A stretch of 64,000 bases of DNA from Dehalococcoidia bacterium. GTDB taxonomy: Bacteria > Chloroflexota > Dehalococcoidia > Lucifugimonadales > CATOSD01. Of the stretch, positions 1-64,000 are shown one piece after another; position 1 is the first letter of the stretch; each line of letters starts with the position of its first letter. Where the stretch lies: positions 3,213,747-3,277,746 of the forward strand of contig OZ242014.1 in the NCBI GenBank assembly GCA_965204815.1. Reading direction: 5' to 3'. Under the pieces are notes generated by a model. The model had not been told where the DNA came from. It worked only from the letters and a program-made list of their open reading frames with translations, and searched no databases. Both the position numbers and the translations under genes were made by a program.

Positions 1-169
1 GACGCACCTCGACAGGACCCGCCAACACGCTGCCCAAGCCGCGCTTGACGACGAACACGTCCAGGAACGTCCGCAAGACAGGCGCAACGAGCGTGTGCTC
101 CATCGACCGCCTCCGGGCGGGCACAGTCTGTCCATCGAGCACTTCGTAGCGCTTTTGCCAAGCGGTCAT
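1..169 (-). CDS. Uma2 family putative endonuclease, N-terminal part (runs off window start)
   Basis: Manual translation from ATG at 169: MTAWQKRYEVLDGQTVPARRRSMEHTLVAPVLRTFLDVFVVKRGLGSVLAGPVEVR. This parallels the adjacent Uma2 protein (RYELVDG...H...FV..R.LG.VL..P). Purine-rich RBS upstream. Confidence 0.7.
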   Translation of the reverse strand, partial: MTAWQKRYEVLDGQTVPARRRSMEHTLVAPVLRTFLDVFVVKRGLGSVLAGPVEVR

Positions 170-214
170 TTCCACCCTCTCGGGACCAAGGATTTCTCAC
201 TTCCTTGGCGCACG

Positions 215-784
215 TCACTCTTGCCCGAAAACCTCGGCCACGTCCAGTTGCAGGCCCGGCAACGCGGGCGACGTGAGCGTATCGCCTGGCCCGTAGATCC
301 CGCCTACTTCGTAGTCGCCGCCGCCCAGTAGCAGAACCGTGATGCTCCTGGCATCCGTATCCACCAGCCAGTACTCCCCCACGCCGTTGCGGGCGTAAAT
401 CTCGCGCTTGGTCGTCCGGTCGTATTGCGCCGTAGAGGGCGAGAGGATTTCTACGACGATATCCGGCGCGCCGCGAATTTCACCCTCCGTGACGAGGCTG
501 TCCCGATCCTTGGAGACAAACAAGACGTCCGGCTGCAACACGGTTCTGACCGTGCCTTCATCCAACAGGGCTACGTCTGTGGGGGCGCAAAGCACTCGCC
601 CAAGAGAACGCGGCACCACGAAGTTGCCCAAGGCCATCACCAGCCCTACCAAGAGCGTCTGGTGCGATATGCTCGGCGCAGGAACCATCAGCAACTCACC
701 GTCCACAAGTTCATAACGTTCGCCCTCCGGCGTGTTGAGATAGTCCTCATAAGTGGCTCTCGTCCTCTGCCGCCCTGTAGTCAT
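215..784 (-). CDS. Uma2 family endonuclease (DUF820)
   Basis: RYELVDGEL, QPDVLFV, GAPDIVVEILSPST, GVGEYWLVD motifs; start taken at MTTGRQ after a GGAGG RBS. Confidence 0.92.
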   Translation of the reverse strand: MTTGRQRTRATYEDYLNTPEGERYELVDGELLMVPAPSISHQTLLVGLVMALGNFVVPRSLGRVLCAPTDVALLDEGTVRTVLQPDVLFVSKDRDSLVTEGEIRGAPDIVVEILSPSTAQYDRTTKREIYARNGVGEYWLVDTDARSITVLLLGGGDYEVGGIYGPGDTLTSPALPGLQLDVAEVFGQE

Positions 785-813
785 TTCCGCCTCCTCTACA
801 GTCCCGTCCGGCC

Positions 814-1590
814 CTATATCCCCATTACGTTGTAGCCGGTGTCGACGTGGATGACCTCGCCGGTGACGCCGCTGGCGAGGTCGCTGCACAGGTAGAGCGC
901 GGTCTTGGCCACCTCGTCCATGGTGATGTTGCGGCGCATGGGCGAGCGCTCGGCGTGGACGCGCTTCATGTCCCGGTAGTGCCGGATGACCCTGGACGAA
1001 AGGGTGTCCAGCGGGCCGGCGGAGATGGCGTTGACCCTGATGTCGTCTGGGCCCAGGTCAGCGGCCAGCAGCCTGACCTCGTTCTCCAGCGCGGCCTTGG
1101 CGGTGCCCATGACGTTGTAGCCGGGAAAGGCGCGCTCGGCGGCCTGGAACGTGAGCGTGACTACGCTGCCGCCGCCGGTCATCAGCGGGGTGCCGTAGCG
1201 GGCGATGGACACCAGGGAGTAGGCACTGATGTCGAGCGCAATGCGGAATCCCTCGCGTCCGGTGTCGATGAACCGCCCGCCCAGGTCCTCGCGGTTGGCG
1301 AAGGCGATGCTGTGCACGATGACGTCCAGCCCGCCGAGCGCGTCGCCGGCGCGTCCGAACGCCGCCTCCACGTTGGCGTCGTCGCTCACGTCGCACTCGA
1401 TCAGCGGCGTATCGTCCTCCCACGGCGCGACAAGGCGCTCGATGCCGGACCTGACGCGCTCGTTCTGGTAGGCGAGCGCGATTGTGGCTCCGGCCTGGTG
1501 CAGGATGGACGCGATGCTCCACGCTATGCTGCGCTGGTTGGCCACGCCGAATACGATGGCCCTCTTGCCCGCCAGGTCTATGGGATACAT
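814..1590 (-). CDS. fabI: enoyl-ACP reductase
   Basis: GVANQRSIAW, HSIAFA, YNVMGTAKAALE, RVNAISAGP; start MYPIDL after GGAG. Confidence 0.93.
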   Translation of the reverse strand: MYPIDLAGKRAIVFGVANQRSIAWSIASILHQAGATIALAYQNERVRSGIERLVAPWEDDTPLIECDVSDDANVEAAFGRAGDALGGLDVIVHSIAFANREDLGGRFIDTGREGFRIALDISAYSLVSIARYGTPLMTGGGSVVTLTFQAAERAFPGYNVMGTAKAALENEVRLLAADLGPDDIRVNAISAGPLDTLSSRVIRHYRDMKRVHAERSPMRRNITMDEVAKTALYLCSDLASGVTGEVIHVDTGYNVMGI

Positions 1591-1686
1591 GCGCTCCTCC
1601 GATGCAGTGTGTGGATGGATTCTAGGCGACGCGGCCCACGGCCCGCAAGCGTGGATATTCGCTAGCACGGAGCGCGCTGGGGCCTC

Positions 1687-2523
1687 CTACGCGGGCAGCC
1701 ACCTGCGGCGTCCGTCGCTGCGGGATAGCCGGCCAAAGCCGGGCGCCGGGTAGTGTCCGGCTATCAGTAGGCCGCCGTCGTTTTCCACGTGGTCCATGAG
1801 GGCGTGGCGAGACTGCGTCGACAGCTTCGGGTCGCGGTCGGCGCGGGGACACCAGTCCGTCTCGTGCGCCTGCAGCGGCACGTGCGTCGCGTCGCCTGCG
1901 ATGACTGCGGTCTCCCCGGCGGACGCGATGCGCAGGGACGTGTGACCCGGTGTGTGACCCGGCGTGGGCATGGTGACCACCTCGGACGTGAGTGCGACCT
2001 CGCCATCGAACAGCTCCAGCACGCCCATCTCCTCCAGCGGCAGCACTTGCGTTTGCAGGTAGGGCGCGCCGTTCATGCGGGCCATGCGGGCGAACGCGCG
2101 CCAGTCAGCCGTAGCCACCTGGTAGCGCGCGTTGGGGAACAAAGGCGCGGGGCCGTCCTCGGCGGCGGCGACGTTCCAGCCGACGTGGTCCACGTGCAGG
2201 TGCGTCATCAGCACGACGTCGACGTCCGCGGCGGACACACCCATCTCGGCCAGCGCCTTGGGCAGCAGGCCGGATTGGGCGTCGTCGAAGTTGGAGGAGT
2301 CTTCGCCGATGCCGGTGTCCACGAGTATGACACGGCCCTCGGAGCGCACCAGAAACGAGCCGACGTTGAGCTCGAGCTTGCCGTCGGCGGTGAGCTCGTC
2401 GCGGTACTCCTCCCAGCGCTCGGCGGGCACCGAGGGGAAGAAGTTGTCGGTCGGGAACCTGATGTATCCGTCGGAGAGCGACGTTATCTCGACGTTGCCG
2501 ACGCTTATTGTGTGTGCGGTCAT
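1687..2523 (-). CDS. MBL-fold metallo-hydrolase
   Basis: THLHVDHVG metal motif, PGHTPGH, GD, H..P. Confidence 0.9.
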   Translation of the reverse strand: MTAHTISVGNVEITSLSDGYIRFPTDNFFPSVPAERWEEYRDELTADGKLELNVGSFLVRSEGRVILVDTGIGEDSSNFDDAQSGLLPKALAEMGVSAADVDVVLMTHLHVDHVGWNVAAAEDGPAPLFPNARYQVATADWRAFARMARMNGAPYLQTQVLPLEEMGVLELFDGEVALTSEVVTMPTPGHTPGHTSLRIASAGETAVIAGDATHVPLQAHETDWCPRADRDPKLSTQSRHALMDHVENDGGLLIAGHYPAPGFGRLSRSDGRRRWLPA

Positions 2524-2565
2524 CGGTCACCTCTTCTGCGGGCTGGCCGCGTGGCCGCGGCGCGG

Positions 2566-3492
2566 TCAGTTGTGGTAGCGGGGCACCACGTCCCGGCCCA
2601 ACAGCTCGAGCTGCTCCATCATCTTCTCGGGCGGACATGCGGGCCGGGCCACGAACTTGGTCGCGCCGCCCTCGATGTAGCGGTCTATGAGATCGGCCAC
2701 GTCGTCCGCGGTGCCGAAAGCGGAGAACGCTTCGTAGTCGACGTCCGTGCGGCGGCGGAGCATGTACGGCTCGGCCTGGCGGCGCGCCTCCTCGTGGCTG
2801 TCGGCGATGCTGAAGCTGAACAGCGCGCCGTAGTGGTCGTCCTCGATTTCGTTGCCGTACTCCACAGCCCAGGACTTGATCTTGCTCACGCCGTCACTGA
2901 CCTCGTCCGGCGTGGCCTGGGACACGAGCCAGCCGTCCCCTACCCGCGCGGTGCGGCGCAGCGCGGGCTCGGTGCGACCGCCGATCCAGACCGGCGGCAG
3001 CTCCTTCTGTACCGGCTTTGGATGCACGCTCACGTCGTTCAGGGTGTAGTAGCGCCCGTGGAAGGTGACGCTGTCCTGCGACCACAGCAGCCGCATTATC
3101 TGGATGGCTTCCTCGGTGCGGCCCACGCGCTGGGACCGGCGGGTGCCGCAGGCCTCGTACTCGCGCTCTTCCTCTGTGCCGAGACCCACCGCGGGCAGCG
3201 AGCGGCCGCCGGAAAGGAAGTCCAGCGTAGCGACCTCCTTGGCTAGCACCGTCGGGTTGCGCAGAGGAAGCGCCAGCACACTGGTGCCGAACTTGAGCTT
3301 CTGCGTGCGGGCGGCGATGAACGACAGCGCGATCATAGGCTCCACGTTCATGGCCTCGGACACGATCCTGTCGCTGAGCCAGAGCGAGTCGATGTCCAGC
3401 TCCTCGCAGGCGTCCACGTACTCCCACAGCAGGCCGGGGTCCTTGTGCGGGAAGGGCCACCCGCCAAAGCCAATGCCAATCCGTACCGACAT
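2566..3492 (-). CDS. LLM-class flavin/F420-dependent oxidoreductase
   Basis: DSLWLSD, GTSVLALPLRNP, TLDFLSGGR, PKPVQ..PPVWIGG. Confidence 0.9.
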   Translation of the reverse strand: MSVRIGIGFGGWPFPHKDPGLLWEYVDACEELDIDSLWLSDRIVSEAMNVEPMIALSFIAARTQKLKFGTSVLALPLRNPTVLAKEVATLDFLSGGRSLPAVGLGTEEEREYEACGTRRSQRVGRTEEAIQIMRLLWSQDSVTFHGRYYTLNDVSVHPKPVQKELPPVWIGGRTEPALRRTARVGDGWLVSQATPDEVSDGVSKIKSWAVEYGNEIEDDHYGALFSFSIADSHEEARRQAEPYMLRRRTDVDYEAFSAFGTADDVADLIDRYIEGGATKFVARPACPPEKMMEQLELLGRDVVPRYHN

Positions 3493-3521
3493 TTCTCACT
3501 CCTCTCGATTGGGCCCTACAG

Positions 3522-4004
3522 CTAGTCGAGTCCACCACGCCTAAGCGCAGAGGCAAGCGTGTCGCCACAGCGGACTAGAGTCACTGGACCGCTCTCGCCT
3601 CTAAACGCTATTCGGTTTCGCGGCTTCAGCAGGTCATCGCGGTCCTTGCGGTGCAGCCTTCCCCCGAATACCGCGATTGCGGCGAACCGCACCTGCAAAC
3701 CTCTGGGCACTATGCGGTCGGCAATGCTCGCACCGGCCCGAAGTTGGGACACAACCTCGCTGGCGGTGAACCTACCGCCCTTCAATTCAAGCGCCGCAAC
3801 ACAATTCGCAGTTGTCCGGCCCACGAAGATGTAGTCGCACTTCGCCTGGTTCCGCCCTACTGGAGCGTCGTCGCTATCTAGGTCGATTATCACGTGTCTG
3901 GCGGGAGCACCCCTCATCGACAAGGAGCAGCCCCGCTTACGGCACTGCCGGACTTGGCAGCCAGTAGGCAAAGCCGCCTTGACGGACTCAACGACGTCGG
4001 GCAC
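3522..4004 (-). CDS. hypothetical protein, possible PD-(D/E)xK nuclease fold
   Basis: GTG start overlaps the ATPase stop; KCDYIFV...LELKGG resembles a D...ExK nuclease core (inference). Confidence 0.6.
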   Translation of the reverse strand: MPDVVESVKAALPTGCQVRQCRKRGCSLSMRGAPARHVIIDLDSDDAPVGRNQAKCDYIFVGRTTANCVAALELKGGRFTASEVVSQLRAGASIADRIVPRGLQVRFAAIAVFGGRLHRKDRDDLLKPRNRIAFRGESGPVTLVRCGDTLASALRRGGLD

Positions 4005-5580
4005 TTGCCTTCGCTCTCTCTTCGCGCCTGATGATCTCCGCCTGGTCGTTGTAGGTATCCATCGCCACCTTATCAAAACCAGAATCGAAGTTGCCAACAT
4101 CCGGGTCGAAGGGTGCCTCCTTCACGACAGAACCCTTTGGACGCAGCTTCGGCTCGAAACGCCACACTCCGAGTTGGTCACGTGTCAAGCCGTAGTCGCC
4201 GCCGCCTATACCCTTTCTTTGTGCTTCTGGAAGGTCCGAAAGGCGCACCAGGTTGGCGAGCTCTTCCAGCACCCACTCGCTGTGGGTAGTTATGATGACG
4301 CGCACGCCTGCACGCACAGCCGCCGCCAGGTGCCTCGTGAACTCTACCTGAAGCGCGGGATGAAGGTGGGACTCTGGCTCCTCGATAATCAACGTTTCAC
4401 CGGGACGCACGACGTACCGGAGGTACAGAACGACCGGCGCAAGCTCCGACACCATGGAGGACGTGTTCATCAACCCCAGGTCCTCTTTCCAGCCCTCGGG
4501 TCGATACAGAAACTCCGGATAGCCCACCGGCGACCTGGTCGTGCGTATCTCGCCCTGGAGAATCTCGCTTTCTATCCGTTCGGCGAGAGGTTCTCGACGT
4601 CGCCCAGAGCCTCTCATCCTCGGTTCTTCCAGTCCTATAAGCTGCTCCAGGAAGTCCGCCAGCACACCAGACAAGCGCGGCAACGGAGTGTCACGCTCGA
4701 ATCCCGCACGGGCCGCCTGGCCGATGAGCGATCCCACAACGACTCTATGCGCGTGCATCACGCCCGTACGGTCAGCGGGCAGATAGTGCGCCGCACTATC
4801 GAAAGGGCTTACGATGCCCCTGCCAACCGCCTCCGACAAGGTGCGTAAGACTGATCTAACGCTGAATCGTGTCTCGTCAATTCTCTCGTCCCTCAATTCG
4901 GCTCTTAGTTGGTGAAGTTCATCTACAGTCTCCATCCTCCACTCCCCACCTGCCTGCATTCGCAAGGGTGCGTGCTCAGGCAGGCAGGGCGAAAACTCGC
5001 GATGCTTTCTGCTGATTGCGAAGCAGTATCCGAGCGAGGTCGGCACTCCGGATGTGTCCGCGACTGGGCGCTTAACCGCTACGCAGCTACCCTCTGATAT
5101 CCTGTTACGGACCAAGCCAGCGGGGTCTTCTACTCCGAAACATCGCGAAATCTCCTCGTATAGCGCCTGTTCGTAATTGCTGACGCCCTCAAGCCACGGC
5201 AGAACCTGCATCGCGACAGACCTCGGCAACGTCAATTCAACGGGCATTTGAGAACTATCGCCTTCGTCCCCAAGCAGTGATTCTTCAAGCCAGGAGGTTA
5301 GAGATTCGACATCGCAGCGAGGGACAAGCTCTCTCCTCGACGAACCTGGCCCAAAACCGAAGACACTAGGGCCCCTGAAGTACCGGTGAAGTGCAGGCCG
5401 CAACGCTCTGCCGCTGAAAAACCTGTGCAACGCATATATGAGTATCGCAAGGTATGACTTGCCCGTGTTGCTGGGGCCCACGAACACGGTCATTGGGCGC
5501 AACTCGATGTCGGCCCTGGCTATGGGGCCGAGATTCTTGACGCTGAGTTTCAGGTGGTTGGAAAGCTTTGGCGAGGTCAT
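3988..5580 (-). CDS. AAA_15/AAA_21-type (ABC-like) ATPase
   Basis: VKNLGPI, Walker A GPSNTGKS, LPADRTG, SSMVSEL, Walker B IIEEPESHLHP, TTHS. Confidence 0.9.
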   Translation of the reverse strand: MTSPKLSNHLKLSVKNLGPIARADIELRPMTVFVGPSNTGKSYLAILIYALHRFFSGRALRPALHRYFRGPSVFGFGPGSSRRELVPRCDVESLTSWLEESLLGDEGDSSQMPVELTLPRSVAMQVLPWLEGVSNYEQALYEEISRCFGVEDPAGLVRNRISEGSCVAVKRPVADTSGVPTSLGYCFAISRKHREFSPCLPEHAPLRMQAGGEWRMETVDELHQLRAELRDERIDETRFSVRSVLRTLSEAVGRGIVSPFDSAAHYLPADRTGVMHAHRVVVGSLIGQAARAGFERDTPLPRLSGVLADFLEQLIGLEEPRMRGSGRRREPLAERIESEILQGEIRTTRSPVGYPEFLYRPEGWKEDLGLMNTSSMVSELAPVVLYLRYVVRPGETLIIEEPESHLHPALQVEFTRHLAAAVRAGVRVIITTHSEWVLEELANLVRLSDLPEAQRKGIGGGDYGLTRDQLGVWRFEPKLRPKGSVVKEAPFDPDVGNFDSGFDKVAMDTYNDQAEIIRREERAKASARRR

Positions 5581-5635
5581 TTTGCGCTTTCCTCTCAATT
5601 CTGGGCAGCCTTGAGGGTGCTTGCCGTGTGGCAGC

Positions 5636-5644
5636 ATTATACCA
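5636..5644 (-). promoter_or_regulatory. extended -10 promoter of the ATPase cassette
   Basis: TGgTATAAT on the minus strand about 55 nt upstream of the ATG. Confidence 0.55.
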
Positions 5645-5702
5645 TCAGGAGTGTGTCGCTCTTCCTCAGGATCGCGAAAGTGGCGGTAGTAGGAGCATAG
5701 CC

Positions 5703-6440
5703 CTACTCCTCCACCACGATGCCGAAGCTTTCGAAGAGGAGCTCGCGGGCCTGTGCAGCGGAGACTATCGCGCCTCTCATGCTGGCCGTTGCCAGCGCAG
5801 CGTTGGACACGTGCGCCCCGCGCAGGTCGCAGCGGTCGAAGCGCGTCTCGGCGCTTACGTACACGCTCGCCAGGTGGCAGTCCTCGAACCGGGTGCCGCT
5901 CAGGTCGCAGCCGGTCAGGTCCGCCTCGGTGAGGTTGACGCCCGCCAGCCTTCCGCCGCCGATGCGCTTGAAACGCAGCGACGCCATGCTGAAGTCGACG
6001 CGCTGCATGGTCACGCCGTCCAGGTTCGTATCCGAGAGGTCCACGGCGCGCAGCCGCGAGCCGGTGAGGTCCGCGCCGAACAGGTTCGCGCCCTCGAACC
6101 GGCACGCCGAGAAATCGCAGTCGACCAACTTGGCTAGGTTCAGCTTCGCGCCGCGAAATCCGGCACCCTGGCAGTTGCAGTTCTCGAACACCGCATCGTG
6201 GGCGTCGGCGCCGTCGAAGCGCGCGCCCTCAAGGTCGCAGCCGGACAGCACCAGCCGCTCACACACCAGGTCGCGGAAGTCGGCCCGCCGCAGCGAGCAG
6301 TCCCGGAGCTCGAGCTCCTCGAGGTCCAGCTCCCACAGCTCCGCGTCGTCGAAGTTGCAGCGCTCGAAGACGGCGCCCTGGCGCAGCAGCGTGCGAAACT
6401 CGTCGGCGTCCGCCACGGTCAGGCCCTGGTGAACGGCCAC
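5703..6440 (-). CDS. pentapeptide repeat protein
   Basis: Tandem A(D/N)(L/F)xx pentapeptides (ARFDG ADAHD AVFEN, ANLFG ADLTG); GTG start at 6440 is approximate. Confidence 0.88.
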   Translation of the reverse strand: MAVHQGLTVADADEFRTLLRQGAVFERCNFDDAELWELDLEELELRDCSLRRADFRDLVCERLVLSGCDLEGARFDGADAHDAVFENCNCQGAGFRGAKLNLAKLVDCDFSACRFEGANLFGADLTGSRLRAVDLSDTNLDGVTMQRVDFSMASLRFKRIGGGRLAGVNLTEADLTGCDLSGTRFEDCHLASVYVSAETRFDRCDLRGAHVSNAALATASMRGAIVSAAQARELLFESFGIVVEE

Positions 6441-6451
6441 GTCCGCGCGCC

Positions 6452-7168
6452 CTACGACGGCGCGCCCAGCAGACGGTCGCCCAGCTCTGTAAAGTCGTCC
6501 ACCACGAGGTCGGGCTGGTAGGGCGTCTCCTCGAAAGGCAGACCGTAGCGGTTGACGAACGCGCCACGGTAGCCGCTGGCGCGCGCGCCCATGATGTCGA
6601 ACGAGTGGGCGGCGACCATCATTATGCGGTGGGGCTCGGACTCCAGGATTCGGGCCGCCGCGCGGTACACTCCTGGATGGGGCTTGAAGGCGCCGCCCTC
6701 CTGCACCGAGATGATTGCGTCGAAATCGACCTTGATGCGGTTGCTCGCCAGGTGCTCCAGGAAGTCCGGCTCGCCGTTGGACAGCGCCACCAGCCGGAAT
6801 CGGCCGCTGTCCCGCAACCGGTGGAGGCCGCGCACGGCGTCCTCGAACGGCGACAGGTCCTGGTAGCAGCGCATGAACTCCGCCACCTCGGAGTCGGTGT
6901 ACGGCACGCCGTTGGCTTGCAGGCAGTAGACGAAGGCGCGCCGGCAGGACTCCTGGTAGCCGCAGTGGCCGACCATGAGCAGCGCGTCCTGGTACTGGTC
7001 GACGCGCTGGCGTGCGCGCCACTCGGCCCAGAGTGTGTCGGCGTCGACATCGGTGTCGCGGCCCTCCAGGAAGGCGCGGATTGGCGGCACCAGGCTGCCG
7101 GTGAGGTCCAGCACGGTGCCGAAGATGTCGAATGCCAGGGTGTCTACGCTATCGAGCGGGTTTGTCAT
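6452..7168 (-). CDS. haloacid dehalogenase type II
   Basis: AFDIFGTVLD, LSNG, FKPHPGVY, VAAHSFDIMGA. Confidence 0.9.
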   Translation of the reverse strand: MTNPLDSVDTLAFDIFGTVLDLTGSLVPPIRAFLEGRDTDVDADTLWAEWRARQRVDQYQDALLMVGHCGYQESCRRAFVYCLQANGVPYTDSEVAEFMRCYQDLSPFEDAVRGLHRLRDSGRFRLVALSNGEPDFLEHLASNRIKVDFDAIISVQEGGAFKPHPGVYRAAARILESEPHRIMMVAAHSFDIMGARASGYRGAFVNRYGLPFEETPYQPDLVVDDFTELGDRLLGAPS

Positions 7169-7179
7169 GGGGCCACTCC

Positions 7180-8358
7180 TCACGAAGCCGAGTCCGGTAG
7201 CCAGCCCCATGGTCGCGGCCCCCAGTCGGCGGGGAACACCTCGCCACCCTTGACCGTGAGCACCGGCGCCAGCGCCTTGTCGCCTCTCAGGGTGTCGCCC
7301 TCGGTGTCGTGGAAAAGCCAGTCACCGGTGGCCTCCTCCAGCACGGTTATGTCGGCCGTTCGGCCCGGCGCCAGGCTGCCGAGCTCGTCGTCCATGCCGA
7401 TTGCCCGCGCCGGATTCAGCGTCGACATTCGTATGGTGTCCTCCAGCGAGAAGCCCAGCGCCATGAAGCGGGAGAGCATCTCGGTCATGCTGTGAACGGT
7501 GTTCAGCCTACCCGGTATGGTGAGGTCGGTGCTTATGCTCAGGGGGCGCACGCCCTGGTCGAGGGCGCGGCGGGCGACGTCGAAGCTGAAGTTCTGCCTG
7601 CCGTGCGCGGTGTCGAAGAACACGCCGCGCTCCTGCGCCTCCAACACCTCCGGCAGTACGTCGCCCTGCCCGTCCAGGATGCGGCCGGGGTTGCCGGAGA
7701 ACAGGTGCGTGATGATGTCGCCCTCGTCCATCAGCGGCAGCAGTTGCTGGGTCAGCGTCGGGCCGTCATCCGCGAATCTATCGCCGATGTGCACCATCAG
7801 CCGCACGCCGCCATCGCGCGCGGCCTGCTTGGCGAGGTTGAACATCTCGATGCCCATGACCGGCACCGCGGGGCCTACCGCGCGCAGCTTGACGCCCTGC
7901 ACCAGCGGGCGGTTGGCCTGGACCACGCGCACGGTCTCTTCGAGATCGATGTCCTCGCGCCGCGACAACTCCGGCTGGAAATTCAGGCCGGTGCGCGAGA
8001 TGTGAACCATGCAGAAGATTCGCGTGTGGGCGTTCGGCACTATGTACTGGGGGAAGCCGCCGAACGTGTAGCAACCGGCGCTGCCGGCGTCCACCAGCGT
8101 GGTCACGCCGGAGAGTACGCCGGCCAGGTCGGGGTTCACGGCGGTCTGGTTCACGCCCTCGTAGACGTGGGTGTGTAGGTCGATCAGCCCCGGCGTCACC
8201 AGCTTGCCTGAGACGTCGATCACGCGAGCGCCGTCGTCCGTCTGGATGTCCGGCGCGACCTCTGCGATGAGGCCGTCGCTGACCGCCACGTCGAGCCTCG
8301 CACGCGGTCCCCGCGAGGGGTCGAGCACATCGCCGCCTTTCAGTATGAGGTCAGTCAT
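7180..8358 (-). CDS. amidohydrolase/deacetylase family metallohydrolase (dihydroorotase-like)
   Basis: PGLIDLHTH, SGVTTLVDAGSAG, GDIITH, DTAHG, ISTD. Confidence 0.88.
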   Translation of the reverse strand: MTDLILKGGDVLDPSRGPRARLDVAVSDGLIAEVAPDIQTDDGARVIDVSGKLVTPGLIDLHTHVYEGVNQTAVNPDLAGVLSGVTTLVDAGSAGCYTFGGFPQYIVPNAHTRIFCMVHISRTGLNFQPELSRREDIDLEETVRVVQANRPLVQGVKLRAVGPAVPVMGIEMFNLAKQAARDGGVRLMVHIGDRFADDGPTLTQQLLPLMDEGDIITHLFSGNPGRILDGQGDVLPEVLEAQERGVFFDTAHGRQNFSFDVARRALDQGVRPLSISTDLTIPGRLNTVHSMTEMLSRFMALGFSLEDTIRMSTLNPARAIGMDDELGSLAPGRTADITVLEEATGDWLFHDTEGDTLRGDKALAPVLTVKGGEVFPADWGPRPWGWLPDSAS

Positions 8359-8452
8359 TTTCGAGGCTCCTTCCGGCGTGGTGTGCGCCGTCGCGCGGTG
8401 GGGGCGATGGTATACCACGCCTCTCCACGGGCGCAACACGCGGACGGGCTTG

Positions 8453-9933
8453 GAGCCTGTGTCAGATTACTAGGTAGGGGTATTGGGCTAGGCGTTTGAG
8501 GGAGGTTGCCCATGGTCTTGCCGAGTGCGGGCCGACCAGTGCGGGCATGGATGCTTCGGGCAGGTCACCGGTTCCCGGCTTGGTCGCGGTCTTGGGGCGT
8601 GGGCGGAGGCGAGCCGGCGATCTATCGGGTCGAGTTACGCTTGTGGTGTGGCAGTGTCTGGACAGTTCCTGGTTGCGGCACAGCTGAATCGTCTTGGCCA
8701 TGTGGTTGGCTCCGCGTATCGTCCAACTCATGCCTCGTTTCTTCATCCGGTTCGCTGTGAGCTTGTCTCCATTGGACTCCATCGTTCCCAGACTCCGAGC
8801 ATCTATGGGGACATCCAAGACGCGGTTGCGCCAGTCCACCCCGGCCGCTACGTTGCACTCTACATACCGTCTGTCTTTGGCGGAGGTCCTGGTCCTGGCA
8901 GGGGCGGCTCGTTCCATCCGCGACAGAGCCTGCCGGCTATCCCCTGAGCGTATCGCCTCGTAGATGGCGCGTCCCAGCTTCTTGCCGTACCCTCGACCGC
9001 ACGCACGCGCCAGATGGAAACCGTCCAGTTGGAACTCTGAGTTGGGCAGTTCATATGCCCCCTGGCGTATCCAGTTGGCGCCGTCTCCACCCACTACGAA
9101 CCGCTTGACCGCATCGAGCGCGTACTGCTTGCCCCACTCAAGACTCGCCCCCTCCCAGAACGGGATCGACTCTTGTGCGTGTGCGTACACCCTCTTACCC
9201 ACCAGTTCGTAGCGGCCTTCGGCCACCTCACGCCACCCACGATAGGCTATGCCACACTTGAGCTCGTAGTGCTTTCGGTCTTCTCGCTGCAAGTGTATCC
9301 ACACCCCGTCCGCCTCGGTGTAGAGAAGCTCCTGTCTCTGAAGACCAGCGCTCATGTCCTCCCCACGCTCGAACTGCCTCTCCCAACGCTCTCGCTCCTC
9401 ACACAGCGCGTCTTCTCCCACTCTCTGCAGCAGCCGATGCACCGTGTTGGGTGACAACACTCCCGCTGTCAACGCGCTCACCGTCTCAGACACCTTCCTA
9501 AAGGGCATGTCAGTCGCCATCTCCACCACTCGCTCGGCTATCGACGGACTTGCCAGTTGCTGGGGCTTCCATCCCATGCGCTCGTCCAGGGCGAACACAG
9601 TCTCGCCTTCTGAGTCCCGGTACAGCCTGCGCCTTACGGTAACGTCTCCGAAGCGCATCACCATCGTCCTGTCGTACATACCCACCACGCTCCAGCCCCT
9701 GGGCTTGCGACTCAGCAACTCGTCGTCGATCGCCTTCAACTCGGCAACCATCACATTGCGCGAATGCTCGCAACCAGCCCTGTAGCTCCTCTCCTCCAAG
9801 CCCACATACTCCCGACCCTGTTCCGCTCCAATCCATTCGTGTACGCTAAGTGTGGCCATCAGCTTTGCACCCATCTTTGTTTTGGTTAAGACAAGTGTAA
9901 ACTGATGGCCGCCTAGTAACCTGACACAGGCTC
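8453..9933 (-). mobile_element. ISLre2-family insertion sequence, complete
   Basis: 22-bp terminal inverted repeats (8453-8474 GAGCCTGTGTCAGATTACTAGG and 9912-9933, one mismatch); 9-bp target duplication ACGGGCTTG at 8444-8452 and 9934-9942. Confidence 0.92.
8462..9874 (-). CDS. ISLre2-family (UPF0236) DDE transposase
   Basis: FGDVTVRRRLY, EADGVW, GGDGANWI, LDGFHL, GTMES, RMKKRGMSW. Confidence 0.9.
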   Translation of the reverse strand: MGAKLMATLSVHEWIGAEQGREYVGLEERSYRAGCEHSRNVMVAELKAIDDELLSRKPRGWSVVGMYDRTMVMRFGDVTVRRRLYRDSEGETVFALDERMGWKPQQLASPSIAERVVEMATDMPFRKVSETVSALTAGVLSPNTVHRLLQRVGEDALCEERERWERQFERGEDMSAGLQRQELLYTEADGVWIHLQREDRKHYELKCGIAYRGWREVAEGRYELVGKRVYAHAQESIPFWEGASLEWGKQYALDAVKRFVVGGDGANWIRQGAYELPNSEFQLDGFHLARACGRGYGKKLGRAIYEAIRSGDSRQALSRMERAAPARTRTSAKDRRYVECNVAAGVDWRNRVLDVPIDARSLGTMESNGDKLTANRMKKRGMSWTIRGANHMAKTIQLCRNQELSRHCHTTSVTRPDRSPARLRPRPKTATKPGTGDLPEASMPALVGPHSARPWATSLKRLAQYPYLVI

Positions 9934-10167
9934 ACGGGCTTGCAATGACCGTGCGAAACCGGGGACAATGAGCCTGCCAAGTCTATGCCAAGCCACTGCC
10001 CTCCAAACGCCCCGACGCACACCCCGGCCGCGCCGCACTCCCCCACACGCAGCCAATTCCCTCCCCCATACCCCGAAGAAAACGTCACTTTCCCGCGCCA
10101 TGCGTTCCCATTCGTGCGCAATTTCTCCCCACAAATTCGCCCCGGTTCCGCAATTTCGCCACCGCCC

Positions 10168-10196
10168 TTGAAGTATACGCACATCCGTGCTATTAT
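10168..10196 (+). promoter_or_regulatory. sigma70-type promoter with palindromic spacer (element copy A)
   Basis: TTGAAG-17 nt-TATTAT with GCACATCCGTGC (10179-10190) abutting the -10. Confidence 0.6.
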
Positions 10197-10214
10197 CATC
10201 CATGCGAGGCGTTA

Positions 10215-10253
10215 GTCCCCTCTCCCAAGACTGGGAGAGGGTTAGGGTGAGGG
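10215..10253 (-). repeat. REP-like palindromic repeat (CCCTCACCC.A.CC.TCTCCC...GGGAGAGGG family)
   Basis: Hairpin CCCTCTCCC/GGGAGAGGG; related copies elsewhere in the window. Confidence 0.75.
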
Positions 10254-10599
10254 TTGAGGCGCGCGCCCCGGGCACACGTAGGGGCGTCCCTTGTGGGCGC
10301 CCTGCGGCAGCGAAGACAAGGCCGGTTGACCGGCCCGCCCCCTGTCCTCTTCTGCCACGCGACAGGACGTTAGTGCGCCAGAATGCCCCTTTCGGCGGGA
10401 CAGAATTGAGCACGATCCCGGCCACTCCCAGCTACGAAACGCACAGAATCGCGCAGAATCGAACACTTTTTTCGAAAACGATGGTGTTCGGGGCGCATGA
10501 TAGTCTGAAAAACCGCCGCGCTGAGGCCCGGCTTGACAGACGAACTGGCCAATCAGAACGGTTGAGAATCCGGCAATTGATGTAGAGAGGCCGTTAGCC

Positions 10600-11373
10600 A
10601 TGCCATCGACGATAGAGTGGACGGACGAGACTTGGAACCCGGTGACGGGCTGCACGCGGGTTTCCCCCGGCTGCGATAACTGCTACATGTTCGCCCTGTA
10701 CCCTCGCCTGAGGGCGATGGGGGTGCGCGGATACGAGAGCGAGGCGAGCGACGTGCGGCTGCTGCCGGAGCGGCTGGAAGCGCCGCTGACCTGGAAGCGA
10801 CCGCAGCGCGTGTTCGTCAACAGCATGTCGGACGTGTTTCATCCGAGGGTGCCGTTCGACTTCGTGTACGACATTTTCGACGTGATGCGGCGGGCTGGCG
10901 ACGAGCGCGGGCACATATTCCAGGTGCTGACGAAGCGACCAGGGCTTGCGGTCGCGTGGTGGAAGGAACACGCGGAGGAATTCGACGACTCGTGGCCGGC
11001 GAACGTGTGGTTGGGCACATCGGTCGAATCGCAGAAGTACGCTCCCCGCGTGGAAGTGCTGGCGCGGGTGCCGGCACCCATCCGGTTCGTGTCCGCCGAG
11101 CCGCTGCTCGGGCCGGTCGACCTTAGCGAATGGCTCGACGCGGGCGACGTGCATTGGGTGATTACGGGCGGCGAGAGCGGGCGCGCCGCCAGGCCGATGG
11201 ACGCAGACTGGGCGCGGAGCCTGCGCGACCAGTGTGCGAGGGCGGGGGTGCCGTTCTTCCTGAAGCAGCTTGGTGGACGGCGGGGGAAGCGCTCCGGCGA
11301 CCAAGCCATCATCGACGGGCGCACGTGGACGGAGGCTCCAGAGGTGGTGGCAGCCGAGGCTGTGCTGGCATGA
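10600..11373 (+). CDS. phage Gp37/Gp68-like protein (DUF5131)
   Basis: IEWTDETWNPVTGCTRVSPGCDNCY, FVNSMSDVFH, FQVLTKRP, SAEPLLG, GGESG, FFLKQLGG. Confidence 0.92.
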   Translation: MPSTIEWTDETWNPVTGCTRVSPGCDNCYMFALYPRLRAMGVRGYESEASDVRLLPERLEAPLTWKRPQRVFVNSMSDVFHPRVPFDFVYDIFDVMRRAGDERGHIFQVLTKRPGLAVAWWKEHAEEFDDSWPANVWLGTSVESQKYAPRVEVLARVPAPIRFVSAEPLLGPVDLSEWLDAGDVHWVITGGESGRAARPMDADWARSLRDQCARAGVPFFLKQLGGRRGKRSGDQAIIDGRTWTEAPEVVAAEAVLA

Positions 11374-11451
11374 CTGCGCCGCGCTGAAACCATGTATAAT
11401 CTCGCCCATCGCACCCTCGAGCCTAACGTCCCGATTCGCCAGGAGGCCGAC

Positions 11452-12651
11452 TTGACTCTTTCCGATACGTTTCGCTACCGGGATCCCGGCGTGCGCGTGT
11501 TTTCGGGCACGGACGCGCTGGCCCACCTGCACGGTGAGGCGCGGCGGCTTGGGTCGCAGCGCGCGTTCGCGGTGTGCAGCCCGACGGTGGCGCGGGAGAC
11601 GAGCCTGCTGGACGACGTCGGGCGCACGTTGGGCGATATGTACGCGGGCGCGTACACCGGCGCGCGGCGGGAGTCACCCATCCCGTCCGTGGTCGCGGGG
11701 GTGGAGGCCGCGGAGAAGGCGGACGCGGATCTGATCGTGGCCGTGGGAGGCGGCAGCGCCGTGGTGTCGGCGCGCGCCATCACGATTATGCTGGCGGAAG
11801 AGGGCACGGTCTACGACCTGTGCACCAAGCACACGCCCGGTCAGGCGCCGGTCAGCCCGCGGCTGATGAAGCCCAAGCTGCCCAACCTCCTGGTGCTGAC
11901 CACGCCCACAAACGGCGCGAACCGGGGAGGGGCCGCGGTCCTGGACAGCAAGCGTCCCCACCGGCTGGAGCTGTTCGACCCGAAGGTGCGCCCCACCACG
12001 ATTATCCTGGACGCCGCCGCGCTGCTGACCGCGCCGCTATCGCTGTATCTGGACACCGCCACCACCACCTTCAACGGCGTGGTGAGCGCGCTGCAGTCCC
12101 GCAACCTCAACGCCTTCAGCCACGCCGACCTGCGCGAGGCGCTGGACCTGTCGCTCGTCTACATGCCGCGGCTCGTTGAGAGTCCCCAGAACGCCGAGCC
12201 GCGGCTCAAGCTGGCGTCCGCGGCGCTGCTCGCCAACCGCGCGTCGGACGCGGCGGGGCTGGGCGGAGGCGGTGTGAGCACCAGCCTGGACAGGCAGATA
12301 CGCTACCGCTACGAGGGCGTCGGCCAGGGAGCGGGCGGCGCGGCGTTCCTGTGCGCCACGATGCGCCGCAACCGCGAGGCGCTGCTGGCGGACCAGGCGC
12401 GGCTTGCGGAGCTGCTGGGCGTGCGCGCCGCCGGGATGTCGGACGAGGCGGCGGCAGACGCGGCGGTCACGGCCGTCGGCGAGTTTCTGTCGTCCGTGGG
12501 GATGCCCACCCGTGTCCGGGATCTCGGCGTACCGGAGGAGGACCTGCGCTCCATCGCGGAGGACGACGCGCAGGAGCCGTCGTTCTCGTGGGGCGCGCCG
12601 AGGGCCGACGCCGCGGACGACCTCTACGCATTTCTGCGAGAGGCTTGGTGA
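11452..12651 (+). CDS. iron-containing alcohol dehydrogenase-fold protein (divergent)
   Basis: AVGGGSAV NAD motif, TTP, GMPTRVRDLGV; TTG start after AGGAGG; TATAAT at 11395-11400. Confidence 0.8.
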   Translation: MTLSDTFRYRDPGVRVFSGTDALAHLHGEARRLGSQRAFAVCSPTVARETSLLDDVGRTLGDMYAGAYTGARRESPIPSVVAGVEAAEKADADLIVAVGGGSAVVSARAITIMLAEEGTVYDLCTKHTPGQAPVSPRLMKPKLPNLLVLTTPTNGANRGGAAVLDSKRPHRLELFDPKVRPTTIILDAAALLTAPLSLYLDTATTTFNGVVSALQSRNLNAFSHADLREALDLSLVYMPRLVESPQNAEPRLKLASAALLANRASDAAGLGGGGVSTSLDRQIRYRYEGVGQGAGGAAFLCATMRRNREALLADQARLAELLGVRAAGMSDEAAADAAVTAVGEFLSSVGMPTRVRDLGVPEEDLRSIAEDDAQEPSFSWGAPRADAADDLYAFLREAW

Positions 12652-12654
12652 GGC

Positions 12655-12694
12655 TCACCCCCGTCCTAACCTTCCTCCTTGACGGGAGAAGGGA
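12655..12694 (+). repeat. REP-like palindromic repeat
   Basis: TCACCCCCGTCCTAACCTTCCTCC...GGGAGAAGGGA immediately after a stop codon. Confidence 0.7.
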
Positions 12695-12709
12695 ATCTTG
12701 GGAGGTCTG

Positions 12710-14368
12710 ATGCGCAATTTCAGGCTCGCGCTGGCGCAGACCAACACCACGGTCGGCGACCTGGAGGGCAACGCGCGCAAGGCGATCGAGTTCATCGGAA
12801 GGGCGCGCGACGTGGGCGCGGATCTGGTGGCGTTTCCAGAGCTGACGGTCACGGGCTACCCGCCCGAGGATCTGGTGTTCAAGTCGCAGTTCGTCCGAGA
12901 GAACCTTGAACGGACGCGGCAGATAGCCGCCGTGACCTCCGGCATCACGGCGGTGTACGGGTTCGTGGACGACTCCGGCGGGCTGCGCAACGCGGCGGCA
13001 ATCGCCAAGGACGGCCGGCTCGACGCCGTGTACCACAAGCGGCGGCTGCCCAACTACGGCGTGTTCGACGAGGCGCGCTACTTCGTCCCCGGCGAGAGCT
13101 TCCCCGTCTACGACGTGGCCGGCGCCGCGGTGGGCGTCAACGTGTGCGAGGACATCTGGTTCGAGGACGCGGACGATGCGGTGCCGGTGCAGGCCGCCGC
13201 GGGCGCGCGGCTGATAGTCACCATCAACGGCTCTCCCTACCACGCCGAGAAGCTGCGCCAGCGCGAGGGGCTGGTGTCGGGGCTGGCGATACGCTACGGC
13301 GTCCACGCGGCCTACGTGAACCTGGTGGGCGGACAGGACGAGCTGGTGTTCGACGGCGCGAGCCTGGTGTTTGGGCCGGACGGCGAATGCATCGCGAGGG
13401 GAGCACAGTTCGAGGAGGACCTGCTCGTCGCAGACCTTGCCTTGGGGGCGGGGTGGACGCCGGACACGCCCGGCCCTGAGCGCCAGCCACTACCCGCTCG
13501 CGAACCGACGCGCTACGAGGGCGACGGCGAGGTGTACGCGGCGCTGGTGCTGGGCACGCGCGACTATGTGCGCAAGTGCGGATTCAGCAAGGCGCTGGTC
13601 GCGCTGTCCGGGGGGATCGACTCCAGCCTCGTCGCTACGGTGGCCGTGGACGCGCTGGGGCGGGACAACGTGGTGTGCGTGGCCATGCCGTCGCGTTTTT
13701 CGTCCGAGGGCAGCGTGCTGGACGCGCAGGCGCTCGCGCGGAACCTGGGCATCGAGCTGTGGGAGCTGCCCATCGAGCCGGCGTTCCAGTCCATGCTGGA
13801 CACGCTCGATCCGCAGTTTGAGGGCACGGAGTGGGGCGTAGCGGAGGAGAACATCCAGTCCCGCATACGCGGCAACCTGATCATGGCGCTCTCCAACAAG
13901 TTCAACTGGCTGGTGCTGACCACCGGCAACAAGAGCGAGATGGCGACGGGCTACGCCACGATCTATGGAGACATGGCGGGCGGGTTCGCGGTGATCAAGG
14001 ACGTGCCCAAGGTGCTGGTGTACCGGCTGTGCGAGTACCGCAACACGCTCGGCGACGGCGAGGTCATTCCCCGCAGCGTCATCGAGAAGCCGCCCAGCGC
14101 GGAGTTGCGCCCGGACCAGAAGGACGCCGACAGCCTGCCGCCCTACGAGGTGCTGGACCCGATTCTGAAGGCCTACGTGGAGGACGACGTCGGCTACGGC
14201 GACATCGTGGCGATGGGCTACGCCGAGGCGGACGTGCAGCGGGCCATCACGCTCGCGGACCGCAACGAGTACAAGCGCAGGCAGGCGCCGCCGGGCATCA
14301 AGATAACGCCGCGCAACTTCGGCCGCGACCGCCGGATGCCGATAGCCAACAGGTACAGGCCGTTCTAG
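12710..14368 (+). CDS. nadE: glutamine-dependent NAD+ synthetase
   Basis: Nitrilase domain (FPEL, YHKRRLPNYGVFDE, VCEDIW) plus SGGIDSS, ENIQSRIRG, TGNKSE, PPSAELRPDQKD. Confidence 0.96.
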   Translation: MRNFRLALAQTNTTVGDLEGNARKAIEFIGRARDVGADLVAFPELTVTGYPPEDLVFKSQFVRENLERTRQIAAVTSGITAVYGFVDDSGGLRNAAAIAKDGRLDAVYHKRRLPNYGVFDEARYFVPGESFPVYDVAGAAVGVNVCEDIWFEDADDAVPVQAAAGARLIVTINGSPYHAEKLRQREGLVSGLAIRYGVHAAYVNLVGGQDELVFDGASLVFGPDGECIARGAQFEEDLLVADLALGAGWTPDTPGPERQPLPAREPTRYEGDGEVYAALVLGTRDYVRKCGFSKALVALSGGIDSSLVATVAVDALGRDNVVCVAMPSRFSSEGSVLDAQALARNLGIELWELPIEPAFQSMLDTLDPQFEGTEWGVAEENIQSRIRGNLIMALSNKFNWLVLTTGNKSEMATGYATIYGDMAGGFAVIKDVPKVLVYRLCEYRNTLGDGEVIPRSVIEKPPSAELRPDQKDADSLPPYEVLDPILKAYVEDDVGYGDIVAMGYAEADVQRAITLADRNEYKRRQAPPGIKITPRNFGRDRRMPIANRYRPF

Positions 14369-14382
14369 GACGTGCTTCCAAG

Positions 14383-14423
14383 GTCCCTTCCCCCTCGATG
14401 GGGGGAGGTTAGGATGGGGGTGA
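14383..14423 (-). repeat. REP-like palindromic repeat
   Basis: GTCCCTTCCCCC...GGGGGGAGGTTAGGATGGGGGTGA, an inverted copy of the family. Confidence 0.72.
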
Positions 14424-14437
14424 CGGAGCGTCGCACC

Positions 14438-15394
14438 ATGGCCAGCATAACCACATTAGACAGATTCCGGGGCTGCCTGCTGGGGCTGGCGGCGGGCGAC
14501 GCGCTGGGCACGACGCTGGAGTTTCGCAGCCCCGGCACATTCAGCCCGATCGAGGACATGACCGGCGGAGGGCCGTTTCGGCTGCGCCCCGGCCAGTGGA
14601 CCGACGACACGTCGATGGCGCTGTGCCTAGCGGCGAGCCTGATAGAGTCGGGCGGATTCGACCCGGAGGACCAGATGCGCCGCTACGTGCGCTGGCGTGA
14701 CGAGGGCTACATGTCCGCGACGGGGACCTGCTTCGACATCGGCAACACCGTGTCGGACGCGCTCAGGCGATTCGTCGCCACGGGCGACCCATACGCCGGG
14801 GCCACGGATCGGTGGTCTGCGGGCAACGGGTCGCTCATGCGGCTCGCCCCGGTGCCGATGCTCTACGTCGCCAATGCGGAGGAGGCCGTGGCGCGGTGCG
14901 CCGACAGCTCCCGCACCACGCACGGGGCGGAAGAGGCGGTGGATGCCTGTCGCTACTTCGGCGGGCTGCTGGTTGGCGCGCTGAACGGCGCTGACAAGGC
15001 GACGCTGCTTTCGGACGGCTACTCCCCGGTCGACGGCCTCTGGCAGAGCAGCGAGCCGGCTGGAGGGGTCGCGGCTGTGGCGTTCGGCTCGTTTAAGGTG
15101 CGGCAACCACCGGACATCAAGGGATCGGGTTACGTCGTCAAGTCGCTCGAGGCGGCGCTGTGGGCGTTCCACAACTCCGGCGACTTCCGGGAGGGCGCGC
15201 TTATGGCCGCCAACCTGGGCGACGACGCGGACACGACCGCGGCGATCTACGGCCAGATCGCGGGCGCCCACTACGGCGCGTCCGGCATCCCCGCCGGATG
15301 GCTCGCCAAGCTGACGATGGCAAACGAGATTGGGCGGATGGCGGACGACCTGCACGCGGCGGCGATCGGCCGGGCGCGAAGTCGGGGCGCGTAG
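14438..15394 (+). CDS. ADP-ribosylglycohydrolase family protein
   Basis: GLAAGDALG, GQWTDDT, AGNGSLMR, GDDADTTAA. Confidence 0.93.
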   Translation: MASITTLDRFRGCLLGLAAGDALGTTLEFRSPGTFSPIEDMTGGGPFRLRPGQWTDDTSMALCLAASLIESGGFDPEDQMRRYVRWRDEGYMSATGTCFDIGNTVSDALRRFVATGDPYAGATDRWSAGNGSLMRLAPVPMLYVANAEEAVARCADSSRTTHGAEEAVDACRYFGGLLVGALNGADKATLLSDGYSPVDGLWQSSEPAGGVAAVAFGSFKVRQPPDIKGSGYVVKSLEAALWAFHNSGDFREGALMAANLGDDADTTAAIYGQIAGAHYGASGIPAGWLAKLTMANEIGRMADDLHAAAIGRARSRGA

Positions 15395-15417
15395 CGATGG
15401 GAAAGGAACGCGGGCGA

Positions 15418-16221
15418 ATGGAAACGATCGAGCTTGGCAGAACAGGGGAGATGGTGCCAGTGGTGGGGCTTGGCACGTGGGCGTACACCGGCGGCGACGC
15501 TCCGCTGCGGCGCGGCGTGGAGCTGGGCGCGTTCCTCATCGACACGGCGGAGATGTACCACACCGAGGACGCGGTGGGCCGGGCCGTGGAGGGCATTCGC
15601 GACCAGGTGTTCATCGCCACCAAGGTGCTCGGCAGTACGCTCCGCTACGACCAGGTGCTGGCGGCGGCGGACCGCAGCCTGAAGCGCCTGAACATCGACT
15701 GCATGGACCTGTACCAGGTGCACTGGCCCGACCCGAAAGTGCCCATCGCCGAAACGATGGGCGCCATGGAGCGGCTCGTCGACGAGGGCAAGGTGCGCTA
15801 CGTGGGCGTCAGCAACTTTTCGGTCGCCGAAATGCGGGATGCGCAGGCGTCTATCAAGCATCCGATTGTGTCCAACCAGGTGCTCTACAGCCTGACGGAG
15901 CGGGAGATCGAGGGCGAGTTGCTGCCGTACTGCCAGCAGAATGGCGTGACGGTGTTGGCGTATTCGCCGCTCGGCGAGGGCGCGCTCGCCCGTCCGCCGC
16001 GCCCGGACGACGACGCGTCGCTGCACCTGCTGCGCGTCGTGGCGGAGGAGGCGGGCAAGACCGTGGCGCAGGTGGCGCTGAACTGGTGCATCGCGCACGA
16101 GAACGTGATGGTGATACCGAAGTCGGACAGCGTGGCCCGCACCGAGGAGAATTGCGGCGCGTCGGGTTGGCGGCTGTCGCCGGAGCAGATGCGGCGGCTG
16201 GACGAGGGGTTTCCCGCGTAA
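15418..16221 (+). CDS. aldo/keto reductase
   Basis: GLGTW, IDTAEMY, ATKV, DLYQVHWP, GVSNF, AYSPLG, IPKS. Confidence 0.93.
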   Translation: METIELGRTGEMVPVVGLGTWAYTGGDAPLRRGVELGAFLIDTAEMYHTEDAVGRAVEGIRDQVFIATKVLGSTLRYDQVLAAADRSLKRLNIDCMDLYQVHWPDPKVPIAETMGAMERLVDEGKVRYVGVSNFSVAEMRDAQASIKHPIVSNQVLYSLTEREIEGELLPYCQQNGVTVLAYSPLGEGALARPPRPDDDASLHLLRVVAEEAGKTVAQVALNWCIAHENVMVIPKSDSVARTEENCGASGWRLSPEQMRRLDEGFPA

Positions 16222-16341
16222 CGGCCCGGCTGGAGTGGCACCCATCTTTCGGTGGACACTGCCAGGTCCGCTAACGCCGTCGTTGCGTCACTCCTCAGCA
16301 TCTTCTATCGTATATGGAGCTAAGCTATTGAGGATCGGAAA

Positions 16342-16686
16342 ATGGTACACATCACGGTGAATCTCGACCAAGATGTCTATGAGGGCGCGCGCAGCCGCGC
16401 CACCAAGTTGGGCACGTCTATAGAGGGACTGGTGCGAGGCTACCTCAGAAGCGTAGCTGAAGGCGCGGTGCGTAAGCCGCGCATCGAGGAAGACGAACGG
16501 CGCAGCGACAGGCCTGATGAAGGCGAAAAGATGGTCGCGGAGTCTACCGCCGCGCTTCGACCCAGGGATATGGACGAAGTAATCGCCGACTTCGAAATGC
16601 GAGGCGTAGGGTTGGACATGTCCGAAAACCAGACCCGCCAAGAAATGTACGACGAAGCGAGAGGTCGTCCCGATGCGCTTTGTTGA
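16342..16686 (+). CDS. putative RHH-type antitoxin (VapB-like)
   Basis: MVHITVNLDQDVYEGAR..A...GTSIEGLVRGYL ribbon-helix-helix pattern; overlaps the start of the PIN gene. Confidence 0.65.
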   Translation: MVHITVNLDQDVYEGARSRATKLGTSIEGLVRGYLRSVAEGAVRKPRIEEDERRSDRPDEGEKMVAESTAALRPRDMDEVIADFEMRGVGLDMSENQTRQEMYDEARGRPDALC

Positions 16687-16888
16687 CACCAACGTACTTA
16701 TCTACGCCGTCAGCGGGCGACATACGGAGGCCGTGGAGCTTTGTGCTCGCTACCAGTTGCAGTATTAGGATGCACTCATTCTTGCGACAGCGCGCAAGCA
16801 CGACTGTGAAGCGGTCTATTCGGAAGACATGAGCGCCCAGCAGGACTACGCCGGCCTGCGTGTCATCAATCCATTCGCGGCTCTCTAG
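16673..16888 (+). pseudogene. PIN/VapC toxin pseudogene
   Basis: MRFVDTNVLIYAV...RYQLQY*DALILATA...VYSEDM...LRVINPF: in-frame TAG at 16766-16768 where Trp is expected, and the central part of the domain is missing (72 codons only). Confidence 0.85.
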
Positions 16889-17002
16889 CGGCTCTCACAA
16901 CCAAGCCGGCAGCTTTCCTCGTTCTGCGAGAAGATCCACTCGAATCACGCGGCCCCCCAACGGATGCCGCTGGCTCGGTTCGTCTGAACGGCTTCCCACA
17001 CC

Positions 17003-18427
17003 CTACTCCACCAGTGGTTGGCCGACGAGGTTCCAGTAGGGGACGGCGACCAGAAACACGATGGCGATGGACACGACGGTCATCGCGAGGGCGAGGCGGA
17101 AGACCGTGGGGGCCTCTATCTCCGCCCGCTCGTAGATGAACACGCTGGATGCCGATGCGGCGGGATAGTAGACCAGCGAGTCGCCCACGACCACCACCAC
17201 CATGCCCACCACCAGCGGGTTCAGACCCAGGTCCCCGGCTGCGGCCATCGCCACCGGAATCACCAGCGCCAGGTATCCGGCGATGTTGGGCACCACCAGC
17301 CGCACCACGGCAAAGGATACGGACAGGGTAAACAGCGCGAGCAGCGGCTGGTCCGTCATCTCTCCCAGGCCACCCACAAGCCTTGACGAGAACCAGGCGG
17401 CGGCCCCGCTGCTGACCAGCGCGTGGGCCAGCGACAGCGACGTGGCGATTACGAAGAAGTTGCTCCATCCGACGTTGCTCTCGAAGTCGCGCCAGCCCAA
17501 CATTCCGACGCCCGGCATCAGAATGACGGCGAGCGCGATCAGGGCGGGCACGGCAGGGTGCAGCCCGTGAGCGAAGTCGGTGAACCACAGCAGGGCGGTT
17601 GCCATGGTGATGACGGCCATCTTGATTTCGGAGGTCTTCAGTCTGCCGGGGTCGATGTCCGCGATGCCCTGTAAGTTCTCCAGCCGGAACCCGGCGCGGT
17701 AGGCCAGGAAGATGATCACGCCTCCCACGACCAGGCAGACGTAGAAGGGCACGCTCATCAGGACGAACCAGCGCGTCCAGGAGAAATCGCCCAGCAGTCC
17801 TGACGCCACCACAGGCGTGACGCCTCCCGCCAGCAGGGCCGTGGACCCCAGCCGGTTGAGCGAACCCATCGCGAGCATGACCGCCCGGTTGAGGGCGTGC
17901 GACCTGGGAATGTTCCAGCGCTCCATCACCCGCTCGTACACGTGCACCATGATTGCGCCCCGCGTGCTGGCCGAGGGAAGGGCGAACGTGAGGGCGGCGA
18001 AGGAGAAGAGCATCTGGACGTACAGCATGGCGGGGCTGCCGCCGGCGCCGCGAATCAGGTAGATCGCCATGCGCTCGGCGAGGCCGGAACGCCGCACCGC
18101 CAGGCCGAGCGTGAGTATGCCGAGCAGGAAGTAAGCCACCGGCTGGGAGAATCCGTAGAGCGCGGGGCCGACGTCCGGGACGCCTCCCAGCAGCACCAGC
18201 AGCAGCACGCCCACCAGACCGGAGACGGCGATTGGGAACACCTCGGTGACCCAGAGGACCACGACGAGGGCCACCACCGCCAGCGCGATCTGGCCGGGCC
18301 GGCCGAGGCTTTCCGGCATGGGTAGCAGCAGAAGCGCAAGGAAGACGACCACGGCGGCGGCCAGCTTCGAGGCCATTCGCAGCTCGACTCGCACGCGATA
18401 CCTGGGTTCTTCGTGTCGGTTGGACAA
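17003..18427 (-). CDS. SLC13/DASS family permease
   Basis: Multiple TM helices, LWVTEVFP, PSASTRG, LWFTDFAHG. Confidence 0.85.
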   Translation of the reverse strand: MSNRHEEPRYRVRVELRMASKLAAAVVVFLALLLLPMPESLGRPGQIALAVVALVVVLWVTEVFPIAVSGLVGVLLLVLLGGVPDVGPALYGFSQPVAYFLLGILTLGLAVRRSGLAERMAIYLIRGAGGSPAMLYVQMLFSFAALTFALPSASTRGAIMVHVYERVMERWNIPRSHALNRAVMLAMGSLNRLGSTALLAGGVTPVVASGLLGDFSWTRWFVLMSVPFYVCLVVGGVIIFLAYRAGFRLENLQGIADIDPGRLKTSEIKMAVITMATALLWFTDFAHGLHPAVPALIALAVILMPGVGMLGWRDFESNVGWSNFFVIATSLSLAHALVSSGAAAWFSSRLVGGLGEMTDQPLLALFTLSVSFAVVRLVVPNIAGYLALVIPVAMAAAGDLGLNPLVVGMVVVVVGDSLVYYPAASASSVFIYERAEIEAPTVFRLALAMTVVSIAIVFLVAVPYWNLVGQPLVE

Positions 18428-18542
18428 TCTATATCTTCTGTCGCAAAATGGTACGAGTGTCCACTACAGGAGCGCCCGGGCGTGAATCGCCCCTCGCGGC
18501 GTCCACGCGACAATCCCAAACCCAGACCTGGAAGGAATAACG

Positions 18543-18971
18543 TTGCTTCGCATATCCCAAAGCCACGTAGACGAGATGATCGCCCACGCCGTAGCCGACG
18601 ACCCCAACGAGTGCTGCGGCATCCTGGCGGGCAGCGACGGCGCTGTCGCGCGCCTGTACCGCATCACCAACACCGCGCACAGCCCATACCGCTACCTCAT
18701 GCAGCCGCAGGAGCAGCTAAACGCCATGCTGGACTCCGACCGCAACGGCTGGGACGTGCTCGCCTTCTATCACTCGCACACTCACAGCGCGGCCTATCCG
18801 TCGGCGACCGACGTGCGCATGGCGCAGGAGAGCGGCTGGCTTGGCGAGTACGTAATCTACGTGCTGGTGTCGCTGGAGGACAAGTCCAGCCCCGCCGTGC
18901 GCATGTTCAACATCGCCGAGGACGGCGAGATAACCGAAGCGGCGTTCGAGGTTACTCAAGAGGGACTCTAA
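18543..18971 (+). CDS. M67/JAMM (Mov34) metallopeptidase
   Basis: PNECCGIL and YHSHTHSAAYPSATD JAMM motif. Confidence 0.9.
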   Translation: MLRISQSHVDEMIAHAVADDPNECCGILAGSDGAVARLYRITNTAHSPYRYLMQPQEQLNAMLDSDRNGWDVLAFYHSHTHSAAYPSATDVRMAQESGWLGEYVIYVLVSLEDKSSPAVRMFNIAEDGEITEAAFEVTQEGL

Positions 18972-20140
18972 GCCAGCACCTGCATGCTGTAGCGCGACTC
19001 CAGCAGGTCGCCCCGCTCGAACCGCCCCAGGTTGAGCATGGATATGTCCACACTCGACGCCTGGCCCTGCGTGATGAGCTCCGACATCACCACGCCAATC
19101 ATCGGCGACAGCTTGAAGCCGTGGCCGCTGAATCCGACGGCGAGATACAGTCCCTCGATTCCGTCCACGCTGTCCAGCACCGGGTGCCAGTCGGGGGTGA
19201 TGGTGAACAGCCCCGACCAGCCGCCGCGGAACAGCGCCTGGGACATTCCGGGCATTCTCTTCACGATGGCCTGGAACGTCCTCTCCACGTCCGGCATGTC
19301 GACGCCCTGGTTGTACTCGTCCGGGCCTACGCTCTCCTGCTCGCCCACTCCCACCAGCGTCAGGTTGCCCGCATCCGGCCTGGCCGAGAAGTCGTTCACC
19401 ACGTCGCCCATGATGGGATGCTCGGGGACGACGTCCTGGGGGCGGCGCAGCATGACCACCTGGTGGCGCACTGTGTCGAGCGGGACGTCCACGCCGACGT
19501 CAGACAGGAAGGGTCGCGACCAGGGGCCGGTGGCGACAACCGCGATGGGCGTCTCCACCCTGCCGTCCTGGGTGAGTACGGCGGTGACGCGCCCGCCGGT
19601 CACCTCTATGCCGGTGACGGGCGACTCGGTCTGCACGCGAGCGCCCATCTCGCGGGCGCGGCGGGCGTAGCCGGTGGTGACGGAGTAGGGGTCGGCGTAG
19701 CCTGACTGCGGCTCGTAGGCGAACACCTCGTCGCCCTGCGGCTCCATCATGGGCGCAATGTCTCGCACTTCCTCCACGCCGACGACGCTGGCGTCTATGC
19801 CGATGGCGCGCTGCATGGCGACGTTCTCTTCCAGCGCCCGCCTGTCCGCGCTGTCGACGATGATGAAGTAGCCGGTGCGGACGTAGCCGGACGGGCTGCC
19901 CACGATGTCCTCGAAGTCACGGAAGATGCGCAGGCTGTCCCACGCCATGCGCGCGGTAACCTCGTTGGAGTAGTGCATCCGCAGGATCGCCTGGGAGCGG
20001 TTCGTGGAGCCGGACGCGAGGACGTCCCTCTCTAGTAGCAGCGTATCGGTCAAGCCGCGCTCGGCGAGATTGTAGAGGATGCTGCAACCCATCACGCCGC
20101 CGCCAACTATCACAGCTTCCGCGGTCGTCGGTAGTGTCAT
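18968..20140 (-). CDS. FAD-dependent oxidoreductase (DAO/sarcosine oxidase beta-like)
   Basis: VIVGGGVMG, ATGPWS, TPDWHP, GFSGHGFK. Confidence 0.9.
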   Translation of the reverse strand: MTLPTTAEAVIVGGGVMGCSILYNLAERGLTDTLLLERDVLASGSTNRSQAILRMHYSNEVTARMAWDSLRIFRDFEDIVGSPSGYVRTGYFIIVDSADRRALEENVAMQRAIGIDASVVGVEEVRDIAPMMEPQGDEVFAYEPQSGYADPYSVTTGYARRAREMGARVQTESPVTGIEVTGGRVTAVLTQDGRVETPIAVVATGPWSRPFLSDVGVDVPLDTVRHQVVMLRRPQDVVPEHPIMGDVVNDFSARPDAGNLTLVGVGEQESVGPDEYNQGVDMPDVERTFQAIVKRMPGMSQALFRGGWSGLFTITPDWHPVLDSVDGIEGLYLAVGFSGHGFKLSPMIGVVMSELITQGQASSVDISMLNLGRFERGDLLESRYSMQVLA

Positions 20141-20391
20141 GCCGTTCACCTTCTGGCGCCGGCGCGGGGTTGTGCTCCGCGCCGGGACTGGAGTTGGGCG
20201 GGCCCTCGGGTGCGGGACCGCGCCGTGGCTTTACTCTCGCAGAAGTCGGGGCGCGGGGCAAGCCATTTGCCCCTTGTTGGGGCGCTGTATAGAATACATA
20301 GGCTCATTGCGAAACCCAGACCGGGCCTGCCACGGCCTCCGGCCCGCGGCAAATCCCAGAGCCCACAGCGTCGCCGACAAGAGACCTGCCC

Positions 20392-22044
20392 TTGATCACG
20401 TTCCACCCTGCGCTCATAGCCGTATTCGCCTTGTACTTCACCGCCCTGATCGTCATCGCGGTTGTGGGCGCGAGACGGATGCACCGGATGTCCGACTACG
20501 TACTGGGCGGGCGGCGCATGGGCAGCATCACGACCGCGCTCAGCGCAAGCTCTTCGAACACCAGCGGCTGGACGATGCTGGTGCTTCCCGCGCTCGCCTT
20601 CGCGGAGGGCTCGGTGCACGTCTGGACCATCGTCTCTTTGGTAGTCGGCTTCTGGCTGACCTGGACCTTTATGGGCAAGCGGCTGAGACGCTACACCATC
20701 GAGCTGAACGCGCTGACCATCCCGGAGTTCCTGGAGAGGCGCTTCGACGACCGGACGGGCGTGCTGCGCGGCCTGGCCGCCGCCCTCACCATCATCTTCA
20801 TCATGTTCTACGTCAACTCGGGGCTCATCGCCGGCGCCAAGTTGCTACAGACGGTGTTCGACACCAACCACTTCACGGGCGTCGTCATAACCCTGATAGC
20901 CGTGGCGTCCTATACGTTCATCAGCGGCTTCCTCGCCGTATCGCGCACCGACGTGTTCCAGTCGCTCATCATGCTCGCCGGCTTCATCATCCTGCCGCTG
21001 TGGCTCATATCCGTGACCGACTCGCCCTTCCAGGGACTGGGCGAGACCACCGCCATCGTTGGCGACGTGACCGAGACAGGCGCAGGCATCGTGTCGCTCT
21101 GGCACACGATGGTAACGGACCCCTCGGCCGAGTTCGGCAGTCTTGACCGGATCACCGGCTTCCTCAGTCCCTTCACCCAGGCCGACGGCGCCTTGGTGTC
21201 GATACCCTTCCTCCTTGTGACTCTCGGCTGGGGGTTGGGGGCCTTCGGCTCTCAGCGAGTGCTCCAGCGCTTCATGGCCGTGGAGAGGGAAGAGAAGATA
21301 ACCACCAGCCGGAACGTAGGCACGATATGGATAGTGGCGATCTTCTCGTTCGGATTCCTGTTCGGGCTGGTGGCCCGGCCCGCGCTCGCCGAATTGGGTA
21401 TGCTGGACGCCGTATCAGACCCCGAGCTGGTCTACTTCGTCGTGGCCGAGGAGTTTTTCGTCCCGTTTGTGACCGGGCTGCTGCTGACCGCCGTGGTCGC
21501 GGCGGTGATGAGTACCGCGGACTCGCAGCTCCTCCTGGGCTCCGCCATCGCCACTGACGACCTGCCGTTGTTGAAGCGGCTCGCGCTGCGCCTCAGGCGG
21601 GCCTATCTGCTCGGCGCCGACGGGCAGGTGTGGCTTGGGCGGCTGATGCTGCTGCTGATAGGCGTCGTGGCGGCCGCGAGCGCGATAGTCGCGCCGGACT
21701 CGGTAGCCAGCCTGGTGGGGTTCGCCTGGGGAGGCATGGGTGCGGCGTTCGGCCCGGCGCTCATACTGGCGCTGTACTGGCGGCGGTTCAACTCCTGGGG
21801 CGCGCTGTCATCGATGGTGGCCGGTACGCTGGTCGCGCTGGTGTGGCAGATATGGGACGGCGGACCGCTGGGCCTGTTTGACATGGCCATAGCGTCGACG
21901 CCGGGCTTCATCGTGGCGACCGCCGTCGCGGTCGTGGTTACGCTGCTCACCTCCAAGCCGCACGAGAGCGTGACCGGCACCTTCGACCGGGTGACCGCTG
22001 ACGAATACCGGCCCTCGCCGGAAGCCGCTGTGGCAGCATCCTGA
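20392..22044 (+). CDS. putP: sodium:proline symporter (SSS family)
   Basis: DYVLGGR, ALSASSSNTSGW, GFLAVSRTDVFQ, AAVMSTADSQLL, AWGGMGAAFGP. Confidence 0.8.
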   Translation: MITFHPALIAVFALYFTALIVIAVVGARRMHRMSDYVLGGRRMGSITTALSASSSNTSGWTMLVLPALAFAEGSVHVWTIVSLVVGFWLTWTFMGKRLRRYTIELNALTIPEFLERRFDDRTGVLRGLAAALTIIFIMFYVNSGLIAGAKLLQTVFDTNHFTGVVITLIAVASYTFISGFLAVSRTDVFQSLIMLAGFIILPLWLISVTDSPFQGLGETTAIVGDVTETGAGIVSLWHTMVTDPSAEFGSLDRITGFLSPFTQADGALVSIPFLLVTLGWGLGAFGSQRVLQRFMAVEREEKITTSRNVGTIWIVAIFSFGFLFGLVARPALAELGMLDAVSDPELVYFVVAEEFFVPFVTGLLLTAVVAAVMSTADSQLLLGSAIATDDLPLLKRLALRLRRAYLLGADGQVWLGRLMLLLIGVVAAASAIVAPDSVASLVGFAWGGMGAAFGPALILALYWRRFNSWGALSSMVAGTLVALVWQIWDGGPLGLFDMAIASTPGFIVATAVAVVVTLLTSKPHESVTGTFDRVTADEYRPSPEAAVAAS

Positions 22045-22093
22045 TTCCCAGCCGGCCATCCAGCACTTCGCATGAAAGCAACAACAGATCGAA

Positions 22094-23122
22094 TTGAGTA
22101 GCACACTGCCCGCCAGACAGGCCGCCTGGCTGCTCCTCCTCGTCGTGGCGCTTCTCGCCGGATGCGGCGACCGGGCGCGTGATGCCGGAGGGCAGACCGA
22201 CTCGCTGGTAATATACGCCGCGCGCAACGAGAACCTGGTGGGCGAGCTGATAGAGCAGTTCAGCGAGACCACCGGCATCGAGACGCTAGTAAAGTACGGC
22301 AGCACCTCTGAGATAGCCTCCACGCTCAACGAGGAGGGCGCAAACAGCCCCGCCGACGTTTTCTACACCCGGGATCCCGGCGGACTGCTGGCGGTCTCCG
22401 AGCTGCTCTCTCCCCTCCCCGACGACGTTCTCGACAGCGTGCCGGAGTGGGCGCGCTCCGACGGCGGCAATTGGGTCGGCGTATCCGCCCGCGCACGCGT
22501 CGTGGTGTACAACACCGACAGGCTGGCGGAGAGCGAGCTGCCCCAGTCCATCGAGGACTTCACGAAGCCGGAGTGGAAAGGGCGCGTCGGCTGGTCTCCC
22601 ACGAGCGGCCCCACGCAGACGATGGTGACCGCCATGCGAATTCTCTGGGGCGAGGAGCGGACGCGGCGCTGGCTGGAGGGCATCAGGAGCAACGAGGCGA
22701 CTGCCTACGCCAACCACACAGCGACCGTTGCGGGCGTGGGAGCGGGCGAGGTGGACGTGGGCCTGGTGAACCACTACTACCTGCTGAGGTTCCTGGAGGA
22801 GCAGGGGGAGTCGTTCCCGGCGCGCAACTACCACCTGCCACACGACGGGCCGGGCAACCTGCTGATAGTGGTGGGCGTCGGGATTCTGGAGACGGCGCCG
22901 AACCGCGCCAACGCGGAACGCTTCCTGCGCTTCCTGCTGTCCGAGGAGGCGCAGCGCTACCTGACCGACCGCGCCTACGACTACCCGCTGGCCGACGGCA
23001 CCGCGCCCAACGCCGTGCTGACGCCGCTCGACCAGATACGCCGCCCGAACGTGGAGCAGACCCAGCTAGGCGACGTGCACCCCACCGAGCGCCTGATGCG
23101 CGAGGTGGGCGTGATTCCGTAG
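22094..23122 (+). CDS. Fe3+ ABC transporter substrate-binding lipoprotein (FutA/FbpA-like)
   Basis: Lipobox LAGC, EGANSPADVF, SARARVVVYN, LVNHYY. Confidence 0.87.
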   Translation: MSSTLPARQAAWLLLLVVALLAGCGDRARDAGGQTDSLVIYAARNENLVGELIEQFSETTGIETLVKYGSTSEIASTLNEEGANSPADVFYTRDPGGLLAVSELLSPLPDDVLDSVPEWARSDGGNWVGVSARARVVVYNTDRLAESELPQSIEDFTKPEWKGRVGWSPTSGPTQTMVTAMRILWGEERTRRWLEGIRSNEATAYANHTATVAGVGAGEVDVGLVNHYYLLRFLEEQGESFPARNYHLPHDGPGNLLIVVGVGILETAPNRANAERFLRFLLSEEAQRYLTDRAYDYPLADGTAPNAVLTPLDQIRRPNVEQTQLGDVHPTERLMREVGVIP

Positions 23123-23165
23123 CCCTCCCCAAAAGGCGGGCGAATGTTCTATAATCTCAACACGT

Positions 23166-25604
23166 ATGAGATACGCAGAAGTCGCAGTCGACGCCCCCGC
23201 AGGCTTCGCTCGCACGTTCAGCTACTCCATACCGGAAGGACTCAGCGTGCGGCCGGGCCAGCTCGTCCGCGTGCCGTTCGGGGCGCAGCGGCTGCAGGGC
23301 ATGGTGTTCTCGCTCGAGGACACGCCCCAGGTGCCGCAGACCCGCGACATCCTGGCCGCCGCGAGCGACGAGCCTCTGCTGACGGGCGAGCAGCTCCGGC
23401 TCGCGACCTGGATCAGCGGCTACTACATGTGCCCGCTCCTGGACGCCGCCGCGCTGATGATGCCCCCCGGCCGGCGCGTGCGCTCGAGGGCCGTCCTGTC
23501 CCCAGGCGAGCACGCCGACGACGAAGGCCTGTCCCTGACTCCCCTGCAGCAGCGCGTGCTGGACTACGTGCGCAGGCGGGGAGATGTCGCCGAGGGACGC
23601 CTGGCCGCCGCGCTTGGCGAGTCGGCCCGCGGATCCGCCGCGGCCCTGGCCCGCCGGGGTGTGCTGGAGCGTCGCACCGAGGAACGCCGACCCACCACGC
23701 GGCCCCTGCGGCGCAAGCGGCTGCGGATGATCGACGACGGCGGACAGGGCCTGCGCCGGTGGCTCGACGAGACAGAACGCAATGAGAGGCAGGCCGCTCT
23801 CGCACGTCGGCTGATCGCCGGCAGCGCGCCTCTGCTGCTCAGAGAGGCGAACGAGCGGTACGGCAGCTACGCCGTCAACAGGCTGGTCGCTACGGGCTGG
23901 GTGGAGAAGGAAGATGCGACGTTCGAGCGCGACCCCCTGGCCGGGAGGAGCTTTCAGACCGTCACGCCGCCCGTGCTCACGCCGGAACAGGAGAAGGTGG
24001 CGAGGGAGATTCGCGCCGTACTGGCGGACGAATCCGCGTCTCCCAGGTCCTTCCTGCTCCAGGGCGTGACCGGCAGCGGCAAGACCGAGGTCTACCTCGA
24101 CGCCGTAGAGGAGTGCAGCAGGCTGGGCAAGCGGGCCATCGCGCTGGTGCCGGAAATCGCGCTCACCCACCAGACCATCGATCGCTTCTCGGCCAGGTTC
24201 CCGGGGCGCGTCGCGGTGCTCCACAGCGGCCTCACGCCCGGCGAGCGATTCGACCAGTGGTGGGGCATCAGGCGCGGCGACTACGACGTGGTGATCGGCA
24301 CGCGCAGCGCGCTGTTCGCGCCCCAGCCGGACCTGGGGCTGGTGGTTATCGACGAGGAGCACGACTGGAACTACAAGGAGGGCAACGTCAACCCCCGCTA
24401 CCACGCACGCGACGTGGCCATGAAGCTGTGCGAGCTGAGCGGCGCGGCGCTGGTGATGGGCAGCGCGACCCCGGACGTGGGCACCTACTACATGGGCCGG
24501 CGCGGTCCCATCGGCTTGCGGCATCTTCCCCACAGGGTCCGCTCCGGATCCGCCACGTCGCACACCGAGCGTGCGCCGCTCGCTCGCGTCGCGGTGGTGG
24601 ACATGAAGGAGGAGCTTAGGGCTGGCAACCGGGGCATGTTCAGCCGTGGACTTGCACGGGCCATCGAGCGCAACCTGGCGTCGGGCGAGCAGACCATCCT
24701 GTTTCTCAACCGGCGCGGCGCGGCGGCGTTCAGGCAGTGCCGCAGGTGCGGATTCAGCCTGCGCTGCCGGCGTTGCGACGTGTCGCTCGCCTACCACACC
24801 AACCTCGACAGGCTGCTGTGCCACCACTGCGGCTACCGGCGCAGGGCGCCCCAGAAGTGCCCGAGCTGCCTCAGCTTCCAGCTTGCCTACTACGGCTTCG
24901 GCGTCCAGAGCGTGGAAGAGGAGGTCGGCCGCCTGTTCCCGGGCACCCGCGTCGCGCGATGGGACAGCGACGCGGTGAGCGGCGCGCGCGCCCACGCGCG
25001 GGTCGCCGAGAGTTTCGGGTCGGGCGAGGCCGACGTGCTGGTGGGCACGCAGATGGTCACAAAGGGGCTCCACTTCCCGTCCGTGACGCTGGTGGGGGTG
25101 GTGTCCGCCGACGTCGGCCTGAACGTGCCGGACTTCCGGGCGGGCGAGCGTGCCTTCCAGTTGCTGTGCCAGGTGGCCGGGCGCGCCGGACGGGGGGAGA
25201 ACCCCGGCACGGTGATTGTGCAGACCTACCAGCCGGACAACTACGCGGTGTCCGCCGCCGCCGCGCAGGACTACCAGCGCTTCTACCGCCAGGAGATGGC
25301 GCACCGCTACGCGCAGGCCAACCCGCCCTACACCAAGCTCATCAGGCTGGTCTACTCGCACCTCAACGCGCAGACCGCCGAGGGCGCGGCCCGCAGGTTC
25401 GCGCGCGCGCTCAGGGAGCAGCGCGAGGCGTGGGGTCTATCGGACGTGGATCTGCTGGGGCCGACGCCCGCCTACCCCGCGCGGGTGCGGGCGCGCTACC
25501 GGTGGCAGATGCTGCTGCGCGGTCCGGAGCCGCGCCGTCTGCTGGACACGGTAGCCGTCCCCAACGGCTGGACGGTGGACGTGGATCCGGCAACGCTGGC
25601 GTGA
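23166..25604 (+). CDS. priA: primosomal protein N' (replication restart helicase)
   Basis: GVTGSGKTEVY, LVPEIALT, IDEEHD, zinc-binding CxxC pairs, GTQMVTKG, PDFRAGER, QVAGRAGR. Confidence 0.97.
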   Translation: MRYAEVAVDAPAGFARTFSYSIPEGLSVRPGQLVRVPFGAQRLQGMVFSLEDTPQVPQTRDILAAASDEPLLTGEQLRLATWISGYYMCPLLDAAALMMPPGRRVRSRAVLSPGEHADDEGLSLTPLQQRVLDYVRRRGDVAEGRLAAALGESARGSAAALARRGVLERRTEERRPTTRPLRRKRLRMIDDGGQGLRRWLDETERNERQAALARRLIAGSAPLLLREANERYGSYAVNRLVATGWVEKEDATFERDPLAGRSFQTVTPPVLTPEQEKVAREIRAVLADESASPRSFLLQGVTGSGKTEVYLDAVEECSRLGKRAIALVPEIALTHQTIDRFSARFPGRVAVLHSGLTPGERFDQWWGIRRGDYDVVIGTRSALFAPQPDLGLVVIDEEHDWNYKEGNVNPRYHARDVAMKLCELSGAALVMGSATPDVGTYYMGRRGPIGLRHLPHRVRSGSATSHTERAPLARVAVVDMKEELRAGNRGMFSRGLARAIERNLASGEQTILFLNRRGAAAFRQCRRCGFSLRCRRCDVSLAYHTNLDRLLCHHCGYRRRAPQKCPSCLSFQLAYYGFGVQSVEEEVGRLFPGTRVARWDSDAVSGARAHARVAESFGSGEADVLVGTQMVTKGLHFPSVTLVGVVSADVGLNVPDFRAGERAFQLLCQVAGRAGRGENPGTVIVQTYQPDNYAVSAAAAQDYQRFYRQEMAHRYAQANPPYTKLIRLVYSHLNAQTAEGAARRFARALREQREAWGLSDVDLLGPTPAYPARVRARYRWQMLLRGPEPRRLLDTVAVPNGWTVDVDPATLA
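25523..25604 (+). repeat. priA 3' end, direct repeat copy 1 (functional)
   Basis: 82 bp recurring at 31857-31938; its last 41 bp recur at 26229-26269. Confidence 0.95.
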
Positions 25605-25658
25605 GGGGCCGGCTCTGAACTGTTGCCACCCCGCCACTTCTATGGCGCGTAAACTCGC

Positions 25659-25669
25659 CATACGGTATG
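25659..25669. promoter_or_regulatory. palindrome CATACGGTATG, possible antitoxin operator
   Basis: Inverted repeat between TCGCCA and TATGAT just upstream of the AbrB-type gene. Confidence 0.4.
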
Positions 25670-25703
25670 ATATTTCTATGATGATATTCATACGAGGTAA
25701 GTC

Positions 25704-25919
25704 ATGCGCATATCCGAACGCGGACAAATCACCATCCCCAAGCGATTCAGAGACCGCTTCGGCATGAACAAGGACGTAGAGGTCGAAATCACGCCCACCG
25801 AACACGGCCTGCTCATCCAAAAGCGATCGGCGGCGCAGCATCCGGTCGAGAAGATTAGTGGAATCCTGGATGGGGCTGTGGACGTTGACCAGTACATCGA
25901 AGAGATTCGGGGAAGATGA
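25704..25919 (+). CDS. AbrB/MazE/SpoVT family antitoxin
   Basis: MRISERGQITIPKRFRDRFGM. Confidence 0.9.
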   Translation: MRISERGQITIPKRFRDRFGMNKDVEVEITPTEHGLLIQKRSAAQHPVEKISGILDGAVDVDQYIEEIRGR

Positions 25920-26107
25920 TCACGTCGGTTGATACCAATGTCCTGTTGGATGTCTTCGTCTCGACCGCACCGCACCACTCTCAATCGCAGAAATGGCTGA
26001 TAGACGCCTACGACAGAGGAGCCATACTTGTCTGCGACGTCGTATACGCGGAGCTTGTTCCGGCGTTTGGAGACCGCACGTCGCTGGACAACGCGCTAGC
26101 GCAGTGA
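25916..26107 (+). pseudogene. truncated PIN/VapC toxin
   Basis: MITSVDTNVLLD...VVYAEL then a stop at 63 aa; C-terminal half of the PIN domain absent; ATGA overlap with the antitoxin. Confidence 0.82.
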
Positions 26108-26156
26108 GATCGACCGAACGGCCTGCAATCGAAACATAGCGCCGCCACACACTCCG

Positions 26157-26228
26157 CGCCGCACGACCGCGGCTTCATGCTGGCGGATGTGGTGTTCGAC
26201 GTGGCCGCACGTTCAACGGCAAGAGCTT
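26157..26228 (+). repeat. displaced copy of an internal 5' fragment of the class IV aminotransferase gene
   Basis: Matches 32097-32169 with three substitutions and a 1-bp deletion. Confidence 0.92.
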
Positions 26229-26269
26229 ACGGCTGGACGGTGGACGTGCATCCGGCGACGCTGGCGTAG
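26229..26269 (+). repeat. priA 3' end, partial copy 2
   Basis: ACGGCTGGACGGTGGACGTGCATCCGGCGACGCTGGCGTAG. Confidence 0.92.
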
Positions 26270-26304
26270 AGCGGAGGATGACAGGCGGTGGGTGATTCGC
26301 TAAC

Positions 26305-28850
26305 ATGCCCACCATGAACGAGGCAACGGCGCGCATAAAGATCAATCGTCTGCTGGAAAAGGCGGGCTGGCGCTTCTTCCCGGAAGGAGACAGCCCCGCC
26401 AACGTCCAGCTCGAGGCGGGCGTCGCGCTCAAGCAGTCAGACCTCGACTCGCTCGGCGACGATTTCGAGAAGACCGGTAAAGGGTTCGTTGACTACCTTC
26501 TGCTGGATGAGAAGGGATTTCCCCTCGTCGTGCTGGAGGCCAAGTCCGAAGAGAAGCAGCCCCTCGCCGGCAAAGAGCAGGCCCGCAAGTACGCCCGCTC
26601 CCAGAACTGCCGCTTCATCATCCTCTCGAATGGCAACCTGCACTATTTCTGGGACCTGGAGCGGGCAATCCCAGCGTCATTACCGCTCTTCCAACGCCGC
26701 ACTCCGTAGCCGGTTACAGCAAGGCCCAGCCCAACCCAAATCGCCTCATAGACGAGCAGGTCCGGGACGACTACGTTGTCCTCACTCAGCGTCCCAACTA
26801 TGCCTCGACAGCGGCGTGGAAAAACGAGGCTGAGCGGGATGGCTTCGTCCGTGCCAACGGTCTCCGCTTTCTGCGTGGCTACCAGCTCCGGGCGATTCAC
26901 GCTCTGCAGCAGGCCGTCAAGGACGGCAGCGACCGCTTTCTGTTCGAGATGGCGACCGGCACGGGCAAGACACTCACCTCCGCGGCCGTCATCAAGCTGT
27001 TCCTGCGGTCCGGCAACGCCTCACGGGTACTGTTCCTCGTCGATCGCCTTGAGCTCGAAGAGCAAGCCCGGAAGGTGTTCACCGCCCTGCTCTCCGCCGA
27101 CTACCAGACCGTCGTCTACAAGGAGCGGCGTGACGACTGGCGTACCGCCGAGATAGTTGTCAGCACCGTCCAGTCTCTTCTCTTCAACAACAAATACCAG
27201 TCCCTGTTCTCGCCGACCGACTTCGATCTCGTGATTTCGGACGAGGCGCATCGCTCCATCAGCGGCAACTCCCGCGCGGTGTTCAACTACTTCGTTGGCT
27301 ACAAGCTCGGCCTCACCGCCACCCCGAAAGACTATCTCAGGGGCGTAGATAAGAAAGGCGCAAACGTCCACGATCCGCGCGAGGCCGAACGGCGGCTGCT
27401 GCTGGACACCTATCACACGTTCGGCTGCGAGAGCGGACAACCCACGTTCCGATATTCGTTAGTGGACGGCGTAAAGGACGGGTATCTCATCAATCCCACA
27501 GTGGTCGATGCCCGTACCGAAGTGACCACGCAGTTGCTCGCGGACGACGGCTTTATTGTTTCGGTCGCCGATGACACCGGTGAAGAGCATGAGGAGAGCT
27601 ACAAACAGCGCGAGTTCGAGAAACGGTTCTTCTCCGATGCCACCAACCAGGTCTTCTGCAAGACCTTCCTCGAGAACGCGCTGCGCGACCCCGTGAGTGC
27701 CGAGATAGGCAAGTCCATCATCTTCGCAGTGAGCCAGAACCACGCCGCCCGGCTGACGCAGACCCTCAACGAAATAGCCGACGTCATGTATCCTGACAAG
27801 TACCAGTCCGACTTCGCGGTGCAAGTCACGTCCCAGGTGGCGGACGCCCAGCAGTTCACCATCAACTTCGCCAACAACAACCTGATGGGCTCGCGCAACT
27901 TCCTCGATTCCTACCGCACCAGCAAGGCGCGCGTGTGCGTAACCGTCGGCATGATGACCACCGGCTACGACTGCACCGACATCCTCAATCTCGGTATGTT
28001 CCGGCCCATCTTCTCGCCCACCGACTTCGTCCAGATAAAGGGACGCGGCACTCGCACACACACCTTCACCGAGCAGATCGAGGGCGATTCGCTCGCCGAA
28101 GATGTGACTCAGCCCGAGAAGACCGCCTTCAAACTGTTCGACTTCTTCGGCAACTGCGAATTCTTCGAGACGGAGTTCGACTACGACGAGGAGATCAAGC
28201 TGCCGCGGCCCCAGCCCGGCAACGGCGAGCCAGGAGTGAACGGCGGAACCGGCCCGACTGTGTACGTTTCCTATGAGCACCTGGGCACTGACATCCTGGC
28301 CACAATTCAGGAAGAGGCCATAGGTCCCGAAGGGATGAAGATTGACAGGATGTTCTTTGACCGGTTCGCGGACACCGTCCGGGCCATCGAGACCGTCAGG
28401 AAGGCGGTTGAAGCGGGCAACTGGGACCTGGTGATCGATTACGTGAACCGCGAAGTGTTCGACAAACCGGAGGACTACTACACGCTGCCCAAGCTGCGAA
28501 AAGCCGTGTCAATAGACCGTCGCCTTACCTTGCGCGAGATTCTCGAAAAGGTCTTCAATTTAATCCCCGCCTTTAAGTCAAAGGATGAATTGCTGGAAGA
28601 GGAATTCGAGAAATTCGTGGTTCGACATACCCCCAGAAGGGCCAATTCCATCCCTGCCATCAAGACCTTCTTCAAGGCCTACGTCACCGACGGCTACGTT
28701 CGGGAGATCATCGACAAAAGGCAACTCGCCAGATTAGCCACCAACCCGTCATTCTCTATGTACGACTTCCGTGCCGTGCCACGGCGGTATCATAAACTCG
28801 TCCCCGAGTACATTAAGGACTACGTCTCGCTGAACCAGTTCGCCCCGTAA
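26305..28850 (+). pseudogene. hsdR: Type I restriction endonuclease subunit R, frameshifted
   Basis: N-terminal nuclease (VDYLL...LEAK), Walker A MATGTGKT, DEAHRS, QIKGRGTR. Adding one G to the GGG at 26663-26665 joins both ORFs into one frame (DLERGNPSVIT...). Could be a sequencing error. Confidence 0.85.
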
Positions 28851-28858
28851 GGGAAGTC

Positions 28859-31351
28859 ATGCTGGACACCGCCACCAAACAGCGCATCGACACCGCCCGC
28901 GACATCCTCGTCGGCAAGGTTCCCGATCCCAGGAGCCAGATCGAACAGATTACCATCGCCCTCATCTACAAGTTCATGGACGACATAGACTCCGAGAGCG
29001 AGGAGTTGGGCGGCAAGCGCGAGTTTTTTGCGGGACAGTTCGCCAAGTACCGCTGGGCAAAGCTGGTGGGGCCGGGCGTCGGTGGGAACGAGGCGCTTAA
29101 CCTGTACGCCGAATCCATAGCCCGCATGCCCGAAAACCCGGGCATTCCGGCCCTGTTCCGTGACATCTTCAACAACGCCTATCTACCCTATCGAGACCCT
29201 GAGACGCTGCGAGCCTTCCTCAAGGTCATCGACGAGTTCACCTACGACAATTCTGAGCGGTTAGGCGACGCCTACGAGTACCTGCTCTCGGTGCTTGGCG
29301 TGCAGGCCGACGCCGGACAGTTCCGCACTCCCCGCCACATCATCGACTTCATCGTTTCCATCGTGGATCCGAAGAAGGACGATTCGATTCTGGATCCCGC
29401 CTGCGGCACTTCGGGGTTTCTCATATCCGCCTACAAGCACATCCTGGCGGCCAACACCGACAGCGACGGCCAGAGCGGGTTGACGCCGGAAGAGCGGGCC
29501 CGGCTGGTCAACAACTTCAAGGGCTACGACATCTCCCCGGACTATGTGCGCCTTTCGCTAGTGAACATGTACCTGCATGAGTTCCTTGAGCCGCACATAT
29601 ACGAATACGACACGCTCACCAGCGAAGACAGGTGGAACGAGTACGCCGACGTGATTCTGGCCAACCCGCCCTTCATGAATCCGAAGGGCGGCATAAGACC
29701 CCACAACCGCTTCTCGGTCACGTCCAGGCGTAGTGAAGTGCTGTTCGTGGACTACATAGCTGAGCATCTGACCGCCAACGGACGGGCTGGCGTGATCGTG
29801 CCGGAGGGCATCATCTTCCAAAGCCAGAACGCTCACAAACAACTTCGCAAGATGCTGGTGGAAGATTACCTCGTGGCAGTGGTGTCGTTACCTGCTGGGG
29901 TCTTCAACCCCTACTCCGGCGTCAAGACGTCCATCCTGATACTCGACCGCGCTCTCGCCAAGCGGACCGACTCCATTGCGTTCTTCAAGGTGGAGAACGA
30001 TGGCTTCGACCTCGGTTCCCAGCGCCGGCCAATCGACGACAACGACTTGCCAAGAGTGCAAGCCGAGCTTAGTGAGTACCTATCCCGCCTGCGAGCGGAC
30101 GAACCTCAGACCGCCACCCCTGCCCCTGCATCCAGCGTAGCCGAGGCGAAGTCAAACTACTCGACGAACGAGTTGATATTGGGGGTGGTGGTCGACAAGT
30201 CAAAGATATCTAAGGAGGGCGAGTACATTCTGAGTCGGGAGCGTTACGGCGAAACTTCCAGAAGGACATCTCTCTACCAAATGTTGCCGTTTGCTGAAGT
30301 GTGTTCTCTAGAATATGGCGCAAGCTTGCCGAAGAAGAATCGCGTACATGGTCCTTATCCTGTCATGGGCTCCAATGGCGTGAGTGGCTACCACAACAAC
30401 TTCATAGTCGAGGGGCCCGCCATCATCGTAGGGCGAAAGGGATCTGCTGGGGAAGTGACCTTTGTAAACGATAACTGCTTCCCCATAGACACGACCTACT
30501 ATGTAAAGCAGTCAGATCCCGAAAAAACAGATATACGGTTTCTCTATCATCTGTTGAAGGACCTTGGCTTGGCCGACATTCGAAATGGTGCAGCAGTCCC
30601 GGGCCTAAACAGAAATGATGTTTATGCAAGATATCAATTGCCAATCCCACCCATCGAAGTTCAGCGAGAAATCGTGGCAGAGATTGAAGGCTGCCAGAGA
30701 GTCATTGACGGTGCGCGCGCCGTGGTGGAGAATTACCGCCCCCATCTCTCTGTTGATCCAGAATGGCCGACAGTGAAGATAGGTGAAGTCTGTGACCTAA
30801 TCAACGGCCGTGCGTTCAAACCACAAGATTGGGAACCTGCTGATAGTGGGGGTCTTCCAATTGTCAGAATACAAAATCTCAACTCTCCCGGTAGCGATAT
30901 GAACTACTACACTGGGAAAGTTGACGAGCGCCACCTTATCAAAGACGGGCATCTCTTGTTTTCTTGGTCTGGCTCCCGAGGCACGTCTTTTGGAGCGCAC
31001 ATTTGGGGTGGTGGAGAAGCGGTACTAAATCAGCACATCTTTAAGGTCAATTTTGACCAGAACAAGACAGCCAAAATGTACCTATATCTCGCATTGAATC
31101 AGGTGGTTAGTGAGGTTGAGCAAAATCTTCACGGAGGAGTTGGGCTAGTCCACATTACGAAGGGTAATCTGGAGAAGATTCAAATTCCCTTGCCTGACCT
31201 GAGCCAACAACAGGCTATAGTTGCCGAAATGGAGGCCGAACAGGCTGCCGTGGACGCCAACCGCGAGCTTATCGAGCGATTCGAAAAGAAGATTGATGCC
31301 GCCATAGCAAGGGTGTGGGAAAGTAAACCAACCGCAGAGGCGAGTGGGTAG
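28859..31351 (+). CDS. Type I RM N6-adenine methyltransferase fused to a specificity subunit (HsdM-HsdS)
   Basis: GQFRTPRHII, DPACGTSGFL, NPPF, followed by two AT-richer TRDs ending PIPPIEVQREIV and IPLPDLSQQQAIV. Confidence 0.92.
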   Translation: MLDTATKQRIDTARDILVGKVPDPRSQIEQITIALIYKFMDDIDSESEELGGKREFFAGQFAKYRWAKLVGPGVGGNEALNLYAESIARMPENPGIPALFRDIFNNAYLPYRDPETLRAFLKVIDEFTYDNSERLGDAYEYLLSVLGVQADAGQFRTPRHIIDFIVSIVDPKKDDSILDPACGTSGFLISAYKHILAANTDSDGQSGLTPEERARLVNNFKGYDISPDYVRLSLVNMYLHEFLEPHIYEYDTLTSEDRWNEYADVILANPPFMNPKGGIRPHNRFSVTSRRSEVLFVDYIAEHLTANGRAGVIVPEGIIFQSQNAHKQLRKMLVEDYLVAVVSLPAGVFNPYSGVKTSILILDRALAKRTDSIAFFKVENDGFDLGSQRRPIDDNDLPRVQAELSEYLSRLRADEPQTATPAPASSVAEAKSNYSTNELILGVVVDKSKISKEGEYILSRERYGETSRRTSLYQMLPFAEVCSLEYGASLPKKNRVHGPYPVMGSNGVSGYHNNFIVEGPAIIVGRKGSAGEVTFVNDNCFPIDTTYYVKQSDPEKTDIRFLYHLLKDLGLADIRNGAAVPGLNRNDVYARYQLPIPPIEVQREIVAEIEGCQRVIDGARAVVENYRPHLSVDPEWPTVKIGEVCDLINGRAFKPQDWEPADSGGLPIVRIQNLNSPGSDMNYYTGKVDERHLIKDGHLLFSWSGSRGTSFGAHIWGGGEAVLNQHIFKVNFDQNKTAKMYLYLALNQVVSEVEQNLHGGVGLVHITKGNLEKIQIPLPDLSQQQAIVAEMEAEQAAVDANRELIERFEKKIDAAIARVWESKPTAEASG

Positions 31352-31388
31352 GCCTTTGCCGCGTCTCAGATTGGTCTCCTTTCTTCGC

Positions 31389-31488
31389 TCGACAAAACGC
31401 CCCGTGTGATGTAGCATCCTCTCTCACTCCCCCTGTCGCTTCTGGTGGCAGGGTAGCAAGGCCACCTTCGAGGTGGCCTTTGCATTTT
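31389..31488 (+). ncRNA. candidate small RNA with its own promoter and terminator
   Basis: TCGACA-17 nt-TAGCAT, then a CU-rich leader, hairpin CCCTGTCGC/GTGGCAGGG, and a terminator hairpin. Confidence 0.45.
31458..31488 (+). terminator. intrinsic terminator
   Basis: Perfect stem AAGGCCACCT/AGGTGGCCTT followed by TGCATTTT. Confidence 0.65.
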
Positions 31489-31593
31489 GCGAGACTATGA
31501 CTGCCAACATCCATTCGTACTCCGCAGAGGCGTCCCCTTGTGGTTGTCCTGTGGCGAGGCGTCGCCGCGGCCGATTCCGACCCCTACACGCCC

Positions 31594-31623
31594 TTGACCT
31601 CCTCCGCACATCCGTGCTAGCAT
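31594..31623 (+). promoter_or_regulatory. sigma70-type promoter with palindromic spacer (element copy B)
   Basis: TTGACC-18 nt-TAGCAT containing GCACATCCGTGC (31606-31617), identical to copy A. Confidence 0.6.
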
Positions 31624-31856
31624 ACCTTTGACAAGGGACTGACCCACCGACCTGGCGCCCACGGATGCGGCGTTCGGCGCCCCCTGCCGGCCTGTCCCAT
31701 TTTCACCCGATGCCGTAACCTCCATACCTAAATGCGCCTCATTTGGGGCTATCAATCGTCCTAACCGCCAACACTCCCAGCTATGAGACGCAACGGAATG
31801 CAACGATTTGCATCAGTCTTCGGCAAATTTGGCGCCCGCAGGCGCTCTTTGGCCTC

Positions 31857-31938
31857 TCCGGAGCCGCGCCGTCTGCTGGACACGGTTGCCGTGCCCAACG
31901 GCTGGACGGTGGACGTGGACCCGGCGACGCTGGCGTAG
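31857..31938 (+). repeat. priA 3' end, direct repeat copy 3 (displaced)
   Basis: Encodes the identical PEPRRLLDTVAVPNGWTVDVDPATLA*; differs by four synonymous codon changes and TGA>TAG. Confidence 0.95.
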
Positions 31939-32035
31939 GAGAAGCGGCGGCGTATTCCCCCGCTTTGCGCACAACGCTATACTATCCCCAAACACAGCAG
32001 ACACGCCCGGTGAAGCGCGGGCGAAAGGGGGAGGC

Positions 32036-32941
32036 ATGGCAGACTACACGGCCTATTTCAACGGGGATTGGGTGCCGTTCGACGACGTGAAGGTGTCGCC
32101 GCACGACCGCGGATTCATGCTGGCGGACGTGGTGTTCGACGTGGCCCGCACCTTCAACGGCAAGAGCTTTCGCATGAAGCAGCACGTCGACCGGCTGTAC
32201 CGCTCGCTCAAGTTCGTTCGCATCGACCCGGGGCTCTCGCACGAGGAGATGATGTCCATCAGCGAGGAGTCCATCGAGCGCAACATGGACAGGCTGCCGG
32301 AGGCGGGCGACTTCACCGTTCGCCAGTGGGTCACGCGCGGGCCGGGCCGCTGGGCGCACACCTCGGGGCCGCCCTCCGTGTGCGTGGAGGTGCAGCCCAT
32401 CTCGTTCGACCGGTTCTCCGGCCTGTACGCGGACGGCGCGCACGGCGTCATAGCCCGGACCCGCAGCTTTCCCGCCGAGACCCTCGATCCCAAGGTCAAG
32501 CACCACAGCCGCATGAACTTCAATCTCGCCGAGCTGGAGGCCGCCGACGTCGACGAGTCCGCCTGGCCGATCCTGCTGGACGTGGACGGCAACCTGACCG
32601 AGGGCATCGGCTACAACGTGTTCCTGGTCACCGACGGCGTGCTGCGGCTGCCCGGCGACAGCACCCTGCTGCAAGGCGTGTCGCGCGGCATGGTTGTGGA
32701 CCTGGCGCGGCAGCTCGACATCCCCGTCGCCGAGGAGGAGATGCAGCCCTACGACCTGTACACCGCCGACGAGGTGTTCTTCTCCGGCACCAGCCCCTGC
32801 GTGCTGCCCGTCACGCGGGTGGACCGGCGGGAGGTCGGCGACGGCAAGCCGGGTCCGGTCACCGAGCAACTGCTCGCGGCGTGGAGCGAGACCGTGGGGC
32901 TGGACATAGTGGACCAGGCGCTGCGCTTCAGCAGAGGATGA
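32036..32941 (+). CDS. PLP-dependent aminotransferase class IV (IlvE/DAAT-like)
   Basis: HDRGF, HVDRLYRS, PKVKHHSR, TEGIGYNVF, LLQGVSR, ADEVF. Confidence 0.92.
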   Translation: MADYTAYFNGDWVPFDDVKVSPHDRGFMLADVVFDVARTFNGKSFRMKQHVDRLYRSLKFVRIDPGLSHEEMMSISEESIERNMDRLPEAGDFTVRQWVTRGPGRWAHTSGPPSVCVEVQPISFDRFSGLYADGAHGVIARTRSFPAETLDPKVKHHSRMNFNLAELEAADVDESAWPILLDVDGNLTEGIGYNVFLVTDGVLRLPGDSTLLQGVSRGMVVDLARQLDIPVAEEEMQPYDLYTADEVFFSGTSPCVLPVTRVDRREVGDGKPGPVTEQLLAAWSETVGLDIVDQALRFSRG

Positions 32942-32993
32942 CCCGGACCCTTAGCTCGACTGTCAGCGGGAGCGTGAGCACGAGACGCCGCTG

Positions 32994-35900
32994 ATGGACG
33001 CCGACCGGCAGGATAGCGCCGCGCGAGAACGCGCGACGTGGCTCACCGTCGGGGCGCTGGCCGCGATTCTGGCGGTCGCGCTCGGCTTGCGGCTCTACGG
33101 CCTGGGCTGGGACGAAGGCTTCGACTGGACGCCTCACCCCGACGAGCGCGCGATCCTTGCCAAGACCGTCCAGCTCTCGTTCCCCCTGGACGACCTCGGC
33201 TCGCTGCTCGACGCTGAGCGCAGCACCTGGAACCCGCGCTGGTTCCCGTACGGCAGCATGCCGATGTACGCGCTGTCTGTCCTACGCTCGGCCGCGTCGA
33301 CGCTCGCCGGCGCCGAGCTACAAGACCTGCGGCCGATGGCGCGGGCCATATCCGCGCTCGCGGACGTGGGCACGGTGGCGATGGTGTTCGTGCTGGGCGC
33401 GCGAGTGTATGGCCGGGCCGTCGGCCTGCTGGCGGCTGCGCTGACGGCGCTGGCGGTGCTGCACGTCCAGCTAAGCCACTTCTTCGCCGTCGACACGCTG
33501 GCCGCGCTGTTCAGCGTGGCGGCGCTGTTCTTCCTGTACCGCGTCGCCAGGCACGGAAGACTCAGTGACTCGATTCTGGCGGGCGTGCTGATAGGGCTGG
33601 GGCTGGCCACCAAGGTGAGCCTCTTCCCGATAGTGGCCGCCTTTGGCGTCGCCCACCTGCTGCACGTCATGGGCGCGCTGGAGGGCGCATCCGGCCAGCG
33701 GAGGGCGTTCACGCTACGCCTGCCGAGCGCGCTGTGGGGCGCGGTCGCTGGCGCCGTCGCCATCGCCGCCATCTTCGCGCTCACGCAGCCATACGCCCTG
33801 CTGGACTGGCACCGCTTCCTGGCCGACGTCACCGAGCAGTCGGAGATGGTGCGGCGCATCCGGGACTACCCGTACACGCGGCAGTACGTGGACACCACGC
33901 CGTACCTGTACCACGCGCGGCAGCTTGCGGCCTGGGGTCTTGGCTGGCCGCTGGGCGTCGTGGCGCTGGCGGGGCTGGCGTACGCGGCGCTGCGTGGCAT
34001 GAGACCGGCGCACGGCCTCGTCTACCTCGCCGCCGGGTGGGCCGCGCCCGCGGCGATGCTGCTGCTCTGGGACGGGGTGCTGGCCATCGCCGCCGCCTCC
34101 GCAGTCGCGCTGGCGGCGCTGCTCGCCACGCTGGCGGTGCGCTCGGCCTCGTCCAGGGTGGACGTGCTGCTGCTGAGCTGGGTGGTGCCCTATCTGCTCA
34201 TCACGGGGGCTTTCGAGGTCAAGTTCCTGCGCTATCTGCTCCCCGTGACGCCGTTCCTGCTGCTGTTCGGCGGCAGGATGCTGTACGACCTGTGGCGTCG
34301 GGCCGGCGAGTGGCGGGGCGGCGAGGCTCGGCCGTTGGTGTCGGCGGCCATAGCAATCGTCGTGGGCGCCACCGCGCTTTACGCGCTGGCCTACGTTGCG
34401 GGTGTGTACGGACAGCCGCTCACGTCGGTGCGCGCGGGCGAGTGGGTGCGGGAGAACGTGCCGCGCGGCGCCGTGATTCTCAAGGAGCACTGGGAAGAGG
34501 GGTTGCCCAGGCTAAGAGGGTACGACACTCGGGAGCTGGAGATGTACAACCCCGACGGCGCGCGCAAGCAGCGCCACGTCGCGGATCGACTCGCCCAGGC
34601 CGACTACCTGGTGTTGTACAGCAATCGGCTCTACGGCACGATTTCGAGGCTGCCGGAGCGCTATCCGATCAGCAGCGAGTATTACCGCCTGTTGTTTTCC
34701 GGGCAGCTTGGGTACGAGATCCGGCTGGTCGAGACGTCCTATCCCAGCCTGCTCGGCGTGGGCCTGGTGGACGACACGTTCGGCCGGGCCGTTCTGTCCG
34801 AGCCAGCGGCATCGCGCGAACAGGCCGACTTCCCGCTCACGCTGAATCTTGGCTACGCGGACGAGAGCTTCACGGTGTACGACCACCCCAAGGTGTTCGT
34901 GCTGGAAAACGTCGGACGCTTCGACTCGGCCCGGATAAGCGCGCTGTTCGACGGGTTGCCCGCGCCTGTGCCGCCTCCGGTGAGGGGCGTCCAGGACGCC
35001 GGGGGGCCAGACGGTGTGCGGGGACTCGTGCTGTCGCCGGAGGACGCCGCGACGCAGCAGGCGGGCGGCACCTGGCGGGAGATCATCGACACCGGCAGTT
35101 GGGCGAACCGCGTGCCGTTGCTGGCGTGGCTCGTCGTGATCGAGGGCCTGTCGCTGCTCGCGCTGCCCGCCGCGCTGCTGCTGTTCCGTCCCCTGCCCGA
35201 CCGAGGCTACCTGCTGGTGAAGGCGCTGGCGCTGCTGGCGGCGTGCCTGGTGGTGTGGCTGCTGGCGAGCCTGCGCTGGATGCCGTTCTCGCAGGGGGCT
35301 ATCGGCGTCGCGGCGCTGACGCTGGCGGTCGTGTCGTTCGCGGCGTTAGCGCTGCGCGGCGGCGAGATTCGCGCGTTCGTCCGCGAGCGCTGGCGGCTGA
35401 TAGCGATATGCGAGGCGGTGTTCCTCGCCGCGTTCCTGGCGTTCGTGCTGTTGCGAATGGCGAACCCGGACCTGTGGCATCCGTTCAGGGGCGGCGAGAA
35501 GCCGATGGACTTCGCGTACCTGAACGCGGTGGTACGCTCGACGATCATGCCGCCCTACGATCCCTGGTTCGGCGGCGGCTACCTGAACTACTACTACTGG
35601 GGGCAGCTCATGGTCGCCACGCTGATAAGGGCGACCGGAATCCAGCCGGCGGTAGCCTACAACCTGGCGGTGCCCACCTTCTTCGCGCTCGCGGTGGGCG
35701 GCGCATTCTCGGTGGTCTACAACCTCGCCGCGAGCGCGCTGCGTCCGGCGGGCGTGGCGTCGCGGGCCGTGTTTCGCAGGCCGCCAAACGTCGAATGGTC
35801 CGCCGTGGCCGCGGGGCTGGTCGGCGCGCTGTTCGTGTGCGTGCTTGGCAACCTGGACGGCGCGCGACAGGTCATTGTCGGCGCCTGGCGCTGGCTCGAG

Positions 35901-37499
35901 TCCGACGCGCCCTTCGCCTTCGACTACTGGCGGAGCACCCGCATGATGCCGCCGGACCCGCCCGGCCACGAGATTACGGAGTTTCCGTTCTTCTCGTTCC
36001 TGTTCGCAGACCTTCACGCCCACATGATGGCGATTCCCTTCGCGCTGCTCGCGATTGGGCTGTGCCTGTCGGTCGTGCTGGCGGCGCGGCGCTCCGGCTC
36101 GCCTAGCGGGCGCTGGGACGCGGGCGCGCTCGCGCGGCTGGTCGTCCTGGGCGTCGCGGTCGGCGCGTTGCGTCTGATCAACGCCTGGGACTACCCTACG
36201 CAGCTACTGCTGGCCGGGGCGGCGATTCTGCTCGCCGAATATCTCGCGCAGGGTGGACTCAGTTTGGCCGTGCTGGTGAGAGCGGCGTTCAAGTCGCTGC
36301 TGGTCTTCGTGGTGGGCTACGTCGCCTTTCTGCCGTTCCATCTCAACTACGAGACGTTCGTCGGCGGCATCGAGGCCACCACCAACACGACCACCATCTG
36401 GCAGTTTCTCGCGATAAGCGGCCTGTTCGTGTTCGTCATAGGTTCGTTCGCGTTGATGGAGGCCAGGTCGCTGGTCTCCGGCCTGCGTCCGCCGGCGTCC
36501 GTCGCGAGTCTGTTCCGGCTGCGCGACGGCGTCGGACGACGCCAGATCGTCGTGCCCGCGCTGGCGGCGATGGCGGCGGCATTGCTTGCGATCGTGGCGC
36601 TCTCCGACGAGGTTGGCGGCACGGTGCCGCTGGTTGCCGCGCTGCTGGCGCTCACGGCTGGGGCCTGCGCCGCGCGCCTGGTGGCGATGCGCGGCGACGC
36701 GGCGCAGGTGGCGTTCGCGGGGCTGCTTGCGTGCACGGCGTTCGCTTTGGTGTTCGGACTCGAGCTCGTGCGCGTACAGGACGACATCGAGCGCATGAAC
36801 AGCGTGTTCAAGTTCTACCTGCAGGCGTGGACGCTCATGGCGCTGGCTTCGGCCTTTCTGCTGTGGCGCATGGTGACCCGCTGGCGCGCGTCCAAGTCGC
36901 GGCCCTCGGCGCCGGCGGTCGCCTGGGCTGCCGTCCTCGCCGCGCTGGTGCTGTGCGCTGCGGTGTACCCGGTGCTGGGCACGCGCGCGCGCCTCGCCGA
37001 CCGGTTCGACACCAACGACGCTCCGCTGACGCTGGACGGCGCCGAGTATGCGCGGGGGACAGTCTACCGCGGTCAGGAGGGTCCCATAGACCTGGAGGCC
37101 GACTTCGAGGGCATCCGTTGGCTGTTGGAACACGTGGACGGGTCGCCGATCACGCTGGAGGGCCAGACGCCACTCTACAGGTGGGGCGGCCGCGTGAGCG
37201 TGTACACGGGCCTGCCGGGCGTGGTGGGCTGGGAGTGGCACCAGATACAGCAGCGCGGAGTACATGGCCGGAAGGTGATCCGCCGCGTCGACGACGTGGA
37301 CACCATCTACTCGACACGAAGCCCGCAGGAGGCGGCGCGGCTGCTGCATAAGTACGACGTCAGCTACGTGTACGTGGGCCAACTGGAGCGGCTGTACTAC
37401 CCGGAGGCGGGCATACGCAAGTTCGACGACGGCATGGCGGGTGTGCTGGAGCAGGTGTACAGCGGTGAGCAGGCGACCATCTACCGGGTGGTGCGCTAG
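32994..37499 (+). CDS. large membrane protein: PMT/GT39-like domain fused to DUF2298 (YYY) domain
   Basis: HPDE, HVQLSHF, ADESFTVYDHP; GGEKPMDFAYLNA, PPYDPWFGGGYLNYYYWG, EFPFFSFLFADLHAH, NSVFKFY. Confidence 0.88.
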   Translation: MDADRQDSAARERATWLTVGALAAILAVALGLRLYGLGWDEGFDWTPHPDERAILAKTVQLSFPLDDLGSLLDAERSTWNPRWFPYGSMPMYALSVLRSAASTLAGAELQDLRPMARAISALADVGTVAMVFVLGARVYGRAVGLLAAALTALAVLHVQLSHFFAVDTLAALFSVAALFFLYRVARHGRLSDSILAGVLIGLGLATKVSLFPIVAAFGVAHLLHVMGALEGASGQRRAFTLRLPSALWGAVAGAVAIAAIFALTQPYALLDWHRFLADVTEQSEMVRRIRDYPYTRQYVDTTPYLYHARQLAAWGLGWPLGVVALAGLAYAALRGMRPAHGLVYLAAGWAAPAAMLLLWDGVLAIAAASAVALAALLATLAVRSASSRVDVLLLSWVVPYLLITGAFEVKFLRYLLPVTPFLLLFGGRMLYDLWRRAGEWRGGEARPLVSAAIAIVVGATALYALAYVAGVYGQPLTSVRAGEWVRENVPRGAVILKEHWEEGLPRLRGYDTRELEMYNPDGARKQRHVADRLAQADYLVLYSNRLYGTISRLPERYPISSEYYRLLFSGQLGYEIRLVETSYPSLLGVGLVDDTFGRAVLSEPAASREQADFPLTLNLGYADESFTVYDHPKVFVLENVGRFDSARISALFDGLPAPVPPPVRGVQDAGGPDGVRGLVLSPEDAATQQAGGTWREIIDTGSWANRVPLLAWLVVIEGLSLLALPAALLLFRPLPDRGYLLVKALALLAACLVVWLLASLRWMPFSQGAIGVAALTLAVVSFAALALRGGEIRAFVRERWRLIAICEAVFLAAFLAFVLLRMANPDLWHPFRGGEKPMDFAYLNAVVRSTIMPPYDPWFGGGYLNYYYWGQLMVATLIRATGIQPAVAYNLAVPTFFALAVGGAFSVVYNLAASALRPAGVASRAVFRRPPNVEWSAVAAGLVGALFVCVLGNLDGARQVIVGAWRWLESDAPFAFDYWRSTRMMPPDPPGHEITEFPFFSFLFADLHAHMMAIPFALLAIGLCLSVVLAARRSGSPSGRWDAGALARLVVLGVAVGALRLINAWDYPTQLLLAGAAILLAEYLAQGGLSLAVLVRAAFKSLLVFVVGYVAFLPFHLNYETFVGGIEATTNTTTIWQFLAISGLFVFVIGSFALMEARSLVSGLRPPASVASLFRLRDGVGRRQIVVPALAAMAAALLAIVALSDEVGGTVPLVAALLALTAGACAARLVAMRGDAAQVAFAGLLACTAFALVFGLELVRVQDDIERMNSVFKFYLQAWTLMALASAFLLWRMVTRWRASKSRPSAPAVAWAAVLAALVLCAAVYPVLGTRARLADRFDTNDAPLTLDGAEYARGTVYRGQEGPIDLEADFEGIRWLLEHVDGSPITLEGQTPLYRWGGRVSVYTGLPGVVGWEWHQIQQRGVHGRKVIRRVDDVDTIYSTRSPQEAARLLHKYDVSYVYVGQLERLYYPEAGIRKFDDGMAGVLEQVYSGEQATIYRVVR

Positions 37500-37586
37500 G
37501 CCCGGGGAAGCGGTGGGGTCTGCTCCAGCGCGACGCGCTCAAGCGGAACATGTGGACGCGCCGCCAAGCGGCAGCGATGTGAGCGA

Positions 37587-37661
37587 TGGTCGGGGTGGCC
37601 GGGATTGAACCGGCGGCCTCCTGCTCCCAAAGCAGGCGCGCTCCCTCTGCGCCACACCCCG
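37587..37661 (-). tRNA. tRNA-Pro(TGG)
   Basis: Acceptor stem CGGGGTG/CACCCCG, anticodon arm CCTGC-TTTGGGA-GCAGG, T-arm GCCGG-TTCAATC-CCGGC, encoded CCA; TATAAT upstream. Confidence 0.96.
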
Positions 37662-37732
37662 CAGCTTCGCCGTGAAGAAATTATAGATTGGGTGCGTCCG
37701 GTGGGCAAGCTGAGCCGGAGACTCTCGCCGAG

Positions 37733-38662
37733 CTAGCCGTCGGCTTGGCGCACGGCCTCGGCCTTTTCGGCGTCGCGGGCGGCGCAGCGCTCCCATAGTT
37801 CCAGGGTAAGCCGGGCCCGCTCGTCCACGGGCACGTCGATCATCATCCCGCTGCCGGGGTAAGGTATCGCCGCCGTACCCCTGGCGATGGCGTCGGCGAA
37901 CAGACGACGGGTCTCCCGGTAGAACTCCAGCCGCTCCTCGGTGGGCGTCTGGGCGCGGTTTACCGGCTCGACCCACGACGGATGGGGACAGATGGTGGCG
38001 GCGAAACCCAGGTTCTTGCCTCTTAGAGCGAACCGGTGAATCTCGTCGGCGTCGTCGAATCGTGGCAGCAGGCCGTAGGGGTGGCTGACGCCCACCGGCT
38101 GGACTTTGGCGGCGCGCGTCTCGATCACGACGCGGCCCTTGGCGTACTCGAACGGGTCGAACTCCTCGCAGGGCGTAATGCCCAGAGCGCGGCCCAGAGC
38201 CGGCTCGTCGAGGCCCACGGCTGACACCCGCGCGCTCGCCGTGATAATCTCGCGGATGTTCCACACGCCACGGGCCGTCTCCAGCAGCGCCACGATCTGA
38301 AGGTGGCCTTCGGGTATGCCCTTGCGGGCCTCCATTTCGCCAAGAATCGCGTCGGCGCGCGCCACGTCCTCGGCGCAGCCGGGTCCTCCGAGCACTATGC
38401 CTCTAAGTCCCGGTGCGGCGGCGGCTTCGATGTCGGCGTACAGCAGGTCCTTGTTGACGCGCACGAACACCTCGGCGGCGCCCCTGCCCGCGATGGGTAC
38501 GGCTTCGGAGAGCGTCGAGCGCGCCTCGGCCTTGCGGGCGTCGGGCACGGGACCGACCAGATCGAGGATGACGGCGTCGGCGTTGTGAGTCCAGGACGCC
38601 GCGAGTTCGTCCTCGTTGAGCGGCGATACGACCAGGTAGGAGCGTCTTACGAACGGGTCCAT
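37733..38662 (-). CDS. HpcH/HpaI-CitE-like lyase paralog 1
   Basis: RRSYL, ADAVILDL, VRVN, LLETARG, HPSW, TPT, GMMIDVP. Confidence 0.85.
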   Translation of the reverse strand: MDPFVRRSYLVVSPLNEDELAASWTHNADAVILDLVGPVPDARKAEARSTLSEAVPIAGRGAAEVFVRVNKDLLYADIEAAAAPGLRGIVLGGPGCAEDVARADAILGEMEARKGIPEGHLQIVALLETARGVWNIREIITASARVSAVGLDEPALGRALGITPCEEFDPFEYAKGRVVIETRAAKVQPVGVSHPYGLLPRFDDADEIHRFALRGKNLGFAATICPHPSWVEPVNRAQTPTEERLEFYRETRRLFADAIARGTAAIPYPGSGMMIDVPVDERARLTLELWERCAARDAEKAEAVRQADG

Positions 38663-38690
38663 TTGTGCTTCCTCGTTTGCGGCGGGGTCT

Positions 38691-38731
38691 TCACCCTCAC
38701 CCTGACCCTCTCCCGTCGAGGGAGAGGGGAC
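38691..38731 (+). repeat. REP-like palindromic repeat
   Basis: TCACCCTCACCCTGACCCTCTCCCGTCGAGGGAGAGGGGAC. Confidence 0.78.
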
Positions 38732-38750
38732 TCATATGGCAGAACTCCAG

Positions 38751-39698
38751 TTATCCGGCGGCGGCCTCTTCGGCGGCCAGGGATGCGGCGCGCTTGGCGG
38801 CCTTTTCGGCGTCCCGCCTGGCGCAAGCGGCGGCCCAGTCGATCAGCTCCCTCGCCCGCGCCGCCTCGTATGCGTCCACGGTCTCGCCGTCCAGGTCGGC
38901 CTCCACCTCGCCACGGGCGTCGATCTGGTCGAACAGCGCGAGCACACGGCGGGCGCGGTCCACCTCCTCCGGCGTGGGCGTCAGCCCGATGTTCTGGGGC
39001 TGCACCACGTTGGGATGCAGGCCGCCGCCGGAGCGAAAGCCGGCCTTGCGGTTGGCGATGGCCTGCTCGAGCGTGCGGTCGCCGTCGGTTACGCTGCCCG
39101 AGGTGTCGGACATGTAGACGCCACCCGCTCGATTCTGGCCGAGCGCCATGGCTATCAGCTCGCCCTCGCCGCGGTTGTAGAAGAACTGGTCGAATCCCAC
39201 GAACATCTCCAGGCCCATGTCCATGGACATGTCGTAGCCGGTGCCGGGAGAGAATGTCCTTACTCGCGGGCTGCTCGAGGCTATCTCGTAGGAGTTTGCG
39301 ACGCCCAGCGTGGTCTCGATCATGGCGTTGACCTCGATGGTGCCCGGGCGTATGCCGCGCTCCCGCTCCAGCCGGGTGATGATGGCGTCGACCTTGCGAA
39401 TCTGCTCAGCGTGCTCGGTCTTCGGGTGGGAAATGCGGCTCACGCCAGGGCGCACCGCGGCATCGAGATCGGCCTCCGGGTAGGCAACGTTGATGCGCAC
39501 CGAGACCTCGGCGCCGCCCTTCTGGCCTATCTGAATGGCGTTCGGGAGCACGGAGCGGGCGTTGTCCTTCTCCGATTGGGGCACCGAGTCCTCGAGGTCG
39601 TAGTCGAGGCTGTCACTGTGGCGTAGCCAGGAGCTGTTTACGAAGCGCTCGGTGTTTACCGGCATCATGAGGCCCGAGCGTCTGACCCTTCTCGTCAT
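38751..39698 (-). CDS. HpcH/HpaI-CitE-like lyase paralog 2
   Basis: RRSGLMMP, DLEDSV, VRIN, PK, MIETTLG, GYDM, HP, TPTPEE. Confidence 0.88.
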   Translation of the reverse strand: MTRRVRRSGLMMPVNTERFVNSSWLRHSDSLDYDLEDSVPQSEKDNARSVLPNAIQIGQKGGAEVSVRINVAYPEADLDAAVRPGVSRISHPKTEHAEQIRKVDAIITRLERERGIRPGTIEVNAMIETTLGVANSYEIASSSPRVRTFSPGTGYDMSMDMGLEMFVGFDQFFYNRGEGELIAMALGQNRAGGVYMSDTSGSVTDGDRTLEQAIANRKAGFRSGGGLHPNVVQPQNIGLTPTPEEVDRARRVLALFDQIDARGEVEADLDGETVDAYEAARARELIDWAAACARRDAEKAAKRAASLAAEEAAAG

Positions 39699-39717
39699 CG
39701 CGGTCCCTCCTTTCACA

Positions 39718-39758
39718 TCACACCCATCCTAACCTTCCCCCATCAAGGGGTAAGGGAC
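39718..39758 (+). repeat. REP-like palindromic repeat
   Basis: TCACACCCATCCTAACCTTCCCCCATCAAGGGGTAAGGGAC. Confidence 0.75.
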
Positions 39759-40667
39759 TTATGAGGCGGCTTTCAGGTTGTCGCGGGCTTCACACGCCTC
39801 GGCCCAGGTGAGGGTGTCGAGTGCAAGAGCACGCTGCTCGGCACCTGCGTCAGGGTCGGAAGCGGCGGCCCTGGCCTGCGCGAGTTCATCGGTGGTGGGC
39901 GTGAAACCCTCGTTCAGCGCGCGGGCCTGGTCCGCCCTCATGCAGAGCGCTCCGCGAAAGCCGGCGCGGCGGCCGTCGACGGCGGCCCGCAGCGTGTCCT
40001 CTGGACTCGCCGCCAGACCGCGAGAGGTGGCCCGCCACCAGGCTCCAACGGGCTGCACGCCGCAGGCGTTGGCTACGATTATCAGCCGCTGGTTGAGATA
40101 TGGCAGCAGGTGCAGATCGCCCGAGGGCTCTTCCCGCAGGTCCATTGTGAGGTCTGCGCGTCCCAGGCTCACCGACCGCACCCTGTCGCTGGCGGTTAGC
40201 AGGTCCTCGGCGTCCCAGTTGGCGCGTCCGGTGTCGAGGCAGAGGTGAATCTCCAGCGCCTGGTCGGGTCCCCTGGGGTCGTCTGCCTCAAGTATCTCAT
40301 CCAACGGAGGCGGTCTGACGACGCCGCGGAACGCCTCGAACTCGCCGAGCAGCCGGTCGGCCTCGCGCACCTGGTCGGCCGTGGTCAGGCCGGGCAGCAC
40401 CACTCCGTGCAGGCCGCGCCAGACCGACGCGGCGAAGTCGGCGTACAACAACTCGGGGTCGCAGCGCACGTACACCTCAGAGCCGTGGGCGCGCATCTCG
40501 GAAATCGCGTCCTTGACTCCCGCTCTCGCCTCGTGCTTCTTCGTCTCATGCACGGTGTCCTGGAGGTCCAGCACCACCACGTCGGCGCCGCTGTCGGCGG
40601 CGGCGGCCAGGCGCGCGTCGTCGTTGGCGGGCGCGATCAGCCATGACCTCTGAACCCTGTTTCGCAT
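39759..40667 (-). CDS. HpcH/HpaI-CitE-like lyase paralog 3
   Basis: RSWLIAP, GADVVVLDLQDTV, LGRADL, GFRG, FTPT. Confidence 0.85.
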   Translation of the reverse strand: MRNRVQRSWLIAPANDDARLAAAADSGADVVVLDLQDTVHETKKHEARAGVKDAISEMRAHGSEVYVRCDPELLYADFAASVWRGLHGVVLPGLTTADQVREADRLLGEFEAFRGVVRPPPLDEILEADDPRGPDQALEIHLCLDTGRANWDAEDLLTASDRVRSVSLGRADLTMDLREEPSGDLHLLPYLNQRLIIVANACGVQPVGAWWRATSRGLAASPEDTLRAAVDGRRAGFRGALCMRADQARALNEGFTPTTDELAQARAAASDPDAGAEQRALALDTLTWAEACEARDNLKAAS

Positions 40668-40697
40668 CGCGTGCCCTCCGTTCCAGCTTCGCCGTTC

Positions 40698-41885
40698 TCA
40701 GGCGAGCCTCGAAATCTGCTGTTTGGTCAATCCCAGCTCGTCCCCGAGCACCTCCGCATTGTGCTCACCCAGCCGCGGCGCCGGACGGCCGCCCGTCATG
40801 GGGTTCAGGCCGTCGATCAGAAAGCCGGGGCCGGGGTAGCGGAGTGCGCCGGCGAGTGGATGGTCGATGCCGACGAACGTGCCGCGCTCGGCGAGGTGTG
40901 GGCAGTCGGCAACCTCTTCGGGGCTCTGCACCACACCCACAACCAGTCGGCGGTCCATGGCGTCCGTCATAAACTCGTGGGCATTGCGATGGCGCAGCTT
41001 GGATTGCACTAACTCGAGCAGGTCGGCGGCGTGCTCCGCCCTTCCCCGGGGCGTGGCGAACCTGCGGTCGAGCAGTCGCGGTTCGTCCAGGAAGTCGGCC
41101 CACGCCTGCATGGGATTGCCGCCGGTGCCGGCGGTGGTGAGCGTAATGTCGCTGTCCGCCGTGGGCAGGTGCATCCCATCCATCACGTTGCCCTCGCCGA
41201 ATCCTCGGCCCGCGATGGCGCCGGTGTAGCTGTACTGGTGGATGAAGGCAGGCGGCGTGCTCACCACCGCCTCCATGATGGACACATCGACGTGCTGGCC
41301 TTCGCCGGTGAACTCCCGCTGAAGTATCGCACCCATTACCGCGATAGCCGCGTTTCGAGCCGCCGCGACGTGAGTCTGCTCAAGGGCGGTGCCCATCGGC
41401 GCCCGGTCCGACTCGCCGGTGGTGTACAGGAATCCGCCCACCGCTTGCGCCACCAGGTCACCGCCCTTGTACGAGCTGTAGGGGCCGGTCTGGCCGAACG
41501 GGGTTATCGACACGAGGATGAGGCCCGGCTTCAGCGCCCGCAGGGTCTCGTAGCCAAGGCCGAGCTCGTCGAGATGGCCGGGGGCGAAGTCCTCCACGAG
41601 CACGTCCCGCCCCGCGATGAGCCCGAGCAGCGCTTCCCTGCCCTCGTCGGAGCTTGAGTCCAGCGCGACGCCGCGCTTGTTGGTGTTGAACGCTAGAAAC
41701 TGGGAGCTCTGCCTTTCTCCCGATGGGCCCTGCAGAAACGGAGGCTCACGCCTCGCCGTATCGCCCGCGGGCGGCTCCACCTTCACGACGTCCGAGCCCT
41801 GGTCCGCCAGCAGCTTGGCGCAGAAGGCACCGGACGTCGTGGCGCTCAGTTCGACGACGCGAATGTCGCTCAGAATGCCGGTCAC
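40698..41885 (-). CDS. class III CoA-transferase (CaiB/BaiF), subunit apparently lacking the catalytic Asp
   Basis: LSDIRVVEL, DVVKVEPP, NTNKRG, ITPFGQTGPY, GEGQHVDVS, APRLGEHN. Confidence 0.9.
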   Translation of the reverse strand: MTGILSDIRVVELSATTSGAFCAKLLADQGSDVVKVEPPAGDTARREPPFLQGPSGERQSSQFLAFNTNKRGVALDSSSDEGREALLGLIAGRDVLVEDFAPGHLDELGLGYETLRALKPGLILVSITPFGQTGPYSSYKGGDLVAQAVGGFLYTTGESDRAPMGTALEQTHVAAARNAAIAVMGAILQREFTGEGQHVDVSIMEAVVSTPPAFIHQYSYTGAIAGRGFGEGNVMDGMHLPTADSDITLTTAGTGGNPMQAWADFLDEPRLLDRRFATPRGRAEHAADLLELVQSKLRHRNAHEFMTDAMDRRLVVGVVQSPEEVADCPHLAERGTFVGIDHPLAGALRYPGPGFLIDGLNPMTGGRPAPRLGEHNAEVLGDELGLTKQQISRLA

Positions 41886-41914
41886 CTTTCGAGTATCCTC
41901 ATGGTTGCCTCAAT

Positions 41915-41949
41915 ACACCCCCATCCCCTGCTTTCGAGGGGGAAGGGAC
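41915..41949 (+). repeat. degenerate REP-like palindromic repeat
   Basis: CACCCCCATCCCC...GAGGGGGAAGGGAC. Confidence 0.55.
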
Positions 41950-43292
41950 TATCTGACTGCGGACATCGCGTCCGCCGCGCGTTGCCTGTAATCGGGGTCG
42001 TAGAGTCGATCCGCCGCACCGCGTTGGCGTCCATCTGCGGGGGGCCTGTCGTCCACCCTGGGGCGTGTGGACAGCACGCCCGCGTCTGACAGGTGCTGAA
42101 TCTCAGAGTCGGTCATACCGCCCATCTCGCGCAGAACGTCGAGGTTGTGCTGGCCGAGCGCCGAGGCCAGGTGCAGGGAAAGGGGAATGTCGGGCGTCCG
42201 GAAGGGACGACCGGCGAACACTCTCGGTCCGACGTGCGGGGTGTTCGGATTGTCGAAGACCTCGAAGTAGCCACGGCGCCACAGGTGCTCGTCGGACACA
42301 AGGTCCTTGGCGGTGTTGACGGGCCCGGCGGGCACGCCGTGGGACTGAAGCAGGTGGAAAAGCTCCTGGCTGTCTTGTCCGGCGGTCCACTGGGCGATGT
42401 GGGCGTCGAGTTCGGTCCGGCGCGCGTGGCGGATCTGGGCGGTGTCGAGCGAACCGTCGGCCGCCCAGCCGGGCTCGCCCATTGCCCGGCGCAGGGCGTG
42501 CCACTCCTCGTCGTCGGAAACAGCGATGGCTATCCAGCGGTCGTCGCCCTGGCATGGGTAGACGTTATGGGGCGCCCTCCACAGGTGGGACGGTCCGAGC
42601 CTGGGCCGGGACACGCCGCGCTGCGCCTCCAGGACGGCGGGCGCGATGCAGGACACGCCGGTTTCGTACATGCTCAGGTCTATGCGCGCGCCCTGGCCGG
42701 TCTTGCGCTTGCGGTAGAGAGCCAGAAGCAGCGCGTAGGCCACGTTTAGGCCGCCGGTGTGGTCCATGTAGTTGGCGCTTGCGCGGAGCGACGGCCCTCC
42801 CTCGTAGCCGGTGACGTAGGACAGGCCGCAGGCGGCGTCCACGGTGCGAGCGCGTGCGCCGTAGGCGCGCCAGGGACCGGTGTGGCCGTAGGCGGTGCAG
42901 CTCAGCGTGATGATGTCGGGCTTCACGGCGGCGAGCGAATCGTGGTCCAGGCCGTAGCGCGCGGTGGTGCCGGGGCGGAAGTTGTCGGTCACCACGTCGG
43001 CGTTTTGGACGAGCCGCAGGAAGGTCTCTTTACCCAGCGGGTGAGCCACTTGCAGGCAGATGCTCTGCTTGTTGCGTGCCCAGTAGGCGAAGGTGCCGCA
43101 CTCGTTCCACCACTCCCCGCCGGGCGTGCCCTCCGGGAAGGGGCCGGAGCGTCGGTCGTTCATGTGCTCGGCGCTCTCGACGCGGACGACCTGCGCGCCG
43201 AAGTCGGCGAGGAACGCAGTGCCCCAGGGCAGCACGTGCACCTGCTCGAGGGAGAGCACACGTACACCTTCGAGGGGCTTGGGATTGGTCAT
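41949..43292 (-). CDS. class III CoA-transferase (CaiB/BaiF)
   Basis: PLEGVRVL, LADFGA, RNKQS, DNFRPG, YGHTGP, NYMDHTGG, GQGARIDLSM. Confidence 0.92.
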   Translation of the reverse strand: MTNPKPLEGVRVLSLEQVHVLPWGTAFLADFGAQVVRVESAEHMNDRRSGPFPEGTPGGEWWNECGTFAYWARNKQSICLQVAHPLGKETFLRLVQNADVVTDNFRPGTTARYGLDHDSLAAVKPDIITLSCTAYGHTGPWRAYGARARTVDAACGLSYVTGYEGGPSLRASANYMDHTGGLNVAYALLLALYRKRKTGQGARIDLSMYETGVSCIAPAVLEAQRGVSRPRLGPSHLWRAPHNVYPCQGDDRWIAIAVSDDEEWHALRRAMGEPGWAADGSLDTAQIRHARRTELDAHIAQWTAGQDSQELFHLLQSHGVPAGPVNTAKDLVSDEHLWRRGYFEVFDNPNTPHVGPRVFAGRPFRTPDIPLSLHLASALGQHNLDVLREMGGMTDSEIQHLSDAGVLSTRPRVDDRPPADGRQRGAADRLYDPDYRQRAADAMSAVR

Positions 43293-43317
43293 GCTGCGCT
43301 CCTTGCGCGGGCCACGG

Positions 43318-43680
43318 CTAGCCGTTAGGCACCAGTCCTTCCAGCAAACTTAACAGCTCACGCACCTCTTCCAACCCCCCCTCCACGTCCTCATCGGCGA
43401 GCCAACCCTCGTAGAAGTTGGTGTGCAAAGCGCCAGCATACCTGAACAGATCGCGGATTCGGGGCTGTTCCAGTTCGTCAGCGATCCGGCGCGCAACGCT
43501 GAACAGGTCGCCGTGGCGTTCGTGACGCCAGCCGCGCTGCTCTGCGATTGCTTTGATCGTGTGGGCGGCCGCGCCCCAGCCCTTTTCGGACCCCTGCAGG
43601 ACGTCACCGGCGCCGAGTTCGCGCCAAGCCTGCTCCAGCATGCGTCTGCTGGTCTCTATGTGAAAGTCGACCGTTGCCAT
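43318..43680 (-). CDS. PaREP1 family (HEPN-like) protein
   Basis: GDVLQGSEKGWGAAAH, RGWRH, LHTNFYE. Confidence 0.85.
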   Translation of the reverse strand: MATVDFHIETSRRMLEQAWRELGAGDVLQGSEKGWGAAAHTIKAIAEQRGWRHERHGDLFSVARRIADELEQPRIRDLFRYAGALHTNFYEGWLADEDVEGGLEEVRELLSLLEGLVPNG

Positions 43681-43830
43681 TGTCCGACCCTTGCGAGTTG
43701 TAGATGTTGCCTTGTTGCGCCACCTAGTATGAAGCCAGTGGCCGCCTCCCGCAAGCGGGCCGGGGCAGCGGAATGGCAACAGTGCTATAATCGGCTCGCG
43801 GGAACCCAAGCTACAACACGAGGAGACGCC

Positions 43831-45123
43831 ATGGCCAGCACAATCGAAGAACGCTACTTGCAACTTCATCCGAAGTCCGCGTCGATGTCCGACAGGGCGT
43901 TCGAGCTGTTCCCGGATGGCGTTACGCACGACGGGCGCAAGTTCAGCCCGTTCCGCGTGTACATGGACCACGGGCTTGGCCCGCGGAAGTGGGACATCGA
44001 CGGCAACGAGTACATCGACTACCGCACCGGCCACGGCGCAATGATACTGGGACAGGCGCATCCGGCGATCGTTCAGGCGGTCTCCGAGCAGGTCGCCAGG
44101 GGCACGCATCTCAGCGCCTCTACCGAGACCGAGATGAAGTGGGGGACGCTGGTCAAGCAACTCGTGCCCTCCGCCGAGCGGCTCCGCTTCGTCAGCTCGG
44201 GCACCGAGGCGATGATGATGACGTTCCGGATGGCGCGCAGCCATTCGGGCAAGACCAAGATCGTGAAGTTCGAGGGCGCGTTCCACGGCTGGGCCGACGG
44301 GCCTTTCGTGGGCGCGGCGAACGACAGCCCGGAGGGCGGCATACCACCCCAGGTGCGCGAGACGATGATCGTGCTGCCCTACGACATCGCGGCGGTGGAG
44401 CGCACGCTGGACGAGGACGACGACATAGCGGCGGTGGTGTTCCAGGGCAACCAGGTCATCCACCCGTCGTTCTTGGAGCAACTCAGGGAGATCACGCGCC
44501 AGAAGGGCGTGATCCTGATATTCGACGAGGTGGTCAGCGGATTCCGGTTCTCGCGCGGCGGGTGCCAGGGGTTGTACAACGTGATCCCCGACCTGACCGG
44601 CATGGCGAAGATACTGGCCGGTGGGCTTCCCGGCGGCTGCGTCGCCGGTCGGGCCGACATCGTGAACACGGTCGCGCCGGGGCGGATCGCGCATCCCGGC
44701 ACGTTCAACGCCAACCCGCTGTCCGCGGCGGCGGGCGCGGCGGCGCTGGACCTGGTGGCCAACGAGCCCATCAACGAGACGGCGGACGCGAGGGCGCAGC
44801 AGCTCAAGAACGGCCTGAACGAGATTCTCACCAAGATGGAGATTCCGGGCTGCGCCTACGGCGTGTCGTCGATCGTGCACATGCGCTTGGGCGTTCCGCA
44901 CGAGTGCGACAAGATCTATTGCGAGGCGGGCGAGCAGGCGATGATGACGGCCGCCGGAAACGATACGACGCACCTGCTGAACCAGGCCACGATAAACGAG
45001 GGCATCTGGGGCAACCCGACGAGCTTCATCCTGTCCGCGACGCACAGCGAGGCCGACATCGAACTGACGCTGGAGAAGTACGAGACGGCGATGCGGCAGG
45101 TGCGGGCCGAGGGGAAGATCTAG
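43831..45123 (+). CDS. PLP-dependent aminotransferase class III (GSA-aminomutase-like)
   Basis: WDIDGNEYIDY, SSGTEA, FEGAFHG, IFDEVVSGFR, AKILAGG, GTFNANP; AGGAG RBS and TGcTATAAT upstream. Confidence 0.9.
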   Translation: MASTIEERYLQLHPKSASMSDRAFELFPDGVTHDGRKFSPFRVYMDHGLGPRKWDIDGNEYIDYRTGHGAMILGQAHPAIVQAVSEQVARGTHLSASTETEMKWGTLVKQLVPSAERLRFVSSGTEAMMMTFRMARSHSGKTKIVKFEGAFHGWADGPFVGAANDSPEGGIPPQVRETMIVLPYDIAAVERTLDEDDDIAAVVFQGNQVIHPSFLEQLREITRQKGVILIFDEVVSGFRFSRGGCQGLYNVIPDLTGMAKILAGGLPGGCVAGRADIVNTVAPGRIAHPGTFNANPLSAAAGAAALDLVANEPINETADARAQQLKNGLNEILTKMEIPGCAYGVSSIVHMRLGVPHECDKIYCEAGEQAMMTAAGNDTTHLLNQATINEGIWGNPTSFILSATHSEADIELTLEKYETAMRQVRAEGKI

Positions 45124-45139
45124 GGGGGGTCAGGTCAGT

Positions 45140-45179
45140 CCCTCCACCTCAATCCTCTACCGCCGGGGGAGAGGAGGCC
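45140..45179 (+). repeat. degenerate REP-like palindrome between convergent genes
   Basis: CCCTCCACCTCAATCCTCT...GGGGGAGAGGAGGCC. Confidence 0.5.
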
Positions 45180-45192
45180 AGCGGAGGTACCG

Positions 45193-46545
45193 CTACGCGC
45201 CGAAGATGTTGCCCTGGCGCATCATCTGGCGCATCTGGCGGGAGCCGCGGCCGGAGGTCATCTGGCGCAGCGTCTTCTGCATCTGGCGGAACTGGTTGAG
45301 CAGCATGTTCACGTCCTGGGGCGTGGTGCCGCTGCCGCGCGCTATGCGTCGCCTGCGGCTGCCGCCGATGATCTCCGGCTTGCTGCGCTCGTGAGGGGTC
45401 ATCGAGTGGATGATGGCCTCCACCTTTTTGAGCTGGCCGTCGTCCACCTCTGCGCCGGACAGCCTGCCCTTCAGGTTGCCCATGCCGGGGATCATCTCCA
45501 CGATCTGGCTGAGCGGGCCCATGCTCTTGAGCTGCTGTAGCTGCGTCAGGAAGTCCTCCAGGTCGAACGTGGCCTGGCGGATCTTGCGCTCCATCTCCAG
45601 CGCCTGCTCCTCGCTGATGGTTTCCTGCGCCTTGTCGATGAGGGTGAGCACGTCGCCCATGCCGAGGATGCGGGACGCGAGCCGGTCGGGGTAGTAGGCC
45701 TCCAGGGCGTCGACGCGCTCGCCCGTGCCGATGAACTTGATGGGCACTCCGGTGACGGCGGTGATGGACAGGGCCGCGCCGCCCCTGGCGTCGCCGTCCA
45801 TCTTGGTGAGAACGAGGCCGGTGATACCGATGCGGTCGTGGAACTCCTGGGCAGCGTTGACGGCGTCCTGGCCGGCCATCGCGTCCACGACCAGCAGCGT
45901 CTCCACGGGCGAGACCGCGGCCTTCACGCGCTCGAGCTCGGCCATCAGGTCGTCGTCCACCTGGAAGCGTCCGGCGGTATCCACGATAGCCCACGCCGCG
46001 TTGCGCTCCTCCGCGCGGCGAACGCCGTCGCGGGCCACGTCCGGCGTGTCGGACGCACCGGCGGCGCGGTAGACCTCCACGCCCACCTGGTTGCCGAGCG
46101 TCTCCAGTTGCTCGGGCGCGGCGGGGCGCTGGAGGTCGGCGGCCACGAGCAGGGGGTGCTGGCCCTGCTGCGACAGGTGGCGCGCGAGCTTAGCGGCGGT
46201 GGTGGTCTTGCCGGAGCCGTTGAGTCCAATCATCATCGCCACCGACGGGCGACGGGGGCTGGTCTCGAGCCGGTGCGAGCCGCCGTCCAGTGTGGAAGTG
46301 AGCTCCTCGTTGGTGATCTTGACCACCTGCTGGCCGGGGCTGAGGCTCTTGAGCACCTCCTCTTCCAGCGCGCGGGAGCGGATGCGGCCTACGAGGTCGC
46401 GGGCGACTCGGAAGTTGACGTCGGCTTCGAGCAGGGCGAGACGCACCTCGCGCAGAGCCGCGTCGACGTCGCGCTCGGTCAGAGTGCCCTTGTTGCCCAG
46501 GCGCTGGAAGACGCCGTTGAGCTTTTCGGTGAGTACTTCGAACAT
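45193..46545 (-). CDS. ffh: signal recognition particle protein
   Basis: ALLEADVN, GSGKTTT, DTAGR, TKMDGDARGGAALS, SRILGMGD, RIARGSG. Confidence 0.97.
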   Translation of the reverse strand: MFEVLTEKLNGVFQRLGNKGTLTERDVDAALREVRLALLEADVNFRVARDLVGRIRSRALEEEVLKSLSPGQQVVKITNEELTSTLDGGSHRLETSPRRPSVAMMIGLNGSGKTTTAAKLARHLSQQGQHPLLVAADLQRPAAPEQLETLGNQVGVEVYRAAGASDTPDVARDGVRRAEERNAAWAIVDTAGRFQVDDDLMAELERVKAAVSPVETLLVVDAMAGQDAVNAAQEFHDRIGITGLVLTKMDGDARGGAALSITAVTGVPIKFIGTGERVDALEAYYPDRLASRILGMGDVLTLIDKAQETISEEQALEMERKIRQATFDLEDFLTQLQQLKSMGPLSQIVEMIPGMGNLKGRLSGAEVDDGQLKKVEAIIHSMTPHERSKPEIIGGSRRRRIARGSGTTPQDVNMLLNQFRQMQKTLRQMTSGRGSRQMRQMMRQGNIFGA

Positions 46546-46556
46546 GATATGGCGGA

Positions 46557-47579
46557 CTAGCTGCCGACGGTTTCGACCATGTCGCTGAGGATGGCGGACA
46601 TGAGCCGCACGCCGGCGATGGCGCGGTGGTACTCCATGCGCGTCGGGCCGATGGCGCCCACGGCTCCGTAGGCGAGGTCGGGTACGCCGTAGCCGCACAG
46701 CACCACGCTGAGAGGCCAGAGCACGTCGCCGCTGTTCTCGTGGCCGATGACCACCTTCACCACGCCGCCGCCCGGCCGGTCGCCGAGGATCTCCTTCACC
46801 AGCGAGCCGTCCTCCAGGCCCTCCACCAGGGAGCGCATCCGGTCGTTGCCGGCGAACTCCGGCTGGCTGAGCAGGTTGCGCAGGCCGTCGACGTAGTAGT
46901 CCCGGTAGATGGCGGTGTCCTCTTCGCGGAGGATGACGAGCGTGGCGTCGATGACGTCGTCCTCGAGGGGCGACGTGTCGGGATCGAGCGCCTCTATCTC
47001 GCTGCGGGTGAGGCCGGTGATGCGGCTCTTGACCCGGTTGACCGAGGCTTCGAGTTCTTCCGGCGGCGACGGTTTCTGCAGGCGGATGAGCTGGCGTCTG
47101 AGTCCGGCCTGCTCGAGGACCACGATGAGCATGGCGAGGATGTCGCGGATAGGCACGAGCTCGACGTGCTTGACGCGCGGCTGGGTGGCCGTGGGGAATG
47201 TTGCGATGGCCATGTTGCCGACGATCCTGGCGAGCACGGCGGCGGCGACGTTGGCCCATTCGTCGATCTCGCGCTCGATGCGGCCGAGCTCGCGACGGAC
47301 GGCGGCCTGGACGTCGTAGGGCAGGTGGGCTTCCTCCAGGGTGAGGATGGACTCGACATAGAAGCGGTAGGCCTTGTCGAGGGGCACGCTGCCGGCCGAG
47401 GTATGCGGGCGCGTGAGGTAGTCGCGCTCCTCCAGTTCGGCGACGTCGTTGCGAATCGTGGCGGGGCTGACGCCGAGCTCGCCGCGGCGCGCGATGCCGT
47501 CGGACGATATCGGCGCCGCCGTGGTGACGTAATCGTCGACGATGAGTCTAAGGATGGTCTCTTGGCGTGGCGTTACCAT
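46557..47579 (-). CDS. hrcA: heat-inducible transcription repressor
   Basis: SPATIRND, PHTSAG..P..KAYRFYV, IGHEN, IGPTRMEY. Confidence 0.96.
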   Translation of the reverse strand: MVTPRQETILRLIVDDYVTTAAPISSDGIARRGELGVSPATIRNDVAELEERDYLTRPHTSAGSVPLDKAYRFYVESILTLEEAHLPYDVQAAVRRELGRIEREIDEWANVAAAVLARIVGNMAIATFPTATQPRVKHVELVPIRDILAMLIVVLEQAGLRRQLIRLQKPSPPEELEASVNRVKSRITGLTRSEIEALDPDTSPLEDDVIDATLVILREEDTAIYRDYYVDGLRNLLSQPEFAGNDRMRSLVEGLEDGSLVKEILGDRPGGGVVKVVIGHENSGDVLWPLSVVLCGYGVPDLAYGAVGAIGPTRMEYHRAIAGVRLMSAILSDMVETVGS

Positions 47580-47694
47580 GGGACCCGCCGTGATTTGCGC
47601 TACCGAGAGCGCAAGGCATAAAGGCTATTGGAATGAGCCAAGTTTAGCACACGGCGGCGGGGGTGGGTAGTGGTGCGGGGCGTGCGCAGGGCGT

Positions 47695-48615
47695 TTAGGC
47701 CACGTCTCGGGAGCCGCGCAGGCGCGGGTCGAGGGCGTCGCGCAGGCCGTCGCCGGCGAGGTTGAACGCCAGCACTGTGAGCGTTATCGCCACGCCGGGC
47801 CAGAACATTAGCCAGGGGTTGCGCGACATGTGGTTGCGGGCCTCGCCCATGATGTTGCCCCAGGTCGGGGTGTCGGGGTTGACGCCGACGCCCAGAAAGC
47901 TGAGGCCGGACTCGATGAGAATCGCGAGCGCGGTGATGAAGCTCGCCATGACAATCACGGGGGCAATCATGTTGGGGCGAATGTGGCGCAGCAGGATGCG
48001 CGGCGCGCCGGCGCCGATGGCCCGCGCCGCGTCGACGAACGGCTCGTTGCTGAGGCTGAGCACCGACGAGCGCGCCACGCGGATGGTGCCGGGCGCGAGC
48101 ACGATGCTGAGCGTGGCGATGATGTTGAACACAGTCGCTCCAAGCAGCGTCATAATCGCGATCGCCAGCAGGAACGCCGGCATGGCCATTATGCCATCCA
48201 CGAAGCGCATGATGATCTTGTCCGCGAGCGGATAGTATCCGGTGATGAGCCCCACGGCCACGCCGATAATGGTCGTGACGAAAGCGACGCCGAAGCCCAC
48301 CACCAGCGCCACACGTCCGCCCGACAGGGTCCGCGAGTAGAGGTCGCGGCCGAAGCCATCGGTGCCGAACCAGTGATTCATCGACGGCCCCTGCAGCCTG
48401 TCGGGCACGTTGGGGGCCTTTGGATCGTGAGTCGAGAGCACTGGCGAGAGCACGGCGGTCAGCACCATGAAGGCGAGCAGAGCGCCGGCGGTCGCCATGG
48501 CGGGGTTACGCACCGAGAACCTGAGCGCGGCGCGGAGGTACGTGGACGGCCTGAAGGCGCCGGATGCGACCGATGCGGGCGCGGCGGGGTCCCGCGCTCT
48601 GCCGTGCGTGTTCAT
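47695..48615 (-). CDS. peptide/nickel ABC transporter permease (DppC-like)
   Basis: HWFGTDGFGRD, FVDAARAIGA, ESGLSFLG; start overlaps the upstream stop. Confidence 0.92.
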   Translation of the reverse strand: MNTHGRARDPAAPASVASGAFRPSTYLRAALRFSVRNPAMATAGALLAFMVLTAVLSPVLSTHDPKAPNVPDRLQGPSMNHWFGTDGFGRDLYSRTLSGGRVALVVGFGVAFVTTIIGVAVGLITGYYPLADKIIMRFVDGIMAMPAFLLAIAIMTLLGATVFNIIATLSIVLAPGTIRVARSSVLSLSNEPFVDAARAIGAGAPRILLRHIRPNMIAPVIVMASFITALAILIESGLSFLGVGVNPDTPTWGNIMGEARNHMSRNPWLMFWPGVAITLTVLAFNLAGDGLRDALDPRLRGSRDVA

Positions 48616-49556
48616 GCGTACCGTATTCTGGGGTCGAGGTAGCCGTAGGCCAGGTCGACCAGCATGTTGACGAAGACGTAGATGAGCGTAGCCAGGATCA
48701 GCAGCGCCTGCACGACCGGGTAGTCGCGCACGAGGATGGACTGCGCGATGAGCGCTCCGAGCCCGGGAATCGCGAAGAAGGTCTCGGTGATGATGGCGCC
48801 GTTGAGCAGCGCGGCGACTCCGAGTCCTATGACCGTGAGGATGGGCATGGACGCGTTCTTGAGGGCGTGGCGCAGCACCACCATCTCCTCGGTAAGGCCC
48901 TTGGAGCGGGCGGTGCGGATGTAGTCCTGGCGCATCACCTCCAGCATGGTGGCCCGCGTCATACGGGCTATGAGGGCCACCAGGCTGATGCCCAGCGTCA
49001 CGCACGGCAGCACCAGGTGGCGAGCGTAGGCGGCCAGGCCGTTGTCGAAGCTGGTGTATCCCAGAACCGGGAGTATTCCGAGGTTGAGGCTGAAGAGCCA
49101 GATGGCGAGGAAGGCCAGCCAGAACACGGGCATGGCGAAGCCGATGGAGGCGAAGAGCATAACGGCGCGATCGATCCAGGTGTTGGATTTCCAGGCGGCG
49201 ATAACGCCCAGCGGCACGCCCACCACCACGGCGAACACCTCGCTCACGATGGCGACGACAATGGTGGGCGTCATGCGCTGGCCGATGATTTCGGACACGG
49301 GGACGCGGCTTCCCACGGACTCGCCCAGATCGCCGCGGATCAGCTTGCCGACCCACGTGTAGAACTGGACGTGGATCGGCTTATCGAGGTCGAGCGAGAC
49401 GCGGATAGCCTGCATCTGCTCGGGCGACGCCTGCTCCCCGGCGATAAGCTGGGCTGGATCGCCGGGGGCAAAGCGAAGCAATGCGAAGACGAAGACTACG
49501 ACGAGGATCAGTACGGGTATGGCCGACAGCAGCCTCGTCGCGATGTATCGCTGCAT
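48612..49556 (-). CDS. peptide/nickel ABC transporter permease (DppB-like)
   Basis: PGDPA, GDLGES, DYIRTARSKGL, HALKNA, RDYPVVQ. Confidence 0.93.
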   Translation of the reverse strand: MQRYIATRLLSAIPVLILVVVFVFALLRFAPGDPAQLIAGEQASPEQMQAIRVSLDLDKPIHVQFYTWVGKLIRGDLGESVGSRVPVSEIIGQRMTPTIVVAIVSEVFAVVVGVPLGVIAAWKSNTWIDRAVMLFASIGFAMPVFWLAFLAIWLFSLNLGILPVLGYTSFDNGLAAYARHLVLPCVTLGISLVALIARMTRATMLEVMRQDYIRTARSKGLTEEMVVLRHALKNASMPILTVIGLGVAALLNGAIITETFFAIPGLGALIAQSILVRDYPVVQALLILATLIYVFVNMLVDLAYGYLDPRIRYA

Positions 49557-49562
49557 GGCGTC

Positions 49563-51371
49563 CTATCTTCTGCTGGCGTCCTTCCAATACATGCCGGGGA
49601 AGTACGGGCCGTTCACGATGGTGTGCTGGTAGCCCTCCAGGTCGGCGCTCATGGGGTGCATGAAGAAGAACATGCCCAGCGGGATGTAGGGCGGGTCGTC
49701 GAAGGCCACGCGCTGCATCTCGTCGTAGATTCTTATCTGATCGTCGAACGTGGCCGCCTTGGCAAGCTCGCCCTGGAGGGCGAAGAAGTCGTCGCTCTTC
49801 CAGAATCCGAGCTGGCCGTCGTACTCGAGGAAGCGGTTGGCTATGGGCGAGAAGTGCCAGGTGCTCAGCCAGCTCGTGGAGATATGCCAGTCCCGGTTTT
49901 CGAGCTGCACTTCCCTATCGGCGAGCACGAGCGCGCTGGACGCGGCGGGGTCCACCGGCTTCAGCGTCACGTTGAAGCCCACCGCCTCCATCCTGGGCTT
50001 GAGCAGGGTGGCTATAACGTGGCCGATGCGGAACTGCACCTGGTCCAGCAGGATGATCTCTTCGCCGTCGTAGCCGGCCTCTTCCATGAGGCGCATGGCC
50101 TTCTCGGTGTCCTTCTGGTTGTAGTACTCGGGCGCCACCGACCTGCCGAAGGCGGTGCCGCAGGCCCAGAAGGAGTCGCACAGCGTCCACAGGTCGGGCG
50201 GACCGGCGATGGCGGTCATCATCTCCTCGGGGTCGATGATGGCGGCGATGGCCTGGCGCAGCTTCCTGCCCTCCGGCGAGTTGTCGAGCGGCGGGTACAG
50301 CTTCTGTATCCAGAACAGGGGCTGCCCGCCCGGCTTGGCGAAGTAGAGCTGCAGGTCGGAAACCTGGACGAGGCCGTCGTAGAAGTCGGTGTCGATAGAG
50401 TGGAGGAAGTCCACCTCGCCGTTCTGGATCGCGGCCACGCGAACTTCCTGGTCCGGGATCTCGGTGGCGTCCAGCACGTCGAAATAGGCGATCTTGGCGC
50501 CGGATGTGCTGTCGCCCGGCTCGTCGCGGGGCACGTAGTTTTCGAACCTTTCGAGCCGCAGCTTGTGAGTGACCTGCCACTCGGCGAAGATGTATGGACC
50601 GGACCCGACGTGAGTGATCACCGGCTCGCTGCCGGGGATCATCGCCTCGTCGATGGGATGGATCACGGGTACGGGGCCGTCGCCCTTGCCGAGGGCGGGA
50701 ATGAAGACGCCGTTGGGCTCGCTGAACTCGAACAGCATCGTCTTGTCGTCCACCTTCTCCGCCCGGGTCAGGGTGGGGTTGATGAACGGGCCGTAGGAGT
50801 CGGCGTTGCGCCAGCGGTCGAACGAGGCGAGCACGTCCTCGACGGTGACGGGGCGGCCGTCGTGGAAAGACTGGCCGTCGCGCAGGGTCAGCACGAATCG
50901 CTTGCCGCCGTCCTCGACGGACCAGGTGTCGAGCGCCTGCGGGTGCAGTGCGCCGTCCTTATCCCAGGCCAGCAGCGTGTCGTAGACCATGAACGACAGA
51001 CCGTTAACGAGGGCCAGGCTGCTGGTGGGATCGGTGGTGGTGAAGCTGTGAGAGGGCACCCACCTGAGCGTGCCGCCGTACTTGTCGTCGACGGACGGCT
51101 CCGGCATGGCGACCGCGGCGGCCTGGGTGGGGGTCGCCTGGGGCGCGGGCGCGACGGCGGGCGCCGCTGTCGGCGCGGGCACGGGCGTCGGGTCGGGCTG
51201 CGCGGGCAACACGCCGCCCAGCGAGGGCGTGGGGGCGGCGGGAGGCGTCGCGGTGGGGGTAGGCGCGGCCGGTTCCTCCGCCGATCCGCAGGCCACCGCA
51301 AGCACGGACAGGAGCAGCACGGTCCCCACAATCCACAGCGCCTTGAGTTGCGTGCGTCTGAGTGAAATCAC
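49563..51371 (-). CDS. peptide ABC transporter substrate-binding lipoprotein (family 5)
   Basis: Lipobox AVAC, Pro/Thr linker, YGGTL, YDTL, FHDGRPVTVEDV, GSGPY. Confidence 0.9.
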   Translation of the reverse strand: MISLRRTQLKALWIVGTVLLLSVLAVACGSAEEPAAPTPTATPPAAPTPSLGGVLPAQPDPTPVPAPTAAPAVAPAPQATPTQAAAVAMPEPSVDDKYGGTLRWVPSHSFTTTDPTSSLALVNGLSFMVYDTLLAWDKDGALHPQALDTWSVEDGGKRFVLTLRDGQSFHDGRPVTVEDVLASFDRWRNADSYGPFINPTLTRAEKVDDKTMLFEFSEPNGVFIPALGKGDGPVPVIHPIDEAMIPGSEPVITHVGSGPYIFAEWQVTHKLRLERFENYVPRDEPGDSTSGAKIAYFDVLDATEIPDQEVRVAAIQNGEVDFLHSIDTDFYDGLVQVSDLQLYFAKPGGQPLFWIQKLYPPLDNSPEGRKLRQAIAAIIDPEEMMTAIAGPPDLWTLCDSFWACGTAFGRSVAPEYYNQKDTEKAMRLMEEAGYDGEEIILLDQVQFRIGHVIATLLKPRMEAVGFNVTLKPVDPAASSALVLADREVQLENRDWHISTSWLSTWHFSPIANRFLEYDGQLGFWKSDDFFALQGELAKAATFDDQIRIYDEMQRVAFDDPPYIPLGMFFFMHPMSADLEGYQHTIVNGPYFPGMYWKDASRR

Positions 51372-51461
51372 TGCATCCTCTCCTTGCGCCTGCGGCGCGT
51401 CCACGTCGCTTTGGCAGATCGCATCCACCCGGCCACGGCGAACTGCGCCTCTCTTTGGCGA

Positions 51462-51490
51462 AGTGTACTTCTCACAGGGGTTACAGTCAA
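51462..51490 (-). promoter_or_regulatory. sigma70 promoter of the ABC operon
   Basis: TTGACT-17 nt-TACACT on the minus strand. Confidence 0.6.
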
Positions 51491-51660
51491 ACTGATCGCG
51501 AGGAGACGGCGGTGGAACAAAAGACCCGGAAAGAAGTGTCCCATTCCGTTCACTTTGTTCCAGTCCGTAGCTGGGAAACCTCGGATCTGGGGCGTCCGGC
51601 AGGTCTCGTGGGGCCGGCTACGGGAAGGAGCGCCTGAGGAGGCGGCCCTTCAATGAGAAG

Positions 51661-51689
51661 ATAATAGCACGAATGTACGGTCATATCAA
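51661..51689 (-). promoter_or_regulatory. sigma70-type promoter with palindromic spacer (element copy C)
   Basis: TTGATA-17 nt-TATTAT containing GTACATTCGTGC abutting the -10. Confidence 0.6.
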
Positions 51690-51700
51690 TGGGGGGTGGC

Positions 51701-52129
51701 TCACACGGCGGTGACTTCGACTTTGAGCGAGAGGCCCACCACCCGGAGTGCTCTGTGAAGCTGGCCGATGCGGGAGTTGTGCTCCGGGTTGGTCAGCTTG
51801 CGCGCGGCGGCCTCGCTGACGCCCAGCCGATTGGCGAGCTCGACCTTGGTAATGCGTTGCGCCCGCATGGCCGAGTAGAGGGCGAGCTTTGCCGCGACGA
51901 CGCTGGGCACCGGCACGTAGGTGTGGCCGTCCGTCGCGCTGCTGGGAGTCGGGATGTCTCTCTTGTCGAGTACGTATCCCGTAAGGGCAGTGGCAAGCGC
52001 GTCTTCGGCCATTGCCAGAGCCTCATCCCGGTCGGCACCGCCGGTGATAGCCTCGGGCACGTCGGGGAAAGTGACTACAAGACCACCTTCTTCGTCCGGC
52101 GTGAGCTCGCATGGATAGGCGTACATCAT
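51701..52129 (-). CDS. hicB: HicB family antitoxin
   Basis: LVVTFPDVPEAITGG...EALAMAEDAL, IPTPS, C-terminal HTH. Confidence 0.92.
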   Translation of the reverse strand: MMYAYPCELTPDEEGGLVVTFPDVPEAITGGADRDEALAMAEDALATALTGYVLDKRDIPTPSSATDGHTYVPVPSVVAAKLALYSAMRAQRITKVELANRLGVSEAAARKLTNPEHNSRIGQLHRALRVVGLSLKVEVTAV

Positions 52130-52132
52130 TGC

Positions 52133-52339
52133 TCAGAACTCCCTTTGGTCGATATCCAGTTGGCGTAGCATCGCCGCGAGCAGGCCCTTGCTCAGTTCGC
52201 CGCGTTTTATCGTGGCAAACCGTGCGCCTACATAGACCCTGCCGTGACTGCCCTTGCCGTGCGAGGGATCGAAACGGAAAGACTTCCCGGTTCTGCGGGC
52301 ATATTGCCGCGCCCGCCCGATGAACTCACGGCTGGTCAT
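52133..52339 (-). CDS. hicA: HicA family toxin
   Basis: GKGSHG, ELSKGLLAAMLRQLDI; 68 aa, directly upstream of hicB. Confidence 0.87.
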   Translation of the reverse strand: MTSREFIGRARQYARRTGKSFRFDPSHGKGSHGRVYVGARFATIKRGELSKGLLAAMLRQLDIDQREF

Positions 52340-52482
52340 AAGATCATTGTCGCACCTTAATGTACGGATAGCAACGGAATCTGGGAGGAAGGGACTGAGA
52401 CGCGCGGGTTGTGTTAAGGTTCGGCCTGTAGCGCGAGGCGCGCCATAGACGGCGCGCAAGGAGCATCGGGGAGGGAGCAGAT

Positions 52483-53877
52483 ATGGATGAACTGACGTAT
52501 CGTTCGGCGAAGAGTATCGCGCAGGCGATTCGGGACAAGTCCGTGTCGGTGAGGGAGGTGGTGGACGCGCATCTGCGCCGGATCGAGGAGGTGAACCCGG
52601 TCATCAATGCCGTGGTGCAACTGGCGCCGGAGCGGGCGGAGGCGGAGGCGCGGGAGCTGGACGACGCGCTCGCGCGGGGCGAGGTGATGGGTCCACTGCA
52701 CGGCGTGCCCATCACGATGAAGGACTCGTTCGACACGGAGGGGATCGTGTCCACGGGCGGCACGCTGGGCCGCGCTAACTACGTGCCGGACCAGGACGCG
52801 ACGCCGGTGGCGCGGCTGCGGGCCGCGGGCGCGGTGCTGCTGGGCAAGACGAACACGCCGGAGCTGACGATGGCGGCGGAGACGGACAACCTGGTGTACG
52901 GACGCACAAACAATCCGTTCGACGTGTCCCGCACGCCGGGGGGCAGCAGCGGAGGCGGGGCGGCCATCATCACGGCGGGAGGCTCGCCGCTGGACCTGGG
53001 CACCGACACGGGTGGCAGCATCCGGTTCCCGTCCCACTACTGCGGCATCGCGGGCCTCAAGCCAACCACCGGGCGGGTGCCGCGCACGGGCCACATCATC
53101 GGACCCGACATGGGCGCCGCGCAGGCGCTGACCGTGGTCGGTCCGATGGCGCGGTACGTGGAGGACCTGGATCTGGCGTTTCCCATCATCGCCGGCCCCG
53201 ACTACCGCGACCCGCACATCGTGCCTGTGCCGATTGGCGACCCGGGCGAGGTGGACCTGTCCAGTCTACGGGTGGCGTACTACACCGAGGCGGCGGGCGC
53301 GACTCCGACGCCGGAGACGGCGCGTGCGGTGCAGGACGCGGCGGCCGCGCTGGCGGACGCGGGGGCGACCGTGTCGGAAGAGTCGCCGTCGGCGCTGGAC
53401 GCCGTGCAGGTCAGCTTCCTGGCGCTCATCGGCGCGGACGGCTTTGCGTGGGGCGACCGGCTGCTGGAGCGGTCGGGCACGACGCGGGAGCACTACTGGA
53501 TTACGATGTGGAAGGAGATGGCGCAGCCGCTGGGCACGGGCGATTACACGGCGTTGCTGGAGGAGTTGGACCGGCTCAGGGCCGACATGATCGCGTTCAT
53601 GGAGACGCGCGACCTGATAGTGTGTCCCATCTCGGCGGGGCCGGCGCTGCTTCACGGCGCGTCTTACGACGAGGAGCACATGCGCGGGCTGGGCTACTCG
53701 GGCGTGTACAACCTGACGGGCTGGCCGTCGGCGATAGTGCGCGTGGGCACGTCGCCGGAGGGTCTACCGATAGGGGTGCAGATGGTGGCGCGCCCGTGGC
53801 GTGAGGACGTGTCGCTGGCGGCGGCGCGGGTGCTGGAGGGGGCGTTCGGGGGATGGCGCGCGCCGGGCGGGGTGTGA
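52483..53877 (+). CDS. amidase signature enzyme
   Basis: GPLHGVPITMKD, GKTNTPE, GGSSGG, DTGGSIR. Confidence 0.95.
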   Translation: MDELTYRSAKSIAQAIRDKSVSVREVVDAHLRRIEEVNPVINAVVQLAPERAEAEARELDDALARGEVMGPLHGVPITMKDSFDTEGIVSTGGTLGRANYVPDQDATPVARLRAAGAVLLGKTNTPELTMAAETDNLVYGRTNNPFDVSRTPGGSSGGGAAIITAGGSPLDLGTDTGGSIRFPSHYCGIAGLKPTTGRVPRTGHIIGPDMGAAQALTVVGPMARYVEDLDLAFPIIAGPDYRDPHIVPVPIGDPGEVDLSSLRVAYYTEAAGATPTPETARAVQDAAAALADAGATVSEESPSALDAVQVSFLALIGADGFAWGDRLLERSGTTREHYWITMWKEMAQPLGTGDYTALLEELDRLRADMIAFMETRDLIVCPISAGPALLHGASYDEEHMRGLGYSGVYNLTGWPSAIVRVGTSPEGLPIGVQMVARPWREDVSLAAARVLEGAFGGWRAPGGV

Positions 53878-53926
53878 GGGGGTACACACCTAAAACGGCG
53901 GACCGTCGCTTGACATGTTCCCACCT

Positions 53927-54868
53927 TCAGGCACCTTGTTTAGGGCCTAGGAACTCGTCCCCGTCAAAGTGGATCAGGTGGTCGGGAATCTCAGCTATCC
54001 AGACTTCGGTTTCCCATGCGATCTTTTCGATATGTTGCTTGAATTGCCGGAAGTCCGGGAAAGCGCTGACATACAGGCGCGAAGCGATGCAATCCCTGAG
54101 CACGACTTCCATTTCCTCGACCCGCTTGGGAGTCACCGGCCCGTGAGACGTAACCGCCTCCACTAGAAAGAGGCGATTTCGCTCCTCGACATAGAGCACC
54201 ACGTCCGGCAGCTTGTCGTGTTCGGTGAGTGAAACGCCGAGCCGAGTCAGCTTCTCCCTGTCCAAGTGCAGGAGTTTATTGGCGGTGTCACCCAGGTACA
54301 ACAGAGTCGAGCCAGGGGCGAACCTCGGACCGAAGTCCATCACAACCTGGGCCTGCAACCTGTTGTGCTTCCCAGGGGAAAGCCGAATTTCTTTCCCTTC
54401 CGATGTACGCACGGGTATCTCGCGCATCCTGCGCCGCCTCTCGTACATCTCCAGCAGAGCGCCATGACTGGAACGGAAGGCGCGCAATTCTGATTTCCAG
54501 CCGCCGGTCTGGTACAGCCGCAGCACATCAAGCGCTTCGTCGGTCAGGCCGTAATGTGTCTTGGGGCTGTTAGTAGGAAGGTCGGGGTCGTCCGGGTTGC
54601 GGTCTACCACGCGCGCCTGCTCCAACTGGTGGATGACTTGACGCCGAACCGCCTCCCGGGTGTTCTCAGCATACTCCCGGCCATAGGCGTCTCGCATGAA
54701 TCCCAGTATCTGGTGGATAGTGAGTGAAGGCTTGGAAGCCCCGCTCCAAGGGTCATCTTCACCCAGACCGGTGAGAGCCAAGAGGGTTAGGCAAGATATG
54801 TCGTTCCGCTGAGCCGGAGGCAGTCCCAGTTGCTCCAGAATGTCCCGAGCCTCGTCAATCTTGCTCAT
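53927..54868 (-). CDS. BsuBI/PstI family type II restriction endonuclease
   Basis: YAENTREAVRR, LSPGKHN, HDKLPDVV, EAVTSHGP, IAWETEVW, HLIHFDG. Confidence 0.93.
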   Translation of the reverse strand: MSKIDEARDILEQLGLPPAQRNDISCLTLLALTGLGEDDPWSGASKPSLTIHQILGFMRDAYGREYAENTREAVRRQVIHQLEQARVVDRNPDDPDLPTNSPKTHYGLTDEALDVLRLYQTGGWKSELRAFRSSHGALLEMYERRRRMREIPVRTSEGKEIRLSPGKHNRLQAQVVMDFGPRFAPGSTLLYLGDTANKLLHLDREKLTRLGVSLTEHDKLPDVVLYVEERNRLFLVEAVTSHGPVTPKRVEEMEVVLRDCIASRLYVSAFPDFRQFKQHIEKIAWETEVWIAEIPDHLIHFDGDEFLGPKQGA

Positions 54869-56565
54869 ACCACTGCAGACTCTGGACCGGCGCACAGTTC
54901 AGAAGATATGCCGAGGGTTCCGGCGACAAGAGCGTCAAGGTCGCAAAGTTCCGTCCCGATCCCAGGTTGGGCCTTGACCGCCGTCCCGATTGAGCGAATG
55001 TCGCGCTCATGCGGCAGCGGCAGGGCGCGCAATTCGGTGGCGCTGACCTGGGTGTTTCCATTCGATATTCGGAAGTAGCGGTCCAGGAACGCCGAATTGA
55101 AGATCGCCGAGAGACCGTAGGCTGATTCCTCATCCAATTCTCTCGAATCGCCTCGAACATAGTTCAGATGATTCTCCAGCCCCATCACGCCAAAACCCAG
55201 GGAACCTCGAATTAGGGGTGCTGACACTAACCGGCGCTTCTCTTCCTTCACGCTGAAGCGGCGGAGAAGGACATAAGTCTCATCTCCCAATAGAAGCTTG
55301 GTGGATTCAGGCACGGCCTTGATCCATTGTGGCTTCTCCTTTGCCGTCGATGGCCAAGTCGTTCTCATAGGGCGGACATGGTGCATCCACAATAGAGGAG
55401 CCGGTGAGTCGCTCGGTCGAGTGTGGGACAGGAACTGAGTTGCTCTGAACGGAACGACGGGGCCGGTGGAGACCTTCAAGCCGAGAGAGCGGAGCGTGTT
55501 CGGCCAAGTCCGCAAGACTTGTACCAGTTTCACATCCTCCTCGCATAGAGGGATGGACAATTCCCTGTTTTCACTCGCCAAATCCATCACCGAGTCGAAG
55601 TCCACCAGCAGGTGGCGGCGTTCGGCGAGATCGTGAGCCGCCTTGCTATGGGACACGAGCACCTGACGCTCGCCCCCGGTCTTGTCTTCCGTCCGCCTCT
55701 GGGCCATGATTACGACGTTTTCCTGGAGCACGGACTGGTTCTTGAATACGTCCTTCCTAGACTCGAAGAGATGGATGGACTTTGGATCTACGCGTCGGAA
55801 GAATATCTCCCTGAATCTCCTGAAGTACGGCCCTGACGCGAAGCTCCTTGGCACGATGTACACCAGCTCCCCGACCGGCGATAGTAGTTCGGCGGATATC
55901 GCCATGAAGAGTGCGTATATATTGGGCTGTCCATGAACCACAGGCGCCCAAGCGACAGCCCTCGGATCGTTCTTGGCTATCTTGAAATACGGTGGATTGG
56001 AAATCACCAAGTCGTACTCGGCACGGAATCCATCGTTGACGTCATAACCGTTGGCATCCGACGCGACTCTGAGTTGTGGCGCGTACTCCAGTACGAAATC
56101 CCTGTTTCTGACATCGAAGGTCAATTCTATATCTCGTCGCGCAAGCCAGTCGCGCGAAAAGGCAAGGGTGAGACTAGTGAGGCGCGCCAGCAAAGGATCG
56201 GTCTCAAAGGCGTCGATATGCAGACTCTTGACGCTTTCCACATTCGCCGCTACTTCGCACGTCGCAGCGGACAGAATTCCCGTTCCGCTCCCCGGGTCCA
56301 ACACACGCACGTGCGGCCCTGCGTGCGAAGAGCGTTCCGCCATAAACCTAGCGATTGGGACCGGCGTCAGATAGTGACCGCCGCTCTTTCGTCGACTGCG
56401 TCCTGAGTACCCCAGATAGGACTCTCCGAGAACCTCGGCATATTCCACCGGCGTGGAACATGCCTCAGGGCTGGGCAGACTCAGACCAGTGGGGAAGGGA
56501 GCGACGGGCGTATGTAAAGTCTCTCCGCTCAATACATCAGTTTCTGGAAATTCCCTATTCGACAT
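54865..56565 (-). CDS. N6-adenine DNA methyltransferase (Eco57I-domain, BsuBI/PstI partner)
   Basis: LDPGSGTG, NPPY, GPYFRRFR, STGPVVPFR, ENHLN, GNTQVSATEL. Confidence 0.92.
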   Translation of the reverse strand: MSNREFPETDVLSGETLHTPVAPFPTGLSLPSPEACSTPVEYAEVLGESYLGYSGRSRRKSGGHYLTPVPIARFMAERSSHAGPHVRVLDPGSGTGILSAATCEVAANVESVKSLHIDAFETDPLLARLTSLTLAFSRDWLARRDIELTFDVRNRDFVLEYAPQLRVASDANGYDVNDGFRAEYDLVISNPPYFKIAKNDPRAVAWAPVVHGQPNIYALFMAISAELLSPVGELVYIVPRSFASGPYFRRFREIFFRRVDPKSIHLFESRKDVFKNQSVLQENVVIMAQRRTEDKTGGERQVLVSHSKAAHDLAERRHLLVDFDSVMDLASENRELSIPLCEEDVKLVQVLRTWPNTLRSLGLKVSTGPVVPFRATQFLSHTRPSDSPAPLLWMHHVRPMRTTWPSTAKEKPQWIKAVPESTKLLLGDETYVLLRRFSVKEEKRRLVSAPLIRGSLGFGVMGLENHLNYVRGDSRELDEESAYGLSAIFNSAFLDRYFRISNGNTQVSATELRALPLPHERDIRSIGTAVKAQPGIGTELCDLDALVAGTLGISSELCAGPESAVV

Positions 56566-56722
56566 CGTTCGTTAGGACGGGTGGACAATCCTTGCAACGG
56601 TGGACGAGACTTACTTTATGAGCGTACACATGTTCGCACATCCTGATCGTCGCCGTCAACCCACACATTTGACACTGCGCCAGCCCAGCGCAGTGGACGA
56701 GGAATTCGGAATGACTACTGCG

Positions 56723-56830
56723 CTACCCACGCTTGCGCGCCACCGCGCGGCGGGCGGCTTGGGCTACGTCGGCGGCGGTGAGGTGATACTTGGCCATGAG
56801 GGCGTCGGGGGCGCCGGCCGGGGTGTAGCC
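56723..56830 (-). repeat. displaced diverged copy of the transketolase 3' end
   Basis: Encodes GYTPAGAPDALMAKYHLTAADVAQAARRAVARKRG* versus GYAESGAPDALMAKYHLTAADVAQAARRAVARKAV* at 59062-59169. Confidence 0.95.
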
Positions 56831-57299
56831 ACTGAGAAGGTTCAGTCTCGGAATGAGAAGAGCGGCAAGAGCTCATCCCGTATGTAGTTCACGTCGTCGC
56901 GGTCTATTCCCACGTACAGCCCCTCATCGGTTGAGGATACCCAATCGAAAAAGCCGGCGGCGTCTTCAACATCTCTGAGAGTAAGCTTCAACGAATTGGT
57001 CCTGCCGTACTCATCACGCTGCTCGACAGTTATCCTGCCTTGATCCAACAGGTAATCCAAGAACTCTTCCACATCCACTGTGTCAATCTTAACGCGGGTG
57101 ACGTTGCCGCTCCCATCAGTCACGACGGTCTCCAGACTGCCATCGCTAATGACAACATAATTGGCCTCACCCGGAGACCCTGCGTAACCAGTGCCAGACT
57201 CTAGTAAGGACTCATCAAAATTTCTAAGTATGCGACGATCTAAATGTCCTTTGTTTATACCGAACTGTTTGTCCAGATAATTTTCACCTTTGGACTCTA

Positions 57300-58107
57300 G
57301 GTAGTGTTGACATTTCATCTTAGCCATATGAGAGCGCCGACGAAGTGGAGAAATCCAAGGTATCTATCCGCCAGCTTGTCGAATCGGGAGAAGATGTGGC
57401 GGTAGTGCTTGATCTTGCCTATGAAGCACTCAACGAGATGCCGCTCCCGGTACAGATACTCATCGTATGAGGGTGGCTCCCTGCGGTTCGAGCGAGGCGG
57501 GATCACCGGGGTAGCCTCGTTGCCGATGATCGACTCACGAAACTGACGGGAGTCATATGCGCGGTCTGCAATCACATACTCGCTCTCCATACCCCACACG
57601 AGCGCCTCGGCCTGAGTGACATCGTGCTCCTGTCCTGCGGTCAGCGTATACCTCAAGGGATTGCCGAGGCCATCGACAGCCACGTGGACCTTCGTAGTGA
57701 ACCCACCTCGGCTTCGACCGAGGGCTTGAGATGCTTGACCACCCTTTTTTTGGGTGCGCCCGCAGCCGAATGATGGGCCCGGACTATGGTACTGTCGATT
57801 ATCAGGTGCTCCATGTCAGGATCATCGGCGAAATGCTGATGCATTCGCTCCCATACTCCGTTCTCACACCATCGGCCGAACCGCTTGTAGACGCTGTTCC
57901 ATTTCCCATACTCGGAAGGCAGTAGCCTCCATGACGCGCCAGACCTGCTCATCCACATGATAGCCTCGATGAACCGCTCACAGTCGGCCTCCTGTCCGAC
58001 ATACACGTCTGGCTGGCTACGAAGGAACTCCAACACCCGTGACCATTGCTCTGGAGATAGGTTAACTGTTGACATATACCCAGTATAATGCAAATGTCAA
58101 CACTACC
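57300..58107 (-). mobile_element. IS5-family insertion sequence, complete
   Basis: Perfect 16-bp terminal IRs GGTAGTGTTGACATTT; TA duplication at 57298-57299 and 58108-58109. Confidence 0.93.
57315..58075 (-). CDS. IS5 transposase, two ORFs probably joined by a -1 frameshift
   Basis: orfA WRLLPSEYGKWNSVYKRF, IDSTIVRAH; A7 slippery run at about 57745-57751; orfB ADRAYDS, YRERHLVECF. Confidence 0.88.
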
Positions 58108-59061
58108 TAATAGTTTATAAATTGCAACAGACACCTTATCACCCGAAACCGCAATTGGATCTCCACTAACAACGCTCCTCTTCTGTGCAGAGGTTAGAAC
58201 GCCTTCCTTGTGCAAATAATCTAGAAGAACACCTGCGTTCCTAAAGCTAACATAAACGAGACCAGCTCCGTTATCATAACCAAAAGAGGCGTAAGCATTA
58301 TTAGAACTTGGTTTAATAACAACTTCTTCGCTCACTCGAGTTGGGGCAGCAGCAGGGACAGGAACTTTGGTAGGTGTGGCAATCGCTTCAGCAACAACTG
58401 GCTCTGAATCTTCAGTAAACCCGACCAGGTATTTCACGTCTTCTTTTTCCAGTCCGAAGCGCTCTTTCAAATCGTCATAGCCCTGGCTTTGGACCAACTC
58501 GAACATATTGTTGGCTAGTTCGTCGATGGTTAGCTGCAGAACCTGTTCTTGTTCGTATCTTTCCAGTTCTTTCTGGTCAATCGCTCCTGAGGCAGCCAGA
58601 TATTCTACAAAGCTCTGGGCGTCCGTTAATTCGATCACTTTCCGCCCTTTGTCAGAATCGATGTAGAAGTCGCTTCCCCTGAGAACCACGCTGTTGTCTT
58701 CAACAGCCAAGGGCTGTGAAGTCGGAGCGGGCGGAGGAGCGGTTGCGGTCGGAGAAATGGGGGTTTCTCCAGCAACAGCACCAGGGGGAGAGGCGGTGGG
58801 AGCTTCAACTTGCTGAACAACGGGCGCGGGTGCCGGAGGCGGCTCGGACCTGCCGGTCAAGGCGAACACTGCCAAAGCAGCGACGGCGACTACGGCAATC
58901 GCTCCGGCGATCTTGGTTGATCGGGGAGCTTCTCTGACTCTTTCAACAAGGCCTGACAAGACGAACTCCAAGCCCTCCGCTCATTCCCAACTGCCATACG
59001 GTGTAACCCATGTCCCCGGTCTATACACCCATCGAGGGAGAAGGGATGGTGGTGCTGCCCC

Positions 59062-60003
59062 CTACACCGCCTTCCGCGCCACCGCTCGCCGGGCGGCTTG
59101 GGCTACGTCGGCGGCGGTGAGGTGGTACTTGGCCATGAGGGCGTCGGGGGCGCCGGACTCGGCGTAGCCGTGGAGGGCGACCGTCTCCTGGGGCGTGGGA
59201 GCCTCGCGGGCGAGGGTCTGGGCGACCATGCCGCCCAGCCCGCCGACGACGTAGTGCTCCTCCGCCGTGACGATGGCGCCGGTCTCGCGCGCGGCGGCGA
59301 TGACGGCCGCCTCGTCCAGCGGCTTGATCGTGGCCGTGTTGAGCACGCGGCAGGAAATGCCCTCGGCGGCGAGCGTCTCGGCGGCCTCGAGCGCGACGCT
59401 CACCATGATGCCGCACGCCACTATCGCCACGTCGTCGCCCTCGCGCATCGTCTCGGCCTCGCCGAGGCGGAAGTCGTAGTCCTCGGCGTGCACCACCGGG
59501 GTGGCAGAGCGTGACAGCCGGACGTAGAAGGGGCCCTGGGTGGCGACGGCGCTGCGGACTGCGCGGACGGTCTCGGGGCCGTCCGCAGGGACGACGACGG
59601 TGAACTCGGGCAGCGCGCACATGAGCGCGAGGTCCTCGATGCTGTGGGCGGACACGCCGTCCTCGCCGGTGATGATGCCGCTGTGGGTGGCGATGACCTT
59701 GACGTTGAGGCGCGGCTGGGACACTCCGACGCGGAGCTGGTCGTGGGGCCGGCTGGTGGAGAAGACGGCGAACGTGCTGACGACGGGTATCTTGCCGGAG
59801 GAGGCCATGCCCGCGGCCACGCTGACGATGTTCTGCTCGGCGGGGCCGAAATCGAAGAAGCGGTCGGGATACTTTTCGCCGAACAGGAAGGCGAAGGTGG
59901 AGACGTTGAGGTCGCCGCCGAGTACGACGAGGTCGGGGAACTCGGCTCCCAGCTCTACGAGCGTCTGCCCGGCTACTTCGCGTGTGACGGCGGTCTCGGC
60001 CAT
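59062..60003 (-). CDS. transketolase, C-terminal (pyrimidine-binding) subunit
   Basis: FGPAEQN, TFAVF, GEDGVSAH, TIKPLD, TAEEH. Confidence 0.94.
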   Translation of the reverse strand: MAETAVTREVAGQTLVELGAEFPDLVVLGGDLNVSTFAFLFGEKYPDRFFDFGPAEQNIVSVAAGMASSGKIPVVSTFAVFSTSRPHDQLRVGVSQPRLNVKVIATHSGIITGEDGVSAHSIEDLALMCALPEFTVVVPADGPETVRAVRSAVATQGPFYVRLSRSATPVVHAEDYDFRLGEAETMREGDDVAIVACGIMVSVALEAAETLAAEGISCRVLNTATIKPLDEAAVIAAARETGAIVTAEEHYVVGGLGGMVAQTLAREAPTPQETVALHGYAESGAPDALMAKYHLTAADVAQAARRAVARKAV

Positions 60004-60028
60004 TTGGCGGTCTCCCTCGGTTTGGATG

Positions 60029-60883
60029 CTAACCTATCTCTTCCAGGGCCTGGGCTAGCTGCTCGGGGCTGGGGGCCTTGCCGTGGAAGTTTGCGTTGTT
60101 TTCCATGAAGCTGATGCCCTTGCCCTTGACGGTCTTGGCGATTATGGCGGTGGGCCTGCCGCTAGTGGCGGCAGCCTCGTCGAAGGCACCGACGAGCTGG
60201 GCGACGTCGTGGCCGTCCACCTCGAGGGCGTTCCAGCCGAAGGCGCGCCACTTGTCCGGCAGCGGCTCCAGGTTCATCACCTCGTGCGTCCAGCGGTCGT
60301 TCTGGATGCCGTTGCGGTCCACGATGGCGACCAGGTTGTCGAGCGCGTAGTGGGACGCGGACATGGCGGCCTCCCACACCTGGCCCTCGTCGCACTCGCC
60401 GTCGCCGAGCAGCACGTAGGCGCGGGTGGGCCGGCCGTCCAGCCGGGCGGCGAGCGCGGTGCCCACGCCGAACGATAGGCCCTGGCCGAGCGAGCCGCCG
60501 GACATCTCCACGCCGGGCGTCTTGATGTGGGCGTGGCCCTGCAGACGGCTGTCTATCTTGCGGAAGGTCATCAACTCTTCGGTCTCGAAGTAGCCGGCCT
60601 CTGCGAGCGCCGCGTAGAGCACCGGACAGGCGTGGGCCTTGCTGAGCACGAAGCGGTCGCGTTCCTGCCACTTAGGATCGGAGGGACGGTGGCGCATGGT
60701 GTGGAAGTAGAGCGACGCCAGAATCTCGACGGACGAGAGCGAGCCGCCGGGGTGGCCGCTGTTGGCCTCCGCGATCATGGTGAGGATGTTGCGGCGCATG
60801 GAGCGCGCGGTGGACCGTAGGGAGTCCAGGTCGGGCTCGCTGGCTACCGGGCGTTCGTCGGGGCTGGACACAGGTGTATGCAC
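60029..60883 (-). CDS. transketolase, N-terminal subunit
   Basis: SGHPGGSLS, DRFVLSKAH, GSLGQG, GDGECDEGQVWEA, TVKGKG. Confidence 0.95.
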   Translation of the reverse strand: MHTPVSSPDERPVASEPDLDSLRSTARSMRRNILTMIAEANSGHPGGSLSSVEILASLYFHTMRHRPSDPKWQERDRFVLSKAHACPVLYAALAEAGYFETEELMTFRKIDSRLQGHAHIKTPGVEMSGGSLGQGLSFGVGTALAARLDGRPTRAYVLLGDGECDEGQVWEAAMSASHYALDNLVAIVDRNGIQNDRWTHEVMNLEPLPDKWRAFGWNALEVDGHDVAQLVGAFDEAAATSGRPTAIIAKTVKGKGISFMENNANFHGKAPSPEQLAQALEEIG

Positions 60884-60940
60884 CTCCCTGCTGGCGATGG
60901 GGGGTATTATAGCAATCGGTTGGGGTAGTGGGTAGTGGGG

Positions 60941-62398
60941 CTACCGCGAGGCGGTGAGGGCTTGCCAGGCGGCGGTGAGGGTGTCTTCGTCAGGGGCGAA
61001 GAGAGCGAGGGTGTGCGTGGAACCGGCGGAGAGGCGGACGACGCGGCCAGGCAGGTCGAGCAGTTCGCCGTCGCCATCGTCGGCGGGGCGCCAGTCGGCG
61101 TCGGACTGGGAGAGGAGCGCGGCGCGCGCGGCGGCGTGGAACTCGGTGGCGTCCTCCTCGGTGTCCCAGGCCAACCGCCAGGCGAGCACCAGACCGCCAT
61201 CCGTGTGCTGCCACAGGACGAGGCGGTCGCCGCCCCAGCCGGCTGCGGCGCTGGACGCGGCGGCTATGCCGTCGGCGGTCTCTTCGGCGTGGGTGGCAAG
61301 ATAGGACGCCAGCAGGAACTCGCCTAGCGTGTCCTGTCCGATTTCGGTCCATCCATCGCCCAGCGCGGCGGCCAGGTCGGGGATTTCCACGGGCACGGGC
61401 GTCTCGGAGTCGAGAAACTTGTCGACGTGGAGCACCTGCTCGGTGGAGACGGGCGGGTTGGCAAAGGCGTCGTCGATGAGCGCCCAGCCGCCGGCCTGTT
61501 GGAATAGCTGCACCGTGAACTCGAAGCCGCGCGTGTACGGAAACAGCAGGGAGTCGCGGACCAGGCGAGGGGCGTCGACGAACGGGTCGTCGGACGAGGT
61601 GCTCTCCTGCCGGGCGGCCTGCTGCTGATCTCCGGTGAGCTCGTAGTTGAAGTAGAGCACCTCGACGATGGTGGCGTCGCCCTCCACGAGGCTGCGGTAG
61701 GCCAGCGAGCGGTCGGTGTCGGCATGGTCCAGCTTGTCGAACCCGGCCTTCAGGTCGAAGTTGCGGTGCTGCAGGGCGTGGGCGTACTCGTGCGCATAGG
61801 TGAGGATTTCGCGGGCGGATAGGTCGTCGTCATCATCGACGACGTATATCTTGTCCTCGTCGGTGTCGAAGAAGCCCAGCACGGAGCCGGAGTAGAGGTT
61901 AACCAGGACATCGAAAAGGTCGTCATCGGCGCCCAGAATGCCGAGCGTGGTGTAGATACCTTCGGCCAGCTCTATGTCCTCTCTGTCCTCCTCCAGGTTC
62001 TCGCCCAACCGCTCGCGCAGTTCGGCCTGGTCGATGAACTCGCGGTCGACCTCCAGAAAGGCGAAGAGCTCGCGGATGCCGGAGGCGCGGCGCTCCACGT
62101 CGTCGAGCGTGGCGTCCAGCCGCCCGGACGACACGGGAGTGGGCACGGGTGTGGCGATGGAGGGAACGGTGGTGGGCAGGATGACCGGGCCGGGATCGAA
62201 CTCTGGCGCCGGGGTGGGCGTCGGCGTGGCGGTCGGCGCGGGCATCGGAGTGGGGGCGACGGTGGGCGTGGCGATAGGCGCTGCCGTAGGTGTGGGCGTC
62301 GGCTCAGAGTCGCCGCCGCAGGCCGTGGCGAGGGCGGCGAGCACGACGGCAACGGTGAGGGTCAGGAGCGCGCGCGCGACGGCGCGGTGGATTGACAA
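60941..62398 (-). CDS. putative lipoprotein with HExxH zinc-metallopeptidase motif
   Basis: Lipobox ATAC, PT-rich linker, GFFD, AHEYAHALQ, EGDAT, FPY..G, PPVSTEQVLH, GWGGD; start approximate. Confidence 0.75.
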   Translation of the reverse strand: MSIHRAVARALLTLTVAVVLAALATACGGDSEPTPTPTAAPIATPTVAPTPMPAPTATPTPTPAPEFDPGPVILPTTVPSIATPVPTPVSSGRLDATLDDVERRASGIRELFAFLEVDREFIDQAELRERLGENLEEDREDIELAEGIYTTLGILGADDDLFDVLVNLYSGSVLGFFDTDEDKIYVVDDDDDLSAREILTYAHEYAHALQHRNFDLKAGFDKLDHADTDRSLAYRSLVEGDATIVEVLYFNYELTGDQQQAARQESTSSDDPFVDAPRLVRDSLLFPYTRGFEFTVQLFQQAGGWALIDDAFANPPVSTEQVLHVDKFLDSETPVPVEIPDLAAALGDGWTEIGQDTLGEFLLASYLATHAEETADGIAAASSAAAGWGGDRLVLWQHTDGGLVLAWRLAWDTEEDATEFHAAARAALLSQSDADWRPADDGDGELLDLPGRVVRLSAGSTHTLALFAPDEDTLTAAWQALTASR

Positions 62399-62601
62399 GA
62401 CGGGGCCTCCGTACAGGTCGGGGATTCTGCGTTTCCGGGTACAGCGTAGCACATTGGGAGATTGGACCGTTGGGCGAGGGCGCAGAGGGTCGACTTCTGG
62501 AATTGGACGCAGAACGCTGCTACACTTCCCGCAGTCTGGCGCTAAGCCAATCACACCAACCGACGGCCCGCGAACCGGGCCGCGCCTGGAGAGAATCGCA
62601 C

Positions 62602-64000
62602 ATGCCAACACGACAATACACGGGCAACCCATCACAGATCATGGTCGAGCAGCTCGCCGCATCGGGCATCAAGTACGTGTTCAACAACTCCGGCTCGCGG
62701 GAGGCGCACTTCTTCGACGCGCTGCACTCGCGGGACGACATCCACGGCATACTGGCGCTGCACGAGGGCAGCGTGGCGGCGATGGCGGGCGGCTACACGC
62801 AGGTGGGGCTGGACCCGGCGGCGATGGTGGTGCACCTGGGCGCGGGTCTGGCGCAGTGCATGGGGCAGCTCATCAACGTCTGGGACGGCAGCCTGCCCGT
62901 GGTGGTCATCACCTTCGCGGGGGACACCGGCAGCTTCGCTGACCGCATCATCCTGGACCTGGACCACAGCTTCGGGCCTACGTCCATAGCCGCGCCGTTC
63001 ACCAAGGCCAACTGGACGGTGATCGAGCCTGAGGGACTGCCGCAGGCGATCGACCGCGCCGTCCGCGTCGCCAAGACTCCCCCGGTGGGGCCGGTGCACC
63101 TGGCGGTGTACGACCGGCTGCTGGGAACGCAGCAGGTGGATACGCAGATCATCGACGGCGGCGTGCCGGACGTGCGGGCGGGCTATCCGTCCGACGACGA
63201 CCTGGAGCAGGTGGCGCGTGCGCTCCACGAGGCGGAGCGACCGGTGATCTACGTGGGCGACGGCGTGTGGAAGAGCGGCGCGCAGGAGAAGGTGGCCAAC
63301 CTGGCCGAGCGGTTCGGCGCGGCGGTGGTTTCGTCGTTCGGCGACCTGAGGGCCGTCCCCATAAAGCACCGGCTGCACTGCGGGCGAATTGACGCGGCGA
63401 TGCCGGAGTTGAACCCGGACCTGATCCTGTCCATCGGCTCCCGCCATGGCGGGGCAGGCGCGGCGAGCGACTTCGACGTCTTCGCCTCGGCCAAGAAGGT
63501 CATCGCCATGGGCGTGGACGTGGGTAATCTGCAGAACATGCCGGGGCTGGACCTGGCGATACTCGCGGACGAGCATCGCACGCTGGAGCAGCTCGAGGAG
63601 CTGCTGTTGAGCGAGTCCACGCCGCAGCGGTACGACGACCGGCGCGAGTGGGCGCTGGGGCAGGCGGCAGGTCTGCGCGAGCGGCGCAGGCAGGAGGCAG
63701 CCAGGGTGACCGCCGGGACGTCGCAGGTTCACCCGACCACGGCGCTTAACGCGCTGGACGCGGAACTTGAGCGGCGTGGCGGCGGCGTGGTCACGATAGA
63801 GCAGTTCGCCATGCCGCTGGACACGCTGGGCGGCGAGGAGTCGCCGGGCAACAACGAGTACATCCGCGCGGCGGGCGGCTCCGAGGGCTACGGCGTGGGC
63901 GCCGCGGTGGGCGCGAAGCTGGCGGCGCCGGACCGGCCCGTGGTGGGACTGGTGGGCGACGGCTCGCTGTACTACGCCGACTCGGGCATGTGGACGGCGG
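62602..64000 (+). CDS. thiamine pyrophosphate-binding enzyme (benzoylformate decarboxylase/ALS-like), runs off window end
   Basis: Manual translation: MPTRQYTGNPSQIMVEQL..SGIKYVFNNSGSRE, LALHEG..AAMAGGY, GPVHL, GAKLAAPDRPVVGLVGDGS. Confidence 0.9.
   Translation, partial: MPTRQYTGNPSQIMVEQLAASGIKYVFNNSGSREAHFFDALHSRDDIHGILALHEGSVAAMAGGYTQVGLDPAAMVVHLGAGLAQCMGQLINVWDGSLPVVVITFAGDTGSFADRIILDLDHSFGPTSIAAPFTKANWTVIEPEGLPQAIDRAVRVAKTPPVGPVHLAVYDRLLGTQQVDTQIIDGGVPDVRAGYPSDDDLEQVARALHEAERPVIYVGDGVWKSGAQEKVANLAERFGAAVVSSFGDLRAVPIKHRLHCGRIDAAMPELNPDLILSIGSRHGGAGAASDFDVFASAKKVIAMGVDVGNLQNMPGLDLAILADEHRTLEQLEELLLSESTPQRYDDRREWALGQAAGLRERRRQEAARVTAGTSQVHPTTALNALDAELERRGGGVVTIEQFAMPLDTLGGEESPGNNEYIRAAGGSEGYGVGAAVGAKLAAPDRPVVGLVGDGSLYYADSGMWTA

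Follow-up and report, generated by a model that had tools for sequence, protein, structure and literature searches.

A defence-gene island behind priA in a Dehalococcoidia genome: a probable scar of inter-strain recombination

Restriction-modification (RM) systems are known to insert with a long duplication of their target, as described by Nobusato et al. (2000) and cited by Furuta, Abe and Kobayashi (2010, NAR 38:2428; PMC2853133), and the text of this defining paper calls the mechanism of such insertion unknown (PMC2853133). A second described process is homology-facilitated illegitimate recombination (de Vries and Wackernagel 2002; Prudhomme et al. 2002; Meier and Wackernagel 2003; cited in PMC5361080 and PMC2884548). 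The combination of one-sided homologous with illegitimate recombination, described as rare in the passages of these two papers that concern it, is also a published model for arrays similar to the one reported here (PMC5361080, PMC2884548). Arrays of displaced 'orphan' modules are found in T6SS effector-immunity, Rhs and CDI loci (Kirchberger et al. 2017, PMC5361080), and according to the same source they subsequently spread by homologous recombination.

In the window analysed here, a 64,000-nt stretch of a Dehalococcoidia genome, accessory genes are enclosed between two versions of the 3' end of priA, upstream of a class IV aminotransferase gene. This island resembles a scar left when related strains recombined rather than the work of an integrase, and such events have been described previously. 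Its features are as follows.

23166-25604, + strand: priA, intact core gene, 812 aa (Pfam PriA_3primeBD, DEAD, ResIII, PriA_C and Zn_ribbon_PriA)
25523-25604, + strand: T1, the priA-attached tail copy and functional 3' end, stop TGA, delimited by repeat and codon comparison
25704-25919, + strand: vapB-like antitoxin gene, 71 aa (Pfam MazE_antitoxin, 6e-6)
25916-26107, + strand: truncated PIN (vapC) gene, 63 aa (Pfam PIN, only profile positions 3-43 of 120)
26157-26231, + strand: scar, an internal fragment of an aminotransferase allele, codons about 21-45, 93% identical to 32097-32172
26229-26269, + strand: T2, a 41-bp partial copy of the priA tail, stop TAG, one D>H change, directly abutting the aminotransferase fragment
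26305-28850, + strand: hsdR with one frameshift near 26660 (HSDR_N at 26305-26709; ResIII/SWI2_SNF2 at 26949-28850)
28859-31351, + strand: fused hsdM-hsdS, 830 aa (N6_Mtase, 2.5e-49, and Methylase_S in two stretches)
31592-31856, + strand: copy of a dispersed non-coding repeat (nhmmer; family of ~230-350 nt)
31857-31938, + strand: T3, the displaced copy of the priA tail, stop TAG, followed by the native priA-aminotransferase spacer and colinear with the empty site of the congener G004
32036-32941, + strand: class IV aminotransferase gene, 301 aa, the right-hand core flank (Pfam Aminotran_4, 5e-40)

The last 82 bp of priA do recur downstream with silent changes only, as an earlier note on this DNA had described. 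The segments 25523-25602 and 31857-31936 are identical at 76 of 80 positions (76/82 with the stop codon included), and the T1/T3 repeat is unique in the 3.31-Mb genome (BLAST E 3e-30). In the priA frame five codons differ (GTA>GTT, GTC>GTG, GAT>GAC, GCA>GCG and TGA>TAG), and both copies encode the same peptide, PEPRRLLDTVAVPNGWTVDVDPATLA, up to the stop. All six changed bases are silent (P 5e-4; expected silent fraction 0.28), which supports the further proposal that the two tails are alleles that both evolved as coding sequence. The partial copy T2 is closer to the distal copy T3 (95%) than to the priA copy T1 (90%). The 6.25 kb separating T1 from T3 have a G+C content of 57.2%, against 64.7% for the genome.

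The island, described in the earlier note as one cassette, is divided by a third, 41-bp tail copy and by the aminotransferase fragment, and it consists of two cassettes, since the scar at the junction of the aminotransferase fragment with T2 separates vapB and the truncated vapC from the Type I RM system with its frameshifted hsdR. The 75-bp aminotransferase fragment differs from the resident gene by three substitutions, all silent, and a 1-nt deletion. The vapBC and Type I RM genes named in the note are present, the former without a complete PIN toxin (a 63-aa ORF). The latter has an HsdR nuclease N-terminus and helicase, an HsdM N6 methylase and an HsdS with two target-recognition domains, hsdR being broken by the frameshift. 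The non-coding element is a copy of the dispersed repeat, a family that has 55 near-full copies in the genome (nhmmer), begins with a promoter-like TTGAC-N17-TAnnnT, had no match in Rfam and is kept at the priA locus in seven of nine genomes of the genus.

The locus of this genome (G000) was compared with that of eight congeners (G001-G008). The flanking priA and aminotransferase genes are conserved across the genus, with aminotransferase orthologues (91-99%) in all eight congeners. The comparison across relatives, suggested in the earlier note, revealed an empty site in G004 (priA, a single tail, a ~98-bp spacer and the aminotransferase gene) and alternative cargo, with a second tail copy, in G001 and G003. 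A second tail copy is also present in G008, with the vapB unit after it, so that the cassette order is opposite to that of G000; tail duplicates thus occur at the priA locus in three congener assemblies. G005, G007 and G002 carry a 0.6-0.8-kb insert with one tail, and in G006 the locus is split by IS66 copies. Different cargo was also found in a 5770-nt contig from another study (X2), where 26098-26269, including the junction of the aminotransferase fragment with T2, are joined to 31918-32600 with ~4.46 kb in between. The displaced tails differ in length, at 82 nt in G000 (T3) and G001, ~35-52 nt in G003, 45-55 nt in G008 and 41 nt in T2 of G000.

The two tails of G000 resemble different congeners. 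In its 3' 53 nt, T1 has GTA, GTC and GCA in common with the attached tails of G001 and G003, and T3 shares GTG and GCG with the one tail that G004 has. T1 and T3 do not differ in their first 29 nt, where both have an ACG specific to G000 and all the other genomes have ACC, and gene conversion has therefore blurred their history. The allele assignment of T1 versus T3 relies on just two or three diagnostic sites. Considering that G001 has both the right-hand non-coding element and the distal tail together with other cargo, and that G003 has the element with only a ~35-52-bp remnant of the tail, the element and the distal tail are older than the RM cargo.

The same design recurs at the transketolase gene, as the earlier note had pointed out.

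56723-56830, - strand: displaced copy of the 3' end of the transketolase C-terminal subunit gene, colinear together with its left flank with the empty site of G003
56831-59061, no strand assigned: low-G+C islet of 2.2 kb (52.7% G+C) holding an 814-bp IS at about 57296-58111
59062-60003, - strand: transketolase C-terminal subunit gene (Transket_pyr and Transketolase_C), whose last 108 nt (59062-59169) are the attached copy

The two copies, 56723-56830 and 59062-59169, are 89% identical over 108 nt. This islet does encode a transposase, of IS5/IS4 type and in two frames. It is part of the 814-bp IS, of which the genome holds another 14 copies, 13 being full length.

Diverged duplicates of gene ends are indeed found genome-wide, where the earlier note had proposed to look for them. 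In a survey of low-copy repeat pairs (38-300 nt, at least 85% identical and 0.4-10 kb apart), we detected 31 direct and no inverted pairs, and in 15 of the 31 a high-G+C repeat encloses a low-G+C gap. The genome has at least 12 distinct candidate sites. Gene 3' ends account for 8-10 of about 13 sites, and 5' ends are duplicated too, contrary to the specificity for gene tails that had been supposed. The cargo across sites comprises PIN, NYN, Mrr, Uma2, DUF2335, PD40 and RM genes, the smallest being 0.6-0.9 kb. All six sites for which an empty counterpart was sought and resolved in congeners (K, J, L, F, H, and A at a 5' end) have one with exactly one copy; site M gave no simple empty site. Breakpoints vary within a site as well: the repeat at site H measures 82 nt in G000 but is twice as long, 163 nt, in G003.

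In a pool of 11 repeat pairs, silent changes make up 47 of the 85 altered bases, compared with about 27% expected (P 3.5e-8). The changes are silent in 6/6, 4/4 and 5/6 cases at sites K, J and H, and there is no excess at L (4/12), M (2/6), A (2/9, with an uncertain frame) and E (8/18) taken alone. At sites K, J and L, the displaced copy and the outer flank are colinear with the empty site of a congener, and the attached copy and the inner flank match insert-carrying congeners. Given this silent excess and the affinities to different congener alleles, the two copies of a repeat resemble functional alleles that stem from separate lineages.

What the data show directly is the anatomy of the locus, that the copies are allelic, that breakpoints vary, that empty sites exist, that the design recurs across the genome and that recombinase genes are absent, as described below. 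The reading that we favour, with a probability of roughly 0.55, is strain-to-strain recombination that is anchored in a core gene and has its second, illegitimate junction within the end of the recipient's gene. Incoming DNA of a diverged lineage would pair with the flanking core gene and cross over by homologous recombination, and its other, non-homologous end would be joined illegitimately a few dozen bases into the recipient's gene terminus. This would be homology-facilitated illegitimate recombination, with the product known as insertion with long target duplication. The core gene would be left intact with one terminus allele, and the terminus of the other lineage would remain as a displaced partial copy beyond the cargo. 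Repeated events would stack cassettes with scars between them, giving the order T1, vapB with truncated vapC, aminotransferase fragment joined to T2, RM, repeat element and T3. Later recombination between the direct repeats would produce gene conversion and possibly deletion back to the empty site. The priA-aminotransferase interval would then be a variable hot spot, in which defence and toxin-antitoxin cassettes are swapped between related lineages without a dedicated recombinase. The pathway of recombination, the route of DNA entry and the donor side are what we infer here.

Host recombination, proposed in the earlier note, stands as the most economical agent, and the 82-bp tail need not be its homology arm. 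It is more likely that the whole flanking core gene is the anchor and that the tail copy is a remnant of where the illegitimate junction landed. Unrelated sequences are joined at 26228/26229, 26156/26157 and 31856/31857, and there is patchy similarity beside some junctions. Microhomology is minimal at the first and the last of these three, about 0-2 nt, which speaks against this reading. As for natural competence, a ComEC match was all that was seen; the genome has no Ku, and neither observation is decisive. Homology-facilitated illegitimate recombination reportedly results in insertion with deletion, and we infer that duplication may be an outcome too. The process is described as rare (PMC5361080, PMC2884548), yet this reading needs several independent events at one locus and hence a hot spot or strong selection.

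More tentatively, this recombinase-free, core-gene-anchored capture might be the principal way in which this sponge- and coral-associated genus gains, stacks, reorders and loses defence and toxin-antitoxin cassettes. The diverged terminus copies would then serve as portable recombination sites, and a hot spot would resemble an integron without integrase. G000 and G008 share two cassettes, both bounded by copies of the priA tail, but in reverse order. T1 and T3 have undergone gene conversion, and G004 could represent a precise loss.

Alternatively, these could be decayed or trans-mobilised site-specific elements, the repeats being attL and attR, with an integrase that was lost or is encoded elsewhere and a replacement tail supplied by the element. 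Tandem arrays of site-specific integrative elements at one site are known. The geometry at priA fits, with direct repeats bounding the element, a restored and intact target gene, a tail on the element side and a displaced native tail; moreover, the allele in the attached copy seems to be the incoming one. The bias of the sites towards 3' ends points the same way, and it is an observation against the favoured recombination between strains, being typical of integrases. We nevertheless consider this explanation unlikely. As the earlier note had stated, the island is integrase-free: no recombinase or transposase domain was found in the eight island ORFs scanned (a scan that, within 31352-31856, took in ORFs from 100 aa upwards). 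Neither was an integrase domain found among the cargo ORFs scanned at the priA locus of the eight congeners. In the whole genome there are just two tyrosine (PF00589) and one serine (PF00239) recombinase matches for at least 12 distinct sites, located at 2.75, 2.91 and 0.58 Mb, all distant from the window (3.21-3.28 Mb). Moreover, breakpoints differ at the same site instead of sharing a common crossover, 5' ends are also duplicated, cargo can be as small as 0.6-0.9 kb, and the junction of the aminotransferase fragment with T2 is not of att type.

The version put forward in the earlier note, in which a circular cassette with a short tail arm enters by a single Campbell-type crossover in the tail, the circle's own junction being illegitimate, would lead to the same final structure. 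The junction of the aminotransferase fragment with T2 can be read as that of a circle or of a tandem duplication, and the identity of T1 and T3 over their first 29 nt could mark the crossover. Short diverged arms recombine poorly relative to kilobases of homology, however, and an arm of 41-117 bp that is 5-10% diverged would be a poor substrate compared with kilobases of core gene. Boundaries at gene termini on either side are also left unexplained, which makes this version improbable. The homology threshold for recombination is discussed in PMC2884548.

In a true long target duplication, both copies would derive from the recipient, for instance by repair of widely staggered breaks, perhaps made by the RM or nuclease cargo, and would have diverged later. 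The priA island has the properties used by Furuta et al. (2010): R and M homologues inside the insert (the frameshifted hsdR and hsdM-hsdS), an insert of 6.25 kb (<20 kb), a direct repeat of 82 bp (>30 bp), an uninterrupted one-copy site in a related genome (G004) and no mobile-element genes among the eight island ORFs. Nucleases are common among the cargo genes, and the repeats in Table 2 of that paper are likewise not all identical (PMC2853133). A non-coding copy, however, should change at all codon positions, and 15 of 16 changes at sites K, J and H are silent. T1 and T3 match different congener allele sets, and such duplication cannot produce the aminotransferase fragment. Relatives of hsdM-hsdS (52-75% identity) were found in metagenome-assembled genomes of many phyla, and a direct repeat lies across the M-S gene at 9 of 70 relative loci, with just two within 6 kb; given this rarity, the duplication here is not a property of the RM family. 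We therefore regard duplication of the recipient's own sequence as unlikely. The exclusively silent differences and the distinct allele affinities suggest that one repeat copy was imported, but diagnostic sites are few and gene conversion is evident.

An assembly artefact placing alternative strain haplotypes in tandem is highly improbable: the assembly is a metagenome-style single contig with an estimated contamination of 3.3%, and strain variants (many variant contigs) occur in the runs, yet short independent contigs (X4, possibly from the source sample, and X5) bridge every junction with no differences, the same scars occur in two other studies (X1 and X2), and tail duplicates are present in the three congener assemblies, which together effectively refute a strain-chimeric assembly. 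One X4 contig covers 24500-26954 and another 29915-32169, each with 0 differences, and the X1 contig spans 25029-26097.

Natural replicates are numerous in this genome: there are at least 12 candidate sites, and for six of these congeners have the empty site. In these replicates the copies can be distinguished as alleles, breakpoints vary and no recombinase is at hand. The model of one homologous and one illegitimate junction between diverged lineages can now be tested by population genomics, and it would help to explain the turnover of defence islets in uncultured symbionts that encode hardly any integrases. Annotators should take short, diverged gene-end copies next to islets as scars and not as attachment sites.

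Among known systems, integron cassette arrays are alike in stacking small cassettes without promoters at a single site, in an order that varies among relatives, as between G000 and G008. Here, in contrast, there is no intI, attI or attC, and the separators are fragments of neighbouring core genes. Site-specific islands in tRNA, tmRNA and protein genes share the replacement end that keeps the gene intact, the displacement of the native end to the far border and the tandem arrays, whereas the sites described here have no integrase, variable crossover points, duplicated 5' ends and very small cargo.

The arrays of orphan modules come closer, since newcomers enter behind a conserved gene and push older modules downstream through one homologous and one illegitimate event without integrase (PMC5361080). 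In that description the conserved stretch forms part of the toxin gene; at the sites reported here, unrelated housekeeping genes (priA, transketolase, a permease and others) serve as anchors for a cargo of defence or toxin-antitoxin genes.

The acquisition route, which the earlier note thought possibly undescribed, matches insertion with long target duplication as presented in PMC2853133. R and M genes lie between direct repeats of >30 bp, the repeat is single-copy in a relative, no integrase or transposase is involved, Type I systems are among the known cases, and the two repeats of a pair may differ in sequence. The difference is that the copies here behave as lineage alleles with silent differences, and that non-RM cargo and 5' ends are involved at many sites of one genome, although the supplementary tables of that paper may hold similar cases. 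Homology-facilitated illegitimate recombination, as cited in PMC5361080 and PMC2884548, likewise takes up foreign DNA through one homologous anchor and one illegitimate junction without a recombinase. There it is an experimental process in competent species, whereas here it is deduced from scars alone, and the illegitimate junction would fall within the anchor region, giving a duplication instead of a deletion.

The genome G000 is one contig (3.31 Mb, 64.7% G+C), and its priA island lies between two copies of the priA 3' end, T1 and T3, which are identical at 76 of 80 positions (E 3e-30, repeat search and BLAST), or at 76 of 82 when the stop codon is counted. In the priA frame, the five changed codons (GTA>GTT, GTC>GTG, GAT>GAC, GCA>GCG and TGA>TAG) are exactly those listed in the earlier note, and the two peptides are identical, as that note had observed. 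No further full copy of the 82-bp tail was found elsewhere by BLAST against the whole genome. A third, 41-bp copy (T2), overlooked in that note, lies 0.6 kb behind T1 and is directly preceded by a 75-bp piece of the downstream class IV aminotransferase gene (AT fragment). The order of features, in window positions, is as follows.

Features of the priA island
23166–25604: priA, with all PriA domains present
25523–25604: T1, tail copy attached to priA
following T1: vapB and the truncated vapC'
26157–26231: AT fragment, internal to the aminotransferase gene (source 32097–32172)
26229–26269: T2, partial tail copy
following T2: the disrupted hsdR', then hsdMS
31592–31856 (genome 3245338–3245602): non-coding stretch
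31857–31938: T3, displaced tail copy
following T3: native spacer, then the aminotransferase gene

Between T1 and T3, the G+C content is 57.2%, and the cargo comprises vapB, a PIN gene shortened to 63 aa, hsdR with a single frameshift near 26660 and a fused hsdM-hsdS gene. None of the eight island ORFs scanned contained a recombinase or transposase domain, in agreement with the first reading of the cargo. Compared with the resident gene, the AT fragment has three silent substitutions, lacks one base and has a single change at the junction. The presence of this fragment and T2 inside the island implies that it consists of two cassettes and has three or more junctions of unrelated sequences (26156/57, 26228/29 and 31856/57), so that the reported picture of diverged priA tails around an island was both borne out and extended. 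In hsdR, a single frame switch lies near GAGCGGGCAATCCC (26640–26680), with identical sequence in a contig of metagenome run X4; this may be either a fixed pseudogene or a tract that varies. Close relatives of the fused HsdM-HsdS (52–75% identity) are spread over MAGs from many phyla, Latescibacterota, Dehalococcoidia, Caldilineaceae, Binatia and Poribacteria among them, and the records of these MAGs suggest sponge or similar hosts.

The priA island is not an assembly artefact. Logan contigs of X4, which holds 0.94 of the sampled words and is possibly the source sample of G000, cover 24500–26954 and 29915–32169 with no differences, and X5, from the same study, agrees with the island sequence. 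Two other studies support this independently. A sponge metagenome contig from one of them (X1) spans 25029–26097. In a 5770-nt coral metagenome contig from the other (X2), 26098–26269 (the AT fragment and T2, with nine differences) is joined to 31918–32600, the two parts being separated by ~4.46 kb of other sequence. Among the joints listed for the contigs of the four runs, none corresponds to an excision circle or a deletion variant.

The aminotransferase orthologue was found in all eight congener genomes (G001–G008; 91–99% identity), and the DNA upstream of it was compared among them.

Arrangement of the priA locus in congener genomes
G004: empty site, with the priA tail, a ~98-bp spacer and the aminotransferase gene
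G001, G003: ~2.4 kb of different cargo (two ORFs with no Pfam match), then the non-coding stretch, then a second tail copy (~80 nt in G001, ~35–52 nt in G003)
G008: priA tail, terminal bases of hsdMS, NYN gene, partial non-coding stretch, tail copy of 45–55 nt, vapB unit
G005, G007, G002: single tail and a 0.6–0.8-kb insert with the non-coding stretch
G006 (L044, L144): priA and aminotransferase genes 780 kb apart in opposite orientation, each adjoined by an IS66-family transposase

G008 thus carries both cassettes of G000, with their order reversed. In G006, an IS-mediated inversion that had one of its breakpoints in the priA hot spot probably accounts for the arrangement. In G008, an extra G in the attached priA tail (GGTGGGACG, L046:17277–17317) extends the open frame to 839 aa. 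The earlier note had set a larger, integrase-bearing element in relatives against its own reading; no integrase domain was found among the cargo ORFs scanned at this locus in the eight congeners, so this refuting case did not turn up in those genomes.

The same design recurs elsewhere in G000. Self-BLAST returned 33 low-copy direct pairs (38–300 nt, at least 85% identical, 0.4–60 kb apart); within 10 kb, 31 pairs were direct and none inverted, the eight inverted pairs present prior to the copy-number filter all deriving from multi-copy families. A low-G+C gap flanked by a high-G+C repeat was seen in 15 of the 31 direct pairs. Fifteen sites (A–O) were examined. An intact gene has its 3' end within the repeat at B, C, F, H, J, K (priA), L (transketolase) and M, less clearly so at E and N; at A, D and O it is the 5' end of a gene that the repeat takes in, and site G is without a clear gene frame. 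Site I (genome 2761247/2761902) was rejected as an islet: the 58-nt direct repeat, 655 nt apart, corresponds to the two target-recognition halves of an hsdS gene (genome 2761188–2762615, L011:1689–3116). Cargo over the sites includes PIN, NYN, Mrr, Uma2, DUF2335, a PD40 protein, a trypsin-like protease and unknowns, with no integrase among the cargo of the examined sites. Whole sites were used as queries against the congeners, an empty site being a congener locus with exactly one repeat copy.

Empty sites in congener genomes
K (priA): G004
J: G006, G003, G008
L (transketolase): G003
F: G008, G005, G002, G007, G004
H: G001
A (5' end of a DNA methylase gene): G001

No simple empty site was found for M on searching the congeners. 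At H, G003 carries a duplication of its own, 163 nt long as against 82 nt in G000. Site A (genome 286226–288226, L001) is the clearest 5'-end case: a DNA methylase gene of at least 780 aa has its initial ~110 nt in three copies, with a DUF2335 islet and a PIN islet between them, and of the first two copies just one is present in G001. The transketolase islet contains an inserted IS of 814 bp (window ~57296–58111), which encodes an IS5/IS4-type transposase in two frames (DUF4096 and DDE_Tnp_1); 14 more copies occur in G000 at 100% identity, 13 of them full length, and many G001 contig ends stop within it.

Differences between repeat copies are biased towards silent change. Over 11 repeat pairs, leaving out A R1/R3 (ungapped register off by one base) and K T1/T2 (which overlaps K), 47 of 85 changed bases were silent against an expected ~27% (P 3.5e-8). 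This excess comes from K (6/6), J (4/4), H (5/6), O (5/7), B (4/6), F (3/4) and D (4/7), and none was seen for L, M, A or E taken singly. For sites K, J and L, the empty site of congeners is colinear with the displaced copy together with its outer flank, and insert-carrying congeners match the attached copy together with its inner flank. For the priA tail, where affinities rest on few sites, T1 has GTA, GTC and GCA in common with the tails attached to priA in G001 and G003, and T3 has GTG and GCG in common with the G004 tail and GCG also with the displaced G001 tail. Within their first 29 nt, which are identical, T1 and T3 carry an ACG codon specific to G000, which points to gene conversion between the copies. 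The silent bias and the affinities to congeners are evidence that the repeat copies are alleles.

The non-coding stretch belongs to a dispersed family of ~215–350 nt with 55 near-full copies in G000 (other examples: genome 2048442–2048677(-), 335037–335267(-) and 437310–437546(-)), many of which are present in all eight congeners. At the start of its members lie a conserved promoter-like TTGA(C)-N17-TGCTAnnnT and 'ACATCCGTGCTA'; at the end, CCCAGCTA(C/G)GA precedes ATGnAAC repeats. The next gene downstream is co-oriented for 43 of the 55 copies, mostly 50–250 nt away. An Rfam search of 25000–32500 (E up to 1) gave no match, so the stretch corresponds to no known RNA family; the consensus fold of seven orthologous copies was weak (31 pairs, 6 with compensatory changes and 14 with breaks). 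The family is possibly a mobile promoter or leader element. As a candidate agent of the duplications it was rejected, since a displaced gene end adjoins the island copy only (1/55); three other copies have a low-copy repeat member at most 250 nt away on the upstream side. Separately, a ~40-nt REP-like repeat (e.g. L009:5262–5302) is dispersed in dozens of 95–100% identical copies in G000 and all congeners.

The idea that the duplication moves along with this RM family was likewise rejected. Among 80 loci of RM relatives fetched (L064–L143), the 70 of at least 15 kb were scanned, and a direct repeat across the M-S gene was found in nine, only two of them within 6 kb. Flanking repeats are thus almost never found at the scanned loci of RM relatives, and the scars therefore reflect DNA acquisition by the host lineage rather than a property of the cargo. 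The RM type of the priA island itself seems to be widely exchanged.

The best explanation and simplest account, to which we give slightly better than even odds (roughly 0.55), is recombination between lineages with one homologous and one illegitimate junction. The recombining lineages would differ in what they carry at a variable locus, with the first crossover within the conserved flanking gene and the second, illegitimate junction inside the gene terminus of the recipient, so that a piece of the terminus would be retained twice. The junction between the AT fragment and T2 would then mark where a second event of this sort ended on the right or, in the mirror-image case, on the left, donor and recipient being indistinguishable, and the gap between vapC' and the AT fragment would be a later deletion. 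G000 has one ComEC match and no match to Ku.

Integration of a circular intermediate by a single crossover, a version of the idea in the earlier note, would result in the same final structure and is kept as a rival. That note saw the short tail as the homology arm of a cassette; it is probably a scar instead, although an island without integrase domains in its scanned ORFs and a likely role for host recombination both stand. Strict target duplication fits poorly with silent-only differences between copies and cannot produce the AT fragment. A site-specific integrase, of which the whole genome offers two Phage_integrase matches (open frames of 314 and 329 aa, at 2.75 and 2.91 Mb) and one Resolvase match (565 aa, 0.58 Mb), fits poorly as the maker of the repeats, given that no such enzyme is present with them, the sites are many and lie at either end of genes, breakpoints are not constant and part of the cargo is very small.

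The possibly undescribed acquisition route suggested at first reading has published precedents. The category 'insertion with long target duplication' was defined by Furuta, Abe and Kobayashi 2010 (PMC2853133) for RM systems of all types, on the basis of a repeat of >30 bp, an insert of <20 kb without mobility genes and one copy in a related genome, with repeat identities such as 44/46 and a mechanism stated as unknown; the priA island shows every feature of that definition. The supplement of that paper lists more cases, which may bear on novelty. The one-sided homologous and illegitimate model appears in PMC5361080 for displaced effector-immunity and Rhs modules and in PMC2884548 for dimorphic variable segments. 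Since both phenomenon and model are published, the priA island belongs to a known kind of event. Our literature search, too limited to establish absence, found no paper describing such sites for such a genome. Less usual in G000 are the many sites per genome, the non-RM cargo, the use of 5' ends and the evidence for allelic copies.

Follow-up and report, generated by a model that had tools for sequence, protein, structure and literature searches.

A reversed aminotransferase–priA joint in a defence-gene island of a Dehalococcoidia bacterium and its possible origin as a seam between versions of one variable site

Introduction

In a Dehalococcoidia bacterium (assembly GCA_965204815.1), priA and a class IV aminotransferase gene (AT) are separated by an island of 6.4 kb, which lies within the 64,000-nucleotide stretch of contig OZ242014.1 (positions 3,213,747 to 3,277,746 of the forward strand) that we refer to as the window. 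Read from left to right, the locus consists of a priA end, a toxin-antitoxin (TA) block, a piece of AT, a second priA end, a restriction-modification (RM) block, a third priA end and, finally, AT itself. The island thus holds a fragment of its downstream flank gene fused to the end of its upstream flank gene, and the question raised by this locus is how such a joint came about. A preliminary description proposed that it records a circular or tandem intermediate and several successive cassette additions at a single site, in an array-like arrangement that lacks integron attC sites.

Several known processes leave gene-end repeats or varied cargo at fixed chromosomal sites. According to the ICE/CIME model of Streptococcus thermophilus, integrative elements accrete in tandem at the 3' end of a gene. 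Insertion with long target duplication was reportedly first described in a 2000 paper in Gene, and the original work on homology-facilitated illegitimate recombination (HFIR) is said to have been done in Acinetobacter. Long target duplication is recognised by the presence of both R and M genes, an insert of less than 20 kb, repeats of more than 30 bp, an empty relative and the lack of mobility genes (PMC2853133, Furuta, Abe & Kobayashi 2010); in the part of that report drawn upon here, the mechanism is stated as unknown, the repeats are noted often to span stop codons, and hsd alleles are mentioned as exchanged loci. HFIR has been defined experimentally in transformation and conjugation, as set out in the portion of PMC3240628 used here.

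Here, we describe the anatomy of the priA–AT island, its counterparts in eight genomes of the same genus and the recurrence of its layout elsewhere in the genome. With a probability of roughly 60%, we read the joint as a passive seam between stacked versions of one priA–AT variable site.

Results

Anatomy of the island

The features of the locus are given below, with window coordinates, strand and the basis of each assignment.

23166-25604, plus: priA, 812 aa, upstream flank gene (Pfam PriA_3primeBD, DEAD, Zn_ribbon_PriA, PriA_C)
25523-25604, plus: tail A, the last 82 nt of priA (repeat families D2 and D5)
25605-25703, plus: leader (IG_A) of the TA block; promoter-like site, 25655-25682 (promoter scan; 71% identical to post-tail sequence of relative G008)
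25704-25919, plus: MazE/AbrB-type antitoxin, 71 aa (Pfam MazE_antitoxin, E 6e-6; 87% identical to the same-locus copy in G008)
25916-26107, plus: remnant of a PIN (VapC-type) toxin (Pfam PIN, profile positions 3-43 of 120)
26108-26156, no strand: 49 nt of DNA without assignment (covered together with the joint by a contig from run X2)
26157-26228, plus: displaced AT-gene fragment, 72 nt, corresponding to AT nt +62 to +134
26229-26269, plus: tail B, 41 nt copied from the end of priA, TAG stop included (repeat alignment)
26305-28850, plus: hsdR, type I restriction subunit (Pfam HSDR_N, ResIII; PADLOC REase_I)
28859-31351, plus: fused hsdM-hsdS, 830 aa (Pfam N6_Mtase and two Methylase_S; PADLOC MTase_I, Specificity_I)
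31352-31589, plus: non-coding end (h1/h2) of the RM block, including a terminator-like hairpin, 31458-31480 (terminator scan)
31590-31856, plus: conserved non-coding element nc; promoter-like site, 31594-31623 (alignments; promoter scan)
31857-31938, plus: tail C, an 82-nt displaced priA end (same tail and same left flank in relative G001)
31939-32035, plus: native priA–AT intergenic DNA (IG_C), 97 nt (stands directly behind the native priA stop of relative G004, an empty site)
32036-32941, plus: AT, class IV aminotransferase, 301 aa, downstream flank gene (Pfam Aminotran_4, E 5e-40)

Gene and repeat maps agree on the order of parts set out above, as the preliminary description had read it. 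Counted from tail B to tail C, the insert is 5.6 kb long, and from tail A to tail C 6.3 kb. Tail B agrees with the native tail (25564-25604) at 90% of positions and with the third copy (31898-31938) at 95%, and tail C matches 25523-25602 at 95% identity over 80 nt.

Within the cargo, the PIN remnant keeps the first 63 of about 130 residues, full-length paralogues being 129 and 134 aa long, and three-frame translation locates a single frameshift, near 26650-26710, that breaks hsdR. Paralogous or transferred copies of the antitoxin-PIN pair, 68-85% identical, occur at C1:728078-728504 of the window's own genome (G000), at C1:708833-709187 of G004 and at C1:77071-80094 of genome G031; the pair moves independently of the priA site.

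A non-coding stretch of 505 nt follows hsdM-hsdS. Its h1/h2 portion is homologous to the DNA found right after priA in relatives G008 and G006, there behind a 34-nt hsdS remnant. Element nc is about 270 nt long, has a conserved promoter-like site of the extended -10 type, is found upstream of AT in seven of the nine genus genomes (in relatives at L026:7144-7425, L027:7371-7651, L033:4347-4633, L030:6547-6836, L031:5512-5834 and L032:6061-6382), and may be a leader or a small RNA. A consensus fold of eight nc sequences came to -17.75 kcal/mol, its covariation term being +0.95, with compensatory change in 5 of 29 pairs, a covariation too unconvincing for nc to be called a structured RNA. No family was returned by Rfam for 25000-33000 (E up to 1) or by Pfam for the nine small ORFs of the non-coding stretches (E up to 0.1), barring a chance-level match to DUF3331.

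The joint and its confirmation in public runs

The AT piece at 26157-26228 copies 32097-32169 with 69 of 73 columns matching, the remainder being three substitutions and a 1-nt deletion after 26206. BLAST aligned the two at 93.4% over 76 columns (E 6e-26) and recovered the copy from the whole 3.31-Mb genome at E 1.3e-25. Tail B abuts the piece with no spacer between them. Repeat alignment and BLAST thereby bear out the earlier reading of a 72-bp AT copy joined directly to the last 41 bp of priA, and the joint is indeed reversed, or head-to-tail, relative to the native order of the flanks. The sequence at the joint, GAGCTT/ACGGCT, contains no microhomology, the parents continuing with T on the one side and preceded by A on the other.

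Two of the four differences between the piece and the resident gene are allelic states found in relatives or other species, position 32113 being one such site. Since the piece carries two states of other species, it is not a fresh in-place copy. The 49 nt to its left (26108-26156) are probably the native 3' flank of the TA block, and gave no significant match to the 5' end of AT or to G008. A leftward extension of AT homology into 26098-26156, suggested by MAFFT, was rejected when 107 of 500 shuffles reached its score.

Contigs from public sequencing runs cross the joint. In run X6, which may be the source sample, a 2886-nt contig covers 24069-26954 with no differences, and another contig covers 29915-32169. 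From run X2, which belongs to a different study and is labelled coral metagenome, a contig of 5770 nt crosses the joint at 26098-26269, with 131 nt to the left and 41 nt to the right, nine differences and no 1-nt deletion; beyond the joint it continues through 4459 nt that are not on the window at 85% identity or more, and then returns to the window at 31918-32928 (spacer and AT). Its divergence in the joint region (9/172) equals that of the AT gene (47/1011). The X2 strain, about 5% diverged, thus carries the same joint with other or strongly diverged cargo behind it, and its post-joint DNA in place of the window's RM block represents an exchange of cargo between repeats. A contig from run X1 (26205-26779) has 24 nt to the left of the joint, and was not counted as bridging; it places tail B beside hsdR in a relative of about 92% identity. 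X1 and X2 contigs depart from the window at 26097/26098, inside the PIN remnant, and part of the RM block (30023-31290) has little or no cover in either run. No deletion between tails appeared among the contig joints listed, contigs being uninformative on rare variants.

That the joint is an artefact of assembly, a chimeric join at short repeats, is hardly credible. Short repeats of 41-82 nt are present, but contigs from X6 and from the unrelated study X2 bridge the joint, as the spanning check foreseen in the preliminary description had called for, and the genome is a single contig of 3.31 Mb. The joint between the AT piece and the priA tail is confirmed as a real scar.

Selection for the fused AT-piece/priA-tail as a functional element, be it a small ORF, a regulatory RNA or a promoter for the RM genes, would account for its being common to the X2 strain at about 5% divergence, and the 1-nt deletion in the window does let the AT frame run on into the frame of the priA tail. 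We regard this as very improbable. No start codon opens the fused frame after the PIN stop, and the X2 copy is without the deletion, so the fusion of frames is not conserved; the element has diverged in X2 to the same extent as the AT gene; it has no Rfam match; the only promoter-like site near the joint, at 26278-26306, sits after tail B; and the element is absent from all eight relatives.

A scan of metagenome contigs with the AT protein yielded 80 loci, the best at 75% identity and none from a close strain, and a 21-mer spanning the junction had no match in the genome collection, which may not include the genome itself. Neither search recovered a version with only the TA block or only the RM block at close range.

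Other versions of the site in relatives

The priA–AT interval was compared with that of eight genomes of the same genus (G001-G008). One of the eight, G004, is an empty site, in which the priA stop is followed by 98 nt and AT. Three of the eight have other cargo followed by a displaced priA tail of 45 to 82 nt, that of G003 being put at about 41-52 nt. G001 and G003 share a 2.7-kb island of two opposite-strand ORFs, and behind it lie nc, the displaced tail (in G001 82 nt long), the native spacer and AT; in G001 (L026:4871-6960), an ORF of 382 aa matches PADLOC PD-Lambda-5_A (E 6e-22) and one of 304 aa matches no family, and G003 carries the orthologue of this island. The third, G008, begins with priA, a 34-nt remnant of the hsdS 3' end and the same terminator block as the window. 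An NYN gene (L029:5920-6588; PADLOC HEC-09, E 9e-41) lies inside the non-coding tail of this deleted RM block, and the first 63 nt or so of nc are fused to a 45-nt priA tail, the repeat amounting to 63 nt at 95% when the 18 nt past the stop are counted. The displaced tail of G008 is followed by a leader and antitoxin (87%) like those of the window, with no toxin, and then by AT; the 159 nt after the antitoxin have no homology to the window's PIN remnant or to its 49-nt spacer.

In G006, the hsdS remnant is kept after priA and the locus is split by IS66-type elements, while G002, G005 and G007 have an interval of 0.5-0.8 kb with diverged nc and no displaced tail. Simpler variants of the site thus exist in G004, G001, G003 and G008, as expected if several additions have succeeded one another at one site, a part of the preliminary description that stands. 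As to single-cassette variants, relatives with one island and a displaced tail do occur; a second copy of the AT piece was found in none of the eight genomes, and no close TA-only or RM-only strain came to light.

Two of these genomes show further rearrangements. In G006, priA and AT lie 780 kb apart, each beside IS66-family transposase genes (C1:144000-156000 and C1:925000-937000), in what looks like an IS-mediated rearrangement through the hotspot. G005, a single contig, contains the priA–AT locus twice, at C1:1-6000 and C1:3417000-3427000, the second about 310 kb before its end; the two intergenic regions, of 524 and 804 nt, are about 86% identical, and could reflect a duplication or a mixture of two strains, contamination being given as 9%.

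Displaced tails at the priA site measure 41, 45 (63 with flank), about 41-52 and 82 nt. Their left boundary recurs at -41 to -45 in three contexts (tail B of G000, G008 and G003), which hints at a site preference that lies outside the predictions of our favoured reading. Displaced tails B and C, that of G001 and the 45-nt tail of G008 share the state GCGAC...TAG with the native tails of G004 and G008, while the native tails at the other seven loci have A at this site (GCAAC in six, GTAAC in G007). To judge from these alignments, import and an old in-place copy would fit the shared state equally. Alignment of priA (2.4 kb) and of AT with downstream DNA (2.4 kb) against five relatives in bins of 150 columns revealed no mosaic breakpoint.

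The same layout at other genes of the genome

Comparison of the genome with itself yielded 240 direct-repeat pairs of 38-400 nt within 20 kb, and in 29 of these one of the two copies finishes at a long ORF's stop codon. The low-copy pairs include at least five further loci with the layout tail-cargo-tail, with tails of 94-399 nt that are 87-97% identical.

OppC-like permease: repeat of 94 nt, 96%; cargo, a PD40 protein
MDMPI-like gene: repeat of 117 nt, 97%; cargo, an NYN protein
M17 aminopeptidase: repeat of 109 nt, 94%; cargo, a Uma2/PDC-S03 protein
Transketolase subunit (window 56732-56830 and 59071-59169): repeat of 99 nt, 92%; cargo, an unknown ORF with IS4/5 fragments
ogg-like gene: repeat of 399 nt, 87%; cargo, a STAND NTPase block

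These five loci lie at C1:2351643-2353826, C1:3193324-3194346, C1:2732491-2733610 and C1:1535112-1540604 of G000 and at 56732-59169 of the window. In all six loci, that of priA included, the repeat ends within 0-8 nt of the stop codon, a regularity that our favoured reading does not fully explain. The cargo blocks of the six have no common sequence, and BLASTP reveals no relationship between the NYN protein of G000 and that of G008 (E 2.8). Clean empty sites were found in relatives at both loci so tested (MDMPI in three and Opp in five of the eight genomes). Measured against relatives, neither the attached nor the displaced tail is the closer one at these two loci, with 0-4 mismatches per relative and no consistent direction, so there is no sign of a diverged donor and duplication in place fits as well.

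Two more candidate repeat loci were noted, at C1:286226 (three copies) and C1:881134. The genome also contains many dispersed repeats of 40-60 nt at 90-100% identity, some families having 40-89 matches (for example at C1:493000-507000 and 1402148-1413174).

The observations on tails bear on a possible, though unlikely, alternative in which the segment from priA -41 to AT +134, either the bare 272 nt or a cargo-containing form, would have been duplicated in tandem in place by slippage, template switching or unequal sister exchange, and cargo would later have come and gone differently in the two copies. Tandem duplication classically leaves a head-to-tail joint, both tails look equally native at the two other loci, and the flanks yielded no mosaic. 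Against this course, at least two more precise cargo events would be required, one per copy; identity between tails A and B is only 90%; two sites of the AT piece hold states of other lineages; and the opposite order of versions in G008 is easier to obtain by joining different alleles.

Recombinases, microhomology and competence genes

No recombinase domain was detected in 33 ORFs from the intervals of G000, G001, G008 and G006, the ORF-by-ORF scan having left out those of G002, G003, G005 and G007; the transposases among the scanned ORFs are of IS66/IS4 type and occur only in G006. In the window interval, 11 + 9 ORFs contain no transposase or integrase domain and no Phage_integrase match. Across the whole genome, the hits are two tyrosine recombinases of Xer size and a single serine recombinase, none of them closer than 330 kb. 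Among the 25 longest pairs that the repeat scan listed, none is an inverted repeat lying at a joint. Two of the three joints that could be analysed contain microhomology of 3-4 nt, namely TCC where nc meets the 82-nt priA tail and CCCA where nc meets the 45-nt priA tail of G008.

No integron features are apparent, in line with the preliminary description; Phage_integrase is lacking from the window interval, and the two genomic matches are far away. Its picture of an array-like cassette system, if taken to imply machinery of its own, does not hold in view of the 33 ORFs without a recombinase, the variable repeats and the occurrence of the layout at five unrelated genes. We give little credence to a series of integrase-driven islands accreting at an attachment site in the priA 3' end, the integrase having been lost or acting in trans. 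The three direct gene-3'-end copies between cargo blocks do resemble attL-attI-attR, and the -41 to -45 boundary recurs in three genomes. Against this, the scanned ORFs hold no tyrosine or serine recombinase domain and the genomic matches are remote, the repeats range from 41-82 nt here to 94-399 nt at five genes that share no sequence, and an att-site model leaves the AT piece unexplained. The resemblance to ICE/CIME accretion likewise extends to the three gene-end copies separating cargo and to the intact target gene, but here there is no integrase, the repeat boundaries vary and a downstream-gene fragment stands at the internal repeat. Successive additions of cargo at one chromosomal site are reminiscent of integron arrays; unlike these, the locus has no IntI, attC-like imperfect hairpins are not apparent at cassette ends, and its repeats are copies of a host gene end.

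Genes for ComEC and DprA are present in the genome, which lends weak support to DNA uptake. In a control search of 14 well-known genomes, the ComEC family matched 10 and the DprA family 11; given that both are common in these controls, the genes do not show competence.

Discussion

The joint between the AT piece and tail B is best accounted for, in our view, as a passive seam between stacked versions of a single variable site. The priA–AT interval would be a hotspot at which defence-type genes come and go, and the window would hold three versions of it in a row. Version T would comprise a priA tail, the antitoxin, the PIN remnant, 49 nt and AT +62 to +134; version R, the 41-nt priA tail, the type I RM genes, the terminator and nc; and version E, the empty one, the 82-nt priA tail, the native spacer and AT. 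Each displaced priA tail would then mark the start of the next version, and the AT piece would be the leftover right end of version T. By the same token, G008 could be read as version R followed by version T, in the opposite order, and G001 and G003 as a version with other cargo followed by version E.

A flank-to-flank seam can only originate where two copies of the interval were joined head to tail. The anatomy of the locus, its comparison with relatives, the lack of a recombinase and the recurrence of the layout in the genome are observations; the route and the sequence of events are what we infer. The seam AT +134/priA -41 would result from one illegitimate joining as two copies of the interval with different cargo recombined, the other end of the exchange being ordinary homologous recombination in a flank gene. 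The incoming DNA might have been a linear fragment of a related strain with a homology anchor at one end, as in HFIR; the same fragment might have been circularised and integrated by a single crossover; or the two copies might have met by unequal exchange between sister chromosomes. Later deletions would have removed the 3' half of the PIN gene as well as the spacer together with nt 1-61 of the displaced AT copy. The seam would be idle in itself; the direct repeats would permit deletion, amplification and exchange of blocks by homologous recombination. A long arm would give a clean, scarless replacement, which may be why the displaced tails are mostly short (41-117 nt, with 399 nt at ogg). The circular or tandem intermediate of the preliminary description accordingly retains part of its force: head-to-tail order fits it, but linear one-ended recombination gives the same product and a circle is only one possibility. 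The sequence by itself does not discriminate between a circular, a linear and a tandem-duplication route.

The locus fits insertion with long target duplication by the published criteria. A frameshifted hsdR and a fused hsdM-hsdS lie between tails B and C, the insert is 5.6 or 6.3 kb long, no mobility gene was found in it, the repeats measure 41 and 82 nt, and G004 is empty. As in the cases described in the part of PMC2853133 drawn upon here, stop-codon-spanning repeats keep the target gene intact, and type I systems are among those included. The differences from those same cases are that the repeats are nested, with three tails of 82, 41 and 82 nt; that a fragment of the downstream flank gene is attached to an internal repeat; that the cargo includes TA genes here and non-RM defence genes in relatives; and that the repeats are diverged (90-95%) rather than near-identical. 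No flank-to-flank joint was found in the passages of PMC2853133 that this comparison covers. The head-to-tail flank joint is a new detail relative to known long target duplication, and it argues that such insertions arise by recombination between alternative alleles and against a staggered cut of the target.

With HFIR, as far as the portion of PMC3240628 used here describes it, the proposed events would have in common one homologous and one illegitimate end, independence of a dedicated recombinase and microhomology of 3-4 nt at two of three joints; they differ in being inferred from scars alone and in the lack of microhomology at the focal joint. The variation of cargo between two conserved genes, with homologous exchange in the flanks, recalls the minimal mobile elements of Neisseria and allelic hsd loci, the latter as touched upon in PMC2853133. 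Whereas those loci undergo clean replacement, the island described here shows one-sided failure, stacked versions and flank fragments within it.

A more far-reaching and speculative reading, which we consider distinctly unlikely, is that the joint is a fossil of recombinase-free movement of defence cassettes, in which a looped-out circle is transferred to a related cell and re-enters by a single crossover at a conserved gene end. A block bounded by copies of a conserved gene end would circularise by homologous or illegitimate recombination, versions would pile up at one site, and priA -41 would be a preferred point of breakage or resolution. If this were true, long-target-duplication units would be a self-propagating class of homology-guided cassettes, and their mechanism would be explained.

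For general biology, the joint between stacked versions remains a scar of ordinary recombination and not a new system. The locus is an unusually legible case, with three versions stacked in one genome and relatives that carry separate versions and an empty site. It also shows that defence genes (RM, TA, NYN/HEC-09 and PD-Lambda-5-like) of sponge- and coral-associated bacteria turn over at fixed sites without an integrase, which matters for the detection and delimitation of defence islands in metagenome genomes.

Follow-up and report, generated by a model that had tools for sequence, protein, structure and literature searches.

A low-GC gene cassette between two copies of a transketolase gene end in a Dehalococcoidia bacterium

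The transketolase locus and its second gene end

The window analysed here, a stretch of 64 kb from a Dehalococcoidia bacterium, contains the genes for the two subunits of a transketolase (tkt). The last 108 nt of the C-subunit gene (59062–59169) are present again at 56723–56830, approximately 2.3 kb downstream. The two copies are 89% identical (96/108) and form the longest two-copy direct repeat in the window; in the whole genome the tail occurs exactly twice (2/2 matches to a 151-nt query). Both copies are in frame on the minus strand, share a core of 28 residues, GAPDALMAKYHLTAADVAQAARRAVARK, with four silent codon differences (TAC/TAT, CGG/CGC, CGA/CGC and CGG/CGC), and terminate with TAG. 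The features of the locus, in the direction of tkt transcription, are the following:

60029–60883, minus strand: gene for the transketolase N-terminal subunit, 284 aa (Pfam Transketolase_N, E 6.7e-53)
59062–60003, minus strand: gene for the transketolase C-terminal subunit, 313 aa, intact and ending in the proximal tail (Pfam Transket_pyr and Transketolase_C)
59062–59169, minus strand: proximal, gene-attached copy of the 108-nt tail (repeat search and position-by-position comparison)
58972–59061, minus strand: 90-nt spacer from the tkt stop to the TTG start of the cassette gene (read from the sequence)
58110–58971, minus strand: N-terminal piece of the cassette gene, 287 codons (open reading frame; no Pfam or PADLOC match)
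57298–58109, minus strand: insertion sequence of the IS5 family (DUF4096, DDE_Tnp_1; NCBIfam transpos_IS5_3)
56842–57299, minus strand: C-terminal piece of the cassette gene, 151 codons and stop (open reading frame)
56723–56830, minus strand: distal, displaced copy of the 108-nt tail with its own TAG and no gene attached (repeat search; 3' flank collinear with the single-tail flank of congener G003)
54865–56565, minus strand: gene for a Type II DNA methyltransferase, 566 aa, outside the repeats (Pfam Eco57I and N6_Mtase; PADLOC MTase_II, E 2.5e-102)
53927–54895, minus strand: gene for a BsuBI/PstI-type restriction endonuclease, 322 aa (Pfam BsuBI_PstI_RE and its N-terminal domain; PADLOC REase_II, E 4.2e-106)
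52483–53877, plus strand: amidase gene, convergent with tkt (Pfam Amidase, E 3.7e-111)

The tkt C-subunit protein is 92–97% identical to those of eight congeners. Between the tail copies the GC content is 0.44–0.55, compared with approximately 0.70 in the flanks. In the spacer, GGAGGG is found a little upstream of the TTG start, and the approximately 34 nt that follow the tkt stop are similar to the corresponding flank of another congener (G007). Beyond the distal tail, two BsuBI_PstI endonuclease domains (E 4.1e-57 and 1e-44) stand beside an N6-adenine methylase, and on these domain matches the restriction–modification (RM) pair is a predicted BsuBI/PstI-type Type II system. The initial annotation had described a recurring tail with an identical 28-aa core, silent differences and its own stop, one foreign-looking AT-rich gene with a later IS5 between the copies, and an RM system past the displaced tail. 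Each of these elements stands: 96 of the 108 nucleotides agree and both copies end with TAG, the gene is of low GC content and missing from 8/8 congener loci, and the RM genes code for a BsuBI/PstI-type endonuclease and an Eco57I/N6-type methylase.

No Rfam family reached its gathering score in 53000–61000, the sole tRNA gene of the window lies at 37587–37661, and a promoter and terminator scan of 56500–59300 gave nothing telling. In the interval from the RM pair to the amidase gene, neither a repeat search nor short-word BLAST detected a decayed third tail.

A repeat-induced chimera, joined with an unrelated contig at the shared core, can hardly account for this layout. Short-read contigs do break inside the shared repeat core, and solely there, so that the phase of the two copies is not proven by them. 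Against an artefact, however, all unique junctions are covered without mismatch and at an even depth of 7–10 by the contigs of run X11, and the genome is a single contig of 3.31 Mb. The layout also makes biological sense, as tkt is intact, the flank is collinear with that of G003 and the same architecture recurs elsewhere in the genome. The read contigs thus agree with the assembly, and the chimera that had been named as a possible pitfall is not what they indicate.

The interrupted cassette gene

After in silico removal of the insertion sequence and one TA, the cassette frame is open for 439 codons, and the restored protein aligns end to end with P0002, one intact homologue of 435 aa, at 54% identity. 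The N-terminal piece comprises a conserved N-terminus, one membrane helix, a Pro/Ala-rich linker, domain 1 and part of domain 2. The cassette product is thus predicted to be a membrane-anchored repeat protein of 439 aa. Pfam, PADLOC and ESM Atlas gave no match that would indicate its function. The AlphaFold2 model of P0002 (mean pLDDT 56) contains two confident alpha/beta domains; Foldseek found nothing in the PDB at E <= 0.001 for this model, and the best Z score in VIA-align, 4.1, is within noise.

The cargo protein was not found in the eight congeners or in two further members of the family. Among 400 other genomes of the phylum it had 16 weak matches (best E 1.6e-6), and in a collection of 5.8 billion proteins, restricted to near lengths, P0002 was the sole non-self match. 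P0002 itself had matches in 7 of 400 other genomes of the order, none of them within the family. None of the nine homologue loci fetched has a transketolase tail beside the cargo gene; at the best of them (G747) similarity begins exactly at the stop codon. A donor genome in which the cargo gene adjoins a transketolase gene was not found in these searches. Direct repeats around the homologues in another genome (G659) were considered as target duplications and rejected, being extragenic palindromes of that genome's own.

The IS5-type element proper occupies 57300–58107, has perfect terminal inverted repeats and is bounded by TA at both ends (target duplication). Its transposase lies in two frames (57653–58093 and 57315–57683), which score 112.6 and 113.6 bits with NCBIfam transpos_IS5_3 (cut-off 110). 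With a predicted DDE transposase, terminal inverted repeats and a short target duplication all present, the secondary insert is assigned to the IS5 family. The element has 15 matches in the genome, 14 of them full-length (this one included) and one spanning its positions 37–812. It lies within the cargo gene, which it splits, and 14 further copies are present in the genome; it must therefore have arrived after the cassette. The cargo gene may well have been under selection until the element landed.

Empty sites, recombinases and further islets

The genus comparison comprised nine genomes, this one and its congeners, with one genome per species, and provided eight tkt loci from seven congeners. 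The cassette is missing from all eight loci. This absence, together with the failure to find the protein in relatives, indicates that the cassette is foreign to the genus. Comparison of the locus across related genomes, which the initial annotation had proposed, also revealed the empty site: in G003, G006 and G008 the same PstI-type RM pair lies directly behind a single tkt tail. The single 111-nt tail of G003 aligns both with the distal copy and its RM flank (window 52388–56830, 92%) and with the proximal copy and tkt (59059–60938, 91%), and the methyltransferase gene is common to the three genomes at 86–92% nucleotide identity. The interval between the transketolase and amidase genes is a swap spot: in the genus as a whole it is occupied by four different sets of defence genes. 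Its far boundary is the stop codon of the amidase gene, as congener alignments stop 3–18 nt past it.

The cassette was initially described as integrase-free, and this description holds. There is no integrase in the cassette locus of the window or among 22 open reading frames of five congener loci (0/22), and no PF00589 match lies near the congener tkt genes, the nearest on the contig being 272 kb off; at the second tkt locus of G005 such a match would be approximately 40 kb away only if the contig is circular. An integrase-bearing parent element, whose presence at this site would have told another story, was not found at tkt in the nine genus genomes. The sole PF00589 matches of the genome are XerD (343.5 bits, cut-off 329.6) and an XerC-like protein. 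With integron integrase models, these two tyrosine recombinases score approximately 130 bits at best (cut-off 265). The genome also encodes, 2.7 Mb away, one large serine recombinase whose scores are Ccr/XisF-like. In G000, G004 and G006, likewise, the only tyrosine recombinases are two of the Xer type.

Approximately ten other low-GC defence islets in the genome are bracketed in the same way, at different genes and by repeats of 41–468 nt. At priA, the gene tail at 25523–25602 is repeated at 31857–31936 (95%), with a third copy of 41 nt at 26229–26269; the repeats are thus 80 and 41 nt long here, compared with 43–55 nt in G008. Tail-plus-cargo modules at this site are ordered differently in G000 and G008, and the same Type I RM unit (80% nucleotide identity) comes after the priA tail in this genome but after the tkt tail in G005. 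The ogg repeat measures 399 nt here and 97 nt in G006. Its left copy agrees with G001 at 393/439 positions and its right copy with G003 at 406/439, whereas left and right agree with each other at only 365/439; by these identities the two ogg copies are derived from two lineages. In the 468-nt pair of the GmrSD islet, the gene-attached copy has the native letter at the two differences closest to the 5' end; of the 17 others, 14 are native in the displaced copy. The early view that the tkt site repeats the architecture seen at priA, and is no one-off accident, is thereby extended to roughly nine further bracketed loci in this genome. A search for sequence shared by the tkt and priA islands at their crossover points, as initially proposed, found only a 10-mer, which is present at 3/11 island junctions (tkt, priA and NYN) and nine times in the genome. 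Its positions and orientations differ, there is no extended similarity around it, and allowing one mismatch adds no junction hits; it is probably due to chance.

These data bear on the possibility that the 108-nt tail is an attachment site whose integrase is encoded at another place or has been lost. Such an arrangement would be comparable to cis-mobilisable elements that stem from integrative conjugative elements, or to the SCC-type cassettes without a recombinase that are found at the rlmH end. The target, a conserved gene 3' end whose reading frame is restored, would fit, as would the large serine recombinase and the displaced tail of G005, which starts within approximately 10 nt of the start of the distal copy. 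The latter comparison involves only two tkt events, here and in G005, with similar 5' edges; at ogg and priA the extents of the repeats differ. Against site-specific integration speak the absence of an integrase at the tkt site throughout the nine genomes and the restriction of G000, G004 and G006 to two Xer-type enzymes. Moreover, some ten different genes are targeted, repeats of 41–468 nt differ in length even at one site, no junction sequence is conserved, and the tails fold no better than shuffled sequence (z from -0.8 to +1.1 for both strands of both copies). This already weakened reading seems improbable.

The origin of the two tails

The tail copies differ at 12 positions, and only one difference falls within positions 14–80. 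The initial annotation had asked which of the tails matches the empty-site allele, and each copy does so in part: the proximal copy agrees with all eight congener loci at positions 7, 10, 11, 13 and 45 on the 5' side, whereas the distal copy agrees with them at positions 81 (8/8), 84 (7/8) and 104 (8/8), at all three of which the proximal copy is unique. The tail mosaic is not clean: at positions 100–102 the distal copy, not the proximal one, has the unique letters, although the displaced tail of G005 ends with the same three. A derived A at position 72 is common to both copies and missing from all eight congener tails. The four 5' changes of the distal copy would encode T-P-A. Among 94 homologous tails, a set that includes loci from a metagenome scan with the transketolase protein, YAESG occurs in 52 and TPAG in none (0/94). 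The distal copy is therefore, as far as its predicted product tells, not a working foreign tail, and the 0/94 count is consistent with decay or with a joint made where the similarity was imperfect. The metagenome scan provided no extra alleles of the tkt hot spot, all of its 80 loci being at <=75% identity. A foreign tract further upstream in the tkt genes was also considered and rejected, as sliding windows put G003/G006 nearest or within approximately 4 points of the nearest.

The tkt cassette is, in our view, probably an insertion with long target duplication that arose without an integrase, through host recombination and not through a dedicated recombinase. The recombination enzymes of the cell itself would have joined imported DNA with one accessory gene to the end of the gene for the tkt C-subunit. 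At one joint, the exchange would have passed through the conserved last codons, leaving tkt with a functional end of slightly changed sequence. The other joint would lie approximately 95–108 nt upstream of the stop codon of the resident gene, in a short stretch where similarity is imperfect. The resident tkt end would thus have been left as a non-functional copy and displaced downstream together with the pre-existing RM pair. The homologous joint is seen in the flanks, as the proximal copy continues from the gene and the distal copy into the resident flank of the G003 type. A route with a homology-anchored exchange and an illegitimate second joint is what we infer from this arrangement; an illegitimate joint upstream of the homologous exchange would need two target copies (a sister chromosome) or a circular intermediate. 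The DNA could have entered by an uptake route, to which the presence of ComEC and DprA in the genome lends weak support because both are widespread.

The edges of the copies can be read in more than one way. At the 5' edge of the distal copy 9/13 nt match the gene before similarity ends, and the same picture is expected from decayed true homology. The six-letter match GGCTAC at the extreme 5' end of this copy suggests real homology over the full 108 nt, which would fit a cassette with its own tail better than a chance joint. The three unique changes of the proximal copy (two of them silent) could be ordinary lineage-specific substitutions, in which case no foreign sequence is needed in the proximal tail.

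An origin of both copies from one resident target is favoured by the A at position 72 and the near-identical middle, and opposed by the clustering of the odd positions in the cassette-facing parts. Staggered breaks approximately 108 nt apart followed by fill-in would produce such a pair: two resident tails, initially identical and later diverged by mutation. Only one difference in the middle 67 nt and the common derived A are consistent with this, and from the 91–92% identity of the flanks we estimate that neutral drift after the separation from G003 could account for eight changes in a copy without function. The changes are, however, clustered: four fall within a stretch of 7 nt and three stand side by side. 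Moreover, the displaced tail of G005 has the same three-letter ending as the distal copy, and the ogg copies of this genome come from two different lineages. Staggered breaks therefore have little chance of being the right explanation.

Unlikely too, though to be taken more seriously, is an origin by release and re-invasion, in which the cassette would have lain between two transketolase tails in a donor and been freed with one complete tail. A circle of 1.5 kb, or a fragment cut inside both tails, would then have entered by a single exchange of the Campbell or ends-in type, leaving two reciprocal hybrid tails. The cassette-facing parts are indeed the odd ones (distal 7–45; proximal 81, 84 and 104), and the outer parts match relatives; the 468-nt pair of the GmrSD islet has the same block pattern. 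The different orders of the priA modules in G000 and G008, and the Type I RM unit found behind both a priA and a tkt tail, also speak for mobile units of this kind. A life cycle of this type was proposed for RM units by Furuta et al. (PMC2853133), who state that there is no evidence for release and infection. A complete foreign tail should, however, differ evenly along its length, and the differences are uneven, with 7 in 28 nt on one side of the putative exchange point and 1 in 67 nt on the other, an objection tempered by the greater variability of gene ends among relatives as well. The 5' patch of the distal copy is also implausible as a transketolase allele (TPAG in 0/94), and no donor was found. 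In four runs, no contig connected across the cassette or contained a circle junction, but contigs drop rare variants, and this result is therefore uninformative on absence.

Among known systems, integron gene cassettes are compact one-gene units with a recombination-prone site, of which new ones enter at the head of the array. The tkt cassette resembles them as a unit of approximately 1.5 kb before the arrival of the IS, with one gene and one recombination-prone site. It differs in that the genome has no integron integrase, only XerC/D-type enzymes, and in that a coding gene end, instead of a folded attC, serves as the site. In islands inserted at gene 3' ends by an integrase, direct repeats rebuild the end of the target gene. 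The tkt repeats do the same and in this resemble such islands and their integrase-less derivatives; unlike in these islands, no integrase is present in cis or at the site in the nine genus genomes, and the targets are many and the repeat lengths variable.

Displacement of a gene end has reportedly been described by Jackson et al. in 2009 for Rhs C-termini. For the effector–immunity arrays of the type VI secretion system of Vibrio cholerae, Kirchberger et al. (2017, PMC5361080) present a model of homology-facilitated illegitimate recombination and displacement. With these arrays, as that model depicts them, the tkt locus shares a conserved upstream anchor, new cargo beside the anchor, an older 3' end kept downstream with its cargo, and the absence of an integrase. 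In contrast to them, its anchor is the gene of a housekeeping enzyme whose product is unrelated to the cargo, and the remnant is a bare 108-nt tail instead of an orphan toxin tip or immunity gene (PMC5361080).

The renewal of defence and surface genes in bacteria without prophages, integrases or plasmids is poorly understood. Insertion with long target duplication is said to have been first described by Nobusato et al. in 2000, and since then scars of this type have been catalogued without a mechanism. As set out in the relevant part of the survey by Furuta et al. (2010, PMC2853133), such inserts are shorter than 20 kb, have no mobility gene of their own, have an atypical GC content and are flanked by direct repeats of more than 30 bp. 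In a related genome, the empty site has one copy with which the repeats align; they often overlap a gene 3' end, and the mechanism is left open there. By this description the tkt cassette belongs to the class, and its scar is real and of a kind already known. It has 108-nt repeats, an empty site with both flanks in G003, G006 and G008, and an insert of 2.3 kb whose only mobility gene is the later-arriving IS. Unlike in the cases surveyed (PMC2853133), the cargo is one gene and the RM pair lies outside the repeats, the presence of R and M genes having been the screening criterion of an RM survey and not a property of the insertion mode. Compared with repeat pairs given there (e.g. 44/46 and 417/423), the tkt copies are only 89% alike and their differences are patterned, not random. 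The host differs as well from those of the class as presented (PMC2853133), being an uncultured bacterium of Chloroflexota type with approximately ten further instances in one genome.

The approximately ten islets without an integrase, the different orders of the priA modules and the Type I RM unit at the priA and tkt tails allow speculation that in this lineage, which is associated with sponges and reefs, the displaced tails are functional components of a cassette system that operates across the genome without a recombinase; we regard this idea as rather doubtful. If it were true, each defence or surface gene would move as a conserved gene tail with its cargo, the tail serving as a portable homology arm. 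Like RM units in the proposed life cycle of release and re-invasion, such modules would loop out, pass between relatives, re-enter by ordinary recombination and occasionally reach a new host gene.

Together with the eight sequenced congeners, this genome constitutes a compact natural data set: a single genome with approximately ten dated-looking events, relatives with empty sites, repeat pairs from two lineages and the same hot spots with different repeat lengths. Population sequencing on this material could separate an illegitimate joint from circular re-entry and from staggered breaks. For annotation, when a gene end recurs in frame and with a stop codon of its own, as at 56723–56830, the second copy is to be treated as a recombination remnant and not as a small gene.

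A duplicated transketolase tail and its low-GC cargo gene

The last 108 nt of the transketolase (tkt) C-subunit gene (59062-59169, minus strand) have a second copy at 56723-56830, and a repeat search identified this pair (89% identity) as the longest two-copy direct repeat of the window. Counted position by position, the gene-attached (proximal) and displaced (distal) copies match at 96 of 108 nt. Both are in frame, end with a TAG stop and share an identical core of 28 residues, within which four codons differ silently; the whole 3.31-Mb genome (G000) contains these two copies only. The initial annotation, which had reported a 108-nt tail repeat, a 28-aa core, silent differences and a separate stop codon, was correct in every point. 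Its description of one AT-rich gene and a later IS5 between the copies, with a restriction-modification (RM) system behind the displaced tail, is confirmed by the locus annotation.

Features of the tkt locus
60883-60029, minus strand: transketolase N-subunit gene, intact
60003-59062, minus strand: transketolase C-subunit gene, intact
Downstream of the C-subunit gene: spacer of 90 nt
58971 (TTG start), minus strand: cargo gene, cut at 58109/57298 by an IS5-family element
Within the cargo gene: IS5-family element of 808 nt, with perfect terminal inverted repeats, a TA duplication and a two-frame transposase
56723-56830: displaced tail, beginning 11 nt past the cargo-gene stop
56565-54865: Type II methylase gene, downstream of the displaced tail
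54895-53927: BsuBI/PstI-type endonuclease gene, downstream of the methylase gene
Ending at 53877: amidase gene, convergent with tkt

Between about 53900 and 59050 the GC content is 0.44-0.62, compared with about 0.70 outside. The IS5-family element has 15 matches in the genome (14 full-length, including the copy in the cargo gene, and one covering 37-812) and is therefore a resident of the genome and a late arrival.

An assembly artefact is extremely improbable. Contigs of read run X11 cover each of the four unique junctions free of mismatches, at depth 7-10, which speaks against the chimera that the initial annotation had considered; they break in the shared tail core only, as is typical of short-word assemblies. 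None of the four read runs gave a contig joining across the cassette, and contigs alone leave the phase of the copies across the core unfixed. In run X12, depth is 69 for a contig identical to 59127-60323 (tkt C-subunit gene), against 0-4 on the cargo gene and RM pair. This is a weak hint, contig depths being poor measures, that in this sample the strain, or one very close to it, has other DNA after the tail in most of its cells.

Once the IS and one TA are removed in silico, the cargo frame is open over 439 codons. Its product has a conserved N-terminus, a single membrane helix, a linker rich in Pro and Ala, and a domain of about 100 residues that occurs three times; when reconstructed, it aligns end to end with the only intact database homologue, P0002 (435 aa), at 54% identity. 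A search of a large protein collection, confined to near lengths, gave P0002 as the one non-self relative; the protein matched no family in Pfam or PADLOC, and the ESM Atlas gave no usable neighbour. Relatives are present in 7 of 400 other genomes of the order, with up to four or more copies in a genome; their repeated domains number two or three, and each gene is far below its surroundings in GC. The homologue loci include L144-L147 in G659 as well as L148 and L149. In G659, which has four or more copies, the homologues are isolated low-GC genes amid high-GC neighbours, each flanked on either side by extragenic palindromic repeats of that genome. The family has the look of an accessory surface-protein gene that is patchy and often multiplied.

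With a mean pLDDT of 56, the AlphaFold2 model for P0002 contains two confident domains, residues 86-175 and 204-307, in which three strands are followed by two helices, one more strand and two more helices. It resembles no solved structure, with nothing at E <= 0.001 in Foldseek and a best Z of 4.1, within noise, in VIA-align. The cargo product would be an exposed, membrane-anchored accessory protein, tied to defence by its genomic address and by nothing else.

The tkt-amidase interval across the genus

The eight congener species, each represented by one genome, have C-subunit proteins 92-97% identical to that of the window. Eight loci from seven of them were compared: G005 contributes two, and G001 was left out, its contig ending 720 nt past the gene. 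The cargo gene is missing from all eight loci, and its protein was not found in the eight congeners or in two family members. This comparison across related genomes, proposed in the initial annotation, did yield a counterpart. In G003, G006 and G008 the same RM pair (86-92% nucleotide identity) stands immediately behind one single tail, an arrangement that is the empty site. Positions 11640-11750 of the G003 locus align with the distal copy and its RM flank and also with the proximal copy and tkt. In the other congeners, differing cargo sits between the convergent tkt and amidase stop codons.

Cargo at the tkt-amidase interval in other congeners
G004 and G002: N4/N6 methylase, weak NotI-like protein, PDC-M11 candidate pair
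G005, both loci: Type I RM and hicAB
G007: 1719-aa DEAD/UvrD helicase fusion

Since the congener alignments end at both gene stops (a few nt from the tkt stop and 3-18 nt past the amidase stop), the whole interval is a swap spot. The order of hicAB and amidase is opposite in the window (51701-53877), where hicBA precedes amidase, and in G002 and G005 (L027, L029, L030), where it follows; the rearranging stretch therefore exceeds the tkt-amidase gap. One G005 locus has a second, more decayed tkt tail adjoining the amidase gene, its 5' edge about 10 nt or less from the edge in the window.

Contig G005:C1 carries the whole priA-to-tkt region twice (about 400-36400 and 3421000-3458300). The two differ slightly, with the displaced tkt tail in one only and GTAGCC versus ATCGCC in the tail. 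The contamination figure of this genome is 9, and the doubling may come from a genuine segmental duplication or from two strains assembled together.

Domain searches detected no recombinase besides the IS transposase at the window locus, and none among 22 ORFs of at least 100 aa at five congener loci; the G002 locus has an IS630-type transposase pair. G000 has two PF00589 matches, XerD (above the equivalog cut-off) and a XerC-like protein, and one large serine recombinase, at 0.58 Mb; G004 and G006 likewise have just the two Xer-type matches. Every PF00589 match that shares a contig with a congener tkt locus is more than 270 kb from it; for the second G005 locus the distance would shrink to about 40 kb, but only with a circular contig. 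The integrase-bearing parent element that the initial annotation had envisaged as an alternative was found neither at the window locus nor at the congener loci. Tail folding is no better than that of shuffled sequence, Rfam has no family within 53000-61000, the sole tRNA gene of the window is at 37587-37661, and no sequence is common to the joints of the bracketed islets. Against these results, site-specific integration in trans has only a small probability.

Shared sequence at the crossover points of the tkt and priA islands, another suggestion of the initial annotation, was not found apart from one 10-mer. In three islets this word, ACCGTATGGC, or its complement is found no more than 100 nt from a repeat junction: tkt (58993-59002), priA (25657-25666) and NYN (G000:3194195). 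It has nine genome occurrences only, varying in position, orientation and context, its one-mismatch copies mark no other junctions, and its proximity to the three may be chance.

Origin of the two tails and a putative insertion route

The 12 differences between the copies were set against the eight congener tails. At positions 7, 10, 11, 13 and 45 the proximal copy agrees with all eight and the distal copy is unique; at 81, 84 and 104 the distal copy agrees with eight, seven and eight of the eight, respectively, and the proximal copy is the odd one, two of its three changes being silent. Position 96 shows a mixed pattern, and at 100-102 the odd copy is the distal one, with three letters that also end the displaced tail in G005. 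The copies differ only once between positions 14 and 80, and at position 72 both have A versus G in all congener tails. As to which tail matches the empty-site allele, a point raised in the initial annotation, the answer is divided: these differences make the G003 allele proximal-like on its 5' side and distal-like at 81 and 84, and its downstream flank continues as the one behind the distal copy.

The 5' patch of the distal copy would read T-P-A. Among 94 homologous tails, 52 have YAESG there and none has TPAG; the patch is therefore not a working foreign allele but either the join itself or decay. Sliding windows along the tkt genes place G003 or G006 first among the relatives or at most about 4 points behind the first. 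An imported tract, if any, would consequently end within the last hundred nt.

The duplicated-tail architecture is an already published type, reportedly first described in 2000 by Nobusato et al. We infer a recombination route for it here from sequence patterns alone. The absence of an integrase, the many target genes, the repeats of 41-468 nt that differ even at one hot spot and the lack of shared joint sequence fit insertion by host recombination functions. The first joint would be a homologous exchange inside the conserved gene end, and a second joint further upstream in the gene end would strand the resident tail. We favour an illegitimate second joint, probably formed at a patch of imperfect similarity; the uneven density of tail differences and the implausible T-P-A patch point to it. 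The same two observations count against arrival of the cargo with a full tail attached, in circular form or as a fragment whose ends lie in two tails, and entry by one homologous exchange. That route is rather unlikely, although it is supported by the cassette-facing odd bases and by the block pattern of the GmrSD islet. Staggered breaks followed by divergence of the copies are a source of low probability. No donor was found for the cassette, and a metagenome scan gave no close relatives. Insertion with an illegitimate second joint, the preferred reading, concerns an architecture that matches 'insertion with long target duplication' (PMC2853133), in print since 2010, and also the homology-facilitated displacement model that was put forward for T6SS and Rhs arrays (PMC5361080).

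Other bracketed islets of the genome

The initial annotation considered the arrangement unlikely to be a one-off, and the genome agrees. In a self-comparison retaining direct repeats of 45-500 nt, 0.8-40 kb apart, with enclosed DNA below 0.60 GC, about nine two-copy pairs (repeats of 77-468 nt) pass besides tkt and priA. The further islets (L043-L051) are at G000 108268, 254266, 675782, 1022237, 1327297, 1535112, 2182262, 2351643 and 3193324; the 39 of their ORFs that were scanned include no integrase.

Islet content by Pfam
GmrSD
Sacsin-type ATPase and SNF2 helicase
Mrr-type nuclease
Dcm, GHKL ATPase and Vsr
STAND-like NTPase beside ogg
NYN protein
ParB_N-like protein
PD40 protein
Islet near a reverse transcriptase

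Four islets were compared with the congeners (hydrolase/SNF2, priA, ogg and APH/GmrSD). The hydrolase/SNF2 site is empty, with a single repeat copy, in G005, G006 and G008. In G000 the repeats are at 675702-675943 and 682257-682498 (L044 2703-2944 and 9258-9499), and the displaced tail has lost 36 nt internally, between two short direct repeats. Behind the gene-attached tail the flank is like that of G001 and G003, and behind the displaced tail it is like that of G005, G006 and G008; the locus therefore joins two haplotypes. PF00589 fragments of about 75 residues, one with an internal stop, are present at G007:C2:2911385-2911609 and G002:C16:2502237-2502464, about 1-1.5 kb ahead of the alpha/beta-hydrolase gene that has the duplicated tail in G000, and may be a remnant of an older integrase-borne element at this hot spot.

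At ogg, every congener has a single copy but G006, which has its own 97-nt duplicate 3.8 kb away; the repeat in G000 is 399 nt. One G000 copy matches G001 at 393/439 and the other matches G003 at 406/439, against only 365/439 between the two; they stem from two lineages. The APH/GmrSD repeat (468 nt, 19 differences) has one copy in every congener. For the two differences closest to its 5' end, the gene-attached copy has the native state; of the remaining 17, 14 are native in the displaced copy.

The priA site is empty, with one tail, in G004, and has its own second tail of 43-55 nt in G008, where the modules are in a different order. In the window, the priA islet (25523-32172) is compound: the priA tail is followed by a small AbrB/PIN-type toxin-antitoxin pair, then by 76 nt from the 5' part of the aminotransferase gene that lies downstream, joined to a priA tail copy of 41 nt, and finally by a 5.6-kb Type I-like RM unit and a third tail (80 nt) before the intact aminotransferase gene. 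The Type I RM genes of this islet (26315-30243) have about 80% DNA identity to the unit behind the G005 tkt tail (L030 7294-11226). Counted from the tail, the gene order is R, M, S at both sites, so that a single cargo is found behind the tails of two different genes.
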